From: an uncultured Nitrospiraceae bacterium
GTDB taxonomy: Bacteria > Nitrospirota > Nitrospiria > Nitrospirales > Nitrospiraceae
Assembly: GCA_963846575.1 (NCBI GenBank)
Contig: CAWJWJ010000002.1
Location: 2,240,001-2,304,000 of the forward strand
Length of the DNA stretch: 64,000 nt
Reading direction: 5' to 3'
Of the stretch, positions 1 through 64,000 are shown piece after piece (position 1 is the first letter of the stretch; each line of letters opens with the position of its first letter). A program made the translations under genes and the position numbers. The notes under the pieces are model-generated. The model worked only from the letters and a program-made list of their open reading frames with translations, had not been told where the DNA came from and ran no database searches.

Positions 1-465
1 TTGGCCTATCCCAGCGCCATGCAACGGGCCACCAAGACAGTGTTGCTCATTCCCGGCCACGACCTCACCAGCGACGGCATCGTGGTGCAGCTCAACGGCT
101 ATCTGGTTCAGCTCGAACATCCGAAACCGGGCGACTCCCTCATCGCCAAGGAAGACGTCATGCTCCAGGCGTCGGTGCGCACCTTGTCTGGCTCGCTCGT
201 GCGACCGCACAGCGATTGGGATTCGCGGAGGATTCAGATCTATGGCGAGCTCCTCATCGGAGGCCGCATCGTCGAGCGTCTTCAGATGTTCTATTCGGGA
301 GAACAAAGCCGGTTCGAGTCTCCCTTCTTCGTGCCGCTCCCGAAGGACGCACCGGACGGCATCACCTTGCGCGTCATCGCAGCCGACGGAGCCAACGGCA
401 ATTTCGGGATGGGATCGGCTCAGTATCCCGTCCTCTCTGAGCGGCTTCGTCCCAGGAAGAATTGA
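1..465 (+). CDS. Hypothetical protein, C-terminal part (5' truncated by window edge)
   Basis: Open frame from position 1 to TGA at 463-465 with gene-like codon usage; no family motif recognised. Confidence 0.6.
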   Translation: MAYPSAMQRATKTVLLIPGHDLTSDGIVVQLNGYLVQLEHPKPGDSLIAKEDVMLQASVRTLSGSLVRPHSDWDSRRIQIYGELLIGGRIVERLQMFYSGEQSRFESPFFVPLPKDAPDGITLRVIAADGANGNFGMGSAQYPVLSERLRPRKN

Positions 466-555
466 GTCACCGGGTGATATGGTGATGTCATGACCTAAGG
501 ACCGCCGGCCGGTACAGCCGGCCGGATCATTCAACTACCCGGGAACAGATTCTCC

Positions 556-2340
556 ATGGATCCAAAACAACGACAATTCTCCATCTGGTACATGTTCATC
601 GCGCTCTGGGTCTTGATGCTGATCCAGATGTTTCTTCCCTCCTTCTTCAATCCCACTGAAATTCCCTACAGCGAATTCAAAGAATCCGTCGCGGCCGGCA
701 GGGTGACGGAGATTTCCGTCTCGCCGCACATCATTCACGGGAAGATGAAGGACGACAAAAATTTCAATACCGTCCGCATCGAGGATCCCGATCTGGTCAA
801 GGATTTGGCCCAGGGTCAAGTCAAGGTGACGGGGGTTATCGAGAGCACCATTATCCGGGATCTGCTGTCGTGGATCGTCCCGATCGCTCTCTTCTTCGGC
901 GTCTGGTGGTTCCTCCTGCGCCGCATGGGGCAAAGCCAGGGCTTCATGACAGTCGGTCAGAGCAAAGCAAAGATTTATGTCGAAAAAGAAGTGAAAGTCC
1001 GCTTCGCCGATGTGGCCGGAGTCGACGAGGCCAAGCAGGAATTGGAAGAGATCATCGAATTCCTCAAGACACCTGAAAAGTTTCGCCGGCTGGGCGGGAA
1101 GATTCCGAAAGGCATCCTGCTCGTCGGACCGCCGGGGACCGGCAAGACGCTCCTTGCCAAGGCCGTGGCCGGCGAAGCGGCCGTACCGTTTTTTTCGATC
1201 AGCGGATCGGAATTCGTGGAGATGTTCGTCGGGGTCGGCGCGGCCCGGGTCCGCGACCTGTTCGAGCAGGCCAAGAGCAAGGCACCCTGCATCATCTTCC
1301 TCGACGAACTCGACGCGCTCGGAAAGGCCCGAGGGGTCGGCCCCATGGTCCACGAGGAACGCGAGCAAACCTTGAACCAGTTGCTGGTCGAGATGGATGG
1401 ATTCGATTCACGCGTGGGCGTCATTCTCGTCGCGGCCACCAACCGTCCGGAAATCCTCGATCCCGCGTTACTGCGGGCCGGGCGATTTGATCGCCAGGTC
1501 CTCGTGGACCGGCCGGACAAGATCGGACGGCTTGCCATTCTGAAGGTGCATGCCCGCAGCATCACGCTCGAGAATGAGGAAGACTTGAAAACCATCGCAG
1601 CCATGACCCCCGGCTTCGTCGGAGCCGACCTGGCCAATTTGCTCAACGAAGCGGCACTTCTGGCAGTCCGGGGCGGCAAGGACACCGTGGGTCTGGCCGA
1701 ACTGCAAGAAGCCGTAGAGCGGGTCATCGGCGGACTCGAAAAGAAAAACCGGGTCCTGAACAAAATGGAGAAGGCGCGCGTCGCGCACCACGAGGTCGGC
1801 CATGCGTTAGTCGCGATGTCCATTCCAGGCGGCGATGCCGTCCACAAAATCTCAATCATCCCGCGAGGTATTGCCGCGCTCGGGTATACCATGCAGCTCC
1901 CGACCGAAGATCGATTCCTCATGACCGTGTCCGAACTGAAGAACAAGATCGCCGTACTGCTTGGCGGGCGGGCGGCGGAAGACGTGATCTACGGAGAGGT
2001 TTCGACCGGCGCGCAGGACGATCTGCGCAAGGCCACCGACATTGCGAAGAGCATGGTCAAAACGTACGGCATGAGCGAGAAACTGGGCCAGGTGAGTCTG
2101 GAGCGGGATCGGCAATCCTTGTTTCTTCAGACCGGCCCCTCGCAGACTCCGGCCGACTACAGCGAACAGACATCGCGCGAAATCGATTGCGAGGTCCGGG
2201 AATTGATCGACGAACAATACGGGCAAGCGCGGGATCTCATCAAGACCCAGGAAGCCCTCCTTCGCAACGCCGCCCAGGTGCTGCTGGAGAAAGAAACGAT
2301 TACCGGGGAAGAACTTAAAGCATTAGCTGAGGGACGATGA
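556..2340 (+). CDS. ftsH: ATP-dependent zinc metalloprotease FtsH
   Basis: Two N-terminal TM segments, Walker A GPPGTGKT, Walker [32 protein letters not shown], Zn motif HEVGH. Confidence 0.97.
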
Positions 2341-3026
2341 CTCTGCCTGTCCGCATGGTGTTCAGCCTCTGCCTCATCTCCTCCGTCTCCCTGAGTCCGG
2401 CCTGGGCCCCTCCGGCCAAAGCCCAACATGGCCATCAGCATGACCCTTTACCGAACGTCACCGAGTATCTGGACCGGCTCGACCGACCGGAACGTGACCA
2501 GGATCAAAAACCGTCCCAGGTCATCGAGGCCCTGCGGCTGAAGCCCGGCATGAGCGTCGCCGACCTGGGGTCAGGATCGGGGTACTTCACCCGGCGGTTT
2601 GTCGACGCCGTCACCGATCAGGGGACCGTCTATGCCATCGACGTGGAGGCCAAAGCCCTGCAGCATATCGAACAACGCCTCCAGCGGCTCAACCGGCCCT
2701 ATCATGTCGAGCTCATTCTCGCCCCTTCCGACAATCCCATGCTCCCTCCCAGCTCGGTCGATCTGATCTTCATCTGCAACACCTATCATCATCTCGAGAA
2801 CCATCGGACCTACCTTCGACACCTGCGGTCCGCGCTCAAACCGGGCGGTCGGGTTGCGATCATCGACTTCTACCCCGACGAGCGATCAGGCGATCTCGGA
2901 TTCCCCAAGGTGCACCTCGCCACACCCGCCCGGGTGGTTGAGGAAATGAGCACCGCCGGCTTTGAGCCGACGATCGAACATGCCTTTCTGCCGAAACAAT
3001 ACTTCCTGGAATTCACGCCGCGATAA
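2337..3026 (+). CDS. Class I SAM-dependent methyltransferase with predicted signal peptide
   Basis: VADLGSGSGYF motif I, YAIDVE, DLIF..YHH, LKPGG; hydrophobic N-terminus ending PAWA; ATGA overlap with ftsH stop. Confidence 0.85.
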   Translation: MTLPVRMVFSLCLISSVSLSPAWAPPAKAQHGHQHDPLPNVTEYLDRLDRPERDQDQKPSQVIEALRLKPGMSVADLGSGSGYFTRRFVDAVTDQGTVYAIDVEAKALQHIEQRLQRLNRPYHVELILAPSDNPMLPPSSVDLIFICNTYHHLENHRTYLRHLRSALKPGGRVAIIDFYPDERSGDLGFPKVHLATPARVVEEMSTAGFEPTIEHAFLPKQYFLEFTPR

Positions 3027-3137
3027 GCCGCGCCTCACCATTCTTCACCTCAGAGATGCCCTCGCGCGATGGTCCGCCTCCGGCCGGACCCGGGGGAAGG
3101 CTTGCCCTTGCCCCGCACCCATGAGACACTGAAACCG

Positions 3138-4079
3138 ATGGTGCCTCCCACTTATCATGAACTTCGCTCCCGCCTGCAGATCGGGCTCGTACTCAATGCC
3201 GTGATCATACTCGCGGAGTTCGTCGGCGGGTTTCTGACCAACAGTATCGGACTGATTGGAGACGCCGGACACAATCTCGTCGATCAGGGCTCCCTGTTCC
3301 TCGCGCTGTACGCGCACGTGCTGACGGCGCGGCCGGCCACCGATGCGCGGACGTTCGGCTATCACCGGGCCGGCATCGTCGCCGCGTTCCTCAACTCGTT
3401 TCTCCTCCTGCTCACAGCCATCGGCATCACCTTCGTCAGCTTCGAACGCATCATGTCTCCCGTTCCGGTCCCCGGAGGATGGGTGATGCTGATCGCGCTG
3501 ATCAGCTTCGCCGCGAATCTGTCCGTCGCGCTCCTGCTTCAACATGGCGCGAAGGACGACCTGAATATCCGCAGCGCCTTCTGGCACATGCTGACGGACG
3601 CGTGGGTGTCCCTGGGCGTCGTCATCAGCGGAGGCGCCATTCTGCTGACGGGCTGGTCGATCTTCGATCCCCTTGTGAGCCTGCTGGTGGTGGCGGCCAT
3701 CGCCAGAGGCGCCTGGCCTCTCTTTAAGGAATCACTGGAAGTACTACTGGAATCGACGCCGCCCGGCGTCAGCCCCGCGCAGGTCGCCGCCACCGTCGAA
3801 TCCATCCCCGGCGTGAAGAACGTTCACGATCTCCACATCTGGGCGGTCGAGCCGCGGCTCATCATGATGACGACACATGTGCAGGTGGACGGCGGCGACA
3901 ACGCGCTGACGACCGAGCTGCTCCACACGATTCGGAACCGGATCGCAACGGATTTCGGCATCACCCACCTGACGATCCAGTTGGAGACGCAATGCTGCGA
4001 CCCGGAGGCCGTCCACTGCGACCTCAATCGTCTGCACCGTCAACATCCGCAGCGGGAAATCCTCCACAGCCATCACTAG
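3138..4079 (+). CDS. Cation diffusion facilitator (CzcD/ZitB-like Zn/Co/Cd transporter)
   Basis: SIGLIGDAGHNLVD, TFGYHR, NIRSAFWHMLTD, VHDLHIW, HLTIQLE motifs; ~6 TM segments; start may be 3069. Confidence 0.92.
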   Translation: MVPPTYHELRSRLQIGLVLNAVIILAEFVGGFLTNSIGLIGDAGHNLVDQGSLFLALYAHVLTARPATDARTFGYHRAGIVAAFLNSFLLLLTAIGITFVSFERIMSPVPVPGGWVMLIALISFAANLSVALLLQHGAKDDLNIRSAFWHMLTDAWVSLGVVISGGAILLTGWSIFDPLVSLLVVAAIARGAWPLFKESLEVLLESTPPGVSPAQVAATVESIPGVKNVHDLHIWAVEPRLIMMTTHVQVDGGDNALTTELLHTIRNRIATDFGITHLTIQLETQCCDPEAVHCDLNRLHRQHPQREILHSHH

Positions 4080-4104
4080 CCCGCAGGCGATCCTTGCGGA
4101 TACA

Positions 4105-5082
4105 ATGGCTCCCATGGTTCAGACAATCCCCGTTCCCTTCTACATCCTTTGCGGCTCCCTCGGCGCCGGCAAGACAACCTTGCTCATGCGCCTCCTCGAA
4201 TATTGGAATGCTCAGGGGCACAAAGTCGGGGTGCTCATGAACGAAGCGGGGGAAGTCAGCATTGATGGCCCGCGCGCGGGAACGATCGCCGAGCAGGTGC
4301 TCAACCTGGCCGGTGGCTGCATCTGCTGCGATACGAAAGACGACCTGGCGTGGAGCATCACGCAGCTCGTCCAGGATTATCAGTCCACCCTGATCGTGCT
4401 GGAATGCTCGGGCATGGCCGACCCGGCGGAGGTCGTCGATGCCGTGACCGACGCCTACGTGTCGCGGATTGCGAGGCTCGAAAGGATTCTGGCACTGCTG
4501 CACCCGGTCCCGCTTCCCGACTCCGGCATGGCAGAAATGGTGACGCGTAATGCCATTCGTTATGCCGACGACCTGATCCTCAACAAGCGAGATCTCTACA
4601 TCCCAGGACATTGGGAACAGTTCCGTGACACGATCACCCGGTACAACCCCTATGGTCGGCTATATGAAACGAACCACGCCCGGGTGGATATCCCGTCTGT
4701 GCTCGCGGCTCCCATGGTGCGATCGCGTCCGACCAACGTCGCATTCGAGAAAACAAGCGGGTCGGCTGCCACGCGCGACACTCGCGCCCCTGACCATCCC
4801 ATGGTCACCACGGTACGCTTCACGAAGCCGCTCGACCGCATCCGGTTCGTGGCTTGGACACAGTCACTACCCGAAGGACTCGAACGGGCGAAGGGGTTTT
4901 TTCGCTTTGTGCATGAACCGGAGCTGCAGGAGTTTCAGTTCTTCCATCCACGGACCAGCACCATCACCCCGGTGATGCTGCTCGATGAACCGGATCATGT
5001 CATCGTCTTAATCGGGCGCGACTTCGACCAGGAACTCTGCCGCAAGTCCCTCCTCGAGTGTCTCGCCGATTCCAACCGTTAG
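4105..5082 (+). CDS. COG0523/CobW-family G3E GTPase (metallochaperone)
   Basis: GSLGAGKTT, MNEAGE, GGCICC metal motif, ECSG, NKRD, C-terminal RAKG (CobW_C). Confidence 0.92.
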   Translation: MAPMVQTIPVPFYILCGSLGAGKTTLLMRLLEYWNAQGHKVGVLMNEAGEVSIDGPRAGTIAEQVLNLAGGCICCDTKDDLAWSITQLVQDYQSTLIVLECSGMADPAEVVDAVTDAYVSRIARLERILALLHPVPLPDSGMAEMVTRNAIRYADDLILNKRDLYIPGHWEQFRDTITRYNPYGRLYETNHARVDIPSVLAAPMVRSRPTNVAFEKTSGSAATRDTRAPDHPMVTTVRFTKPLDRIRFVAWTQSLPEGLERAKGFFRFVHEPELQEFQFFHPRTSTITPVMLLDEPDHVIVLIGRDFDQELCRKSLLECLADSNR

Positions 5083-5666
5083 GAAATAGATTCCGTAGAG
5101 GCCCGAGGAGCAGGCGCGTTCCCGATGTGATTCGGAAGCGGACGGAAGCGAGACCAGCGGAGAAGCAGCCAGGCTGCGCCCCCTCCAACCAAGCCTCCCA
5201 CGACCCAGCCGCCGATCACGTCAGTCAGGTAATGCGCCCCGATGTAGACACGGGACAGCCCGATCGCCACCACCAGCGGCCAGGTGAACCAACCCGAACG
5301 GGGATAGAGGATCTGGAAAAAGACCGCAGCTGCAGCCGTGTTGGCCGCGTGATTCGAAGGGAAGGAGAACGCTCCCCCGCAGCCCAGCAACTTCTGCACT
5401 TCCGACAGAGTCAGGCAAGGGCGCGGACGTTGAACTAAACCTTTAAGTTGAGTTCCCAGCGCATCGGTACTGCCGATGACGCCCGCCAATGTCGCCAAGC
5501 CGATCACACCCTCCCGCCAGTTGCGCCAAACCCAATAACTTGCGAGCAGCGCGCCGGGATAGTACAGGTTCCCCGGCTTTGCCAGCTCGATCATGATCCA
5601 ATCGAGCGTCGCGGACCGACCGGCAAGATTGTTGATGGCATGAAAAAGGATCTCGTCCAGGTCCAT
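5079..5666 (-). CDS. PAP2-family membrane phosphatase (undecaprenyl-PP phosphatase-like)
   Basis: K..V.RPRP, SFPSNH, SRVYIGAHYLTD motifs. Confidence 0.9.
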   Translation of the reverse strand: MDLDEILFHAINNLAGRSATLDWIMIELAKPGNLYYPGALLASYWVWRNWREGVIGLATLAGVIGSTDALGTQLKGLVQRPRPCLTLSEVQKLLGCGGAFSFPSNHAANTAAAAVFFQILYPRSGWFTWPLVVAIGLSRVYIGAHYLTDVIGGWVVGGLVGGGAAWLLLRWSRFRPLPNHIGNAPAPRASTESIS

Positions 5667-5925
5667 ACCGGCGACGATAACGGGTCGGGCGGGATCAGTC
5701 AAATAGTTCGCACAGACTCAGAAGGGGAAAAATTCGGGTTCCTATTCCAACGCGGTCCGTTCATCCTCGCTCCTGAATCGACACACGCTCTACAAGAGGC
5801 CGCCGAATGCGGCAACCCCGGAATGAGAAGCCTCGATGCCCGCCACCCCGCATCACACCGTCACACTCATTTTCACTGCCGATCCTGCACTGCAGCAATG
5901 ACGGAGGCCGCCTCACAGGATTCAT

Positions 5926-6372
5926 CTATTGCGACCGGAAGTGAATGCGTACGGTGAGTGCGCCGTCGACCGGTTCATCACCGTTGAGTTGCGGGTCAAA
6001 GGTCCATTTGTTCAACGCAATCATGCCGGCGACCGTGAGCTCACGATGTTTGGCCGGCTCCAACACCACCACCGTGACCGTCGCATCCTTTGAGACGAGC
6101 AGGCGCGCCTTCATCCAGTCATCGAGCGGCTTGCCATCCAATGACGAAGGAACCGCCGGCCATGGCGTCGACTTCGGCACCGGACCCAGCTGCTGATCCT
6201 TATTCAGCGGCAGACCGTGGACATGCACTTCCGGCAGTTCGATGATGTCGGCATCCAACGCATGGTCCGCTTCATGCGTCGCTTCGTCTCCAGTCACGGC
6301 ATGCGCCGCAAACGGAACACAGAACATCACCGCCGTGGTCATACTCACCATCCATCGCATAGCCTTCACCAT
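5926..6372 (-). CDS. Small exported protein with TonB C-terminal-like domain
   Basis: Signal peptide ending AHA; C-terminal ..ALNKWTFDPQLNGDEPVDGALTVRIHF resembles TonB_C; SD GGAGG upstream; directly downstream of TBDT. Confidence 0.7.
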   Translation of the reverse strand: MVKAMRWMVSMTTAVMFCVPFAAHAVTGDEATHEADHALDADIIELPEVHVHGLPLNKDQQLGPVPKSTPWPAVPSSLDGKPLDDWMKARLLVSKDATVTVVVLEPAKHRELTVAGMIALNKWTFDPQLNGDEPVDGALTVRIHFRSQ

Positions 6373-6392
6373 CGTCCTCCATCCTCTGACGC

Positions 6393-6510
6393 CTGCTCAA
6401 ACGGGCCAGCCAGCATGGCTGCAAGCAACGCACGCCCCGGAGGCATACCCCCGGGGGTACGTTGGGGATTCGTGCGCGCCGAGCACGCCGGTGGTGACCC
6501 GCTTGAGCAG
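6393..6510. repeat. ~118-bp palindromic intergenic element (REP/MITE-like)
   Basis: Terminal inverted repeats CTGCTCAAACGGG (6393-6405) and CCCGCTTGAGCAG (6498-6510), 12/13 match; central hairpin TACCCCCGGGGGTA. Confidence 0.65.
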
Positions 6511-6514
6511 CCGG

Positions 6515-8962
6515 TTAAAAAAACCATTGGCCGCGCAGAAAAAACGACCGTGGCATCCCCGCATGGGCGACGCCCAGCCCGATGCTCCCCTCCCCCTGGT
6601 TGATGAAATATTTCTGGTCCAACAGGTTGATGACGTCGAATCCCAGGAGAAACTTCTGCCCTTCCCAGGGCAGCGGGAACACGTGGACAATCGAGAGATT
6701 GTAAATCGTGTAAGAGGGGCTATGGCTGGAGTTGGTCTTCGCCTCCTCGTTCTCCGCCGTTCGCAGGCCGGAGGCAAACAGCATCTGGCCGGTGAACGTC
6801 GTGCGTTCCTTGAAACGGTAACTCACGACAGCCGAACTCGTCAGCGTCTGCATATGGTCGCAAAACACTCCGCCCCGCGAGTTGATGTCCGAAATCTCCT
6901 TCGCTTCGAGGAGAAAATGGCCCGACTGCAACCCATAGCCCTTGCATTGCCCCCAGGCCACATTGCCGCGCGCCGTCAGGTTGTCGGCCAACTGCAGTTT
7001 CAGCGCCCCGTCGATGCCGCGTTGCCACCCGCGGTCGAACGCAAAGTAGTTTAACAGCGGCGTGGTGCCGAATTGCCCGGCATCCGACAGGAAGTTGCTG
7101 AGCTTGTACCATCCCGTCAATTGCAGCGTCGCATAGCGATTCAGCGCATGATAGCTGCCCACCTCGAAATAATGCGCCCGTTCGGCCCGGACTGTATTGT
7201 TGGTCAGGTCTTCCGGTTCCGCCCTCGTGCCCACCGTGTTCAGCTTGGCAAACGAGATCGCTTCGAGATTCGGGGGCGTGAACAGTCGTCCATAAAACAC
7301 ATGGAAGACGTTGGACTGGTTGTACTTGTAGCTCGCTCCCAGACGCGGGCTGACCTGTCCTTCATCCCGCAGATATTGGACGACATCGGCCCGCAACCCG
7401 AGGTTGAAGGTCCACTGGTCGTTCGGGCTCCATTGGTCTTGAATCCAGAACTCCTGGCGATAGCCGATCTGGCGGTTGTCGGCGTTGAGACCGAGCAGGT
7501 CACCTGTGGGATTCCCCGCGCCGTCGTCCGCGAAGGTAAAGAGTCGCGTCTTATTGACGGCCTGCGTCCGATCGAGTTGAAACCCCGTCTTGATGAGGTG
7601 CTGCTTGCTGTGCACATAGGTGTAATCGAGCCGCAAGCCGGTCGAATAGGCCCTGCGATCCTGATCGGAGGCCGAAAACGGCTCGGAAGGATCCGCCGTA
7701 TAGGCCAGAAAGTTGAGCGGGTCCGTTTTGAAGATGGCCCGAGTATGGCGGATATACCCCGCCAGGCTGAAAAAATTGTTGGCGTTGACGTCATGCCTCC
7801 ACACCATGTGGCCGTACTGATTATTTTCTTTTTGGAACTCATCGATGGCCTGGGAGGCCACGGGAGTAAAGCCGGGGCGGCTCGCCTGCAGGAGCGGCAG
7901 CAGCTGCCCGCTCGGATCCAGTTCGAGGCCGGGCCTGGTGGGGATTTGATACTTGGCCACCGAATTCAAGAACAGCCAGGTGAAGTTATTCTTGTTGTCG
8001 TGCTGATAATCCCCGCGAATGAAGGTTTGATTGCGTTCGCTCTGTCCATGAAAAATCGAGTGCCCCAGGGTCGGCGGCTCGATGCCACGGTTCGTCGTCG
8101 TATAGCTATTCAAAATGTAAAAGCGGAACTTTTCGCCGATCGTCCCGCCATACTCCAGGGACGGGTTGAGGGTCCGGTTCGACCCGCCCATCGTTTGAAT
8201 CGATCCGAAGGCCGGTTTCGTCCCGCTTTTGGTCGTGATATCCAGGACAGCCGCCGCCTTGTTTCCGTACTGCGCTTCCAAGCCCCCGAGAATGATGTCG
8301 GCCCGTTCCCAGGCGCGCGGACTGATGACATCGGAGAAGGTGGAGGACACGGTGTCCGGAATCGGAACCCCGTCGATCCGCAGTTGCAGGTTCGCATGGT
8401 CCTGACGGATATGCACCTGCTTGAGCGAGCCGTACACCGCGCTGGGGATCGTCAGGAGCACGTCATGAAGCTCGACATTGTTGCCGCGCGGCAGAAGTTC
8501 AATTTCCTTTCGGCTCAGCGAGTAGGTTTCGCTCGAGGCCTTGTACTGGATGGGCGGCAGCGAGGTCACGACCTCAAGCGCGATCTCATTGGTCGTCGAG
8601 AGCGTCAGCGTGACGGGCGGGATCGGGTCCCTGCCCACCTTGATGATGGTATATTCGCTTCGCAAAGACTCCTGCACGGCGCTGACCGAATACGTGCCTT
8701 CGTGAACGACCTCCACGACAAATTCTCCCGCGTCGTCCGCCACCGCCGAACCGACCAGGCTCCCTTCCTGATCCTTCACCTCTACCCTGGCCTGCGGGAC
8801 ACGCCGGAGATCCTGACTTTGTACCGTCCCCGAAATCGTGTGTACGTGGCTCACCGACGGTGCCGGGCCCTCCGCCGCCTGGGCCGGCAGGGTCCCGAGC
8901 AAGCCACTGACCAATAACAAACCCACCCACACCCGACCTATGGTGCTGACTGACAAACCCAT
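6515..8962 (-). CDS. TonB-dependent outer-membrane receptor with N-terminal carboxypeptidase-regulatory-like domain
   Basis: Signal peptide ..AQA; ISGTVQS..VP.ARVEV..G.Y.V domain; plug LQLRIDGVP..AQYG..AAVLDITTK; beta-strand pattern; NLLDQKY; terminal Phe; SD GGGAGG before ATG 8962. Confidence 0.93.
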   Translation of the reverse strand: MGLSVSTIGRVWVGLLLVSGLLGTLPAQAAEGPAPSVSHVHTISGTVQSQDLRRVPQARVEVKDQEGSLVGSAVADDAGEFVVEVVHEGTYSVSAVQESLRSEYTIIKVGRDPIPPVTLTLSTTNEIALEVVTSLPPIQYKASSETYSLSRKEIELLPRGNNVELHDVLLTIPSAVYGSLKQVHIRQDHANLQLRIDGVPIPDTVSSTFSDVISPRAWERADIILGGLEAQYGNKAAAVLDITTKSGTKPAFGSIQTMGGSNRTLNPSLEYGGTIGEKFRFYILNSYTTTNRGIEPPTLGHSIFHGQSERNQTFIRGDYQHDNKNNFTWLFLNSVAKYQIPTRPGLELDPSGQLLPLLQASRPGFTPVASQAIDEFQKENNQYGHMVWRHDVNANNFFSLAGYIRHTRAIFKTDPLNFLAYTADPSEPFSASDQDRRAYSTGLRLDYTYVHSKQHLIKTGFQLDRTQAVNKTRLFTFADDGAGNPTGDLLGLNADNRQIGYRQEFWIQDQWSPNDQWTFNLGLRADVVQYLRDEGQVSPRLGASYKYNQSNVFHVFYGRLFTPPNLEAISFAKLNTVGTRAEPEDLTNNTVRAERAHYFEVGSYHALNRYATLQLTGWYKLSNFLSDAGQFGTTPLLNYFAFDRGWQRGIDGALKLQLADNLTARGNVAWGQCKGYGLQSGHFLLEAKEISDINSRGGVFCDHMQTLTSSAVVSYRFKERTTFTGQMLFASGLRTAENEEAKTNSSHSPSYTIYNLSIVHVFPLPWEGQKFLLGFDVINLLDQKYFINQGEGSIGLGVAHAGMPRSFFLRGQWFF

Positions 8963-9055
8963 GCGAACCTCCCCCAATGAATCTGCTTCCATGCAGAGCC
9001 GTGCCCGGGTCATTTGCCCGGGCAACCTCCAGTAAACATGAACGTCACGTTGAGG

Positions 9056-9376
9056 TTAGGAACGGGGAGGCGCGCGCGAAGTCCTAAGCGTACCGAGCGA
9101 TTGTGAGACAAGGATCGATTGATAGGCGGCGGACGATGGGGCTTCTGCGAGGAGGGAACAGGTCGCCGGTGCGTCCCCGGCCAGCGAGTGGCCCGTGTGG
9201 TACTGCACCCACTGACAGAGGTCGGTATCCGAATGTTCGTGGCCGTCGTGATCGGCTGCCGCCAGATCGTGATGAATCTGCAACGCCGCCGCGAACGGCA
9301 CCATGGCCAGCAACAAGCACGCGAGGAGCAGGGCGACCGCTCGTCTTGAATTGACATGGGGATGACGGGAAGACAT
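9056..9376 (-). CDS. DUF2946/CruR-like leader protein with C-terminal RAPP arrest motif
   Basis: N-terminal hydrophobic helix, His-rich segment HHDLAAADHDGHEH, C-terminus SRAPPRS*; ends 93 nt upstream of the TBDT. Confidence 0.8.
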   Translation of the reverse strand: MSSRHPHVNSRRAVALLLACLLLAMVPFAAALQIHHDLAAADHDGHEHSDTDLCQWVQYHTGHSLAGDAPATCSLLAEAPSSAAYQSILVSQSLGTLRTSRAPPRS

Positions 9377-9410
9377 CAATGGCCAGATAGTTCCAGTTTT
9401 TCAACCGTGG

Positions 9411-9439
9411 GTTGTAACAAAGCCGTGAAGTGAAAGCAA
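9411..9439 (-). promoter_or_regulatory. Candidate sigma70 promoter for leader/TBDT operon
   Basis: TTGCTT-17 bp-TACAAC with TG at extended -10; imperfect -10. Confidence 0.3.
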
Positions 9440-9465
9440 GAACGAGCCGTCCGCTGCTCACGCTC

Positions 9466-9494
9466 TGGACATTCCACAATCTATTCGCTATGGT
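9466..9494 (+). promoter_or_regulatory. Candidate sigma70 promoter for DAHP synthase
   Basis: TGGACA-17 bp-TATGGT. Confidence 0.4.
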
Positions 9495-9549
9495 AGAGGC
9501 CACTCTTCAATCACGGAATGAGCAACCTGCCGTTCCTAAAGGGACCACC

Positions 9550-10608
9550 ATGACCAGGCCGATCGACAACCAGCACGTTATTGAAATCAAGCCGCTCCCC
9601 TCGCCTCGCGATGTCAAGACCCGTCTACCGATCACCGACGACGTGGCGGAGCTGGTATTTCAGACGAGGCAATCGATTCGGAACATCCTGCATGGCCGTG
9701 ATATGGAACGGCTCATCGTGATCGTCGGCCCCTGCTCGATCCACGATGCCGACGCCGCCTACGAGTATGCCGAACGGCTCAGGCCGGTCGCCGAAGCAGT
9801 CCGTGAGAAACTTCTGGTCGTGATGCGCACCTATTTCGAAAAGCCCCGGACCACCGTGGGCTGGAAGGGATTGATCAACGACCCCCATCTCGACGGCACC
9901 TGTGAGATTGCCCAGGGTATCCAGCTGGCCCGGACGATCCTGTTGAACATCAATGGGAAAGGGCTTCCCTGCGCGACGGAATTGCTCGACCCGGTCACGC
10001 CGCAGTTCATTGCGGATCTCCTGAGTTGGACGGCGATCGGGGCACGCACCACCGAGAGTCAGATTCATCGCGAAATGGCGAGCGGCCTGTCGATGCCGGT
10101 CGGGTTCAAGAACGGCACCGAAGGGAGCCTACAGGTCGCGATCAATGCCATGATCACCAGCCGCAGCCCGCACCACTTTGTCGGAGTCAACGCCGACGGC
10201 ATGACCTCCATCATCAAGACCACCGGCAATCCTGACCATCACATCGTGCTTCGTGGCGGCGGCGGTCGCACCAACTATAGCGTCGAAGACATTGCCCGCG
10301 CGGAAGGCGCCGTCGCCACCGAAGGCCTCGCACGCGGCGTCATGGTGGATTGTTCCCACGACAACTCGGGAAAGAACCATCAACGTCAGGTTGAAGTCGC
10401 CGGAGAAGTCCTTAAACAATTCCGGCAAGGCCGCCGGTCGATCATGGGCGTCATGCTTGAAAGCCACTTACAAGGCGGTAGACAGAGTTGGGATCCGAGC
10501 AAGGCTCTCACCTACGGGATGTCGATCACCGACTCCTGCCTGGCCTGGGACGATACTGAAGCCCTCCTCCACGGCATGGCCGAGGCGCTCGCCACGCGTC
10601 CCGTCTAG
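9550..10608 (+). CDS. 3-deoxy-7-phosphoheptulonate (DAHP) synthase, class I alpha (AroF/G/H family)
   Basis: GPCSIHD, RTYFEKPRTTVGWKG, IGARTTESQIHR, GFKNGT, DCSHDNS, YGMSITDSC. Confidence 0.96.
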   Translation: MTRPIDNQHVIEIKPLPSPRDVKTRLPITDDVAELVFQTRQSIRNILHGRDMERLIVIVGPCSIHDADAAYEYAERLRPVAEAVREKLLVVMRTYFEKPRTTVGWKGLINDPHLDGTCEIAQGIQLARTILLNINGKGLPCATELLDPVTPQFIADLLSWTAIGARTTESQIHREMASGLSMPVGFKNGTEGSLQVAINAMITSRSPHHFVGVNADGMTSIIKTTGNPDHHIVLRGGGGRTNYSVEDIARAEGAVATEGLARGVMVDCSHDNSGKNHQRQVEVAGEVLKQFRQGRRSIMGVMLESHLQGGRQSWDPSKALTYGMSITDSCLAWDDTEALLHGMAEALATRPV

Positions 10609-10940
10609 CAGATTTGAAATACGTTGCTCCGACGGCGGGCGCATCGTCCGAAGACAGGGGTCCAAACCTGCCCGCCTGTTTCACGATCCTGCAGAGTTCC
10701 CGACGGCGAGAACATCACGACGTTCCCTGAAGGTCTCCGAGAGCTAGCCTTCCAGCAGCAGCCTCTTCACTCCGTCCCCAATCGCGTTCAGGGGCGCCAG
10801 GCCCGTGTCGAAACGTCTGAGCAATCGTCCGTCCGTGGTACGTCGGCTTCCAGGCTATGCAGCCGCAGTATACTGCCCGCTGAATTGACCCATGGGGCCA
10901 AAGCTCGGCGGTCTGTGCCGATCTTTTCACCGTTCGCCTC

Positions 10941-13900
10941 TTGACCAGTTCGTCGTCTCCACTGAAGGGAATCTCGACATTGAAGATCCGCAACAGATTA
11001 CGTGAAGGCCGTCTCCGTGTGACCGATGTTCTGAGGAGGAGCACTCTGTCACAGTCGGATGTCGGCCACGAACCTCCGTTGCGCTCGGAGCTGTTCAGCG
11101 CCGGGCAGATGCACCAACACGGTAAGACGCTAGCGGGATCGCACGAGGTGAGTGCGGATCACGAACCGGACCAGTTGCTCAGCCGGTTGGCGGAGAATGA
11201 AGCGGTGCTGATGGAAGTGCGCGGCCTGGTGTCGGATGCCATGAAGGGCAGTCGTCGCATCACCCCCGCCGGTGAATGGTTATTGGATAATTTCTATTTG
11301 ATCGAGGAACAGATCCGCATGGCCAAGCGGCACTTGCCCAAGGGCTACAGCCGTGAGCTGCCTCGTCTCGCCAAGGGCCCTTCCACCGGCCTGCCACGGG
11401 TCTATGACATCGCTCTGGAAATCATCTCCCACGGGGATGGTCGAGTCGATCCGGAAAGTCTCAGCAGTTTTGTGGTGGCGTACCAAACCGTCACAGCCCT
11501 GAAGCTGGGCGAGTTATGGGCCATTCCCATCATGATCCGCCTGGCATTAATCGAAAATCTGCGACGCGCCGGCGCACGCATCGCGAGCGACCGAGTGCAT
11601 CGCAATCGCGCCTACGAATGGGCCGGCCAGATGATGGAGACGGCAGAGAAGGATCCCAAGAGTCTCATCCTGGTCATCGCAGACATGGCACGATCGAACC
11701 CGCCCATGGTGAGCGCCTTCGTGGCGGAACTTGCCAGGCGGCTTCAAGGGCAAAGTGCGGCACTGGCGTTGCCGCTCACCTGGATCGAGCAACGGTTGTC
11801 CGAGTCGGGACTCACCATCGAACATCTGGTGCAATCGGAGACGCAACAGCAGGCGATCGACCAGGTCTCCATGAGCAACAGTATCGGCAGCCTCAGGTTC
11901 CTGGCCGCGATGGACTGGCGCGAATTTGTCGAGGCCCACAGCGTCGTGGAGCAGACTCTGCATGCAGATCCGGCAGGGGTGTATAGCCGGATGGACTTTG
12001 CGACACGGGACCGCTACCGCCATGCGGTGGAGAGACTGTCCAAACGTAGTCCTCTCTCGGAACCTGAAGTCGCGACACGGGCCGTTCGGCTCGCCGAACG
12101 CCGGGCCGGTGAAACGGGAACGGACCATCGCGACGCCCACGTCGGCTTCTATCTGGTCGATAAGGGGCAGCCTCAGTTGGAACAAGCAGTCGGCATGCGC
12201 CGCTCGTTATTCGACTGGATCGGGAAATGGAGCGGCCGAGGCGCGACACCGGTCTATCTCGGTTCCATCCTGCTCCTGACGGCCGCGTTGACAGGCGGCT
12301 TCCTTGCCCTTGCGGCTGCCGATGGCTGGAGTGCCTGGCGGCTTGCCTTGATGGGATTCCTTTCGGCGTTGGCCTCCAGTCAGCTCGCGGTGACCCTGGT
12401 GAACTGGCTCGCCACGGCCCTCGTGACACCGAACCCGCTTCCGCGAATGGATTTCACCGAGGGTCTTCCTCCTGAATTACGAACCCTGGTGGTCGTCCCC
12501 ACCCTCCTTCAGAATGCACAGGGCGTCGAAGACCTCATCGAGGCGCTCGAAGTCCGGTTCCTCGCCAACCGGGACAGACACCTCCACTTTGCACTCCTCA
12601 CTGACCTTCCCGATGCTGCGCATGAAACTGTTGCAGAAGATGACCAGGTGGTGCGGCTCGTCCAGACACGCATCGAAGCGCTGAATGACAAATACAACAG
12701 CGAGCACGGCGAGACGTTCTTCCTCTTTCATCGACCACGTCGCTGGAATGCCCAAGAGCGGGCGTGGATGGGGTATGAGCGGAAACGTGGCAAACTCGGG
12801 GACCTGAACGCGCTGCTCCGGGGCGGTTCAGAGGATCGCTTCTCGATGGTGATCGGAAAGACGGCAATACTGTCCTCCGTCAAATACGTGATCACGCTCG
12901 ACACGGATACGCAACTGCCTCGCGATTCCGCTCGCCAGTTTGTGGCAGCGATGGCACACCCTCTCAATCGTCCACGGTATGACCTCAAGGCCCAGCGAGT
13001 CACCGAAGGGTATGGCATCCTTCAACCTCGCGTGGCCGTCAGCTTACCCGGCACCAACCGATCAAGGTACGCGCGTCTCAATGCCAGCGAACCGGGCATT
13101 GACCCTTATACCCGCGCCGTTTCGGATGTGTATCAGGACGTCTTTGGAGAAGGGTCTTTCATCGGCAAGGGCATTTATGAGGTCGAGGCCTTCGAACGGG
13201 CGCTCCACAACCGGTTTCCGGAAAATCGAATCCTCAGCCACGATCTGCTCGAAGGTTCCTATGCGCGAGCCGGGTTCTTGAGCGACGTCCAGCTGTATGA
13301 GGAATATCCAGCCCGGTACCGCTCGGATGTCGCCCGGCGGTATCGCTGGATTCGCGGAGACTGGCAGATCGCACGATGGGCATTTCCGCAAGTACCGGGG
13401 GCTAACGGGCGCACCCAAAACAATCCGCTCTCAACACTCGCCCGTTGGAAGATCTTTGACAACCTGCGCCGAAGTCTCGTGCCTGCGGCGATGCTGTCCC
13501 TGTTCCTGCTGGGCTGGACCGTTCTGTCTCCCGTCTGGCTCTGGAGCCTCTCGGCGCTTTCGCTCCTCCTGATTGCTCCACTGATGGCCGCTTTCGGGGA
13601 TCTGTTTCGTAAGCCAGAAGATGTGCGGCTCGACCAGCACCTGACGTCGACGGCTCGGGCCACGACGCAACAGCTTACGCACGCCATGTTGACCCTCATG
13701 TGCCTGCCCTATGAGGCCTACTACAGCCTGGGGGCAATCCTCCGGACAGCCGGCCGCATCTGGCTCACCCGCACGCGTCTATTGGAATGGAGCCCATCAA
13801 GCACAGTGCACGGAACCGCAACGGGCCTGATCGGAGAGTACCGATCGATGTGGGTCTCCCCAGGCCTTGCCCTGGGGACCGCAGCCTATCTCCTGCTCTC

Positions 13901-16900
13901 GCGCCCGGACGCACTGCTGGTAGCAGGACCGGTGTTGATCCTCTGGGGGACGTCTCCCCTGTTCACCTGGTGGATCAGTCGGCCGATCGCCCGGTACGAG
14001 GCGAAGCTCACGGCGGACCACACCCTGTTCCTCCGCAAGATGGCCCGCAAGACCTGGGGATTTTTTGAGACCTATGTCGGCCCGGATGACCACTGGCTTC
14101 CGCCGGATAATTACCAGGAGCACCCCGTCCCGCGAGTGGCACACCGCACGTCGCCGACGAATATGGGCCTGGCGCTGCTCGCGAACTTGTCTGCCTACGA
14201 TTTCGGCTACCTGTCAACAGGACGCCTCCTGGAACGCACGAAACAGGCTTTCGACAGCATGGCGAGATTGGAACGGTATCGAGGCCACTTCTACAACTGG
14301 TACGACACGCAGTCCTTAAAACCCCTCTTGCCCATGTACATTTCGTCCGTGGACAGTGGGAACCTGGCCGGACACGTCCTGACGTTGCGGTCGGGGCTGC
14401 TCACCATCCCGGATCATGCGATCCTCTCTCATCGCGTCTTTGACGGCCTTCGCGACACCCTGACGATCTGGAACGATGCTCTCGGAGAGGCGGGGGACCT
14501 CCCACTCGGCAGGCTGAGTACGGAGTTGACCGCTGCATCCCTGGACAGCTCGGCCACGCTCACGGCGGCGCACCGGTCTCTGGATGGCCTGGCGACGCTC
14601 GCGGCTGAAGCCGCGTCTCGTCTCGATACCACTGCGGACGGGAATGCACGACGATGGGCCCATGCCTTTGAGCAACAGTGCCGTGGCGCGCTCACTGATC
14701 TGACGGTGCTTGCGCCCTGGATCGGTCTTCCGGACTCGCCTCGCACGCTCAGTTCCTTCCCGGAATTAGACCAGATACCGACACTCCGGAGACTGACCGA
14801 ACTGGAAAGCGAATGGCTGCCGGCAATTGAGCAACGACTCGGTCCCGACACCACGGAGCCGGATCGGGACTGGCTGGCCGGACTTCAACGGCATCTCAAC
14901 GACGCGGGCCAGCGCGCCGGTGAACGCATCACCTCGCTTAATCACCTGGCCTGGCGATCGGGCCAGTTCGCCCGGATGGAGTTTGACTTCCTGTTCGACG
15001 GGACACGGTTCCTCCTGTCTATCGGGTACAGCGTCACAGACCGACGGCGCGATGTCAGCTACTACGACCTTCTGGCATCGGAAGCACGATTGTGCAGCTT
15101 CGTCGCCATTGCGCAGGGACAATTGCCGCAGGAGAGCTGGTTTGCCCTGGGGCGCCTGCTCACGACCACGGGTGGAGATCCCATTCTCATGTCCTGGAGC
15201 GGTTCGATGTTCGAATACTTGATGCCGCTCCTGGTCATGCCGACCTACCAGCACACGCTGCTGGATCAGACCTATCAGGCTGCGGTGGCAAGACAGATCG
15301 AATATGGACGGGAGCGGGGCATACCCTGGGGCGTATCCGAATCCGGCTATAACATGGTCGACGTCCATTTGAATTACCAGTACCGGGCGTTTGGCGTGCC
15401 CGGCCTGGGCCTCAAGCGGGGGCTGGGTGAGGAGTTGGTCATCACGCCCTATGCCACGGCCCTCGCCCTCATGGTCGCGCCCGAAGAAGCCTGCCTGAAC
15501 CTGCAACGGCTCGCCGCGGAAGGAGCTGAAGGCCCATTCGGATTATATGAAGCGATCGACTACACGCCGTCTCGCCTTCCACGCGGCCAATCGAGTGCCG
15601 TGGTTCGTTCGTATATGGCCCACCACGTAGGGATGAGTTTTCTTTCCCTAGCCTACGTGATCCTGGATCGTCCGATGCAACGGCGCTTCGAAGCCGAACC
15701 GTTGTTTCAGGCGACCATGCTGTTATTGCAGGAACGGATTCCAAAGGCCACCGCGTTCTATGCTCACAGCGCCGAGCTCTCAGACCTCCGCCCGGCATCG
15801 GGTGTTTCGGAAACGCCGGTTCGCATCCTGACTACGCCGAACACGCCGGTTCCCGAAGTGCAGCTCCTGTCCAACGGCCGATATCACGTCATGGTCACCA
15901 ATACGGGTGGCGGGTACAGCCGCTGGAAGGACCTGGCGGTCACGCGATGGCGTGAAGACAGCACCTGCGACAACTGGGGGACGTTCTGTTACATCCGCGA
16001 TGTCGAAAGCGGAGAGTTCTGGTCGATGGCCTATCAGCCGACGCTCAAACCGTCGAAAACGTACGAGGTCATCTTTTCAGAAGGGCGTGCGGAATATCGA
16101 CGCCACGACCATGAGATCGAGACGCACGCCGAGATCGTGGTGTCCCCTGAAGATGATATTGAACTGCGCCGGATCCGCCTCACGAACTGCTCCGGAACCA
16201 GGCGTACCATCGACCTGACCAGCTATGCGGAGGTCCTGCTGGCATTGCCGGCGGCCGACGCCCTGCACCCGGCATTCAGCAACCTCTTTGTGCAGACTGA
16301 AATCGTCCCTGAGCGTCAGGCGATTCTCGCCACACGCCGCCCCCGTTCACTCAACGAGCAGGCCCCCTGGGCATTTCACCTCATGGCGGTACGTGGCCCC
16401 CACAGCGGAGAAATCTCTTACGAGACGGACCGCATGCAGTTCATCGGCCGCGCCCGCACGCTTGCCTCCCCGCAAGCCATGGACCGTTCCGCGCTCTCGG
16501 GAAGCCAGGGCTCCGTGCTGGATCCGGTGGTGTCCATCCGTTGCCAGATCGTCCTTGATCCGGAAGAGTCCGTCACGGTGGATCTCGTATCCGGCATTGG
16601 CGAGACCCGGGACATCTGTCTGCGCCTGGTCGATAAATATCAGGACCGGCATCTCGCCGATCGCGTCTTCGAGTTGGCCTGGACACACAGCCAGGTGGTG
16701 TTGCGGCAACTGAACGCCACCGAAGCGGACGCGCAACTCTACGGACGTCTGGCCGGCTCGATTCTCTATGCCAATGCCTCCTTGCGGGCCGAGGCGTCAC
16801 TGCTCAGCAAAAACCGCCGCGGACAGTCCGGCCTCTGGGGTTATGCCATATCAGGCGATCTGCCGATCGTACTGCTCCAGATTGGAGACCCCTCGAACAT

Positions 16901-19682
16901 CGATCTGGTGCGTCAGATGGTCCAGGCCCATGCGTACTGGCGGCTGAAGGGACTCGCCGTGGACCTCGTGATTTGGAACGAAGACCACGCCGGATACCGC
17001 CAGGTCTTACATGACCAGATTATGGGGCTGATTGCAGCCGGGGTCGAAGCTCATGTGATCGATCGCCCCGGGGGAATTTTCGTGCGCACGGCCGAACAGA
17101 TGTCGGTCGAGGACCGCCTGCTGCAACAATCGGTGGCGCGGGCCATCCTCACGGACCGACGAGGCGCGTTGGCGGACCAGCTCGCCCCGATGACGGCCTC
17201 CGCGGCACCGGCCTACCGTTTCAAGCCGACACGCACGCATCGGCCCGATGCGCCGGTGCTTATTGAGGCTCGAGAAGATCTGCTCTTCTACAATGGCCTC
17301 GGCGGGTTCTCTTCCGATGGCCGGGAGTACGTCATCACCACGGGACCGGAGCAGGTAACGCCCGCCCCCTGGGTCAACGTGCTGGCAAACCCCTACTTCG
17401 GCACGGTGGTCTCCGAGCATGGTCTCGCCTACACGTGGGGCGAGAACGCGCATGAATTCCGCCTCACACCCTGGCACAACGATCCGGTCACGGATTCCAG
17501 CGGAGAAGCCTTGTATCTCCGGGATGAAGAGACCGGTCACTTCTGGTCGCCGATGCCAATGCCCACCCGGGGTACCAGCCCCTATGTCAGCCGGCATGGC
17601 TTCGGCTACAGCGTCTTCGAACATTCAGAAAATGGCATCCGCTCCGAGGTGTGGGTCTATGTCGCGCTGGATGCCTCGGTAAAATTTACGGTGCTGAAGC
17701 TGCATAATGAATCCGGCCGCCCCCGACGGTTGTCGGCAACCGGGTATGTGGAGTGGGTGCTGGGTGACCTGCGCCCCAAATCGGTCATGCACGTCGTAAC
17801 AGACATCGATCCCCTTACTGGAGCGTTCTTTGCCCGGAACCATTACAACACGGACTTCCCCGGACGCGTTGCCTTCTTCGACGTCGATGAGGGCACCCGG
17901 AGCATCTCCGGAGACCGGACTGAATTTCTGGGACGGAACGGGACCCTTTCCAATCCGGCCGCAATGGGTCGCTCGCGACTGTCGGGGAAGGTGGGCGCGG
18001 CCCTGGATCCCTGCGGGGCCATCCAGATCCCGTTCGAACTCGCTCAAGGACAAGAGCGTGAGATTATCTTTCGATTGGGAATGGGAAAGGACGCCGATGA
18101 TGCCCGTCAGCTCGTCCGTCGCTTCCGGGGCTCGATGGCAGTTCGTGGGGCACTGGAAACAGTCTGGCACCACTGGACCCATACCCTGGGCGCCGTACAC
18201 GTCGAGACGCCCGATCAGTCCCTCAACGTGCTCGCCAATGGCTGGTTGCTGTATCAAACACTGGCCTGCCGGCTCTGGGCGCGGAGCGGATACTATCAAT
18301 CGGGGGGAGCCTATGGGTTCCGCGATCAGCTGCAAGACGTGATGGCGCTGGTGCATGCCAAGCCACATCTCGCGCGGGAACAACTCCTCCTGTGCGCGAG
18401 CCGGCAGTTCCAGGAGGGAGATGTGCAACATTGGTGGCATCCGCCCTCGAACCGGGGCGTGCGGACGCGCTGTTCAGATGATTTTCTCTGGCTTCCCTTC
18501 GTCACCAGCCGCTACGTCATGACGACCGGAGACACCGGCATCTTGGATGTCCCGATTCCGTTTATCCAAGGCCGCCCGATCAACTCGGACGAGGATTCGT
18601 ATTACGATCTCCCGAGCCGGTCGGAACAATCAGGCACGTTGTATGAACATTGTGTGCGCGCCATTCTCAAGGGTTTGACTCAGGGCGAACACGGTCTCCC
18701 CCTCATCGGCTCCGGCGACTGGAACGACGGGATGAACATGGTCGGTGATCGCGGCCAGGGCGAAAGCGTGTGGTTGGGATTCTTCCTCTACGACGTCCTC
18801 ATGCGATTCGCGGCCGTGGCACGCAGGAAGGATGATGCGCCGTTTGCGGAACGCTGCCAGGCGGAAGCGGATCAGCTGCAGCGGCATATCGAAGCAGAGG
18901 GTTGGGATGGCGAATGGTATCGCCGTGCCTACTTTGATGACGGCTCCCCGCTGGGCTCCTCCAGTAATGAGGAATGCCAAATCGATTCCATTCCACAAAG
19001 TTGGTCTGTGTTATCAGGGGCGGGTGATCCGAGCCGTTCTCGATCAGGGATGGAGGCCGTATACACGCGACTGGTCCGGCAGGACAACGCCTTGATTCAA
19101 CTCTTGGATCCCCCCTTCGATAAGTCGCTGTTGAATCCCGGCTATATCAAGGGGTATGTCCCGGGGGTGCGCGAAAACGGAGGCCAATACACGCATGGCG
19201 CCCTCTGGACCGTGATGGCCTTTGCGGCACTGGGTGACCGCGAGCGCGCCTGGGAGCTTTTCGCCCTGATCAATCCGGTGAACCATGCCCGATCGCCAGA
19301 AAAGGTCGGGGTGTATAAAGTCGAACCCTATGTCGTCGCAGCGGATGTCTATGCCGTGTCACCCCACACAGGTCGCGGCGGATGGACCTGGTACACAGGC
19401 TCAGCCGGCTGGATGTACCGGCTGATCGTGGAGTCACTCCTCGGCCTGAGGCTGGAAGGAGCCCTATTACGATTCGTCCCCTGCCTTCCCCTCGAGTGGA
19501 CGACCTTCAAAGTCCACTACCGATACCGGGATACGGTCTATCACATTACTGTGCGGCAGACTCGCGACCCGGAATCTGCCATGTCGGTGACCGTGGACGG
19601 GACTCATCGTGCTGATTCCGCGATTCCACTGGTTGACGATCGCCGGGAGCATTCGGTTGAGGTGATCATTCCCGGGGGGTGA
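10941..19682 (+). CDS. ndvB: Cyclic beta-1,2-glucan synthase (Cgs/NdvB/ChvB) with C-terminal GH94 domain; start uncertain (10941-11019)
   Basis: EWLLDNFY, WMGYERKRGKL, TLDTDT, SHDLLEG, RWIRGDWQ, PPDNYQ, RTSPTN, SWSGSMFEYLMP, YQSGGAYGFRDQLQD, GDWNDGMN, RENGGQYTH, WYTGSAGW; ~2900 aa. Confidence 0.96.
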   Translation: MTSSSSPLKGISTLKIRNRLREGRLRVTDVLRRSTLSQSDVGHEPPLRSELFSAGQMHQHGKTLAGSHEVSADHEPDQLLSRLAENEAVLMEVRGLVSDAMKGSRRITPAGEWLLDNFYLIEEQIRMAKRHLPKGYSRELPRLAKGPSTGLPRVYDIALEIISHGDGRVDPESLSSFVVAYQTVTALKLGELWAIPIMIRLALIENLRRAGARIASDRVHRNRAYEWAGQMMETAEKDPKSLILVIADMARSNPPMVSAFVAELARRLQGQSAALALPLTWIEQRLSESGLTIEHLVQSETQQQAIDQVSMSNSIGSLRFLAAMDWREFVEAHSVVEQTLHADPAGVYSRMDFATRDRYRHAVERLSKRSPLSEPEVATRAVRLAERRAGETGTDHRDAHVGFYLVDKGQPQLEQAVGMRRSLFDWIGKWSGRGATPVYLGSILLLTAALTGGFLALAAADGWSAWRLALMGFLSALASSQLAVTLVNWLATALVTPNPLPRMDFTEGLPPELRTLVVVPTLLQNAQGVEDLIEALEVRFLANRDRHLHFALLTDLPDAAHETVAEDDQVVRLVQTRIEALNDKYNSEHGETFFLFHRPRRWNAQERAWMGYERKRGKLGDLNALLRGGSEDRFSMVIGKTAILSSVKYVITLDTDTQLPRDSARQFVAAMAHPLNRPRYDLKAQRVTEGYGILQPRVAVSLPGTNRSRYARLNASEPGIDPYTRAVSDVYQDVFGEGSFIGKGIYEVEAFERALHNRFPENRILSHDLLEGSYARAGFLSDVQLYEEYPARYRSDVARRYRWIRGDWQIARWAFPQVPGANGRTQNNPLSTLARWKIFDNLRRSLVPAAMLSLFLLGWTVLSPVWLWSLSALSLLLIAPLMAAFGDLFRKPEDVRLDQHLTSTARATTQQLTHAMLTLMCLPYEAYYSLGAILRTAGRIWLTRTRLLEWSPSSTVHGTATGLIGEYRSMWVSPGLALGTAAYLLLSRPDALLVAGPVLILWGTSPLFTWWISRPIARYEAKLTADHTLFLRKMARKTWGFFETYVGPDDHWLPPDNYQEHPVPRVAHRTSPTNMGLALLANLSAYDFGYLSTGRLLERTKQAFDSMARLERYRGHFYNWYDTQSLKPLLPMYISSVDSGNLAGHVLTLRSGLLTIPDHAILSHRVFDGLRDTLTIWNDALGEAGDLPLGRLSTELTAASLDSSATLTAAHRSLDGLATLAAEAASRLDTTADGNARRWAHAFEQQCRGALTDLTVLAPWIGLPDSPRTLSSFPELDQIPTLRRLTELESEWLPAIEQRLGPDTTEPDRDWLAGLQRHLNDAGQRAGERITSLNHLAWRSGQFARMEFDFLFDGTRFLLSIGYSVTDRRRDVSYYDLLASEARLCSFVAIAQGQLPQESWFALGRLLTTTGGDPILMSWSGSMFEYLMPLLVMPTYQHTLLDQTYQAAVARQIEYGRERGIPWGVSESGYNMVDVHLNYQYRAFGVPGLGLKRGLGEELVITPYATALALMVAPEEACLNLQRLAAEGAEGPFGLYEAIDYTPSRLPRGQSSAVVRSYMAHHVGMSFLSLAYVILDRPMQRRFEAEPLFQATMLLLQERIPKATAFYAHSAELSDLRPASGVSETPVRILTTPNTPVPEVQLLSNGRYHVMVTNTGGGYSRWKDLAVTRWREDSTCDNWGTFCYIRDVESGEFWSMAYQPTLKPSKTYEVIFSEGRAEYRRHDHEIETHAEIVVSPEDDIELRRIRLTNCSGTRRTIDLTSYAEVLLALPAADALHPAFSNLFVQTEIVPERQAILATRRPRSLNEQAPWAFHLMAVRGPHSGEISYETDRMQFIGRARTLASPQAMDRSALSGSQGSVLDPVVSIRCQIVLDPEESVTVDLVSGIGETRDICLRLVDKYQDRHLADRVFELAWTHSQVVLRQLNATEADAQLYGRLAGSILYANASLRAEASLLSKNRRGQSGLWGYAISGDLPIVLLQIGDPSNIDLVRQMVQAHAYWRLKGLAVDLVIWNEDHAGYRQVLHDQIMGLIAAGVEAHVIDRPGGIFVRTAEQMSVEDRLLQQSVARAILTDRRGALADQLAPMTASAAPAYRFKPTRTHRPDAPVLIEAREDLLFYNGLGGFSSDGREYVITTGPEQVTPAPWVNVLANPYFGTVVSEHGLAYTWGENAHEFRLTPWHNDPVTDSSGEALYLRDEETGHFWSPMPMPTRGTSPYVSRHGFGYSVFEHSENGIRSEVWVYVALDASVKFTVLKLHNESGRPRRLSATGYVEWVLGDLRPKSVMHVVTDIDPLTGAFFARNHYNTDFPGRVAFFDVDEGTRSISGDRTEFLGRNGTLSNPAAMGRSRLSGKVGAALDPCGAIQIPFELAQGQEREIIFRLGMGKDADDARQLVRRFRGSMAVRGALETVWHHWTHTLGAVHVETPDQSLNVLANGWLLYQTLACRLWARSGYYQSGGAYGFRDQLQDVMALVHAKPHLAREQLLLCASRQFQEGDVQHWWHPPSNRGVRTRCSDDFLWLPFVTSRYVMTTGDTGILDVPIPFIQGRPINSDEDSYYDLPSRSEQSGTLYEHCVRAILKGLTQGEHGLPLIGSGDWNDGMNMVGDRGQGESVWLGFFLYDVLMRFAAVARRKDDAPFAERCQAEADQLQRHIEAEGWDGEWYRRAYFDDGSPLGSSSNEECQIDSIPQSWSVLSGAGDPSRSRSGMEAVYTRLVRQDNALIQLLDPPFDKSLLNPGYIKGYVPGVRENGGQYTHGALWTVMAFAALGDRERAWELFALINPVNHARSPEKVGVYKVEPYVVAADVYAVSPHTGRGGWTWYTGSAGWMYRLIVESLLGLRLEGALLRFVPCLPLEWTTFKVHYRYRDTVYHITVRQTRDPESAMSVTVDGTHRADSAIPLVDDRREHSVEVIIPGG

Positions 19683-19803
19683 GGCAGCCGGTCGCCCATG
19701 CAGACCTCGGCATTGCAGGCCGGTGTCTGCACATATCGGCAGACCGTGACACTCAATCCCCTCGGCTTCCGGCCTCAGGGGCAACCATGTTCAGGATGCG
19801 CCC

Positions 19804-20583
19804 ATGCTGATTGACACGCACACGCATCTCGACGATGCCCGCTACGAACCGGACCGCGATATGATGCTCGCCCGTGCGCGGGAGGCCGGCGTGGAAACCA
19901 TGATCACCATCGGGTGTGACCTCGTTACCAGTCGATCCGCCGTGGCCATTGCCGATCGCTATCCCTTCGTGTACGCCTCCGTCGGCGTGCATCCCCACGA
20001 GGTCAAACACGTCGAAGCCACCTGGTACGACGAGCTCCGGCAATTGTCGCAACACAAGAAGGTAGTGGCCTATGGCGAGATCGGTCTCGACTACCACTAC
20101 AACCATTCTTCGCCAGAGGAGCAACGCCAGCGCTTCCGCGAACAGATTCAGCTGGCTCGTGAGTTGGGCCTGCCGGTCATTATCCACACCAGAGACGCGC
20201 AGGACGATACCGTTCGTATCCTCAAGGAGGAACGTGCGTCCGAAGTCGGAGGCGTATTTCACTGTTTTTCAGGAGATGCCTGGCTGGCGAAGGATGCGTT
20301 GGATTTGGGATTCTATCTGTCGTTTTCAGGCATCCTGACGTTTCAGAATGCGACCATGCTCCGAGAGATTGCCAAGACCGTTCCGGCAGACCGTCTCTTG
20401 ATCGAAACGGATTGTCCCTACCTGACTCCGATTCCCCATCGCGGGAAGCGGAATGAACCGGCTTATGTCACGCATGTGGCCGCACTGCTGGCCGTCATCA
20501 AGTCGGATGACGGCATCCGGACCGCAGAAGACGTGGGTCGCATCACCAGCGAGAATGCGCGCCGGCTGTTTAAAATTCCCTGA
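19804..20583 (+). CDS. tatD: TatD-family nuclease
   Basis: DTHTH, GVHPH, GEIGLDY, IHTR, HCFSG, ETDCPY. Confidence 0.95.
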   Translation: MLIDTHTHLDDARYEPDRDMMLARAREAGVETMITIGCDLVTSRSAVAIADRYPFVYASVGVHPHEVKHVEATWYDELRQLSQHKKVVAYGEIGLDYHYNHSSPEEQRQRFREQIQLARELGLPVIIHTRDAQDDTVRILKEERASEVGGVFHCFSGDAWLAKDALDLGFYLSFSGILTFQNATMLREIAKTVPADRLLIETDCPYLTPIPHRGKRNEPAYVTHVAALLAVIKSDDGIRTAEDVGRITSENARRLFKIP

Positions 20584-21103
20584 GCTGATGTGTTCGTTTG
20601 CGTTGCGACTTGGGTAGCTTGCGGGGGTTTCCGCCCTTGTCCTTGGACCGCTTCACAAGATCGGCATCGCCCCCATCCAACTCCTTGAAGGCCTGCGCCG
20701 GCGCGCCGGAGGACCGATCCTGCAGCTTGGCACGAAATTCCGCCGCCCCCAGAACGAACGCCCCGGCCGCTCTGGCCACGTTGACCACTTCATGATCCGA
20801 GGACACGACCGCGCAGTCCTTTCCGTAGGCACGAGCCAACCGTTGAATGACCTGGTCGGCTCGTTCGCCGCGCTTCGAATAGACGACTTCGATGCCGGAC
20901 TGGTGCTCATGGTGTTCGGCCCCCGAGCCGCCCTGCCACCCGTCGAAGACAAGGGTAATGGCGTGACCTTTTCTTTGGCGGTACCCGGCCAGCCGTTGTA
21001 GCAGCGCCTCACGCGCTGCCTCGAGGCGGCCGCTGACCGGCGATCCCGCCATCCCGGCGCTGCCTAAAAGGTTATATCCATCGACAAGGAGATGCGTTGC
21101 CAT
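20570..21103 (-). CDS. NYN-domain protein, YacP/Rae1-like ribonuclease
   Basis: LLVDGYNL, LVFDG, YS..GE.AD..I, VVSSD; basic C-terminal tail. Confidence 0.85.
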   Translation of the reverse strand: MATHLLVDGYNLLGSAGMAGSPVSGRLEAAREALLQRLAGYRQRKGHAITLVFDGWQGGSGAEHHEHQSGIEVVYSKRGERADQVIQRLARAYGKDCAVVSSDHEVVNVARAAGAFVLGAAEFRAKLQDRSSGAPAQAFKELDGGDADLVKRSKDKGGNPRKLPKSQRKRTHQLREF

Positions 21104-21196
21104 CTAAAATTACATCGTATAAGGCCTTGGGTTGACAATATCACAAACATTTGAGAAAAGGCCTGAGAGACTCCCTGTCGAGAGGAATGCCGGTTC

Positions 21197-22525
21197 GTGA
21201 ATTCTGCTGTCCGTTTTACACGCAGTCTTTTCGCTCTCACCCTGCTGTGGCTGTGCCTCGGCGCCATCGCCCTGTCCAACGCGGAGATTCAGACCGCACC
21301 CTCATGGCCGCAGATTCCTCAATGGGGGGGCGAAGAACCCGTTCCGCGCTTTCTTGCGGCGAAAAAAGACAGCACGGGAAAATCCCGGTACCCGGCCATC
21401 GTCCGCGATCTTCGATCCTGGTCGACCGCCGAGGGGACCAGACTCGTCCTGGATCTCAACCACAAAGTTTCCTTCGCTGAAACGCACTTACGCAATCCGG
21501 ACCGGGTCGTCATCGAGGTCAGTAATGCCATCCTGGGAAAATCCTCCCGTTTGCGCGTGTCCGGAGGGACCGTTCCGCCCTCGTTTCAAGTGGCACAGAA
21601 GCGCTCACGCACGGTCACGATCACGCTGTCGAGAACTCCAGGCTCTCAATACAAGGTGTATCCGCTGACCAACCCGGATCGTCTGGTGATCGATCTGCAC
21701 CAGCGGCCGAAGGATCAGATGAAACAGATCGGTGAGACCTCGGCGACGTCGCCCTCGGCTCCTCTCACCGCATTGCCGGCCCCTCCGTCCATTCCACGGC
21801 CGACCGTCACGGAGCCAGTTCGTCCCATTGTCCCGAAACCCGCCAGTCCGACCAGGACGATTGTGATCGATCCGGGACACGGAGGGAAAGATCCCGGCAC
21901 CATCGGCCACCAGGGCACGACTGAAAAAGACGTCACGTTAAAGGTCGGGCTGCTGCTCAAGACCTTGCTCGGCACGTTACCGAATACCCGCGTGCTCATG
22001 ACGCGGGAAAACGACAGCTTCATCGAGTTGGAGGACCGGGCGAAATTTGCCAATGGCAAAGAGGCCGACCTGTTCGTCTCCATTCACGTCAACTCTCATC
22101 CTCACAAGGGTGTCCGCGGTCTGGAGATTTATCACTTCGGGGAAGCCAAGGATCAACGCGCCCTGGAGGTTGCCGCGCGTGAAAACGGCACACCGCTCAA
22201 CAATACCGGCGTGGGATGGGAATATCTGGTGGCCGATCTGCTGACCTCGAAAAAGATCGAACATTCCCTTGAACTGGCCTGGACGGCCAAGCAGGCGATG
22301 GTGACCAACCTCAACGGCCGCTATAGCACCATCGATCACGGCGTGAAGACGGCCCCCTTCTACGTGTTGCGATTTACCACCATGCCCAGCATTCTCGCCG
22401 AAATCGCATTCATGTCGAACCCGGCTGAAGAATCGCAGATGCGGACACAACCGTTTCTTGCGCATATTGCCGAATCGATTTTCGAAGGCGTGAAGACCTA
22501 TCTCGAGTCGACTCCCCCCAGGTGA
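21197..22525 (+). CDS. N-acetylmuramoyl-L-alanine amidase with AMIN domain (AmiC-like)
   Basis: LRNPDRVVIE/LTNPDRLVID AMIN signature, Pro-rich linker, IDPGHGGKDPG, TEK, SIHVNS, PSILAEIAFMSN. Confidence 0.93.
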   Translation: MNSAVRFTRSLFALTLLWLCLGAIALSNAEIQTAPSWPQIPQWGGEEPVPRFLAAKKDSTGKSRYPAIVRDLRSWSTAEGTRLVLDLNHKVSFAETHLRNPDRVVIEVSNAILGKSSRLRVSGGTVPPSFQVAQKRSRTVTITLSRTPGSQYKVYPLTNPDRLVIDLHQRPKDQMKQIGETSATSPSAPLTALPAPPSIPRPTVTEPVRPIVPKPASPTRTIVIDPGHGGKDPGTIGHQGTTEKDVTLKVGLLLKTLLGTLPNTRVLMTRENDSFIELEDRAKFANGKEADLFVSIHVNSHPHKGVRGLEIYHFGEAKDQRALEVAARENGTPLNNTGVGWEYLVADLLTSKKIEHSLELAWTAKQAMVTNLNGRYSTIDHGVKTAPFYVLRFTTMPSILAEIAFMSNPAEESQMRTQPFLAHIAESIFEGVKTYLESTPPR

Positions 22526-22566
22526 CAGATCGTCGCGATTCGGGCTACCGTCCACACTTTCCGGGT

Positions 22567-23340
22567 ATGACTACATTTAAGATCGTCATCGAATATGACG
22601 GGACGCAGTACGCCGGCTGGCAGCGCCAACTGGACCTGCCGACTATCCAGGGGACGGTGGAGGAAGCCCTGGCGGCGATTTCCCGGACCCGTATCACGCT
22701 GGTCGGCGCCGGCCGCACCGATGCCGGCGTACATGCCCTCGGCCAGGTCGCCAGCTTCAGAACCGATCGCGGTCTGTCCGGAAGGGAATGGTGTCGCGCC
22801 CTGAACGCCCACCTCCCTGCTGACATCAGCGCCCTGACGGTCGAACAGGTGCCCGATACCTTCCATGCGCGCTATTCGGCAATAGGCAAATTATACGAGT
22901 ATCGTCTGCTGAATCGCTCGGAACGCGCGCCTCTCCAGCGGGAACGGGCCTGGATGCTCTACAAACCGCTCGACTTCCCAGCCATGACCGAGGCCGCGGC
23001 CCACTTGACCGGTGAACAGGACTTTTCGTCATTTGAAACCGCACCGACCGACAACGAGAATCCACGCTGCCGGTTGGAACAGTCGGACCTCAGGCGAGAG
23101 GGTCATCTCATCGTGTTCGCCTTCTATGCCGATCGATTTCTCAAACAGATGGTCCGCTCGATGGTGGGAACTCTCGTAGAGGTGGGGCAGGGAAAACGAA
23201 AGGCCGCCGACATGCCCGCCGTGCTCGGCGCACGATCCCGCGCGGCGGCGGGAAGAACCGCCCCGGCGCATGGTCTTTATCTGGTCAGAGTCGATTACGG
23301 CCCGGCATTGGATCGCTGCACGGAGCCCTCTCCCGAATGA
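22567..23340 (+). CDS. truA: tRNA pseudouridine(38-40) synthase
   Basis: EYDGTQYAGWQRQ, GAGRTDAGVHA, FHARYSA, FLKQMVRSMVG, TAPAHGLYL. Confidence 0.96.
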   Translation: MTTFKIVIEYDGTQYAGWQRQLDLPTIQGTVEEALAAISRTRITLVGAGRTDAGVHALGQVASFRTDRGLSGREWCRALNAHLPADISALTVEQVPDTFHARYSAIGKLYEYRLLNRSERAPLQRERAWMLYKPLDFPAMTEAAAHLTGEQDFSSFETAPTDNENPRCRLEQSDLRREGHLIVFAFYADRFLKQMVRSMVGTLVEVGQGKRKAADMPAVLGARSRAAAGRTAPAHGLYLVRVDYGPALDRCTEPSPE

Positions 23341-23583
23341 CCACATGCGACACCGGGTTTTGACCCGCGCGATGACCGGGTAATGTCCCCCTCCCGCCGC
23401 CAACGCCTGCGAGACGGCCTGCCCTGTGCCAAACCAGCTCAGCCTCCTACCGGCGCAGCGCGGCCTCAGCTTCGGGTATACCGCGGCCGGGCGGTCATTC
23501 AGCGTTGATCGGAATTCTTCCGGGGTGCGACGCTGGTCCCGGCACCATGAGGGGAGCAGGATCCGTGTAGTGCGGGCCCGATG

Positions 23584-24234
23584 TTATCGAGAACTGTCGG
23601 AGTCTTGATTCTCGAGCTTCTTTCGGAGTTCGATGAGTTCCAGTTCGAGCGCGGAGAATCGATCGGCGATCGGGTCCGGCATATTCGTATGGTCCATGGT
23701 CGCATCCGGGAGACGCTCGCCATGCGTTTTGATGATCCGGGCAGGCACTCCGATAACCGTGGAGTTGGGGGGGACCGATTTTAGCACGACGGAGTTCGCG
23801 CCGATTTTGACATTGTCGCCGATGGTGATCCCGCCGAGGATTTTGGCTCCTGCCCCCACCACGACGTGGTTGCCGAGGGTCGGATGGCGCTTGCCGCGCT
23901 CTTTGCCGGTCCCTCCGAGAGTGACACCCTGAAATAAGGTGACATGGTCGCCGACTTCCGCGGTCTCTCCGATCACCACACCCATCCCATGGTCGATGAA
24001 AAATCGTGCGCCGATTTTTGCTGACGGATGAATCTCAATCCCCGTCAGCCACCGAGCCAGTTGCGAAATCGCCCGTGGCAACAACGGTATCTGCCGCCCT
24101 TTCAGCCAGTGGGCGAGACGGTAGGCCAGCAGCGCGTGAAATCCCGCATAGGTGAGAATGACTTCGAGCCTGCTGGTCGCAGCCGGGTCACGGTCGAAAA
24201 TTGCTTGAAGGTCCTGAGAGATCGTTTTAAACAT
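23584..24234 (-). CDS. cysE: Serine O-acetyltransferase
   Basis: [40 protein letters not shown]. Confidence 0.96.
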
Positions 24235-24272
24235 CCATGCCACCACGGTTGATGGTCGCCGAATCTCGTCAC

Positions 24273-24755
24273 TCAGAGCCGCTCGATCAGACAGACCGCC
24301 TGAGCGGCGACGGCTTCTTCCCGCCCCACCGCATCAAGGCCTTCGCCGCTCTTCACCTTGACATTCACCAGGTCCGGATCCACCTGAAGGACTCCGGCGA
24401 TAATTTTTTGCATGGCCGCCAGGTGCGGGCTCAGCCGGGGCGCCTGAGCAATAATTGTACTATCCACGTTCGCGAGACGATACCCCTTCGCGCGCAACTT
24501 CACGACCACATCTTCCAGCAGCTTCAAGCTCGAAATATTCTTGAACCGCTGATCCGAACTCGGGTAGTGGCGACCGAGATCGCCCTCGCCCATCGCTCCC
24601 AGCAGGGCATCGCAGATCGCATGCACGAGCGCATCGGAATCCGAGTGCCCCTGGAGTCCTTTGCTGTGTGGAATCTCCAGCCCGCCCAGAATCAATTTAC
24701 GCCCCACCACCAGAGGATGAATATCCCATCCGCACCCTACCCGTACAGCCGTCAT
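24273..24755 (-). CDS. ispF: 2-C-methyl-D-erythritol 2,4-cyclodiphosphate synthase
   Basis: RVG.G.DIH, LILGG, GHSDSD..HA..DALLGA, GDLG. Confidence 0.96.
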
Positions 24756-25507
24756 TCTGTGCTCCTCACCGCCGTTCGTGACTGGAGAATCGCCTCTCCG
24801 ATCACGAGATCTTCCGGCCTCGTCACCTTGATGTTTTCACCGCTCCCCTCGACGACCACGACCGATTTCCCGATCTGCTCCACCAGATCCGAGTCATCGG
24901 TCGCATGGATCCCGTCCAACAGGGCCCTGCGATGTCCTTCTGCCAGCCATGCGCGACGGAATGCCTGCGGCGTTTGCGCCAGCCACAACGGCCGGCGATC
25001 CATGGTCCGCTCAATAAGGCCGTCCGCTCCCACGTACTTCACCGTGTCCCGCATCGGCAGCGCGATGATAGCCGCCCCGTGTTCCACTGCAGCATCGACG
25101 ACCTTTTGAATCATGTCCACAGTCAGAAACGGCCGGACCGCGTCATGGACGAGCACGATCTCCGTCTCCTCGCCCACCTCCGCCAATGCGTGACGGACTG
25201 AATCCTGACGCTGCGCTCCTCCGGAAACAATTTTTGTCACCTTGCCGAATTCGCCCGTTGCCAGGATGTGGTCCAGGCAATACTGTCGCTCAGCCTGTGG
25301 TACAGCGAGGATAATCTCGTGAATGACCGGAGAAGCTTGGAGAATGCGGAGAGACTGCACGAGAATCGGCCGGCCCCCCAATGAGAGAAACTGTTTCGGA
25401 ACAGTTCCCCCCATCCGAAGTCCACGTCCTGCCGCCGGCACGAGGGCGACCGTCCTCGGTCCTGTCGTCACCGGCGTCTTCTCACGCGAAGGCACGAACG
25501 AACTCAC
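24752..25507 (-). CDS. ispD: 2-C-methyl-D-erythritol 4-phosphate cytidylyltransferase
   Basis: PAAGRGLRMG..PKQF, GG..RQDSV, VHDAVRP, QTPQAF, TDD, NIKVT.PEDL. Confidence 0.96.
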   Translation of the reverse strand: MSSFVPSREKTPVTTGPRTVALVPAAGRGLRMGGTVPKQFLSLGGRPILVQSLRILQASPVIHEIILAVPQAERQYCLDHILATGEFGKVTKIVSGGAQRQDSVRHALAEVGEETEIVLVHDAVRPFLTVDMIQKVVDAAVEHGAAIIALPMRDTVKYVGADGLIERTMDRRPLWLAQTPQAFRRAWLAEGHRRALLDGIHATDDSDLVEQIGKSVVVVEGSGENIKVTRPEDLVIGEAILQSRTAVRSTE

Positions 25508-25614
25508 AATCAGCGGGCGAGCCTCCCGCGGAGCCGATGCGGATGCTCATGCATGACGCCGCGTCCACACGACCCGCGAATCGGCTACCCCATCCGTGGT
25601 TCGCAGGTATCTGC

Positions 25615-26640
25615 CTATACACGCGCGACCTGATATTCTTCGCGCTCTGTGTCTTCCTTCAGACGGGTGAAGATCATGCGCCCCGCCGTCGTTTGCAGGA
25701 CACTGGTCACGGTCACATCCACATTGCGGCCGATACAACGGCGGGCATTGTCCACCACGATCATCGTACCGTCATCCAGGTAGGCCACTCCCTGACCCGC
25801 TTCTTTGCCTTCCTTCAAGACAAAGACCCGGATGGTTTCGCCCGGCAACACGACCGGTCTCAGGGCATTGCACAACTCATTGATGTTCAACACCCGCACA
25901 CCCTGCAGTTCGGCAACCTTATTCAGATTCAAATCGTTGGTAATGATGCGGCCTCCCACCTTCTTGGCCAAAACCACCAGCTTGGCGTCTACTTCCTTCA
26001 CATGGGGGAAATCTTCTTCGACGATACGGACATCGACATCGGTCATTTTCTGGATCTTATTCAATATGTCCAGCCCTCGCCGACCGCGCGCTCGTTTGAG
26101 CGAATCGGATGAATCCGCAATGTGCTGCAATTCATTCAGGATAAAATGGGGAACGAGAAATGGACCTTCAAGAAACCCCGTCTCGCAGAGATCGGCTACT
26201 CGGCCATCGATAATCACACTCGTGTCCAAAACCTTGATGCTCGCGTTTGAGGCCCGTGCCCCAGGCGGCCCGGCATGCAGACCGGGAAACTGCTCATAGC
26301 CGAACCGGGCACCCACGACCAAGCCCAGATACGGCAATCCCAGAAGGACCACCAGCCCGCCTATATGAAACAGGAACGTTTCCACATCGAAGACTGCGCT
26401 GCCTACCCACTCCACGAGGCCAGTCAGCACAAGGCCTCCGGCCAGACCGGCGGCACCACCGACGATAATGCCGAATGATAGTCTCCTGAGCGCGTACTCT
26501 CCTGCGATAATAAGGCCGCCTGCACCGGCCCCCATCCCCAATCCCATTAGAAGGAACTCGCGACTCGGATCCTGGGCCCGCAGAAACAGGGCCATGCCGG
26601 CAAGAGCGCTGAGAAGAACAAATATGGCCCGTGCTACCAT
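25615..26640 (-). CDS. PIN/TRAM domain membrane protein (YacL-like)
   Basis: N-terminal TMs, [54 protein letters not shown]. Confidence 0.93.
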
Positions 26641-26688
26641 ACTGTTTCCCTCCTCTCTGTGAGCACCCCGAACCGATGGTCGAAGTGA

Positions 26689-28239
26689 TCACGGCCTCAG
26701 CGTCAGATAAATGGCCCGCCCCTGTCGCCGCAACAGAAGCAAGACCCCTTGGTCCTTCGGTAAGCTTGCGGCGACACGTTCGTAGGCCTTCAACGTGTTC
26801 ACCGATTTGCGGTTCACCTCCAACACGAGATCGCCTTCGCGGACGCCGGCCTCTTCTGCGGGACTGCCCTGTTTGACCCGGACCACCACCACACCATGGT
26901 CGCTGGATTTCAGCCCATATCGGCCTGCGAGTTCGTTGTTCAGCTCCTTGACCTCGATATCGGCGAGCAAGCCGGCGGGGGCCACGGATTCACCGCTTTC
27001 CTCCGCACCGGCTTGCGCCACATTCTTTGGCTGCTCGGCAATAGCCAGATCGATGGACTTTGCTTTCTTTTCACGGATGATTTTGACGGTGACCTTCTTC
27101 CCCACCGGAGTCTGCGCGACGGCATTGCGCAGGTGAGCGGGAGAGTCCATCGGTTTTCCGTCATATTCAACAATGACGTCGCCGCGCTCGAAGCCGGCCT
27201 TCTTGGCCGGACTGTCGTCCATCACATCGCTGACCAGCACACCCTTGGTGTCCTTCGGCACGCCGAACTGAGAAGACAATTCCACGGTCAGTTCCTGAAT
27301 CGAGACGCCCAACCACCCGCGGACAACTTTCCCATGCTGAGCCAGCTGCTCCATAATGGAGTGGGCCATATTGCTGGGAACCGCAAACCCGATCCCCATA
27401 TTCCCGCCGCTTTGGCTATAGATTGCGGTATTGATGCCCACCAATTCACCGCGGACATTGACCAGGGCTCCACCTGAATTGCCGGGATTGATCGCGGCAT
27501 CGGTTTGGATGAAGTCCTCGTATTCGGCGATGCCGGCCGACCGGCCCAGGGCGCTGACGATCCCGAGGGTCACCGTCTGGGTGAGACCGAATGGATTGCC
27601 AACCGCCAGCACAAATTCCCCGACCTCCAACTTGTCGGAATCCGCCCAGCTCACGGTGGGCAGACCGCTGGCTTCGATTTTCAGAACAGCCACGTCGGTC
27701 TTGGCATCCGTCCCGACCAGCTTCGCCTTGAATTCCCGCTTGTCGGACAGGAACACCTTAATTTCATCAGCCTTACTGACCACATGGTTGTTGGTGATGA
27801 TGAGGCCGTTGGGATCGACGATCACGCCAGACCCCATTCCCCGCTCCTTCCGTTCTTTCGGCGCCTCGAACCGCTTCATCCACTCCTCGCCGAAGAAGCG
27901 TCGGAAGAAGGGATCGTCGAACGGTGTGCCCTGAGTCCCTTCGCTGTTCCCGTTCCGGGTCGCGAAAATATTGACGACCGCGGGTTTGACGGTCTTGGCC
28001 ACGTCGACAAAACTTTGTCCGCCCGCACCAGGCAACGAGGGCTGAACCGCCGTGGCGACCGGTGTGGCGATAGGCGGAGGGCTGGGAGCCACTTCCGGGA
28101 CTGCATGGCCCGTGGGCAACCAGCCAAGATTCGAGCTGACCATGACGCCGATGACCACTCCCGTGATCAAGAGCACCAGCGGCACCATCCAGGAACGACG
28201 CGGCCCCTGCTCTCCGGTTGAAATGCGAAAATCATCCAT
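26689..28239 (-). CDS. HtrA/DegP-family periplasmic serine protease with two PDZ domains
   Basis: GSGVI, TNNHVV, TDVAV, IQTDAAINPGNSGG, two PDZ repeats. Confidence 0.95.
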   Translation of the reverse strand: MDDFRISTGEQGPRRSWMVPLVLLITGVVIGVMVSSNLGWLPTGHAVPEVAPSPPPIATPVATAVQPSLPGAGGQSFVDVAKTVKPAVVNIFATRNGNSEGTQGTPFDDPFFRRFFGEEWMKRFEAPKERKERGMGSGVIVDPNGLIITNNHVVSKADEIKVFLSDKREFKAKLVGTDAKTDVAVLKIEASGLPTVSWADSDKLEVGEFVLAVGNPFGLTQTVTLGIVSALGRSAGIAEYEDFIQTDAAINPGNSGGALVNVRGELVGINTAIYSQSGGNMGIGFAVPSNMAHSIMEQLAQHGKVVRGWLGVSIQELTVELSSQFGVPKDTKGVLVSDVMDDSPAKKAGFERGDVIVEYDGKPMDSPAHLRNAVAQTPVGKKVTVKIIREKKAKSIDLAIAEQPKNVAQAGAEESGESVAPAGLLADIEVKELNNELAGRYGLKSSDHGVVVVRVKQGSPAEEAGVREGDLVLEVNRKSVNTLKAYERVAASLPKDQGVLLLLRRQGRAIYLTLRP

Positions 28240-28266
28240 AGTGATTCGTATCGGAAGCCGGGCCGG

Positions 28267-29190
28267 TTAAGCCTGCTCACCCGCGTACAGTCCCATAACG
28301 GCGTGGAGAAATTTGATGGCCTCAGCTTTCGGGCGTTGAAATGAATTGCGGCCGATGATCGAGCCGAATCCACCGCCGTCTCGAATGGCGCGCACTTCCT
28401 CAAACATCGTCTTGTCCTCGCTTTTCGCGCCGCCGGAGAAGATGACAATCCTGCGCCCGTCGAAAGAACTTTGCACGACATGTTTCACGCGTTCCGCCAA
28501 GGTCTTGATCGGGACCTGCTCGGCTTCGTACACCTTCTTCGCGGCCGCGAGCTCCAGATGCACCGTAGGCAATTTGACCTTGATAATGTGAGCCCCTAAC
28601 TGCGCCGCGATCTGGGCCGCATAGGCCACGACATCCATGGCCGTCTCGCCCTCCTTGCTGAGCGCGGATCCGCGCGGATAGGACCAGACGACGACGGCCA
28701 GACCACAGCTCTTCGCCTCTTCGGCGATGGCCCGCAGCTGCTCATACATCGGAGTGCAATGGGACGATCCCGGATAGATGGTGTATCCCACCGCCGAACA
28801 GCCCAGTCGTAACGCCTCCCGCACGCTGCCCGTCACAGAGGGCATGGGATCCTTCTCGTCGTGCAGCACATCATGATTGTTCAGTTTGAGGATCAGCGGA
28901 ATTCTTCCGGCGAAGTGACTCGCTCCCGCCTCGAGAAAGCCCAGCGGAGCGGCATAGGCGTTGCAGCCGGCGTCGATCGCCAGTTGAAAATGGTAGTGTG
29001 GATTGTATCCGGCCGAATTGGCTGCAAAACTCCTCGCCGGACCATGCTCGAAACCCTGATCCACCGGCAAAATGACCAACTTGCCCGTCCCCGCCAGTTT
29101 TCCAGAGTTCAGCAGGCGGGCAATGTTCGTTTTCGTTCCCGCATTATCACTTTCATACCAACTTAATATTTCCTGGACTCGATTGCTCAT
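28267..29190 (-). CDS. fbaB: Fructose-bisphosphate aldolase class I (DhnA/FbaB type)
   Basis: LPVDQGFEHGP, WSYPRG, IIKVK, FSGG, GSIIGRNSFQR. Confidence 0.92.
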   Translation of the reverse strand: MSNRVQEILSWYESDNAGTKTNIARLLNSGKLAGTGKLVILPVDQGFEHGPARSFAANSAGYNPHYHFQLAIDAGCNAYAAPLGFLEAGASHFAGRIPLILKLNNHDVLHDEKDPMPSVTGSVREALRLGCSAVGYTIYPGSSHCTPMYEQLRAIAEEAKSCGLAVVVWSYPRGSALSKEGETAMDVVAYAAQIAAQLGAHIIKVKLPTVHLELAAAKKVYEAEQVPIKTLAERVKHVVQSSFDGRRIVIFSGGAKSEDKTMFEEVRAIRDGGGFGSIIGRNSFQRPKAEAIKFLHAVMGLYAGEQA

Positions 29191-29226
29191 GATGAACCTC
29201 CCAACCAACCTCGGTCACATTAGTCG

Positions 29227-30231
29227 TTACACACGTCCTTGCATGCAGGCTTCCGCCATGCTGACATCCTCAACACTTCCGATGAGCAAAGGAACTCTCT
29301 GGTGAAGAGCCGTCGGCTCCACCTCTAGAATCCTGGCAGTTCCCGTGCTGGCCAAACCTCCGGCCTGTTCCACCACCATGGCGAGCGGGTTGCCTTCATA
29401 CAATAACCGCAACTTTCCCTCCGGCTTTTTCGTTTCACCGGGATACAGATAGATCCCTCCACCGAGCAGAATCCGATGCACATCGGCCACCAGACATCCG
29501 GAATAGCGGCCGCTGTAGGGCCGGCCCGTGGCGGCGTCCTGCACTTTGATATGGTCGACATACTGTTGCATGCCGGCCGGCCAACGGTGGTAGTTCCCTT
29601 CATTCGCCGCATACACCTTGCCCTTCTTGGGCATACGGATATCGTGATGCGACAACACATATTCTCCAATTGCAGGATCCAGTGTGAATCCATGCACGCC
29701 CTGGCCCAGGGTGAAGACCAGCATGGTGCTCGAGCCGAAGAGGAGATACCCCGCCGCCACCTGTTCCATGCCCTTCCGCAATAACTGAGGTTCAGCGGGA
29801 GGATGGGCACGGTCCTCGCACTTGTGAATGGAAAATATCGACCCGAGCGGCATGTTCACATCGGTGTTCGAAGAGCCGTCCAACGGGTCGAACAACAGCA
29901 TGTATTTCCCTTGCGGCCAATGCTGCGGAAGCGGAAATGCGTGCTCCATCTCCTCCGAAGCCAACAGGGATACCAGTTTGCACCGTTCGAACACCCGAAG
30001 AAAGGTGTCGTTCGCGAGCTCATCTAATTTCTTGACCACCTCGCCCTGGACGTTCGTCTCGCCCGTGGCCCCAAGGATATTGATGAGCCCGGCTCGCCGC
30101 AGGTCGTGCGCAAGGAGTTTTCCCACCAGCCCGATGTGGGTCAGCAACGAAATCCGGTCGCTGGTCTGTTCAGGCTGTCCAGTATGTTGTTCGGCAATGA
30201 ATCGGCTGAGAGTCGACGGAGCATTCCGCAT
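29227..30231 (-). CDS. fbp: Fructose-1,6-bisphosphatase class 1
   Basis: NVQGE..KKLD, SEE, FDPLDGSSN, RYSG.LVADVHR, GKLRLLYE.NP. Confidence 0.96.
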   Translation of the reverse strand: MRNAPSTLSRFIAEQHTGQPEQTSDRISLLTHIGLVGKLLAHDLRRAGLINILGATGETNVQGEVVKKLDELANDTFLRVFERCKLVSLLASEEMEHAFPLPQHWPQGKYMLLFDPLDGSSNTDVNMPLGSIFSIHKCEDRAHPPAEPQLLRKGMEQVAAGYLLFGSSTMLVFTLGQGVHGFTLDPAIGEYVLSHHDIRMPKKGKVYAANEGNYHRWPAGMQQYVDHIKVQDAATGRPYSGRYSGCLVADVHRILLGGGIYLYPGETKKPEGKLRLLYEGNPLAMVVEQAGGLASTGTARILEVEPTALHQRVPLLIGSVEDVSMAEACMQGRV

Positions 30232-30319
30232 TGAGCTGTATCCTTTGCAGTGACACCACGCAGAGCCTGACACACGACTGCCCGATGAAGGGATCGGGCA
30301 GAGTCAGAAACTTGGCGCA

Positions 30320-30348
30320 AGTATAACGGTTTCTCTCAGTACGAGCAA
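30320..30348 (-). promoter_or_regulatory. Candidate sigma70 promoter upstream of fbp
   Basis: TTGCTC-17 bp-TATACT. Confidence 0.5.
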
Positions 30349-30368
30349 ACCAAAGCACGGGCAGAAAT

Positions 30369-31229
30369 CTACTGTCGTCCTCCGGAACCATAGCCCTGGT
30401 TCAGTTCCGCGACAATCGATCCCACAATGACCTTGGCCTTCATTTTGACCGGTATCCGGCGGTCGTCGGTCGTAAACCAGACACGAATATTACCTTCATT
30501 AAGGAAGATCCCCTGGAACGGCATCACCACCAGCACGCGCGCGGTCTCCCGCTTTCCCCAGGATCCTTTCAGTGTTTCAAACCCCTCGACCCGTACCGCC
30601 AACTTATAGTTCTTATTGTCGTGATGCACCGTCATCTCGAGCGACGCCCCCTGCACCAGCGGCAACACTTTGCGCACATAATACAGGCAGGAAATGGCGT
30701 CCTGCGTATCGGCAGGGATAGCCAACTCAGCCAGCTTTCCATCCTTCACCGCCGTCACGAGGCCCTCGCTGTGCCGGAACGTATAGTCAAAATCGTTGGA
30801 CCGTTTACCCTCCCTGCGGGCAAAGGTCATGTGCGTGGGGAGAAAGGGTTCGACATCGACCGTGGAGGTGACCCGGTTTTCAACCGGATAGATTTTGGTG
30901 ACGACGGGGCTCGATCGGGCGACGAGATTGAGCACGACTTGCGCCCGGCCATCGGGGGCCTGCTTCTCCTGGACCGACATGGTGGCGACCCCCGCGCGCA
31001 TGGCCAGCCACGTCAGATCGTAGGAAAGCTGCTCACCGCCGGCGAACGGGATCGGAGGGGGGACCTGCTCTCCCGGCGCTGTATCGGAACGCGACATCGA
31101 CGCGGAGAACAGATCAAGCAGGCAGATGGCCGCAACGAGGACGATGGCACGGATTGGGGCGTGAAGGACCGGCCCTTTAGGTGGACAGGACACGCCGGGC
31201 CTGCGCAAGTTCCGTTTCGATGGCGGCAC
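30369..31229 (-). CDS. DUF3108-family exported protein (true start probably downstream of 31229)
   Basis: GEQLSY.L.W...AG.A, D.IS.LY..R, VWFTTD..RIPVKM pattern; hydrophobic N-terminal segment. Confidence 0.75.
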   Translation of the reverse strand: MPPSKRNLRRPGVSCPPKGPVLHAPIRAIVLVAAICLLDLFSASMSRSDTAPGEQVPPPIPFAGGEQLSYDLTWLAMRAGVATMSVQEKQAPDGRAQVVLNLVARSSPVVTKIYPVENRVTSTVDVEPFLPTHMTFARREGKRSNDFDYTFRHSEGLVTAVKDGKLAELAIPADTQDAISCLYYVRKVLPLVQGASLEMTVHHDNKNYKLAVRVEGFETLKGSWGKRETARVLVVMPFQGIFLNEGNIRVWFTTDDRRIPVKMKAKVIVGSIVAELNQGYGSGGRQ

Positions 31230-32577
31230 GAATCACATCTAGACGGGCCGGCGAAGGGGCCTCAAAACGCAGGACCAGCGCGGGCTGGGTGTTGGACGCT
31301 CGAATGAGACCCCATCCGTCGTCGAAAATCGCCCGCACTCCATCGATCGTCACCAGTTCCCGCAATAGGAGGGTCGAGGCACCCACGGGCTGGCGGGCCT
31401 CCCGATAGGCAGTGAGTTGCGCTTTGACCTGCTCGACCAGTTGAAACTTCAGGGCGTCAGGGCAGTCAACACGAATCTCCGGGGTCACCGTCGTCTGAGG
31501 AAGGTCCGCGACCAGGCTGGATAACGACTGTTTCGTCTTCGCAAGGATTTCCACCAGGCGGCAGGAGGCATAGATGGCATCGTCAAAACCGAAATACCGA
31601 TCGGCAAAAAACATATGGCCGGACATTTCTCCCGCCAGCACCGCCGATTCCGCCTTCAGCTTGGATTTCATGAGTGAATGGCCGGTCTTCCACATGATGG
31701 GACGACCACCGCGCGCGGCAATGTCGTCGTAGAGACATTGCGAGGCCTTCACCTCTGAAATAAAGGTCGTCCCTGGCCGCTGCGCGAGAATATCCCGGGC
31801 GTAGACGATCATGAGGCGATCGCCCCACAGAATCTGCCCGCGCTCGTCGACCGCGCCGATGCGGTCGGCGTCTCCGTCGTAGCCGATCCCGACATCCGCC
31901 TTTTGGTCCTGAACGGTCGCAATCAAATCCTGCAGGTTTTCCACGACGGTGGGATCGGGATGATGGTTGGGGAATCGTCCATCCAGTTCGTCATAGAGGC
32001 CGGTGACGCGGCAACCCAACTGTTCCAGGGCCTGCTTGGCTACCAGGGAGGCTGCTCCGTTACCGCAATCGATCACCACATGGAGATGATCCGCCCGAAC
32101 GCCGGCAAAATCCGCCTTGAGGTGCTGCAAATAATCCGGAATGATCGCGTGAGCGGACAGCTTCCCGGAACCGGAGGCGAATCGACCGGTTTCCATCACC
32201 CGCCGCAGGTGTTGGATGTCTTCGCCGTGAATGGCTTCTTTCTGAATGCAGATTTTAAACCCGTTGTATTCGGCGGCATTGTGGCTGCCCGTGATCATAA
32301 TCCCGCCCTGCACCGGCAAGGTGAATAAGGAAAAATACAACAGCGGAGAGGCACAGAGTCCCAAGTCGACCACGTCCAACCCGCCGCCCAGCAATCCGCG
32401 AAGCAATGCCTGTTGCAAACCCGGCGAACTCAGCCGCCCGTCTCGTCCGACGCTGATTCGCGCAATCCCCTGCTCCCGGGCTATGGTGGCGTAGGCACGA
32501 CCGACCTGCTCGGCGATCTCCTCCGTGAGCTCTTCTCCGACGATGCCCCTCAGATCATACTCGCGAAACAATGCCAT
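31177..32577 (-). CDS. Phosphomannomutase/phosphoglucomutase (AlgC-like)
   Basis: FREYDLRG, ITGSHN, DGDADR, GEMSGH, RASNTQP. Confidence 0.96.
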   Translation of the reverse strand: MALFREYDLRGIVGEELTEEIAEQVGRAYATIAREQGIARISVGRDGRLSSPGLQQALLRGLLGGGLDVVDLGLCASPLLYFSLFTLPVQGGIMITGSHNAAEYNGFKICIQKEAIHGEDIQHLRRVMETGRFASGSGKLSAHAIIPDYLQHLKADFAGVRADHLHVVIDCGNGAASLVAKQALEQLGCRVTGLYDELDGRFPNHHPDPTVVENLQDLIATVQDQKADVGIGYDGDADRIGAVDERGQILWGDRLMIVYARDILAQRPGTTFISEVKASQCLYDDIAARGGRPIMWKTGHSLMKSKLKAESAVLAGEMSGHMFFADRYFGFDDAIYASCRLVEILAKTKQSLSSLVADLPQTTVTPEIRVDCPDALKFQLVEQVKAQLTAYREARQPVGASTLLLRELVTIDGVRAIFDDGWGLIRASNTQPALVLRFEAPSPARLDVIRAAIETELAQARRVLST

Positions 32578-32586
32578 CTGACTCTC

Positions 32587-34041
32587 CTACTGGCCTCTGC
32601 TCAAACGGCCGTAATCATCCTGGAAGCGCACAATATCGTCCTCGCCCAGATACGGACCGTTCTGCACTTCAATAATGTGCAGGACCTCCGTGCCGAGATT
32701 CTCGAGTCGATGCGGCGTTTCAATGGGGATGGCGGTGCTTTCCCCCACTCGCAGATCGAGCCGCTCATCTCCCCTCGTCACCCGCGCGGACCCTGCAATG
32801 ACGACCCAATGTTCGCTTCGTTTGTGATGGAGTTGTAGCGACAGGCGCCCTCCGGGGTGTACGGTGACACGCTTCACTTTGTACCCCGGCCCTTCCTCGA
32901 GCACGGTATATGAGCCCCAGGGCCGGAAGACCGTCACGTGTTCCAAATGTTCCGGCGCGCCCTGTTGCTTCAGAATTTCGACCATCTTTTTGACGTCTTG
33001 TGATCGGGATTTCGGACACACCAGGGTCGCGTCCGGCGTATCCACGACCACCATGTCCGTGAGGCCGATCGTCGCCACCACCCTTCGATCGGCATACAGC
33101 ACGGAGTTGCTGCTGTCCAGATCGATGACGCGGCCGCTGACCACGTTGCCGGCCTTATCCCGTGGAGCCACTTCTTCCAGGCTGCTCCAGTTGCCGACGT
33201 CCGACCACCCGAACGACACGGGAATCATTGCCGCATGAGCCGACTGTTCCATCACCCCGTTGTCGATCGAGACGGAGGGGACCTTCTTGTAGGCGCTCTC
33301 GATGAGATGCGGCTCAGCCCCGGCCGCGATCAGGGCATCGACCTTTTGCATGGCCTTGGCCAATAGGGGCTGGTGCCGATGTATTTCGTCAAGAATGGCC
33401 GCCGCCGTCCACAAAAACATGCCGCTGTTCCAGAAATAGTTTCCGTTTCTGAGGTACTTCGCCGCGGTCGTCCGATCAGGCTTCTCGACAAATCGCGAAA
33501 CGGCGTGGCCGGTCAGACGCCCCTTTTTAGCCAGGGCCGTCCGTCGATTCGGGTGAATGTACCCATACCCTGTTTCCGGCCTGGTCGGCTTGATTCCGAA
33601 GGTCACGAGATGGCCGCCCTGAGCCAACTGGCACCCCAAGTCCACGGCGGCCTGGAAGGCCTTCTCCCCCGTCACCACATGGTCCGCCGGCAACACCAGC
33701 ATGATCGCCTCCGGATCCCGTCGCACCAGTTCTCCTGCGACCAGCGCGATGGCCGGAGCAGTGTTGCGACCGACCGGTTCAACGACGTAATTGTCCTTGA
33801 GCGCCGCCTTCCACTCGGACAACTGTACCCGAATGGAATCCGCCTGCCCGGGATTCGTGGAGATCATAACCTGTTCAGGTCCGGCACAGGAGAGGACGCG
33901 GCGCATGGTCTGCTGAATGAGGGTCTCGTTGCCGATGATCCGCAGCAGTTGCTTGGGGTACAGATGCCGGCTCAACGGCCAGAACCGCGTGCCGCTGCCG
34001 CCTGCTAAGATTACCGGATAGAGATGGTCTTTCACATTCAT
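32587..34041 (-). CDS. manC: Mannose-1-phosphate guanylyltransferase / mannose-6-phosphate isomerase
   Basis: LAGGSGTRFWPLSR..PKQ, EP.GRNTAPA, FVEKP, WNSGMF, WSDVG.W, C-terminal cupin RPWG..H..RSEHW. Confidence 0.96.
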   Translation of the reverse strand: MNVKDHLYPVILAGGSGTRFWPLSRHLYPKQLLRIIGNETLIQQTMRRVLSCAGPEQVMISTNPGQADSIRVQLSEWKAALKDNYVVEPVGRNTAPAIALVAGELVRRDPEAIMLVLPADHVVTGEKAFQAAVDLGCQLAQGGHLVTFGIKPTRPETGYGYIHPNRRTALAKKGRLTGHAVSRFVEKPDRTTAAKYLRNGNYFWNSGMFLWTAAAILDEIHRHQPLLAKAMQKVDALIAAGAEPHLIESAYKKVPSVSIDNGVMEQSAHAAMIPVSFGWSDVGNWSSLEEVAPRDKAGNVVSGRVIDLDSSNSVLYADRRVVATIGLTDMVVVDTPDATLVCPKSRSQDVKKMVEILKQQGAPEHLEHVTVFRPWGSYTVLEEGPGYKVKRVTVHPGGRLSLQLHHKRSEHWVVIAGSARVTRGDERLDLRVGESTAIPIETPHRLENLGTEVLHIIEVQNGPYLGEDDIVRFQDDYGRLSRGQ

Positions 34042-34080
34042 GACGGACGCCCCACCTTCCCCATGCACCACAGTGTCGAA

Positions 34081-34620
34081 TTAGCGAGTCTGCTGCGCAG
34101 CCAGTATGAGATCGGCCAATTCCCGCACCGCACCCTCGCCGCCCTTCTGTTTACATACGTACCGGACCGTCTTCAAGACAACCGGCATGCCGTCTGCCGG
34201 AGAAGCTGAAAATCCGACCGCGCCCAGGGTCTGCAGATCGTTGATGTCGTCTCCGATATAAGCCACCTGCTCCATGGTGAGGTTGTGCCGCGCAATGAGA
34301 TCCTTCAACACCGCAAGTTTGTCGAAGGCGCCTTGATGGACCTCTGGAATCGTCAACTTCTGCGCACGGCGCATCACGATTTTGGTGGATTCTTGGGTAA
34401 TGATGGCGGTCAGAATACCCGCCCGTTGCAGCAACTTGATTCCCATGCCATCGCGTGTATTGAACTTTTTCAACTCGTCGCCGGACTCGGAGTAATACAT
34501 TCCGCCATCCGTCAAGACTCCATCCACATCGGTCGCAACCAGCCGGATGCGACGGAGAATCCGTTGCAAAGACAGACGAGGCGCGGGAGGATTTTTTTTG
34601 CGACGATTTGTACCGGGCAT
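34081..34620 (-). CDS. KdsC-family HAD phosphatase (possibly nonulosonate-9-phosphate phosphatase)
   Basis: DVDGVLTDG, KFNTRDGMG, YIGDDIND, GGEGAVRE. Confidence 0.9.
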   Translation of the reverse strand: MPGTNRRKKNPPAPRLSLQRILRRIRLVATDVDGVLTDGGMYYSESGDELKKFNTRDGMGIKLLQRAGILTAIITQESTKIVMRRAQKLTIPEVHQGAFDKLAVLKDLIARHNLTMEQVAYIGDDINDLQTLGAVGFSASPADGMPVVLKTVRYVCKQKGGEGAVRELADLILAAQQTR

Positions 34621-34643
34621 TCGGGGGCTTTCAGCTGAGGGCG

Positions 34644-34672
34644 ATGTTAACAAGGCACCGGATAAAACTCAA
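34644..34672 (-). promoter_or_regulatory. Candidate extended -10 sigma70 promoter for phosphatase-manC-PMM
   Basis: TTGAGT-17 bp-TAACAT preceded by TG. Confidence 0.45.
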
Positions 34673-34749
34673 CAAAACTCAGCCATGTAGGACCGTGCGC
34701 CAGCCAGGATGAGAGATGAATACCCCCGACCGATGCCTTGGTGGAAGGA

Positions 34750-36150
34750 TCAGTACGCATGACGGTGGATAAACCCTCTCCACAAGGTGAGCAGCATGAT
34801 TTTGACGTCGAACCAGATGGACCAATGCTCAATGTAGTAGAGGTCGTGCTCGATCCGCTTTTCCAGCGACGTATTCCCTCGCCAGCCGTTGATTTGCGCC
34901 CACCCGGTGATCCCGGCCTTCATTTTGTGTCGCAACATGTACTGCGGTAGAGTTTCGCGAAAACGCGCGATGAATTCCGGCCGTTCCGGCCTGGGCCCCA
35001 CAATGCTCATTTCTCCCCGCACGACATTCCAGAATTGCGGTAGTTCGTCCAGGCTGGTTCGGCGCAGGAAGGCTCCGATCGGTGTGCGGCGGTCATCGTT
35101 AGGCTGCGTCCAGACCGGACCGGTTTCGGACTCCGCGTTGACCTTCATCGACCGGAACTTCAACATTTCGAACGCTTGCCCGTCGAGTCCCATTCGAAGC
35201 TGACGGAAGAACACCGGACCGGGAGACGTCGCTTTGACCAACAGCGCCACGGCACACAACACCGGCGCGAACAGCACCAAAGCAGCAGCAGCTCCGACCA
35301 CATCCAGGATGCGTTTAATCACAAGGTTCCAGCCGTGTAAGGGCGACCCCTGGAGCGTGATGAGCGGAAGCCCCTCGAACATCTCGGCCTCTGCCCGGAG
35401 ACTCATGAACTCACACATGGCCGGCAAGGCCTTCACCTCCACCATGGTGTTGGACAAGATGCCAAACATCTTTTCCACCCACCGCTCATCTTCCGGAGGA
35501 AGACATACAAACACGATGTCGATACCCGACTGCACGAGTTCTTCCAGATCATCGTATCGTCCCAGGACCGGAACGTTCTGGATACGTTCGCCTACTTTTC
35601 CCGGATCCGCACTCAGAAACCCCTGCACATGGACGCCCAGTTCAGGATGTTCCGCCAGAGCGGTCACCACCCGGCGACCCAATCGACTGGCACCGATCAC
35701 CAGCGCATGGCGTTGGTTATATCCTTGCCGGCGAAGGAAGCGAAGGGCCTCCCTGAACAGCACGCGCGAAAATCCCAGTGTGACGAGATTCAACAGCCAG
35801 AAATACAACAGCACCAGCCGGGAATATTCGTGCTGCCGCAAAAAAAATGTCAGGGCGACCAGAATCAATACCGAGAGAGTATTAGCTTTGGCGACATCGA
35901 GAAATTCGCCAAGCCGCGTCCCCATCCGGCGAGGGCGGTAGAGGTCGAAGGCTTGAAACGACATGCCCCAGACGGCGATGATCGGCACGAGCAGCAGAAG
36001 GTATACATCCAAGGGGGGAATCCCCTTGGGCGCCGGTTCGATGATTTCCGAGAAACGAAGATAATAGGCGCCGATCCAACAAGCGCAAATCAGCCCGAGG
36101 TCGATGAAGAACAGGAGGCTCTTGAGAAATTGAGAGTGGCGTTTGAGCAT
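34750..36150 (-). CDS. wcaJ: Undecaprenyl-phosphate glucose phosphotransferase (WcaJ-type initiating PGT)
   Basis: N-terminal TMs, KR.LD, KFRSM, R.TSLDELPQ..NV..GEMS.VGPRPE, GITGWAQING. Confidence 0.92.
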   Translation of the reverse strand: MLKRHSQFLKSLLFFIDLGLICACWIGAYYLRFSEIIEPAPKGIPPLDVYLLLLVPIIAVWGMSFQAFDLYRPRRMGTRLGEFLDVAKANTLSVLILVALTFFLRQHEYSRLVLLYFWLLNLVTLGFSRVLFREALRFLRRQGYNQRHALVIGASRLGRRVVTALAEHPELGVHVQGFLSADPGKVGERIQNVPVLGRYDDLEELVQSGIDIVFVCLPPEDERWVEKMFGILSNTMVEVKALPAMCEFMSLRAEAEMFEGLPLITLQGSPLHGWNLVIKRILDVVGAAAALVLFAPVLCAVALLVKATSPGPVFFRQLRMGLDGQAFEMLKFRSMKVNAESETGPVWTQPNDDRRTPIGAFLRRTSLDELPQFWNVVRGEMSIVGPRPERPEFIARFRETLPQYMLRHKMKAGITGWAQINGWRGNTSLEKRIEHDLYYIEHWSIWFDVKIMLLTLWRGFIHRHAY

Positions 36151-36157
36151 ACCCGCT

Positions 36158-37333
36158 TTACGACGCGGTGCCGGTCAGCGCCGCCATGGCGAAGGCTTCT
36201 AGACGTTGTTTGAAAAGCCTCTGGTCAAAGCCGGCGACGTGGGCTCGGATGGCCTGCGGATCGAACGCCGCCCGATCCTGCTCGAACCGCGCTATTGCTT
36301 GCACAAGGGATTCCGCAGACTGTTCGGGGAAAAATACTCCCGTGGGAACCGCTACTCCAGCCTCCATAGAATCCCACCCCCCTTGCCCTAGCCTTATGGC
36401 CGGGTCGGTCTCGACGTCCAACGGCACCACAGTCTCTAACGCCCCGCCGCGTCCAAAGGCGATCACGGGCTTCCCGCAGGCCATGGCTTCGAGCGGGACG
36501 ATACCAAAATCCTCCTCGCCGGGGAAGAGCAGCGCCTGGCATCGCGCGTAATGGTCCCGTACCACGCTGTCCGGCTGCCAACCAAGGAACTCCACGGTCG
36601 ACCCGGCGATCTTTCGCAATCTCGGCTCCTCCTGTCCCTTGCCGATGATCTTCAGCCGCCGCTTCATAACATTACACGCCTGAATCGCCAGATCAACCCG
36701 CTTATACGGCGCAAATGCCGTGACCATGAGGTAAAAATCCTCGGAGTGCTCCGCCGACTGAAACGACTGCCAATCCACCGGCGGGTGCAACACGGAAGCC
36801 GTCCGACTGTAATACCGGAGCACCTTGCCGGCGATGTTGTGCGAATTGGCCACAAACTGATCCACTCGCGCGGCGGATGCTACATCCCACACTTGCAGCC
36901 TGGTGCGAAACAGCTCCATACCTACTCGGGCCACTGTCCCGGAGCGTCCGCCGCGAGCATAGTTGTCGAACTGATCCCAGACATACCGCATGGGCGAATG
37001 GATGTAGCAGAGATGCCTTGCTCCGGGCGGCGGACGAATGCCTTTGGCGACGCAATGACTCGAACTCAAGACCAGATCGTAGGACTGGAGTTCAAACCGT
37101 TCGATGGCGAGGGGAAAGAGGGGGAGATAATAGCGATACCACCGTTTGCTCCATGGCAGCGACTGGATAAAACTGGTACGGATCCGATGACGCTCAATCG
37201 TAGGCGAGACCGACCCCTTGATATGAAGAAGCGTGTAAATGTCGGCGTCGGGAAACAGTTCACAAAATGCCTCCAGGCAACGTTCGCCGCCACGCATTCC
37301 GGTCAGCCAGTCGTGAACAATCGCAACCTTCAC
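36158..37333 (-). CDS. GT4 glycosyltransferase (WbaZ-like, mannosyltransferase candidate)
   Basis: VAIVHDWL..GGE, PYKRVDL, EEDFGIVPLEAMACG.PV. Confidence 0.9.
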   Translation of the reverse strand: MKVAIVHDWLTGMRGGERCLEAFCELFPDADIYTLLHIKGSVSPTIERHRIRTSFIQSLPWSKRWYRYYLPLFPLAIERFELQSYDLVLSSSHCVAKGIRPPPGARHLCYIHSPMRYVWDQFDNYARGGRSGTVARVGMELFRTRLQVWDVASAARVDQFVANSHNIAGKVLRYYSRTASVLHPPVDWQSFQSAEHSEDFYLMVTAFAPYKRVDLAIQACNVMKRRLKIIGKGQEEPRLRKIAGSTVEFLGWQPDSVVRDHYARCQALLFPGEEDFGIVPLEAMACGKPVIAFGRGGALETVVPLDVETDPAIRLGQGGWDSMEAGVAVPTGVFFPEQSAESLVQAIARFEQDRAAFDPQAIRAHVAGFDQRLFKQRLEAFAMAALTGTAS

Positions 37334-38688
37334 GGGAGAGGCCTGGAGCCTGCAGGTGCTCGTAGGAGCATCGAATTCGCTGTCGCCGGTGGGACCGGGC
37401 TCTTGAGGGTATCAAGTTCCTTCCGCGCGAGGCGGAAGTATGACACGAGCAGGAGCAGGGCGAGAAATTCCAGCCCGACCGCGGCGATGACAGGTCCCCA
37501 TACACCGAACTGCCAGACCAGCAACGGAACCGTGATCAGCCCCGTCGTGGCCGAGAAGACATTCACACGGCACACATGGCGCTCGCGCCCGACGGCGATC
37601 AAGCCCAAAAGGAATGGCCGTTTCAACGAGCTCATTCCAATGGCGACACCAGCCCACCGCAGCAGACCGAAACTGGTGAGCACCTCGGGCGACCATCCTC
37701 CGCGTCGCTCCAGATAGGTCGTCGCGACCCATGCACCGACAATTCCGACCGTCATGGCGACCCCTGTGATCCAACTGACACGAATGATCTCCCTCTGGAC
37801 GATGCCCAGGCCTCGCGCTGACGCGTTGTCCGCATACGATTTCAGGAGGAGCTTCGAGAGTGACGCCCAGACGAGCTCAACGGCCGCGGTCGTCCTCTGA
37901 ACGAGACCGTACAGCCCCACGGCGGTATCGCCAAGCATGACACCCAGCAACACCAAGGGCGCCCGCACGTCCACAACCACCGCCAGCTGGTTGCTGCCAA
38001 GCCACCGGGATTGCCGTAAGAGGCTCCCATATTCTGCCCGCAGCGTCGGCACGCTGACCAACCGGCCTGCAGTGAGCCACACATAGGCGAGCAGAATTAA
38101 CAGACCAGCACCGATTCCAATCCCGAGCCCCAGGCGAAGTGCGTCAGAAGTTGCTGTGCCGCCTGCAGCGAACAACACAAGAATCGGGGCACCGTACACT
38201 GCGCTGCCTAGCAGCACCCTGAACAATGCCACCGCTGGATGCCGCTGCAGAACGAAACCCGCCGCTTCGCAGGAATCAGCCAGTGTGTGAAGATTGGCCG
38301 TAACGAGGCCTGCCATGAAAATGAGCGGCCATGCGGTCGGCCAGAGCCCAGTGACAAGCACCAGACCACCTGTGACGATTTCGATCAGCGATAACCCCAA
38401 CTTAACCGCAAACACCCCGAGAAAGACTTCCCGGGTCAACCCCGTCGGACCGGCTCCCAGCCTCAGCCAATGCTGACTGATGCCGAAATCGATCGCCGCG
38501 CCCAGCACTGACCCGATCGCGGCCCCGAACAAGAACGATCCGAGCAGAGGAAACGAGAGATACCCCAACCCTGCAACGAGGGCGTAGCGGCTTCCTTGCA
38601 AAAAGACGTCGGACGCCACGAGCCACAGGGCAGCCCGTTTCATCCGTCCGAACTGCATGATGTTAGGCATCCGGGAGAGAATGGTCAT
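37330..38688 (-). CDS. Polysaccharide flippase (Wzx-like)
   Basis: Many hydrophobic segments, DFGI, LG...VGLY pattern; locus context. Confidence 0.7.
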   Translation of the reverse strand: MTILSRMPNIMQFGRMKRAALWLVASDVFLQGSRYALVAGLGYLSFPLLGSFLFGAAIGSVLGAAIDFGISQHWLRLGAGPTGLTREVFLGVFAVKLGLSLIEIVTGGLVLVTGLWPTAWPLIFMAGLVTANLHTLADSCEAAGFVLQRHPAVALFRVLLGSAVYGAPILVLFAAGGTATSDALRLGLGIGIGAGLLILLAYVWLTAGRLVSVPTLRAEYGSLLRQSRWLGSNQLAVVVDVRAPLVLLGVMLGDTAVGLYGLVQRTTAAVELVWASLSKLLLKSYADNASARGLGIVQREIIRVSWITGVAMTVGIVGAWVATTYLERRGGWSPEVLTSFGLLRWAGVAIGMSSLKRPFLLGLIAVGRERHVCRVNVFSATTGLITVPLLVWQFGVWGPVIAAVGLEFLALLLLVSYFRLARKELDTLKSPVPPATANSMLLRAPAGSRPLP

Positions 38689-41312
38689 AAGGGCGCCACG
38701 TCCCCGAGCACCTCACGGTAGACCCGTTCCCAGTCGGTGAGCATGCGCGCCGGCATAAATCGCTCGCGAAGCACGATGCGGCCACGCTCCACCAGGGCCT
38801 CGCGTCTGACCGGGTCCCGGGCCAGATTGATTTGGGCCTGTGCCGCCGCCACCGGATTGTCCGACGGAAACAGCAATCCCCAGCCTTCCAGAACATCCCG
38901 GTTCCCTACCACATCGCTCGCGGCGATCGCTACTCCCCGCGCCATCACTTCCAGCAGCACGAGCGGCAGCCCTTCCCATCTCGAAGTAGATACAAACAAA
39001 TCAAATGCTGGCGCGAGGAGCTGCGCGTCCGCACGTCCCCCCAGAAAACGCACCCGTTCGTCCAACCCTGCCTCAGACGCCTTCAACCGATATCGTTCGA
39101 GGTCTCCGGCCTCTCCATCCCCAATCACGACCCAGATCGCGCGGGGAACGGCAGCCGCCACGATCGGGATCGAGGCAAGCAACAGGTCCAAACCCTTCTG
39201 ATGATGGAACCGGCCGACCCATCCGATAGCAAACTGCTCGGGCAGCAGCTCGAGCTCCTGCCGTACCGTCTCCCGGTCCGGGACACGGGCACGGTCTGCC
39301 GACAGGTCAGAGGTCATGCTTGAGAGAACCACATGCGAATCTCGAACCTGCAATCTGAGCTGTTTCGCAACCGCGCGTTCCCCCTCCGACACATATACTA
39401 CTGTGTCAAAGACGAGCCGGAAGGCATACTCCACGCACCAAATAACGAAAAACGGCACGCCACGCGCATAGGCGTAGTGAGGTCCGTGCGGGGTGTATAG
39501 GACCGGGACGCGTACGAGTAATTTGACCCAGAGCGCGAAAAACGCAGCCCCTCGACCGTGCACATGGAGCGCAGCCGGCGACCGTAGGATCGCAGCCGAC
39601 AATTTGAGGACCGACCCCAGACGTGGACGACGCATAGGCATCACGATCACCTTCGCGCCCAACTCGCGCCAGAGATCCACATGGGGCTTCTCATCAGAGC
39701 AGTAGATCCGCACCTGCTTCCCCTGCTGAAGCTGATACCGCGCCAGAGCCGTGACGTACACCGGCCCCCCACTCATGCCCGCTGTGGCAGTGAGATGGCT
39801 GATATGGTGTGGCAGCAACGACCGTAAGGCGGCTCCACAGAGGCCGAGCGCCAATCCGAATAGCATAGTCCAATGCAGCAGCAGGTTATCGGTCAGGAGT
39901 TCCTCCCCGGCAGCGCTCACGACAAGCAACGGCGGCCACAGCGCGAGCAGTACCCACCCGAGCGCCGACAACGCCACGGCATTCGGACTCCTTGCTGGAA
40001 TGAAGACGCAGGTGACGGCCACCCACAGCAACCAGAGACAGAGCAGCAGCAACGGAATCAACGGAACGATCCCCCCCTTGATCGCCAGATCCAGGTAGAG
40101 GTTGTGGGCTGTTTGAAACTCCTTGTTGTACCCTTCGTAAGGCAACCCGACGACCTCCTCGACGAATCGCCGGCGGTCGTAGCCGATCCCCGTCAGCAGG
40201 GTCAGCGGATGCTCCATGACATAGCGGGCGGACTTGCCCCACAGCCATACACGGGTCTGTACATTGCGGACCGCCGCGCGCGCCCTGCCCTCCGGGGCGA
40301 TATTGGGAGTCTGGCGGCCGGCGATCGTCGCCTGTAGCTCCAATGGGCTCTCCAGCGTCTCTTGCATCCGGTCCAACGTGGGAAGCTGCGGCGCGACGGT
40401 CCGCTGCGCCGCCGCCACCGTCAGCGGAAGCACGAGGATCAGAGCCGCCGTGCCGATGCGCCGTGGCTGTGGCAGGGCTCCGTTGGGGTTCGCGACCACC
40501 AGGAGCAGCAGCATGACCAGGGTGCCGGCCAGCAACAGCAAACTCGTCCGTGAGCCCGTGATGAGGACGGCGAACAGGGCTGTCGGACAAAACAGGATCG
40601 CCTGTGTGACCGCGTAACGCGGCCGCACCACGCCGTTCCAGCCGCGAAAGACGGCCAGACTGAGACTGAAGGCCAGTACGAGCACGAGATACATACCATA
40701 GGCCCCGTGGCTCATGGTGTCCGCCCGCACCGTCAGCCCCTCGCCGGAGAGCACCTCTCCGAACAGACCCATAGCAAAGTACGTCGTCCGCTCATCCACA
40801 TAGGCGTTGTAGTAGCGGCCCGAAAGGGCTTGCAGGAATCGCAGGAGGGAGTAGCACAGGGTTGCGAGCGCCACGAGAGGCAGGACATAACTCACCAGCG
40901 CGAGGACGCGGTCCCCGGTTCTGACTACCAGCAGGGTCGCCAGCGGAAGGGGCGCCAGATACAGCCCCAGTTTGATCAACAGCAGCCACCCGGCCGACTG
41001 CACGGAACCGAGGCGAAGGCCGTTGACGAGCAGCGAGGCCGCGAGCCCTCCGAGGACCAGGAGCAGCAGTGCGATCGGAATGTTCCAGGCCTGCCACTCG
41101 GCGACGTAGCGTCCGCTTCGGATCGATCCGAAGGTCCGCCGGATCACCAAGGCGACCCAGAGCCAGGCCGCGGCCAGCAGGGGGAGGAAGGGGTGCACGA
41201 CCAGACCGTCGCCCAGGCGAACCTTGAATAACACCGGCGACAGCAGAAGCAGCGCAAGCAACGCCAACCCGGCTCGATCGATCGGCAGCATGCGCTTCGT
41301 CGCCGTATCCAT
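38685..41312 (-). CDS. O-antigen ligase/polymerase (Wzy_C/WaaL) fused to C-terminal GT4 glycosyltransferase
   Basis: Multi-TM region with TGSRT, R..LW..GIG..AHNLYL; then GGP, YTPHG, GRF..QKG, SRWEGLPLVLLE..ASDV.GN in one uninterrupted frame. Confidence 0.85.
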   Translation of the reverse strand: MDTATKRMLPIDRAGLALLALLLLSPVLFKVRLGDGLVVHPFLPLLAAAWLWVALVIRRTFGSIRSGRYVAEWQAWNIPIALLLLVLGGLAASLLVNGLRLGSVQSAGWLLLIKLGLYLAPLPLATLLVVRTGDRVLALVSYVLPLVALATLCYSLLRFLQALSGRYYNAYVDERTTYFAMGLFGEVLSGEGLTVRADTMSHGAYGMYLVLVLAFSLSLAVFRGWNGVVRPRYAVTQAILFCPTALFAVLITGSRTSLLLLAGTLVMLLLLVVANPNGALPQPRRIGTAALILVLPLTVAAAQRTVAPQLPTLDRMQETLESPLELQATIAGRQTPNIAPEGRARAAVRNVQTRVWLWGKSARYVMEHPLTLLTGIGYDRRRFVEEVVGLPYEGYNKEFQTAHNLYLDLAIKGGIVPLIPLLLLCLWLLWVAVTCVFIPARSPNAVALSALGWVLLALWPPLLVVSAAGEELLTDNLLLHWTMLFGLALGLCGAALRSLLPHHISHLTATAGMSGGPVYVTALARYQLQQGKQVRIYCSDEKPHVDLWRELGAKVIVMPMRRPRLGSVLKLSAAILRSPAALHVHGRGAAFFALWVKLLVRVPVLYTPHGPHYAYARGVPFFVIWCVEYAFRLVFDTVVYVSEGERAVAKQLRLQVRDSHVVLSSMTSDLSADRARVPDRETVRQELELLPEQFAIGWVGRFHHQKGLDLLLASIPIVAAAVPRAIWVVIGDGEAGDLERYRLKASEAGLDERVRFLGGRADAQLLAPAFDLFVSTSRWEGLPLVLLEVMARGVAIAASDVVGNRDVLEGWGLLFPSDNPVAAAQAQINLARDPVRREALVERGRIVLRERFMPARMLTDWERVYREVLGDVAPL

Positions 41313-41345
41313 AAATCACCGTGCTCCTGTCGAACGAATCGGCCG

Positions 41346-42563
41346 CTAGTCCTCGCTCAGCACGGACGCATAGACCCGCTCGAGTTCGCCGATGTGGTCC
41401 GGCAAAGAACGAGGGTTCTTCCAGTACCGGTGATAGGCCGCCGTACCCAGGCGCTGCACGAGGTGGTCGTCTTGAAGCCGCGCCATGGCCGCTTGTAAAG
41501 CCAATGCGTCACCGCTGCGAAAGTGCAGACCGGTTTCGCCGTCGATCACAAGGTCCCGAGCCGCGCAGGAGTCGGCCACGATGGCGGGTATGCCCATAGC
41601 CGCCGCCTCCAGCACCACCAGCCCCTCCGTCTCATACCATAAGGAAGGAAAGACGAGGGCCCGTGCTCCCGCCAACTCCTTCATCGCGTGGTCGTGCGGA
41701 ACCCAGCCGGTGACGGTCGCCCGCGGCGCAGCACGGCCGATGTCGGCCAGACTTTCTCCTCCTCCGACGAACCGGACGTTCCAGCCGGTCTTGCCCGCGA
41801 CGGAGGCCAGCAGGTGCGGGCCCTTTTCCCGAGACATTCTGCCGACCATCACGTAGGCGGAACTCTCCTGCGGCGAAGCGGGAAGCCCCTCGGGCACCTC
41901 GATCATGTTCGGCACCCGATGGATCGCCGTCCCGGGGGCCAGGTGCGGCTCCAGGATCCGGCGGCTGAACTCCGAGACGACGACGACGTGGCGGATCCCA
42001 TCCGGCACGAGGCCCCACTGCTTCTGAACGACCTGCCTCGCGACCCGCCATAACTTCTGGGCATAGCCGCGCCGGTCACAGCCTTCGCTGACACAGGCCG
42101 GCGAGAGCGGCTTCAGCAGGCAGATTTCATCGCGCGGATGGTTGTAAAAGCCTCCGTTGGGGCAGGCGGATACATAATCGTGCAGGGTGCAGACCACCTT
42201 CGCACCCATCGACAGCGCGGCGCGAACCACGCTCGACGAGAGGACCTTGTCCCACCCATGGACGTGGACGATGGTGCTCCGGAGATCCATCGCGCGCAGC
42301 AGCTGCCGCATGGCGTTCGCGGCGCTGACGTTCCAGATCCCCTGGACCATGGCCCTGGTCCGGCGGGGATCATCGCCGATGGCATACTGCCCTGTACAGA
42401 CCACTCGGACCGGGCTGGACCTGATGCAGGGCTCAACCGGACCGGCTCCGGCAAAGAGGGTCACGGCATGCCCCTGGTTGGCAAGGCCGACGGCGCTGGC
42501 CAGGGCCACCGCGGCATTGCCGCCGTTGACGTGGGCAAAATCGCTGACTACGACGACATTCAC
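41346..42563 (-). CDS. GT4 glycosyltransferase
   Basis: TLHDY..CP, GRMSREKG, PSLWYETEGLVVLEA. Confidence 0.9.
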   Translation of the reverse strand: MNVVVVSDFAHVNGGNAAVALASAVGLANQGHAVTLFAGAGPVEPCIRSSPVRVVCTGQYAIGDDPRRTRAMVQGIWNVSAANAMRQLLRAMDLRSTIVHVHGWDKVLSSSVVRAALSMGAKVVCTLHDYVSACPNGGFYNHPRDEICLLKPLSPACVSEGCDRRGYAQKLWRVARQVVQKQWGLVPDGIRHVVVVSEFSRRILEPHLAPGTAIHRVPNMIEVPEGLPASPQESSAYVMVGRMSREKGPHLLASVAGKTGWNVRFVGGGESLADIGRAAPRATVTGWVPHDHAMKELAGARALVFPSLWYETEGLVVLEAAAMGIPAIVADSCAARDLVIDGETGLHFRSGDALALQAAMARLQDDHLVQRLGTAAYHRYWKNPRSLPDHIGELERVYASVLSED

Positions 42564-42599
42564 AGACGCTCCATCGATCGCTCCGCTCCGGCAGGCTCC

Positions 42600-43769
42600 T
42601 TATGCCGACCGGACACCAAGCTGGGCAAGGACGGTTGAGACCCGCTCGCCCCAGTCATGCGCCGCCGCATAAGATTGCAACGCGCCGCTGTCAGACCGAT
42701 TCGACAGGGCCCGCTCGATCGCCGAGACAAAGTCCTCCGTCCCGCGACACAATTGGGCCGGGCTCTTGAGATGGGTCAGTTCCTCCCACTCGACCGCCAC
42801 CACCGGCAGCCCGCAGGCGAGGTATTCATACAACTTGAGAGGATGGATGCTCCGGACCAGATTGGCATGGTGCTCGACGTCGAACGGAATGAGTCCGACA
42901 TCGGCGTGGTACATGTACGGTGGCAGCTCGTCATAGGCCCGCCGCCCGAGCAAATGGATGTTGTCGCGCCGGGGCAACCGCTGTCTGGCCAACCCGTCCG
43001 GACCGACGAAGACAAACGACACCCCCGGCAACCGTGCCGCGACCTCGCCCATCAGAGGGTAGTCGAACCAGGTATCCATCGCGCCGACGTAGAGTGCGAT
43101 CGGCCGAGGAATCCGCACATATTCCGGAGGCACCGTCCGGCTCCCCTGGCTGAAGTGCGCATAGTTCACCCCGTTCGGCAGGTAGGCCATGGCCTTGGGC
43201 AGCAGGGACTTCACATGACCCTCCAGGCTTGTCGCGGCATAGACGACCAGATCCACCGACCGGGCAAGCTCCCGTTCCAGTTCCAACGCCACCGCCGTCG
43301 TTTTCTTGAAGCCCGACAGGGCATCCGCGATGCGGTAGACCGACTTCCCGGCGCTGACCTGCTTTACCCACCCCTGGTGGACGACACTGTCGCAATACAG
43401 CAGGTCCACCTCGCCAAACCCCCTGCGCTGCAGCGTCTCGAGAAGACGCGGGCGGCTGAAGCGTTCCCATCGCTCGGCGATCCAGCGCTGGTCAAGGACC
43501 GGTTTGTTATGGGGGGTGAACAGGGCGCCGGGAACGTAGGTCCAGAGCCGGCCGGCACAGTCGCTCACGCCGCCGCTCCGGTAGATCCGATGGCGCTCCT
43601 TCAACTCCTCCGAACGTCCACCGAGGACGTGCCAGGGACTGATCGGCTCCGAGACAAACCCCACCTCCCAGCCGGCCTTGACGAATCCTCTGGCAAGATG
43701 ATGACTGCCCACCTGAAAGGGCGAATGCCACTGGTTGACGGTGGCCATGAGCACACGCTTGCACGTCAT
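42600..43769 (-). CDS. GT-B glycosyltransferase (TuaH/GumK-like)
   Basis: PNGV.Y.HF, YVGA...WFD, DVGLIPF, PLKLYEYLACG.PVV. Confidence 0.85.
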   Translation of the reverse strand: MTCKRVLMATVNQWHSPFQVGSHHLARGFVKAGWEVGFVSEPISPWHVLGGRSEELKERHRIYRSGGVSDCAGRLWTYVPGALFTPHNKPVLDQRWIAERWERFSRPRLLETLQRRGFGEVDLLYCDSVVHQGWVKQVSAGKSVYRIADALSGFKKTTAVALELERELARSVDLVVYAATSLEGHVKSLLPKAMAYLPNGVNYAHFSQGSRTVPPEYVRIPRPIALYVGAMDTWFDYPLMGEVAARLPGVSFVFVGPDGLARQRLPRRDNIHLLGRRAYDELPPYMYHADVGLIPFDVEHHANLVRSIHPLKLYEYLACGLPVVAVEWEELTHLKSPAQLCRGTEDFVSAIERALSNRSDSGALQSYAAAHDWGERVSTVLAQLGVRSA

Positions 43770-43789
43770 CGGCAATCTCTCCTGGCCCG

Positions 43790-44638
43790 TCACTTCCTGG
43801 CGCGCACCGCGATGAACCATCCCCAACGATCAGGAAACAAGGGGTGCAGCCAACGGGGGAACCACGAACGGTCATAAGGAGTCAGGATCTGCGTGCTGTC
43901 GCAGGACGCAAAATCAGACCACAGGTCCCGGACTTCGTCGATCGTGTAGGCTTTGGTGCCGGGACTTTCCATGTGGTTTGCCACCAGTTCCGTCGCCGTC
44001 CGCCAGGGCCGCCCCTTCAGCAAGCCGTGCTTGATCCATAATTTGAAAACGACGAGAGACCGGCGGGCATAGACCATTCCGATGAACCGGCCGTTGGGCT
44101 TCAACACCCGCCGGATTTCCCGGATGATCCGTTCCGGCTGAGCCGAATGATGGATCACGCCCCAGGAGTAGACCACATCGAAGGAGGCATCCGGAAACGG
44201 AAGCGTTTCGGCATCGATCCGCTGCAGGTTCGAGGTGAGCCCGTGCAGAGCCAGATGCGCCCCGGTGGTGTCGATGGCGCGCTGAGTGAGGTCCACACCA
44301 TGACAGACCGCTCCGGCGCGAGCCCACTGCAGATGGTCGGTCCCGGCCCCCACCCCGACCTCCAGCAACACCTTCCCGCGATAGGTGGGAAACTCCGCGA
44401 TGGCATGGATACAGGGCTCCATGGCATACCGGTGCCGCTCGACGCGCGCAAACCACTCGCGGCTCAACTCCGGCAGGTCCCCCACGATGGTCTGGTAGGT
44501 GCCGCAGGCCTCACGATCCCAATAGTGCCGCACCTTTTCGTTCTGGTGTGCCCCGGAACGGGCTACGGAGTCGTCCGGCTGCGTCACCGGAGATACAGCG
44601 TTTCCCCTCTCCTCTGCCTCATTTCTCGTAATGGTCAT
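43790..44638 (-). CDS. Class I SAM-dependent methyltransferase
   Basis: LEVGVGAG, GVDLT, DAE.LPF.D.SFD.VYS.GV.HH, RVLKP.G. Confidence 0.9.
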   Translation of the reverse strand: MTITRNEAEERGNAVSPVTQPDDSVARSGAHQNEKVRHYWDREACGTYQTIVGDLPELSREWFARVERHRYAMEPCIHAIAEFPTYRGKVLLEVGVGAGTDHLQWARAGAVCHGVDLTQRAIDTTGAHLALHGLTSNLQRIDAETLPFPDASFDVVYSWGVIHHSAQPERIIREIRRVLKPNGRFIGMVYARRSLVVFKLWIKHGLLKGRPWRTATELVANHMESPGTKAYTIDEVRDLWSDFASCDSTQILTPYDRSWFPRWLHPLFPDRWGWFIAVRARK

Positions 44639-44698
44639 TCCCCTTCCCCCGCCCGCGGCGCGATGGTCCATCCCTTTTGGCCCGTGACGTCGCTAGTA

Positions 44699-46000
44699 TC
44701 ACATGGACGTGGAGGCCATCGCGAGGGTATCCCAAAATGCTCTTCGCACCCGCTCGGCATCGTGCCGCGCCAGAGCCACGCGTTGCGCTTGCCGCCCGAG
44801 CCGTTCGCGCAGCGCAGGAGCATTCATCAACAACGTCAGCGCCTCGATGACTGCCTGTTTCCCCTGCTCGGAAACTACGTGCGCCCATTCCTCGCGAGCG
44901 GCGTATCTGGCCGTTGCCACATCCGCCGGCGCATAGACCAGGATCGGAGTTGCTGACATCATGTAAGCCGGCGCCTTCGTCGGAAGCGAGAGCCGGATAT
45001 AGCGCGCACTGCGCGTATCAAAGTTGTATGGCAAGATCAAGAGGTCCGCGCCTGCCAGCAATCGCGGGACGAGGTCGGGGTCCGGGGGGCCCTCGATCGA
45101 GAGGACCTCCGGCGGTAGATTGAGCCCTCGAAGATACTCGGCATCGGCCTTCGGAGAATGGATCCGCAGTTGGATCTTCCGGCCGGCTCTCCACAACTCC
45201 GCCACCGCGTTCGCGATGTCTTCAAGGCTGTCTTTTTGTCCGTCCCTGACGATCGACCCGACATAACGCACGATAAACGGGCTGTGCGCCTGCCATGCCT
45301 TCCGTGCGTGCGGGAGCCATTGCGCAGGCTCCAATGCATTCTGAAACGCGTGAAACCTATACCCATATCGGCGCTGGTACTCCTCACACATTTCCTCACA
45401 GATCGCCAACCGCACCCGCGCCTCGTTCAACGTGCGGGTCAACTCATGCCTGACGAGCGGTCCCATGATCGGACTCAGGAGCCCCCTCGTATGCAGCACG
45501 GCAGGCCAGTCATCCATCATGTGCACCACCATCGGCAGACCGAAGCGGGCGGCCAGGGAGCGCATTAACGTCATCTGCTCCAGCGAGCCGAGAAACCCGT
45601 ACAGCAGGGTCGGGCGAAACCGCTCGACCCACTCGATCAAGGCCGGTGTCAGCCTGGCCCGTTTCGGCGCCCCCTCACCCAGGACCCGTTTCACGGCCCC
45701 GAGCCAACTCCCCGCACCCGGGGCGGGGACGGAGGCGCCGGTTGCCTGGACCTGTCGTTTCTTCTGCCCGTACCAGACGCGCACCAGGGAGAAGGGCCAC
45801 AGCCAGCGGATCTCCGCGTCCGTCAACCGATAGAAGGTGCGGCAAACCGTGTGGTCTTCAGGCAACGTATCTTCATGGAGATTCGCCAGGCGTTCGTGCG
45901 GCCAGCCGCGAAAGAGATTCGTCAGGGTAATCCCGCCGCCGGTGACGAGGTTGAAATTGTTGGAGGTGACGACGAGCACCCTGGGCAGGTCGCCGCTCAT
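44699..46000 (-). CDS. Glycosyltransferase (GT-B, GT4-like)
   Basis: TGGG.TL, HMMDDW, YVGS, ADLLILP, SLPTK..YM....PILV; ATGA coupling to upstream gene. Confidence 0.75.
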   Translation of the reverse strand: MSGDLPRVLVVTSNNFNLVTGGGITLTNLFRGWPHERLANLHEDTLPEDHTVCRTFYRLTDAEIRWLWPFSLVRVWYGQKKRQVQATGASVPAPGAGSWLGAVKRVLGEGAPKRARLTPALIEWVERFRPTLLYGFLGSLEQMTLMRSLAARFGLPMVVHMMDDWPAVLHTRGLLSPIMGPLVRHELTRTLNEARVRLAICEEMCEEYQRRYGYRFHAFQNALEPAQWLPHARKAWQAHSPFIVRYVGSIVRDGQKDSLEDIANAVAELWRAGRKIQLRIHSPKADAEYLRGLNLPPEVLSIEGPPDPDLVPRLLAGADLLILPYNFDTRSARYIRLSLPTKAPAYMMSATPILVYAPADVATARYAAREEWAHVVSEQGKQAVIEALTLLMNAPALRERLGRQAQRVALARHDAERVRRAFWDTLAMASTSM

Positions 46001-46824
46001 GTCCCACCTGTGCCGCGGCGTTCGAGCAAAAACATCCAATCGGCCGCCCATGCAAACGGCAGGGCATCCGCCAGACGGTTATTGGCCCGGCACAGAGCCG
46101 GCTCGAACGGCGCCCAGCGAAACAACAGGTCCACGTAGGGGCCGCAGAAGAGCGTGCGGGCGCGTCGCTCCACGATGCGGAACCCGCTCTGCGAGAAGAT
46201 CCGTTCCAGTCGGCCGACGCGAAAGAACTGCACGTGCGTCGAATCCATGTTCAGGAACCCGGCGGACGGGACCGCCTCCGCGGCACCGGGGAGCCCAGCC
46301 GCCGGTGGCAGACTACGGGGCTTTCTCAGCCCCGCGTGAATGACCCGTCGGAGGAAGCCGTGCAGCCCCGTCCGCTCCAGCACCTTCTGCAGACTCGAGA
46401 GCCATTCGAAGGATCCGTAGCCGTTCGGCGTCGTAATAATGAGCCCGCCGCCTGCCGGCAGCAGCCGTTGGACGGTTTGAAGAAACTGCAGTGGTTCGTG
46501 CAGATGTTCGAGCACCTCGGAGCAGACCACGAGATCGAACTGCTGTCCCGCCGTCACCAGCGCGTCGATCTCCGCCACCTGAAACGAAAGGTTTGGCAAG
46601 CGATATCTCCGCGAGGCTTCGTCGATGGAGGCGGCATGAAAGTCGACCCCCAGCAGGCGATGGCCACGGCAGGCTAGGGGATAGGTGACATGATCGCCGG
46701 TTCCACAACCATAATCGAGGATCGACAACGATCGTTTCCCCGTCCGCTTCGCAAAGGCCGTAGTCCAGGACTCGATGGTCTCGAGCCGCTTCACGATTCC
46801 GTAGGAAGTCTCCGGGAAAGTCAT
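45997..46824 (-). CDS. Class I SAM-dependent methyltransferase
   Basis: ILDYGCGTG, GVD, FDLVVCSEVLEHL, GG.LIITTPN. Confidence 0.9.
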   Translation of the reverse strand: MTFPETSYGIVKRLETIESWTTAFAKRTGKRSLSILDYGCGTGDHVTYPLACRGHRLLGVDFHAASIDEASRRYRLPNLSFQVAEIDALVTAGQQFDLVVCSEVLEHLHEPLQFLQTVQRLLPAGGGLIITTPNGYGSFEWLSSLQKVLERTGLHGFLRRVIHAGLRKPRSLPPAAGLPGAAEAVPSAGFLNMDSTHVQFFRVGRLERIFSQSGFRIVERRARTLFCGPYVDLLFRWAPFEPALCRANNRLADALPFAWAADWMFLLERRGTGGT

Positions 46825-46866
46825 GACTGACCTATCCCCACCCGCTGCCCTGCAGCCCTGACATCC

Positions 46867-48102
46867 CTAACCGCCATGCGTCACATGCCGGTAGAGCGCT
46901 TCGAACCGCTTCGCCTGCAGGCCCATATCGTACTCGGCCTCGGCGATTTCACGACAACGGAGTCCCAGGCGCCCTCGCAGGACCGCATCGTCCAACAGAC
47001 GGGCGATGCCCTGAGCAAGGTCACCGGCATCCTTGTAGCGTGCGAGATACCCCGTCTCCATGTGACGGACGACTTCTCCGACTCCGCCGACATCAAACGC
47101 CACGACTGGCGTTCCACAGGCCAGGCTTTCGAGCACACCATTCGGGAGGTTATCCGCGAGGGCCGGATGGACGAATACGTCCGCAGCCGAATAGAGCGTG
47201 GCCAACAGGTGGTCGTCCTTCACCATATTGATGGCCGTCACGGGAACGCCGGCCACCGTTTCCCATTCTCGCGCCCGGTTGCCAACCACCAACAGGCGAA
47301 AGCGTTTCCCGAACCGTTCCTTGAGCAGACTGACGGCCTCGGCCACGAACGTTCCCCCTTTCCGATAGGCTCGGGTTTCCACCGAGCTGAACAGGACGAC
47401 CTGCTCGTCCGGCGGTAGCCCCAAGACCTCGCGCGCAGCCGCCCGGCTGATCGGTCGAAAGAGGTGCACATCGATCCCGTTGGGAATCATCTCCAGCGGC
47501 CAATGGCCCACAAGCGGACTCTGCCTGGCCAGCCCGGCAATCCAACGGGAGGGGGCAACCAGGGTGACATTCGCGTTCGCATAGAGACGTTGCTTCGTCC
47601 GCCACAGCAACGCCGTTCGATCCGTCTTCAAGGGCGGTTCATCGCCGAGCAGCGGGCAAGACCCGCAGCCGGCCTTCCACCGGTCGCAGTCATAGGAATA
47701 ACAGCAGTGGCCTGTAAACGGCCACATGTCCGACAGCCGCCAGACGAAGGGCTTCCGCCGGCTGGCGACGCCCAGCACGGAGTGACTGAAATACCCGCCA
47801 TGCGTGTTGTACAGCTGCACCACGTCGGCAGCGCGAAACCAGGGATGCCGGAGCATCATCCAGCTGGACGGCAGGAACAGATACTGGAGGCTCAGGGCTT
47901 CGGTGGCCCGGCGGGCGGCCCAGTCTGCCGCCCGCCAGGGCAGAGTCCCCCAAATCGGTCCGGCATCGTGAGCATCGGGCACCTTCTGCGACACGAGCAT
48001 GCGCGATGTATGGCCCCGCTGGATCAGGCTGGAATGAATCCGATACGCGGCCCGTCCGGACCCGCCCAGATTGTACTCGGTACTGAGGTGGAGAATGTTC
48101 AT
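46867..48102 (-). CDS. GT4 glycosyltransferase (WcaC-like)
   Basis: GG.GRAA.RIH, W.L.DMWPFTG.C.Y, PSRW, IPNGID, DNLPN..LESLACGTPVV. Confidence 0.9.
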   Translation of the reverse strand: MNILHLSTEYNLGGSGRAAYRIHSSLIQRGHTSRMLVSQKVPDAHDAGPIWGTLPWRAADWAARRATEALSLQYLFLPSSWMMLRHPWFRAADVVQLYNTHGGYFSHSVLGVASRRKPFVWRLSDMWPFTGHCCYSYDCDRWKAGCGSCPLLGDEPPLKTDRTALLWRTKQRLYANANVTLVAPSRWIAGLARQSPLVGHWPLEMIPNGIDVHLFRPISRAAAREVLGLPPDEQVVLFSSVETRAYRKGGTFVAEAVSLLKERFGKRFRLLVVGNRAREWETVAGVPVTAINMVKDDHLLATLYSAADVFVHPALADNLPNGVLESLACGTPVVAFDVGGVGEVVRHMETGYLARYKDAGDLAQGIARLLDDAVLRGRLGLRCREIAEAEYDMGLQAKRFEALYRHVTHGG

Positions 48103-48139
48103 ATCGGTCTGGAGGGATGCGAACTCGAAATTGAGGTGT

Positions 48140-48886
48140 CTACTGGACACGTCGCCCGATAAACAGCAAGTGGGGATCGTCGTCATTTGCCGACGCGCCG
48201 GATACCAACCGCCGCAACTGCCGTAACAATCGTCCCGGCCGACGCGCGCCAAAATTCTCAGCCCGGCAGAGCAGCGTCGACATGCCGTACCCTTGTAACA
48301 GGTCAGGCAGCGTCGTCCTATCAAAGGCGCTCACGTGCTGCCAGGGATGGAAGACCCCGCCGCAGTCCGGGCACAGGGTGCTCACCCGTTCGAGATCTTC
48401 CCGGTGAGGCGTCGTCAATACCAGAAACCCTCCCACCCGCAGCAGGCGCTGAATTTCCCGCAACGTCGCTTCCTTTTGCGGCTCCAGCAAATGTTCGATC
48501 ACCTCAACCATGAACAGCACATCGACCGTGCCGGTCTCGATCGCACAAGGCAGTTCGTGAGCGACCGTCACTCCTCCGAATGTCTGGAACGATTCACAGC
48601 GTTTCCTAGCCTTCTCCGCCGAGTCGGGAGAAAATTCGATTCCCTCGGCACGGACGCCGAGCCGTAACAGGTGCTCGATGAGAAAACCGGGCCCGCAGCC
48701 GTAATCCACAACCCGTCCGGCCTGGAGCGGGACCCAACGACGTGCCACCTCGATCAGACGCGGACCGAACATCCCACTGAAGTACGAACGTTCCGCGTGG
48801 GGCGTGCTGGTCAGATAGCCCCAGAATCGACCGACCTTCTCGGCCGTCCATTGAACTCGATGCACATTAAACTGACTCATGGTCAT
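48140..48886 (-). CDS. Class I SAM-dependent methyltransferase
   Basis: VVDYGCGPG, GIEFS, EVIEHL, GG.LVLTTP, CPDC. Confidence 0.88.
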   Translation of the reverse strand: MTMSQFNVHRVQWTAEKVGRFWGYLTSTPHAERSYFSGMFGPRLIEVARRWVPLQAGRVVDYGCGPGFLIEHLLRLGVRAEGIEFSPDSAEKARKRCESFQTFGGVTVAHELPCAIETGTVDVLFMVEVIEHLLEPQKEATLREIQRLLRVGGFLVLTTPHREDLERVSTLCPDCGGVFHPWQHVSAFDRTTLPDLLQGYGMSTLLCRAENFGARRPGRLLRQLRRLVSGASANDDDPHLLFIGRRVQ

Positions 48887-48907
48887 CTGCGCTCCACGAA
48901 GGGCCCA

Positions 48908-50875
48908 TCAACAGAGATCTTGCCACGAGTAACTAGGGGTATCCCGTTCCCGTTGCTCGATGAATAACACATGCCAAATCTGGAACATCAACGCGGTCCA
49001 CACCTGGGCATGATAGTCGGCCCGCCCCTCACAATGCGGCCGCACATAGGCATCATAAAAGCCCGGGCGGAAGATGCCTTGCGCATGAAGGCGTTCCGGC
49101 GCGAGAAGCCGTTCGGCCAGGGGGCGCAATGGCTTTCGCAGCCACATCGCAGTCGGAATCACGAACCCCCGTTTCTTGGCCTGGAGGACGTCATCAGGCA
49201 TCAGATCGGCGACAGCCTTCCTCAACAAATACTTTGGATCCTCGGCTCTCGTGCGAATCTTTGATGGCACCCGGCACATCAGTTCCACAAATCGATGGTC
49301 TAGAAACGGCGTCCTGGCTTCGAGGGCATGCGCCATCGAGAGCCGATCGGTCATCAACAGAAACTCCTCGGGTAACTGACTGGCGAATGCGACAAATGCC
49401 GAGGCGTTTCTGGGATCCCTGCTCCCGGACGACTTGTAGAAGTCCTCGAGCAGGTCCGATGTGTCGGCCACGCCCTGCCCTGCCCCGTCGTCAAGAAAGA
49501 CCGTGCTCCGCTTCAGGTCGTCGGGGAAATAAAAAAACTCGTTGAAATAGCACCAGCGGAACGGGTCGTCTTTCAGCCTCGGCCAGTTCAGCCATTCGTG
49601 TTTCTTCCGGAAACCGACCATGCGGTCAGGCAGGGCCCGCAGGAGCGGAGCCAGCCTGCTCCACAGCGGCGCACACTGTCGAGCCGCAGCAGACGCGCCC
49701 TCCCCGCCCGGGCCGGAACCTGCCCCCCCAACACGCTCCAGTCTTCTGAAGCGGCCGTAATCGCCAAATAATTCATCACCCCCGCTACCCGTGAGTCCGA
49801 CCTTCACTTGCTGACTCATGAATTGGAACACATACCAAGAGGGGAGCCCGCCCCCATAGGGTTCATCAAGGTGCCAGACCATCTTCACAAGATCGCGCAA
49901 CAGCTCTGCCGGTTCAAGCACCAACTCATGGTGTTCGGTTCCCCACCGTTCCGCCACCTTTCGCGCCTGCGGCAATTCATTCAGTGACTCTTCGCCCGCG
50001 CCCGTAAATCCCAGTGAATATGTCCGGAGCGGGGCCGAGCCCAGTTCGGCCAAGAGCCCGACGATCGCAGCGGAATCCAATCCGCCCGAGAGTGAGCACC
50101 CGACGGGAACGTCGCTGAGCACCCAACGGCGGACCGCCTCTTTGAGTTCGTAGCGGATGAGCTCCGTCCATTCGGCTTCCGACCGGTTCTCCTCCCGTTC
50201 AAACGTCACCTGCCAGTAACGCCTGACCAGCATCTGCCTGCGGCGGAGATCGTATCGAAACCAATGCCCCGGGGGCACACGCTGAACGCCTTTCAGAATC
50301 GAGTCGGCCCCGGGGACGAAGCGAAGGCTCATGTAGTGAAAGAGGCTGTGCCGATTGATTTCGCGCGAGACCTCCGGCACCAGCAGGAGGCTCTTGAGCT
50401 CAGAAGCGAAGGCAAAGCGCGACGGCTGCTCAACGTAATACAGGGGCTTGATTCCCATCCGATCACGGGCCCCGAACAGCAGGCCACGCCGGCGGTCGTA
50501 CATCACAAATGCGAACATGCCGTTGAGATCTTCCAGCATGTCTTCCTGTTTCCGGTCATACAGATGGAGCAGGACCTCCGTATCGGAATTGGCGGTGACG
50601 AACACCGCCCCCTGAGCTTCGAGGCGCCGGCGAAGCTCCGGCGAATTAAAAATCTCCCCGTTGTACACCACCCATACCGATCCATCCGCGTTCGACATGG
50701 GCTGATGCCCATGGGCCACATCCAGCACGCTCAGGCGCCTCATCGCGAGCGCGACCCGGTTCGTCTCGTCGTGATAGATCCCTTCATCATCCGGGCCCCG
50801 GTGAACCAGCAGCCGGGTCATGGCCTTGATGTGGCTCGATGCCCCCTCCCCGACAAGTCCTGCGATCCCGCACAT
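48908..50875 (-). CDS. asnB: Asparagine synthase-like glutamine amidotransferase (polysaccharide amidation, WbpS-like)
   Basis: MCGIAG, HRGPD, NGEIFN, SDTEV, LSGGLDS, G.GGDELF, R.PFLD. Confidence 0.93.
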   Translation of the reverse strand: MCGIAGLVGEGASSHIKAMTRLLVHRGPDDEGIYHDETNRVALAMRRLSVLDVAHGHQPMSNADGSVWVVYNGEIFNSPELRRRLEAQGAVFVTANSDTEVLLHLYDRKQEDMLEDLNGMFAFVMYDRRRGLLFGARDRMGIKPLYYVEQPSRFAFASELKSLLLVPEVSREINRHSLFHYMSLRFVPGADSILKGVQRVPPGHWFRYDLRRRQMLVRRYWQVTFEREENRSEAEWTELIRYELKEAVRRWVLSDVPVGCSLSGGLDSAAIVGLLAELGSAPLRTYSLGFTGAGEESLNELPQARKVAERWGTEHHELVLEPAELLRDLVKMVWHLDEPYGGGLPSWYVFQFMSQQVKVGLTGSGGDELFGDYGRFRRLERVGGAGSGPGGEGASAAARQCAPLWSRLAPLLRALPDRMVGFRKKHEWLNWPRLKDDPFRWCYFNEFFYFPDDLKRSTVFLDDGAGQGVADTSDLLEDFYKSSGSRDPRNASAFVAFASQLPEEFLLMTDRLSMAHALEARTPFLDHRFVELMCRVPSKIRTRAEDPKYLLRKAVADLMPDDVLQAKKRGFVIPTAMWLRKPLRPLAERLLAPERLHAQGIFRPGFYDAYVRPHCEGRADYHAQVWTALMFQIWHVLFIEQRERDTPSYSWQDLC

Positions 50876-50890
50876 CCCTATCGATCCATC

Positions 50891-52630
50891 CTACGCATGA
50901 GGTGGCACACCCTCGACGACGAAGTCCTCCCGGCCGCCATGAATCCATTGCGAGAGCGCAAGGAGATCGGGCGCGGATCTGAGGTCCTGGGAATCGCCCA
51001 GACACATCCGCGTCTGCAAGCTGGCTTTGGCATCCCGCTGATATTCGAGCGTGACGGACCGGAGGTGGAACGGACGCTGCACAAAGACCCCGTAGGCAAA
51101 TCGCTCCGCCAACTCCCGTTGCGCCGCCGCGAGCGGAGGAATGTCCTGGATATGCGCCAGGCGGTCTAAGTACTGCGCGGTCGAATCGGAATCGATCGTG
51201 AAACCGAGACGGTCAAAGCGACCGGTACCCGCGGTGAGTACGGGAATCCCGAAACTGGCCGCCTCAATTCCGACCGTACCGCGCACGGTGACACAGTAGT
51301 CCATCACGGAGTAGAGGGACAGCGTGCTCATGGGAGTGTGTGGCTGGATGACGTGGATATGCCCGGGCAAGACCTCGCTGATGGAGGCGATCGCCGTCAT
51401 CTCCAACGGGGGGGTGTGTATCCCGTCCCGAACGTTCTTAACCATGTTGGCCGGATGAATTTTTACGATCCAGTTCACGGCGGTGTTGGCGCAAGCGACG
51501 CGCATGGTTTCGCGGAACCATTCCTCATAGCTGCTGAACAGATCCGTGCCCCAGAAGAAGGTCCCGTCCCAGAAGATATGCGGAAAGATGACCGCCGTCT
51601 TTTTTGCCGGATCGGTCGTCAGTGCGGCGCGCACTTCTGCCGCATCCTGCACCCGCGTGTGAAACTGCGTCCCGACTTCGCTATACCACTCCCCTTTCAC
51701 GTAACTTCCGACGATTTCCTCCCGGAGAGACTCCGACTGTTTCGCCCCCCAGGGACGTGTCTTCACCGTCTCCCAGGTGTCCGGCGCGAGGGAGGCCGGA
51801 TGCACATCGCGGTTCTTCTGGTTGTAGCGCTTGAACATCAAGGTATTGTTTCTGTGGGCGGCATTCCAGGTAATGGTATCGATTTCGGCGGCCAGGCACA
51901 GGTCATACAATTCTCCCCGGGGGGAATACCCCACATCGATCGTCAGAGCAAGATCGGGCTTCAACGCGTCCAGCACGCGCTTGGAGGCCTCCGCACACTC
52001 GACCGCGCGGCGGAGAAACGGAAGCAGCGACTGTCGAGTGGAAGGGGACGCCAGATCGAGGCGGCCGACCCGGAGGTGCCGAAGCGCGGTGGAGGCCGCA
52101 TATTTGCCGACCCGGACCCCCTGATACTCCAACCCAACAAAGTGCTGGAACGTGTTCACCGAGGCCAGGAGCGAAGCAGCCAGAGCCGTGTCACTGGCTT
52201 CCAAGAACTCATCCCAGAAGTACACGGCGTCGACGCCGCAGTGGCGGTAGTACCGCTCCGTCCAAGGATCGTATTCGGCCAGCACGACGGGACGGAACCC
52301 GGCCAGTTCACAGGCCTTGACCAGAGCCAGTTCGACGAGCAATGCGTGCCGCCCCGTATTGACCACGAGGACAGAGGGGAGATCGGCGATGGGAGGAAAC
52401 AGGCGTTGTTGGAAGAGACGGCCCTGGCCCTGACAGAACAGCGCGAAGTCTACCGCCTGCTGGCGTTCTTCCCGACGAAAGGTTGCGTCCGAAAGCCGTC
52501 GAATGCCCCCCCATACGCTCCGCGCATGAGGCAGCAGACCCGCTTGCCTGAACAGTTTCTTGAGAGAGCTTTTGGAAACCTTCCAACTCATACAGGACGA
52601 GAAGCCGGTCTTGATGACGAACTCACGCAC
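50891..52630 (-). CDS. Capsule-biosynthesis (KpsS/Capsule_synth-like) protein, candidate nonulosonate transferase
   Basis: FPH..WD, WIVKIHP, T..GTVG.EAA..G.PV; adjacent to neu genes. Confidence 0.6.
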   Translation of the reverse strand: MREFVIKTGFSSCMSWKVSKSSLKKLFRQAGLLPHARSVWGGIRRLSDATFRREERQQAVDFALFCQGQGRLFQQRLFPPIADLPSVLVVNTGRHALLVELALVKACELAGFRPVVLAEYDPWTERYYRHCGVDAVYFWDEFLEASDTALAASLLASVNTFQHFVGLEYQGVRVGKYAASTALRHLRVGRLDLASPSTRQSLLPFLRRAVECAEASKRVLDALKPDLALTIDVGYSPRGELYDLCLAAEIDTITWNAAHRNNTLMFKRYNQKNRDVHPASLAPDTWETVKTRPWGAKQSESLREEIVGSYVKGEWYSEVGTQFHTRVQDAAEVRAALTTDPAKKTAVIFPHIFWDGTFFWGTDLFSSYEEWFRETMRVACANTAVNWIVKIHPANMVKNVRDGIHTPPLEMTAIASISEVLPGHIHVIQPHTPMSTLSLYSVMDYCVTVRGTVGIEAASFGIPVLTAGTGRFDRLGFTIDSDSTAQYLDRLAHIQDIPPLAAAQRELAERFAYGVFVQRPFHLRSVTLEYQRDAKASLQTRMCLGDSQDLRSAPDLLALSQWIHGGREDFVVEGVPPHA

Positions 52631-53629
52631 CTAGGTCATCTCATCGATGAGGTACGGCAACTCCGTACTTTCCCATTTCTCAAAGATACTGTTCTTCTCG
52701 ATGATCCGCCGGATGCCGTCTTCCAGCGACACGCGCGATTCGAATCCCAGCAATCGTTTGGCTTTCTCCCCGGAGCAGTAGCGGCGGTGGATCTCACGGC
52801 TCGCATGGCGGTCCGTGCCCTGAAAGTCGCCGGCATATTTGATCTCGACCGACGGATTGCCGCTCGCCTTGACAACGAGGTCCGCCAGGTCCGTGAGCGA
52901 AATCGGCCGCTCGCTGTTCCCGAGATTGATCACCTGGCCGCCCGCCTCCGGCCTCAGCAGCGCCTCGACCACCCCGCGCCCCGTATCCTCGCTGTAACAG
53001 TACGATCGGATCTGATCGCCGCTTCCGTTGATCACGATGGGTTTGCCCGTCATCGCATTCTGAATAAACTTGGGCAGCACGAACTGCGCCGCCTGGTAGG
53101 GCCCGTAGGCGTTGAAGAACCGCAGAATGACCTGTTCGAAGCCGGGGTACCGCTGCGCATACCCGATGCAAAGTTCCTCGCCGGCCAGTTTACTGATGGC
53201 GTAGACCGTCTTCCCCTGCGTGATGGTGTCCTCGGTGATGGGATTTTCGAGCGGCTCGCCGTACACCTCCGATGAGGAGGCGAACACGAGGCGCTTCACG
53301 CGATGCTGGATCGCGCAATCCAACACCCGCTTCGTCCCCTCCACGTTGATTTCGAGACAACGCAGCCGGTTGACCTCGGTGCGCCGCACGCCGAGCAGGG
53401 CAGCCAGATGAATCACGGCACCACACCCGTCCATGGCTTCCCTGATCGAGGAGACATCCAGAATCGACCCGTAGAAAACCTTCACGTTGGACGGCAGCGC
53501 TCCCCTGACCCGGGCGATCTGCTCGCCGAGATCCAGCAGGTGAACTTTGATGCCGCGCCGGTCTAACTCGCGACAGACCTGAATCCCGATACACCCTGCA
53601 CCGCCGGTGACCAACACTGGAGCGTTCAT
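52631..53629 (-). CDS. NAD-dependent nucleotide-sugar epimerase/dehydratase
   Basis: TGGAGCIG, HLAA, ASSSEVYG, YAISK, RFFNAYGP. Confidence 0.92.
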   Translation of the reverse strand: MNAPVLVTGGAGCIGIQVCRELDRRGIKVHLLDLGEQIARVRGALPSNVKVFYGSILDVSSIREAMDGCGAVIHLAALLGVRRTEVNRLRCLEINVEGTKRVLDCAIQHRVKRLVFASSSEVYGEPLENPITEDTITQGKTVYAISKLAGEELCIGYAQRYPGFEQVILRFFNAYGPYQAAQFVLPKFIQNAMTGKPIVINGSGDQIRSYCYSEDTGRGVVEALLRPEAGGQVINLGNSERPISLTDLADLVVKASGNPSVEIKYAGDFQGTDRHASREIHRRYCSGEKAKRLLGFESRVSLEDGIRRIIEKNSIFEKWESTELPYLIDEMT

Positions 53630-53648
53630 AAAAGACCTGTTCCTCTAA

Positions 53649-54800
53649 TCAATAGGTCATTTGTTTGTTGAGGAGCGTGCCGAGGTCGACCTCTTCCAGA
53701 ACCCGACAGATCCGTTCCGAACTGTTGCCGTCGCCGTAGGGATTCTCACAGGTTTGGAGCGCCTGCCGAAAGGCCGGATCATGCAAGGCCTGCCCGATCG
53801 CCGGCCCGATCAGCCGCCGGTCGAATTCAGGGATCGTGAGCACGTTGCAGGCGCGCATCCGCCCCGTCTGACGGCTGCCAATATCCAGGGCCGGCAGTTT
53901 GAACGAGGGGGCCTCGAGGATGCCGACGCTGCTGTTTCCGATCAGGAGGGACACGGCCGTCAACAGGCTCAGAAACACGTCGCGGTCGAGGTTGCGGAAC
54001 GTCCTGATCGTCGGGACCTGTTCATACTGGCGAATGACGCTGATGATCTCCTGCCCCGCGGCATCGACATTGGGATAGATCACCAGAGCGGGATGGCCGC
54101 TGTCCTTCACGGCGGCCAGCGTCTCTTCCATTTGCTTCCTGGCCAGATGCACTTCCGCCAGGACGGGATGCTGGATCACCAGCAGCACCGGCTGCTCGAA
54201 GTCGAGGCCGAACCGCTTCGTCAACTCGGCCCGTCCCAGTGTTTTGCCATGCACGACGTCGTCGAGCTGGGGAGCGCCCACGTTGAAGATCCGCCAGGGC
54301 TGCTCGCCCATCTTGCGTACCCGTTCGGCGGAGTCTTCACAGGAGGGCAGATGGATGTGCGCAAGCTTGGTGATGGCATGGCGGGCGGAACCGTCGATGT
54401 GGCCGGACAGGTCTCCGGATTGAATATGGGCGACGGGAATGTTCATGTAGGCGGCTGTGACGGTCGCGGCCAGAATCTCCGCCCGATCGCCGGCCACCAG
54501 GAGGAGATCCGGCTTCAGCATATCGAAGACCTGCGCCAGCCCCTGCATTTCCACGCCCAACGATTTCGACCAGGCCGTGGGGGTATCCCCGCCCACATAC
54601 ATCTCCACCCGCGCTGCCGGAGTGAATCCGTCTCTGACGATCTCCTGGATCGACGAGCCGTATTCCTTCAATAAGTGCATGCCGGTCACGATAAGCTGCA
54701 GTTCCAGCCGGTCGGACCGCTCGATCAACTGCATCACTCGCTTGATGTAACCGTAGGTGGCCCTGGCTTCGGACACCACGGCAATCTTGCGCCGCGTCAT
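53649..54800 (-). CDS. neuC: Hydrolysing UDP/GDP-sugar 2-epimerase (NeuC/LegG family)
   Basis: VTGMHL..YG, GDR.E, HIQSGD.SG.ID...RHAITKLAH, GNSS.GI.EAP, IG.RQ.GR, PYGDG. Confidence 0.9.
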   Translation of the reverse strand: MTRRKIAVVSEARATYGYIKRVMQLIERSDRLELQLIVTGMHLLKEYGSSIQEIVRDGFTPAARVEMYVGGDTPTAWSKSLGVEMQGLAQVFDMLKPDLLLVAGDRAEILAATVTAAYMNIPVAHIQSGDLSGHIDGSARHAITKLAHIHLPSCEDSAERVRKMGEQPWRIFNVGAPQLDDVVHGKTLGRAELTKRFGLDFEQPVLLVIQHPVLAEVHLARKQMEETLAAVKDSGHPALVIYPNVDAAGQEIISVIRQYEQVPTIRTFRNLDRDVFLSLLTAVSLLIGNSSVGILEAPSFKLPALDIGSRQTGRMRACNVLTIPEFDRRLIGPAIGQALHDPAFRQALQTCENPYGDGNSSERICRVLEEVDLGTLLNKQMTY

Positions 54801-55843
54801 GCGTTCAATTGCTCCCAGCGGATCTGGCTGTCCTTGGGGATGTCCACCTGCGCCACCTTGCCGATGACCTTCTTCAGGTCCTTCGCGGGCACCACGCCGG
54901 GCCCGGGACTCGGGCGTTTGACCCACACCATCTCGTTGGTAATCACGCTGCCGCGCGGGATCGCCACCTCGGACACGACGCTTTCACGCGCCCAGGCCAC
55001 GATCTCCCGCTCTTCCGGAAAAATAATCCGATCCGCGCCCCTGGCGCGGAAGACGGCGTCCACGCCCCTGACCAACTCGCTCAACTCATCCGGCTCGATC
55101 GACACGGGATGATCCGGCCCCGGTTGCTGCCGGTCCAGCGTGAAGTGCTTCTCCACGACGCAGGCATCCAAGGCCACGGCTCCGATCGCCGTGTAGATTC
55201 CTCGCGAATGGTCCGACAGGCCGACGGGGACGGAGAAGAGGTCTCGATACCGTCCGATCATCCCAAGGTTCACCCGGTCATAGGGCGTCGGATAGGCCGA
55301 CACGCAGTGCGTCAGGGCGAACGGCGTATTCAATGATTTGAGCAATGCGACCGTCTCTCCGACCTCGTCAATCGTACACATGCCGGTCGAGACGATCATG
55401 GGCTTTCCCTTCCGGCCGATGTGCTCGATGAGCGGCAGGTTGGTCAGTTCCCCGGAGCCCGTCTTGTAAGCCACGACCCCGAGTTCTTCGAGAATATCGG
55501 CCCCCACCCGGCTGAAGGGCGTGCAGAGATACAAAATGCCCAGCGTCTCGCAGAGCCGCTTGAGTTCCCGGTGCTGGTCGATCGACAGGTTCGTCTTGTC
55601 GAGCGTGACGTAGAGGGGCTCGGCGAAATTCGCCGATTGCGGCGTGTCCCGCAGCATCTCGTTGTTCAACACGTGGATCTGGAACTTGATGATGTGGGCG
55701 CCCATGGCATGGGCGATGTAGACCATGCGCTTCGCGGTCTCGAAATCGCCCTGGTGATTGACCGCGGCCTCGGCGATGACGAGCGGAGGGTGGTTCGGTC
55801 CGATGCGATGGGGGCCGATGTGAATGGGGGCAATCTCAGCCAT
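54797..55843 (-). CDS. neuB: N-acetylneuraminate/nonulosonate synthase with SAF domain
   Basis: IAEA..NHQG, KFQ, TPF, K.GSGE, STGM, HC.S.YP, GLSDH, EKHFTLD, KRP. Confidence 0.93.
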   Translation of the reverse strand: MAEIAPIHIGPHRIGPNHPPLVIAEAAVNHQGDFETAKRMVYIAHAMGAHIIKFQIHVLNNEMLRDTPQSANFAEPLYVTLDKTNLSIDQHRELKRLCETLGILYLCTPFSRVGADILEELGVVAYKTGSGELTNLPLIEHIGRKGKPMIVSTGMCTIDEVGETVALLKSLNTPFALTHCVSAYPTPYDRVNLGMIGRYRDLFSVPVGLSDHSRGIYTAIGAVALDACVVEKHFTLDRQQPGPDHPVSIEPDELSELVRGVDAVFRARGADRIIFPEEREIVAWARESVVSEVAIPRGSVITNEMVWVKRPSPGPGVVPAKDLKKVIGKVAQVDIPKDSQIRWEQLNA

Positions 55844-56528
55844 GATGATCCTCCGCAAGGCGTTGCGCGAGCACCGCTTCCGCCACGATAAAATCCAATG
55901 GTTCGTTGATGTCGACGGCCTCGCGCGGGTCTTCCACAACCAGACCCTGTCTCGTCCGGCCCAGCACCGACCGGTCGCGCTCCAATGCGCCGGTTCGCGT
56001 CACGTAGACCGTGCTGCTTTCCTCAAACAACGGGCGGCGTTCCTGCCGGCGCCGCGGCTGATCGGGAAACAGATATTCGAACCGGCCGTCTTCCAGCCGT
56101 CCATAACATTTCCTGGTTTCGGTGACCGTCATCACGCAATCGACTTCCCCATGCGTGATGGCTGCCTCGATGCACCGGTCGATCAGCGCCGTCGTCCTGA
56201 ACGGCGACGTCGGCTCCAGGGTGACCACATACTCAGGCCGATACCCCTGCTTCCCCAAGACCTCCAAGACCTGCAAGAGCGCCCCTTCCGTCGGTGCCTG
56301 ATCGGTAGCCAGGTCCGCCGGTCGATCGATGACCTCGGCGCCATGGTCGCGCGCCACTTGTGCGATCTCCGGATGGTCGGTCGAGACAACGCAGCGATCG
56401 AGGTACCGGGACTGCTTCGCGGCCCGGATCGTAAAGGCCAGCAGCGGCGTCCCGTTGAGGGGTCGGATGTTTTTCAGCGGGATCGATTTCGACCCGCCGC
56501 GAGCGGGAATCACCGCAAGCACGTGCAT
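55836..56528 (-). CDS. neuA: Acylneuraminate cytidylyltransferase
   Basis: IPARGGSK.IP.KN, VSTD, RP..LA.D, PTSP.R, DI. Confidence 0.93.
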   Translation of the reverse strand: MHVLAVIPARGGSKSIPLKNIRPLNGTPLLAFTIRAAKQSRYLDRCVVSTDHPEIAQVARDHGAEVIDRPADLATDQAPTEGALLQVLEVLGKQGYRPEYVVTLEPTSPFRTTALIDRCIEAAITHGEVDCVMTVTETRKCYGRLEDGRFEYLFPDQPRRRQERRPLFEESSTVYVTRTGALERDRSVLGRTRQGLVVEDPREAVDINEPLDFIVAEAVLAQRLAEDHHG

Positions 56529-56732
56529 TACGCTGTCTCAGGTTTAACAGGAGGAGGTTCTTGGATCGCCTCCCCATGGACGATATGTACGCCTTGAACG
56601 TGCCTCACCAACTGTGACCGGCGCCGGGCATTGGGAGGGTGTCGCATCGTACAAGGCAAAGTCGAGACTCTTCAACGCAAATCGCTTCGAGGATGGTGAA
56701 ATCAGAAGCCCTTCACTTCAAGACGCCAGCCG

Positions 56733-57860
56733 CTAGGAAGGCGGCGAGAGCAGTACTCGGCACAGATAGAACCGGCGTTCTAACACCGCGCGAGCCCACC
56801 GGACTCGTGACGACGCATTCATGTATTCCCATTGATCGGGCGCAAGCCAATCCCACAACAGCTGAAGCCTCGCCGGCATGTCAGCTTCTTCCTTTTCTGA
56901 AAAGTAACCCATCCGACGCCCGAGCTGGTAGGTTCGGAAAAGGATCAGCTTTCGTTCTCGTTCAGTCAGGATATCATCATAGCCGTACTCTTTGGCCATA
57001 TCGGACACAACCTGGGCCGGCGTATCGACACCCTTCAGACTGGGGTTGCTCGGGAGCGTTTTTAGATGTTTCCCCCCTAAGACGGTCTGCATCGTCGGCT
57101 CTACGGGTGGAGCGACTCCTAACCAGGCACAGATATCCGTGACCGTGCGCGAGGGCGCATCACAGAGGTCTTCGTACCGGACCAGATAATGCCGGACTGG
57201 ATCTGAGGTTACTCCCTGCAACGCAAACTGTGCATGTGGAATCCAGCGGGATTCTAATTGGAGCCTGAGAATGTCACCGCCTTGAAACCAGAACGGCTTT
57301 TGTTTCAAGACCATGTCCGTTCGCTTGAGGGAACTGTAATTAGAATAGGGATGTCGCAGAATGTGAATGAACTTCATGCCGGGGAACAGCTGCGCATACC
57401 GACGCAGGTCCGCGACCTCGATTGATTTGAACATCAGCCAAGGTGTTGCCGGGAGTTGCCGCTCATCGTACAAGGACCGGATCACGTCCATATAGGACTC
57501 AAGGTCGCGGACCACGTCTCCGGTGATACGGGACATCGCCGTTTGCAGTGGGTCGGTCACCGTCGGAATGGGAAGCACAAGCTTACTTACATAGGTTTCC
57601 TGGAGTTCACGGAGCTGTTGAGCCGTCCAGCTCTCAACCTGCTGCCGCTGCCGGGCCTCGAACGTGCCCCTGGCATGGCCGGGCAATGCGGACGCGCAGG
57701 TAGATACCATGCGCTTGGCAGTACCTTTTATGGAACGAGGCGCAAAAGCACGCAAATAGTTCAGCTCGATTGGATAAATCCACAGGCCTGGACTTCCATC
57801 AAGCAGTCGCATCAACAGCGTCGATCCATTCCGCCCAGCTCCGAAGATTCCGACCAACAA
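56733..57860 (-). CDS. Sulfotransferase-family protein
   Basis: 5'-PSB-like GAGRNGSTLL, 3'-PB-like HILRHP...YSS, VRYEDL...P....IC.WLG. Confidence 0.85.
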   Translation of the reverse strand: MLVGIFGAGRNGSTLLMRLLDGSPGLWIYPIELNYLRAFAPRSIKGTAKRMVSTCASALPGHARGTFEARQRQQVESWTAQQLRELQETYVSKLVLPIPTVTDPLQTAMSRITGDVVRDLESYMDVIRSLYDERQLPATPWLMFKSIEVADLRRYAQLFPGMKFIHILRHPYSNYSSLKRTDMVLKQKPFWFQGGDILRLQLESRWIPHAQFALQGVTSDPVRHYLVRYEDLCDAPSRTVTDICAWLGVAPPVEPTMQTVLGGKHLKTLPSNPSLKGVDTPAQVVSDMAKEYGYDDILTERERKLILFRTYQLGRRMGYFSEKEEADMPARLQLLWDWLAPDQWEYMNASSRVRWARAVLERRFYLCRVLLSPPS

Positions 57861-57869
57861 AGAGTCCTC

Positions 57870-58649
57870 CTAACGAACCCGTTCAATGTGGGCCAACCGA
57901 TTCACCGACTTGACTAGCCGATAATCTCCGCTCGACGCGATCTCACGGATGAGCCGGCCTACGGAATCCGAATGGGTGTGAAATATGCCTTCATCGCAAG
58001 CATCGTCGAACAGCACGGCCCCTCCGACCTTCACGCGCCGCCCAAACCGTTCAAAGTCGTTCCGTACACCCTCGTAGGTGTGGTCGCCATCGATGAACAC
58101 GAGATCCACCTCGCCGGTGTCGACCTCGATGGTTCGTGAGTCACCGACCAGTAATGTGACAGGAAGTCCAAATCGAGCGCATAGGTCGCTAATTTCATCG
58201 TCGAACGTGCGTGTGCCTCGCTGGTGGAGGCGCGCTTCCTTCTCTCCGAGGTCTATCGACCAAAATTCTCCCTCTCCATTCATGGCTGCGGCAATAGTCA
58301 GGGTGGACCCTCCCTTGTAGCGTCCTATTTCAATGACTTTGCGTGACTTCGTCCTGCGTACTAGCCCGAACAGGTACGCGGTCTGTCGCACGGTCATGGC
58401 TATAACGCCATGGTCGAGTGAGGTGCTGGCAAACAATCCCGCCAAATCCTCAAACCGAAGAGAGCCATCCGACGGAAGGTCGAAGGCCATGCTATCCAAG
58501 GATGGAGATCTATTCAACCTGGGTCCCAACGCCTCTAGTAGCAATTGAGGTGTCCGTTCGCTCAACTGTTTTGCAAAAGCCAGAGCAACCGTCTCAGGCA
58601 AATACCTCGCTAAGGCCTCACCGATTTTATTGCTTATTCCGTATTTCAC
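57870..58649 (-). CDS. SAM-dependent methyltransferase (Methyltransf_24-like)
   Basis: IEIG.YKGGST, SID, GDS, DLVFIDGDH.YE, GG.V.FDD. Confidence 0.88.
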   Translation of the reverse strand: MKYGISNKIGEALARYLPETVALAFAKQLSERTPQLLLEALGPRLNRSPSLDSMAFDLPSDGSLRFEDLAGLFASTSLDHGVIAMTVRQTAYLFGLVRRTKSRKVIEIGRYKGGSTLTIAAAMNGEGEFWSIDLGEKEARLHQRGTRTFDDEISDLCARFGLPVTLLVGDSRTIEVDTGEVDLVFIDGDHTYEGVRNDFERFGRRVKVGGAVLFDDACDEGIFHTHSDSVGRLIREIASSGDYRLVKSVNRLAHIERVR

Positions 58650-58689
58650 GCTGTCCTTCTTAACTGGTCAACATCCCTGTATCTTCAAC

Positions 58690-60015
58690 CTACTTAGACT
58701 TTGAGAGCCGGCCTTCACCGCGTGTGCCCGCAACTCGCTCCAACTCATCCACGATCGCCTGCCCCGCCACCGCTTCGGAAAAGTATTGTTCGAAGGTCTC
58801 CCTCCCTCCCCGGGAAAGACGTTGCTTCAAGACCTCGTCACGCAGCAGACTTGAGACGGCCTCCGCCAATTGTGCATCGGTGTCCGCCAGTAACGAGTTC
58901 CGCCCCTGCTGCATCTCCGGAATGCCAGCCGCATTCGCCCGATGGGCGACGACGGGGCACCCGAATGACCAGGCGGTGATCACCCTGACTCGGATCCCCA
59001 ACGGGATGTTCGTCGGCACGATCATGAGGTCGGCCGCGAGGAACTCGGGATCGGCCGGCACCACCCGTCCGATACGCCGCACGGAAGGCCCTTGCAATGC
59101 CCCCGCAAGGGCCTTCGGCGGGACTCCCCCGCCGACGAGACGCAATTCAAACCCATCCGCCCCGAACTCCGAAATCAGCCGGGGCAGCACGGCACGGGCC
59201 ACCGACCGGAGTCCGGACGAGGTCGAGGTGGTTGCCAGATCCCCGATCACAAGCACACGGGGCTTCCCCGGAGTCTTGGACGACTGCGCCTCTTTCCGCA
59301 ACGCCTCCCACTTCGGCCCCGCCACATCCGGCACCGGCGTCCTCAGATACCGCGCATCCGGGCTGCCGTGTGTCTTCAGCCACTCGGCATAGTGCCCGGC
59401 GAAGGCTCCACGGGACTCGGTCGATTCCAACAGGGCCGCCATGGCGCGTTGAGCAATCAGGGACTCCAGCCCCACCTTCAGGCCCTCCGGCAAGAACTTG
59501 GAGATCGTACAGGGACTCTCACGCCATCGAAAATACCCGGGCAGGTGCCAGAGATCGCCCACCGCCGCCATCAGGGGGGAGAGACCGAGCGGGGACACCG
59601 CCGCGAGCGCATCGAAGTGGTAGCACAGAAACCCGTCGAACTCCCGGCCCTTCAGGGCCGCCCGCACCTTCTCCGCGAGTTTGACCCACGGCATCAGGTA
59701 GGCCACGCCCTTGTGACGGTTGCCGACGCGGCCGATCCATCGGCCGATTTTTGCGAGCAGGCCGCCGTCGCGCGGGCCGACCAGCGACGCCATCTCATAT
59801 TCGACGACCAGAACCTCCGCCCCCTCGCGCCGTATCGCCGCTTCCTGTTGCGCACGGGAGTGCAGATAGGGATTGTTCCCGGTCACGTCGAACAGGCTGA
59901 TCACGCAAACCTGATGTCCGGATCGTGTCAGGGCCCGCACGATGGACCAGCAGGTCAACGCGCCCCCGTGGTAGCCCTCACCGGGCAAACCTTGAACAAT
60001 AAATCCGACCCTCAC
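58690..60015 (-). CDS. GT4-like glycosyltransferase
   Basis: N-terminal HGG; P...LG.RVR..TA...G.PVV; GT-B C-terminal pattern. Confidence 0.75.
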   Translation of the reverse strand: MRVGFIVQGLPGEGYHGGALTCWSIVRALTRSGHQVCVISLFDVTGNNPYLHSRAQQEAAIRREGAEVLVVEYEMASLVGPRDGGLLAKIGRWIGRVGNRHKGVAYLMPWVKLAEKVRAALKGREFDGFLCYHFDALAAVSPLGLSPLMAAVGDLWHLPGYFRWRESPCTISKFLPEGLKVGLESLIAQRAMAALLESTESRGAFAGHYAEWLKTHGSPDARYLRTPVPDVAGPKWEALRKEAQSSKTPGKPRVLVIGDLATTSTSSGLRSVARAVLPRLISEFGADGFELRLVGGGVPPKALAGALQGPSVRRIGRVVPADPEFLAADLMIVPTNIPLGIRVRVITAWSFGCPVVAHRANAAGIPEMQQGRNSLLADTDAQLAEAVSSLLRDEVLKQRLSRGGRETFEQYFSEAVAGQAIVDELERVAGTRGEGRLSKSK

Positions 60016-60075
60016 TTGAACCTTCTCCGATCCTCTGACTGGTATGGACGGGGCCCCGGGCAGGGGCCGCGGATG

Positions 60076-61146
60076 TCAAGGCCCCAACACCGGCCTGAGC
60101 TCCTCTTCGTGGTCCCGAATCCAGCCTGCGATGTTGTCGACGATGTGTTCGACAGTCCAGCGCGGCTTCCATCCGGCCGCCGCCCGCACCTTCGACGTGT
60201 CGGTGAGATAGATGCGTACGTCGCCCGGTCTGGTCGAGGCCTCGCTGTGAACGGGAATCGTCTTTCCCAGGGCCTGCCGGCAGAGAACCGTCCACTCCAG
60301 TAGCGACACGCTGGATTCGCTTCCCCCCCCGACGTTGTAGACCTGCCCGTTATGAATAGCCAAGTGGCCCCACTGATGCTGCAGCAACTCAAAGAGATCT
60401 TCCACGTGCATGAGGTCACGCACCTGCTTGCCACTACCGCCGAATCCGATATACGAAAGGGTGCCGCCGAAATGGTGCCGTGCGGCCCAAAGCACCGGGA
60501 ATCCCTGATCGACCTTCCCCATTTGCCAGGGACCGGTCAGGACCCCGCACCGATTGATGATCGCGCGCACGTCGTACATCGAGACATATTCACGAATCAA
60601 CAGCTCCGCGCAGAGTTTCGTCGCCCCATATAAGGTTCGCGCCCCCTCGAGTGGAAACTCTTCCGTCACACCCTGATCGGACAGCCCCGCGCGGGCTCGA
60701 TCAGCGCACCACTCGAACCTCGTCGGGGTCTCCTGAAATGGCAGTTCGTTGAGTGCCTCATAGGGATACACACGACTGGTCGAGAGAAAAATCAGCTCGG
60801 CCTGATCCCGTCTGGCCATCTCCAGACAATTGACGGTCCCGACCAGATTGGTGTCGACCACGTAGGAGGCAGCGCCATCGAATCCCGCCAGCGCCGACGG
60901 CTCCGCGGAACATTCGATGATGCGATCAACCTTCCCCACGGCCTCCAAATCGGAGCAGTGGCGCACGTCGCCGTGACAGAACCGGATACCCCGGCGCTGC
61001 AGGCGCGACAGGTTCAACTCCGATCCTCTGCGCCTCAGGTTGTCGAAACAAACAATTTGCCAGTCGGGATAGGCCTCGCGGAACAGCAGGGCGAGGCTGG
61101 AGCCGACAAATCCAGCGCCTCCCGTAATCAGCAGTCGTTTACCCAT
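60076..61146 (-). CDS. NAD-dependent epimerase (CDP-paratose/tyvelose 2-epimerase, RfbE-like)
   Basis: TGGAGFVG, DNL.R.GS..N, STSRVY, YGATK, Q.GKVDQG, G.GKQVRD. Confidence 0.85.
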   Translation of the reverse strand: MGKRLLITGGAGFVGSSLALLFREAYPDWQIVCFDNLRRRGSELNLSRLQRRGIRFCHGDVRHCSDLEAVGKVDRIIECSAEPSALAGFDGAASYVVDTNLVGTVNCLEMARRDQAELIFLSTSRVYPYEALNELPFQETPTRFEWCADRARAGLSDQGVTEEFPLEGARTLYGATKLCAELLIREYVSMYDVRAIINRCGVLTGPWQMGKVDQGFPVLWAARHHFGGTLSYIGFGGSGKQVRDLMHVEDLFELLQHQWGHLAIHNGQVYNVGGGSESSVSLLEWTVLCRQALGKTIPVHSEASTRPGDVRIYLTDTSKVRAAAGWKPRWTVEHIVDNIAGWIRDHEEELRPVLGP

Positions 61147-61192
61147 TGTTCGTCACCAGAAGCAAAACCCGTATCAGTTGCCTGTCCATGGT

Positions 61193-62614
61193 TTACTTCG
61201 ACGGGGCGAGGGCAGTGAGCAGCTCCCGGATCGACAGCCTGCGGAGAATTCCCCTCACGGCCACTCCGGCGACCACCACACCCAGCAAAACTTTGACAGG
61301 CAGCGGGATCTCAATCAAGCGGCTGAGCACATACGCCGTCAGGGTGACGACCACGCCCCAGACCATCCCTGACTCAAGGTGGTACCGACAGCCGAAGCGC
61401 CGTGCCAGGAGAAACCGCATACCATGCAGTGCCAAAGCGCCGGACACCGCGGCACTCGTCGCGCCGATAACCCCGAACTGCCGTGTCGCGACCATGATGA
61501 GCACGACCGTAGCGAGGCTCATGACGATGGAGGACCAGGACAGGAGGACGTTCTGTCGAACCGTCAGCAGATACTGTGTAAACGGGATGGCCATGCTGTG
61601 CGCAAACACCAGCAGAAACCAAATGGGCGCCAGTTCCGCGGCCTGGTCGAACTTCCCGTGAGTGAGCAGATGGATCACTTCGGGAGCAAACAAGGTAACC
61701 AGAAGGCCTCCGGCCGTCACACAGAGGTACCACAGCGACACGCTCTCTTCAATGTGCAGTCGCGTCTGGCCGCGATCTCCGGCGAACAATTCCAGAAACG
61801 TCGGGGTCATGGTTCTCGAATAGGCCTTGGTCACGGTCACGAACATGCCGCGATAACTCTGGGAATGGGCATAGAGACCCAGCGTCGCAAGATCCAACCA
61901 GCGCTGAATGATGAAGCGATCGAGGCTGTTGGCCACCACGTCCATGAGGCTGAATGGTATGACCGGCAGGCCGCTGCGCGCAATTTCTTTTCCCCAATGC
62001 AGACTGGGCCGGAGCGTGACCTTGCGGGCCGCATACCACAATCCATGCGTGATGGAGACCAGTCCGGCTGCAATCGGGCCCAGAAACAGGGCCAACACCC
62101 CGAGCTTCGCAATCGAAAGCCCAACCAGCGTCGTCACTGCTCCGGCGACCCACTGCAGCGATTCATTCACCGCATGGCTGACGGGCGCCCGCTCGATCAC
62201 CATCAAGGGACTGAGTGTCCCCCAGACTGCGCCGGCCAACAGTCCCGCCAGCGCCAATCTAAAGTAAAATTGATACTCGGGCCTGTAGTCCCGGATCACA
62301 TGGGGCAGGACGAGAGGAGACAGCAGTCCGAAAATCAGAACCCAGACCGTTTTCATTCCAAGATTTGCGAGCAGGAGATTGAATAGCAATTCCTTACGGC
62401 CCGGCTCCGAGGTGGCGTGCCAGTGGCTGGACAACACCCAGTTATCACCGGTCGAGGCGAGCGGGGTGACGAGCATGGCCACAGCGGTCAGGATGGCGAC
62501 CGTGCCGATATCAGACGGATCGAGGTAATAGGTAGTGACGGGAACCATGACTCCGACTCCCACAATGGTCTGGAGCAAGGGTGGGAGCAGAAACCAGAAA
62601 AAACTCCTATTCAC
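61193..62614 (-). CDS. Polysaccharide flippase (Wzx-like)
   Basis: P..T.YL.P.D.G, DRFII......LGLY motifs; many TM segments. Confidence 0.85.
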   Translation of the reverse strand: MNRSFFWFLLPPLLQTIVGVGVMVPVTTYYLDPSDIGTVAILTAVAMLVTPLASTGDNWVLSSHWHATSEPGRKELLFNLLLANLGMKTVWVLIFGLLSPLVLPHVIRDYRPEYQFYFRLALAGLLAGAVWGTLSPLMVIERAPVSHAVNESLQWVAGAVTTLVGLSIAKLGVLALFLGPIAAGLVSITHGLWYAARKVTLRPSLHWGKEIARSGLPVIPFSLMDVVANSLDRFIIQRWLDLATLGLYAHSQSYRGMFVTVTKAYSRTMTPTFLELFAGDRGQTRLHIEESVSLWYLCVTAGGLLVTLFAPEVIHLLTHGKFDQAAELAPIWFLLVFAHSMAIPFTQYLLTVRQNVLLSWSSIVMSLATVVLIMVATRQFGVIGATSAAVSGALALHGMRFLLARRFGCRYHLESGMVWGVVVTLTAYVLSRLIEIPLPVKVLLGVVVAGVAVRGILRRLSIRELLTALAPSK

Positions 62615-62658
62615 AAGGGGTCCAGCCTCTGACCGTGAACACGCAGGAGCCGCTACCC

Positions 62659-63198
62659 TCACCGGGCGGCACGGGTGACGACCTCCACGATTCGATTCAC
62701 CGATTGTGCAGGCGACTCCGTGCCGGTATCCACGATGATGTCCGCGTCGAGCGGCTCCTCGTAGGGGTCGGACACGCCCGTGAACTGCTCAATCTCGCCG
62801 CGTAGCGCCTTGGCGTACATCCCTTTGACATCGCGCCTGATGCACTCTTCAACGCCACAGCGCACCCACACCTCGATGAAGGAACCTGAACCACCTACCT
62901 TCTCCACCATCGCCCGGGCCTCCTTGCGGCTGGCGCGGAACGGCGACACGGCAGCAACAATGCTGCAGACCCCATGCTTCGTCAAAACCTGGCAGACCCA
63001 ACCGATCCGCAAAATGTTGGTGTCACGATCGACGCGGGAAAAGCCGAGTCCCTTGGATAGGTGCGTTCGGACGACATCCCCGTCCAACACCTCCACATTG
63101 GTCATCCCCCGCGCCCAGAGGGTCCGAAACAGCAGGTTTGCGAGAGTCGTCTTTCCGGAACAGGGCAAACCAGTCAACCAGATCGTCAACGCTTTCAT
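62659..63198 (-). CDS. cysC: Adenylyl-sulfate kinase
   Basis: WLTGLPCSGKTT, LDGD.VR, LGFS..DR..N, RDVKG.Y, FTGVSDPYEEP. Confidence 0.95.
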   Translation of the reverse strand: MKALTIWLTGLPCSGKTTLANLLFRTLWARGMTNVEVLDGDVVRTHLSKGLGFSRVDRDTNILRIGWVCQVLTKHGVCSIVAAVSPFRASRKEARAMVEKVGGSGSFIEVWVRCGVEECIRRDVKGMYAKALRGEIEQFTGVSDPYEEPLDADIIVDTGTESPAQSVNRIVEVVTRAAR

Positions 63199-63202
63199 AC
63201 GC

Positions 63203-64000
63203 TCAGCTCTCGACCCTCCTGAAAACCTCTGTCGCCTGGAAACCGGCACGGGAGATCGTAAAGGTTCCCTCCACCGGCAGGGGCCCCTCCCAACTCCACC
63301 GCAAAAACCGGGTCGGACATATGACGCCATACTGCGGTGCCATGTCTTCCAGATCGATCTGCGCGTGAACGGCCAACGACTGGCTGCCCGTCGACAATCG
63401 CGGCCCCTCCAGCCAGAAACGCTGCCCTGGGGTCAACACATGCCAGCCGGTTTCGGCTGGCATGAGAGAACAATGGGAGGCGAACGTCAAGGTCCACTCG
63501 ATGTGATGTCGGACAGTGCGGCCTGAAGGACTGTAACACCGGTCGATCACTTGCCAGGTGCCGTTCGACCGATGCGACTGCACGCTACGCCGATGCAGCA
63601 CCGGGTCCGACAACCGCCTGTAGCCATCATGTTCTGCCACCACGCGCTCGACCGATTGCTCGATCTCCCACTCCAAAACCTGCGGTCTGCTATCGGCGTG
63701 TAGACAAAATAGTTTCCCGGGAATCGCGCGGTTCTGTTCTGCCCGGTCCACCCTCACGGTCGAATGATGGATGGTGCGGCGAAATCGATTATAGGCTTGC
63801 GGGTCGGAAGTATAGAGAAAACAACCTGGATCCACAAGAATATCTTCCCCTCCGAGACAGAGTTCCAGGGAGAGCAGATCGTTATGTTTGTGAGTTCCCA
63901 CTCCGTTGGTGCCGGGCGGATTGCAATTCAACAGGGCGTAGTCCTCCCGCTCGCGCAGGATGTAGAACCCGCCTGCAGGAAAGGCCACGCTCCGGAGGCA
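63203..64000 (-). CDS. Heparinase II/III-like protein, C-terminal part (truncated by window end)
   Basis: H.H.D.LS, LVDPG...Y, R.T..HST..VD..EQ, HDGY, H.R. Confidence 0.8.
   Translation of the reverse strand, partial: CLRSVAFPAGGFYILREREDYALLNCNPPGTNGVGTHKHNDLLSLELCLGGEDILVDPGCFLYTSDPQAYNRFRRTIHHSTVRVDRAEQNRAIPGKLFCLHADSRPQVLEWEIEQSVERVVAEHDGYRRLSDPVLHRRSVQSHRSNGTWQVIDRCYSPSGRTVRHHIEWTLTFASHCSLMPAETGWHVLTPGQRFWLEGPRLSTGSQSLAVHAQIDLEDMAPQYGVICPTRFLRWSWEGPLPVEGTFTISRAGFQATEVFRRVES

Follow-up and report, generated by a model that had tools for sequence, protein, structure and literature searches.

A conserved RAPP-ending leader peptide ahead of a TonB-dependent transporter in Nitrospiraceae: a candidate zinc-responsive arrest switch

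The window analysed here is a stretch of 64,000 nt from an uncultured Nitrospiraceae bacterium (GCA_963846575.1, contig CAWJWJ010000002.1, positions 2,240,001 to 2,304,000). Read from 9376 to 9056 on the minus strand, it encodes a leader ORF (P0001) of 106 residues, identified by translation, homologues and codon-position pattern; the plus strand of the same interval is interrupted by stops. An earlier, sequence-only reading had described a 106 aa ORF ending in SRAPPRS 93 nt ahead of a TonB-dependent transporter (TBDT), and the minus strand translation confirms this, together with the His/Cys stretch it had quoted. Its hydrophobic N-terminal segment was also recovered (peak mean hydropathy of the h-region 2.7), as was the lack of CxxC in P0001. 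Residues 1–31 (9284–9376, minus strand) form a predicted export signal, judged from sequence, conservation and hydropathy, with a basic n-region, a hydrophobic h-region and a P-F-A-x-A end conserved across 84 loci (P27 96%, F28 92%, A29 91%, A31 96%). This is followed on the same strand by a candidate metal site, H35-H36...D42-x-D44-G-H46-x-H48...D52-x-C54-x-W56...H60 (9197–9274), by a linker of fixed length and free sequence that is C-rich on the coding strand and a possible Rho loading site (9077–9196), and by the RAPP codons (9064–9076).

The TBDT gene (6515–8962, minus strand) encodes 815 aa with CarboxypepD_reg, plug and barrel domains by domain search. Its ATG lies at 8962, 93 nt from the leader stop, and its Shine-Dalgarno (SD) sequence, GGGGGAGG, was placed at 8968–8975 (minus strand) from sequence and pairing analysis. 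An orthologous TBDT is found directly 3′ of the leader in 30/30 loci. Neither single-sequence nor profile searches returned a characterised or solved relative of this transporter, and the Atlas search led to generic TBDT clusters. The second gene of the operon (5926–6372, minus strand) encodes an exported 148 aa protein with conserved His and a weak TonB_C domain, which sits behind the TBDT in most relatives and carries an invariant T-H-x-x-D-H, a V-H-V-H-G stretch and a TonB_C-like end. We take the V-H-V-H-G stretch to resemble a TonB box, and judging by its sequence the protein could be a metal-handling TonB partner. A PAP2 phosphatase gene (5079–5702, minus strand), missing from some relatives, is the probable third member. 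Convergent with this operon, on the plus strand (3069–5082), are genes for a ZitB-like CDF protein (3069–4079) and a COG0523 protein (4105–5082), which are often-kept neighbours. The sequence-only reading had used both as a pointer to Zn/Ni/Co. As they belong to a separate, convergent transcript they are not members of the operon, and the argument from them to these metals is unsupported as it was made. A 2913 aa ORF at 10941–19682 (plus strand) is presumably similar to cyclic beta-1,2-glucan synthase.

A DAHP synthase gene diverges upstream of the leader. The predicted leader promoter, read from the sequence, comprises a −35 hexamer TTGCTT (9434–9439) and an extended −10, TG-N-TACAAC (9411–9416), both on the minus strand, and no Zur-type box lies near it in this window. 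A scan with a promoter consensus did not call the −35 hexamer; a TTGACA/TTGCAW-like hexamer with a 17–18 nt spacer recurs 5′ of the homologues when judged by eye. No conserved palindrome was found in 30 promoter regions of the leader's own family. A shared word, AAAGTCCA, was considered as an element of the leader promoter and rejected, as it fits the divergent DAHP-synthase promoter instead. In several homologues (L012, L013, L018 and others) the predicted −10 is just ~6–11 nt ahead of the leader start codon, which suggests a leaderless or near-leaderless mRNA at those loci.

Protein searches gave 544 matches to the leader at E≤0.001, and among the matches listed those with an organism name are Nitrospira or Nitrospiraceae. 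A profile built from 51 homologues yielded 91 representatives at 50% clustering. When 251 genomes of the phylum were searched, the leader profile matched all 39 genomes of its own family (Nitrospiraceae), 5 of the 17 in a second family and none in other families; a broader profile matched 124/151 genomes of the order, with paralogues counted in. Among 84 dereplicated loci, variation falls mainly on third codon positions, both in the core (0.13/0.09/0.50 for positions 1/2/3) and in the RAPP motif (0.01/0.03/0.57), where the residues are 94–100% conserved and variation is synonymous. The linker contains in-frame stops in 0/84 loci, against 46/84 and 62/84 in the other two frames. On these comparisons the leader ORF is a real, conserved gene under selection for coding. 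The leader protein matched no family in Pfam or NCBIfam. Its AlphaFold model is weak (pLDDT 64, pTM 0.33), with helices at residues 8–42 and 50–66 and a disordered linker, and no fold match to it was found in the PDB. A search of Rfam with positions 1–12000 of the window returned no riboswitch and two chance-level eukaryotic matches. The leader is probably regulatory. We have high confidence that it is an arrest-type regulator of the TBDT, and reasonable confidence that it responds to a metal.

The residues of the candidate metal site are 96–100% conserved in the 84 loci. In 42 distant members H36 and H48 are invariant and D52, C54 and W56 reach at least 90%. Of the "C-x5-H" motif proposed earlier, the Cys holds and the His does not, H60 being replaced in 13/60 distant members; the motif is better described as C-x-W-x-(not C), within a conserved set of H36, H48, D52, C54 and W56. 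This arrangement occurs in every motif-bearing member, and among 208 proteins of the leader family CxWxC is found in none and any CxxC in four. R[AG]PP lies within the last 14 residues of 175/208 proteins, the remainder being largely fragments or frameshifted calls, and the genomic copies (n = 148) divide into 127 RAPP, 15 RGPP and 6 RPPP. In all 170 homologues that have both motifs, Cys54 and Arg101 are separated by 46 (160) or 47 (10) residues, a spacing whose conservation had been put forward as a check. A Cys54–RAPP distance that varies by no more than one residue, although the linker sequence is free, is the signature of CruR (Bp2923, DUF2946/PF11162) of Bordetella pertussis, which has 45 residues between its CxxC and RAPP, and argues that the site is coupled to arrest. 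Measured from the P site, Cys54 lies at 49 residues and the His cluster at 55–68. Taking lengths for the ribosome tunnel and the SecYEG channel that are partly general knowledge, these distances would fit an encounter with zinc either outside the tunnel, in the cytoplasm, or where SecYEG opens into the periplasm. Periplasmic sensing, as first proposed, is one of these two possible readings, since Cys54 lies about as far from the arrest site as the cytoplasm-sensing CxxC of CruR, and since the signal is dispensable for CruR and required for CutF.

The RAPP codons double as a predicted anti-SD. In the predicted fold the gap is bridged by pairing of the Pro-Pro codons CCUCCCC (9070–9064) with the TBDT SD (inverted repeat I1), enclosing the 93 nt intergenic region (8963–9055, minus strand) within the anti-SD/SD helix (fold z = −3.29, 0/200 shuffles as stable). 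Comparison across loci used 148 leader–gene pairs, with 13 more left out that had no downstream frame within 230 nt; 119 of the pairs lead to a TBDT, giving 65 distinct loci after dereplication. In these 65, RAPP codons pair with their own SD at −14.15 kcal/mol, compared with −12.74 ± 0.30 kcal/mol for permuted pairs (z −4.7, a value overstated by the kinship of the loci), whereas eight control windows gave z between −0.7 and +2.1. When the ribosome-covered 3′ end was removed, the cost of opening the start region changed by −5.7 kcal/mol, against −2.0 kcal/mol for a control segment, and the real segment exceeded the control in 34 of the first 40 of the 65 loci. In whole-segment folds the SD is paired mainly with the ribosome-covered segment in 20/30 loci, and with the footprint blocked it was clearly freed in just 8/30, usually taking another partner. 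Such stalled-state folds permitted pairing across the ribosome and were replaced by folds of the downstream portion only. In these, the opening cost falls from 20.7 to 9.0 kcal/mol in this window and by a mean of 7.2 kcal/mol over 30 loci, with a drop of more than 2 in 28/30. The natural codons fall in the top fifth of synonymous recodings at 21/30 loci and do no better than the recodings at 9/30. With longer arms, matched and mismatched pairs differed weakly (−21.6 vs −19.7, sd 5.4). The same pairing trend is present in 11/15 loci of the porin group described below, with matched changes visible in both arms. Moreover, the first Pro codon is CCT in 44/65 loci; in this genome CCT encodes 14% of all prolines and 22% of those that come first in Pro-Pro pairs. 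Across the loci, then, the RAPP codons are complementary to the TBDT SD and the two change in step, and because the arms are predicted to pair and co-vary, a ribosome stalled at RAPP would be expected to free the start site.

Two arrangements elsewhere in the family separate the leader from its usual distance to the next gene. In four close homologues (L037, L057, L067, L093) the gene pair that follows a leader subfamily, a His_kinase (PF06580) with a response regulator, is ~560–620 nt away, with no open frame bridging the gap to the kinase, a distance too great for SD coupling. At L038:3449-4405 (G159) an IS1595-family transposase gene separates the leader from its porin-ZnuABC operon and so interrupts the coupling naturally.

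A six-frame scan, judged by eye, recovered five other RAPP/RGPP leaders in this genome (G000:C1:1199299-1199604, C1:1204563-1204928, C1:1213625-1213960, C1:1008514-1008915 and C2:1141720-1142292). Three have H...C-x-W-x-C and stand ahead of BNR-repeat genes, a PqqU-like TBDT pair and a TPR gene that has a P-type ATPase nearby; one with RGPP precedes a siderophore-type TBDT, and one that is His-rich and Cys-poor precedes an efflux operon of the CzcCBA type. A profile of four CxWxC RAPP leaders from the same order matched the leader family with a probability of 95.6% (E 1.1e-8). The alignment places C54 and W56 over CxW and RAPP over RAPP, and the motif-to-RAPP spacing in the CxWxC leaders is 45–46. 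From this alignment, and the lack of CxWxC in the family, the leader can be read as a CxxxC-type leader minus its second Cys, plus His/Asp. The HMM check against DUF2946 that had been suggested came out negative for the leader itself: PF11162 did not match P0001 at E≤1. Searched against 51 homologues it gave 18 weak matches (best E 0.0023), and against 30 homologues one at E≤0.03, whose 16.8 bits fall under the curated cut-off of 23.7 bits. With matches this weak, the leader would work like a DUF2946 leader but is not filed as one. The original suggestion of an arrest-type RAPP leader, linked to a TBDT and akin to CruR/CutF, is supported.

The likely metal was approached through the genes behind the leader in 56 regions around the matches, which were picked for taxonomic spread before their neighbours were known. 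Behind the core leader lies either a TBDT or a BBP2-type porin, the latter with ZnuA, AztA and AztB-like genes after it. The latter arrangement, a porin with ZnuA/AztAB-type ABC genes, accounts for 17/148 leader–gene pairs and occurs in other families of the order. Among the ZnuA-type sequences listed, 19/19 have His at the three aligned ligand positions (one of the 19 is an unlinked copy in this genome), and the best PDB matches of this binding protein are zinc-uptake SBPs. A tri-His ligand set in such a protein is of the zinc type. Ten one-Cys paralogues have COG0523 and/or WD40 genes within the first two genes, and four Cys-free paralogues precede COG0523. Cys-free, RGPP-ending paralogues were seen at L080, L085–L088, L090 and L042:1672-1986, mostly ahead of COG0523 genes, with H-A-W-L-E-W or H-A-W-L-D-H where others have C-x-W. 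COG0523 clustered with WD40 has been tied to zinc limitation in the part of PMC2770081 that deals with it. Two-Cys leaders lead other TBDTs, barrels, AhpC-TSA and unclassified exported proteins at 30 loci, and neither ZnuA nor COG0523 stood directly behind one among the 30 listed. By analogy with the CruR contexts described in PMC9426467, these targets may be copper genes.

A distinct Fur-family clade also bears on the metal. It occurs in 17/62 genomes of the leader's own family and 49/62 of the second family, and in 0/21 and 0/5 of two others; the idea that Nitrospirales wholly lack Zur was rejected on these counts. We call the regulator Zur-like from its genomic context, as in NCBIfam the Fur/PerR models score better than Zur and PDB matches give a mixed order. 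No orthologue was found in this genome; judged by score and context, its three Fur-family genes are two that resemble Fur and one that resembles PerR. Ahead of 29/30 of the Zur-like regulator genes stands a TGCAA-N5-TTGCA palindrome (≤1 mismatch), against a background of 0.5% in 3000 windows of this genome and 25/445 windows of the loci in question, a count that takes in the true sites. Its geometry is that of ATGCAACNNNGTTGCAT, itself a prediction, ahead of znuABC-zur in Desulfovibrio (PMC545781, in its passage on this site). Outside the leader's own family the box stands before 20/20 leaders in genomes with the regulator and 0/6 in genomes without it. The 20 boxed leaders comprise 12 porin-ABC loci, 6 with the orthologous TBDT and 2 others, and in 18/20 the box is 1–7 nt ahead of a TTGAC hexamer. 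One genome (G311) has box, zur, leader and TBDT in one run, and in several others the regulator gene overlaps the start of a COG0523-type leader. The TBDT leader of the own family has no box in any of 36 loci, 9 of them in regulator-bearing genomes. At L075 (G317) the Zur-like gene is followed within 4 kb by three leaders, a TBDT-type copy with a COG0523-type copy on either side. In the second family (L245–L247, L253, L256, L260–L272) what usually comes after the Zur-like gene is a membrane protein of 155–185 aa that resembles MerC-family genes. Control of the operon by Zur in relatives is no proof of zinc sensing by the leader itself.

Taken together, the ZnuABC-type, COG0523-WD40 and Zur-type-box contexts bear out the earlier view that the leader is tied to a metal other than copper. 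They narrow the Zn/Ni/Co of that view to zinc. Zinc is the best-supported metal and the likely ligand, as judged from the operons of relatives and the Zur-type box.

In the switch that we propose, a ribosome would arrest at RAPP while its P site holds the first Pro, by analogy with CruR, and its footprint would cover the anti-SD and open the TBDT start, as in CutF. Importer translation would be kept on while zinc is scarce. Zinc would be captured by the nascent chain at its His/Asp/Cys cluster, the two predicted helices would fold around the His loop and the chain would be pulled free. Once the stall was released, the anti-SD/SD helix would re-form and the operon would be shut; Rho may also load on the C-rich linker after release. 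Zinc-driven folding releases an arrest peptide in an ADR1a-SecM construct, as outlined in PMC4571824. The sign, in which zinc shuts the operon, is drawn from the targets being uptake and starvation genes. We lean towards zinc acting with this sign, the stall keeping the importer on and zinc releasing it. What sequence comparison establishes is selection on coding, the fixed motif–RAPP spacing, the place before the TBDT, the covariation, and linkage to zinc uptake and the Zur-type box; the explanation that we prefer for the whole, with only modest confidence, is control of a TBDT importer by a zinc-released RAPP stall, in which arrest, zinc binding and release are predicted.

The same arrest-and-release switch might instead answer to Ni, Co, Mn or Cu. 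His/Asp-rich sites are not specific for zinc, Cluster A-I binding proteins also hold Mn or Fe, the regulator is not a formal Zur match, and the text of PMC9973294 on His-only CutF-like leaders links these to Ni/Co. We nevertheless consider another metal unlikely, given that three separate contexts (the tri-His ZnuA-type ABC genes, COG0523-WD40 and the Zur-type box) favour zinc and that the two-Cys paralogues lead a different gene set of AhpC-TSA, other TBDTs and barrels.

It is similarly improbable that the switch acts chiefly through Rho-dependent termination, in the manner of CruR, or that the sign is CutF-like with metal inducing the stall, the SD helix being secondary in either case. For termination, the C/G ratio is 1.64 in the leader tail and 0.91 in the TBDT gene (119 loci), fourfold sites are 65% pyrimidine in the linker against 45% in the TBDT, a rho gene is present, and a scan of the 93 nt gap found no terminator-like site; the Pro, Ser and Leu codons of the linker, however, raise its C content by themselves. 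The export signal, which CutF needs, is conserved and would suit the reversed sign, but with a metal-induced stall the uptake genes would be switched on when metal is plentiful, the reverse of how ZnuABC/COG0523 operons work. The anti-SD/SD covariation is moreover specific, which tells against this reading.

A leader that monitors protein export in the manner of SecM or ApdP, or merely couples translation, with the His cluster forming a secreted zinc-binding peptide and not a sensor, is less probable still. A conserved export signal with RAPP is the anatomy of Sec monitors as laid out in the relevant sections of PMC12992588, and in many relatives the Zur-like regulator alone could give zinc control. 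Yet the Cys54–RAPP distance is fixed within one residue over a linker of free sequence, the genes 3′ of the leader are metal genes and not sec genes, and the leader is kept in genomes that have no such regulator. That the ORF has no function as a gene, for which one could cite the absence of a clear SD of its own and of any Pfam or NCBIfam family, is scarcely credible beside its codon-position pattern, its lack of in-frame stops and its occurrence in 39/39 genomes of its family.

The preferred reading, a zinc-released stall, admits a further and more tentative extension, which we think possible and somewhat doubtful: a natural zinc-sensing arrest peptide has replaced Zur as the main importer switch. 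An ancestral operon would have been under both a Zur-like repressor and the leader, the repressor being not seen in 45/62 Nitrospiraceae and in this genome. The change of Cys to Gln and the added His/Asp in a CxWxC copper-type site would then represent a switch from copper to zinc within one leader superfamily. If true, this would explain the control of zinc uptake in nitrite-oxidising bacteria without a recognisable Zur. It would also name a candidate family of zinc TBDTs, one without a characterised relative. The system makes a good test case: its motif is sharp, its spacer does not vary, an RNA switch is predicted, and one-Cys and two-Cys paralogues in one genome allow specificity to be compared.

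The novelty that the sequence-only reading had seen in a different metal specificity was overstated, as His-only Ni/Co leaders appear in the sections of PMC9973294 on CutF-like clusters and rows of the present family in the source data of PMC12992588. Already in print are the CruR/CutF class, the non-copper (His-only Ni/Co) variants proposed in 2023 and the family rows in the 2025 source data. In the literature consulted, the characterised metal-sensing arrest peptides, CruR and CutF, both sense copper. The literature searched, which covered openly available papers and part of the supplements, contained no zinc-sensing RAPP leader and nothing on the function of the leader family.

SecM, ApdA and ApdP are reportedly monitors of Sec export that precede sec genes and have no conserved metal site, and SecM is said to be wired through an SD-masking helix. 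The leader has a RAPP-type arrest motif like theirs, and a stalled ribosome is likewise expected to expose the SD of the next gene. RAPP/RGPP uORFs ahead of TBDTs across Gram-negative bacteria are described in the corresponding part of Fujiwara et al. (PMC12992588). In the source table of its Fig 4B, DLCQW occurs in 22 rows, of which 21 are the leader family, each before a TonB-dependent receptor; zinc has 0 occurrences in the main text, and the passages on RAPP uORFs contain neither the leader family nor an SD helix nor Zur. DUF2946 has been tied to copper in the pertinent text of 10.1101/072470, and the gene list of a Caulobacter Zur study places a DUF2946 gene at the head of a Zur-activated efflux operon (PMC4176598).

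Of the known systems, CruR, as portrayed in the core passages of PMC9426467, shares with the present leader an export signal, a RAPP end, a place ahead of a TBDT, a metal motif ~45–48 residues before the C-terminal RAPP and a C>G stretch in the coding region. Its arrest at RAPP, in which the first Pro occupies the P site, was demonstrated by toeprint in the section of PMC12992588 devoted to it, and its sign, in which metal relieves the stall and uptake goes off, is the one predicted here. It differs in having CxxC and copper-type contexts, where the present leader has one Cys with His/Asp and zinc-type contexts, and in a gap of 162 nt with Rho termination, where here a 93 nt gap is closed by a predicted anti-SD/SD helix. 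CutF of Rhodobacter capsulatus and the CutF-like clusters (PMC9973294; 10.1101/2025.02.05.636593), so far as these accounts describe them, have in common with it a Sec signal, a Cys/His site, a Pro-rich end and an SD-masking stem-loop. The leader falls within the CutF-like filters (Ozturk 2023) with its 106 aa, RAPP plus two residues and 93 nt gap. In alignment its C-x-W-x-x corresponds to the CxWxC (CxxxC-type) motif of this genome's paralogues, and an SD-masking stem-loop in reach of the stalled ribosome is predicted and co-varies. In CutF, however, copper causes the stall and a detoxifying oxidase is turned on, whereas the present leader precedes uptake genes; and the anti-SD of CutF lies in an intergenic stem-loop, whereas here it would lie inside the RAPP codons. 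The His-only CutF-like clusters 14 and 17, ahead of HupE/UreJ, have been proposed to sense a non-copper metal (Ni/Co) in the passage of PMC9973294 that treats them. The proposed switch would thus combine the sign of CruR, in which metal relieves the stall, with the SD-masking helix of CutF and SecM.
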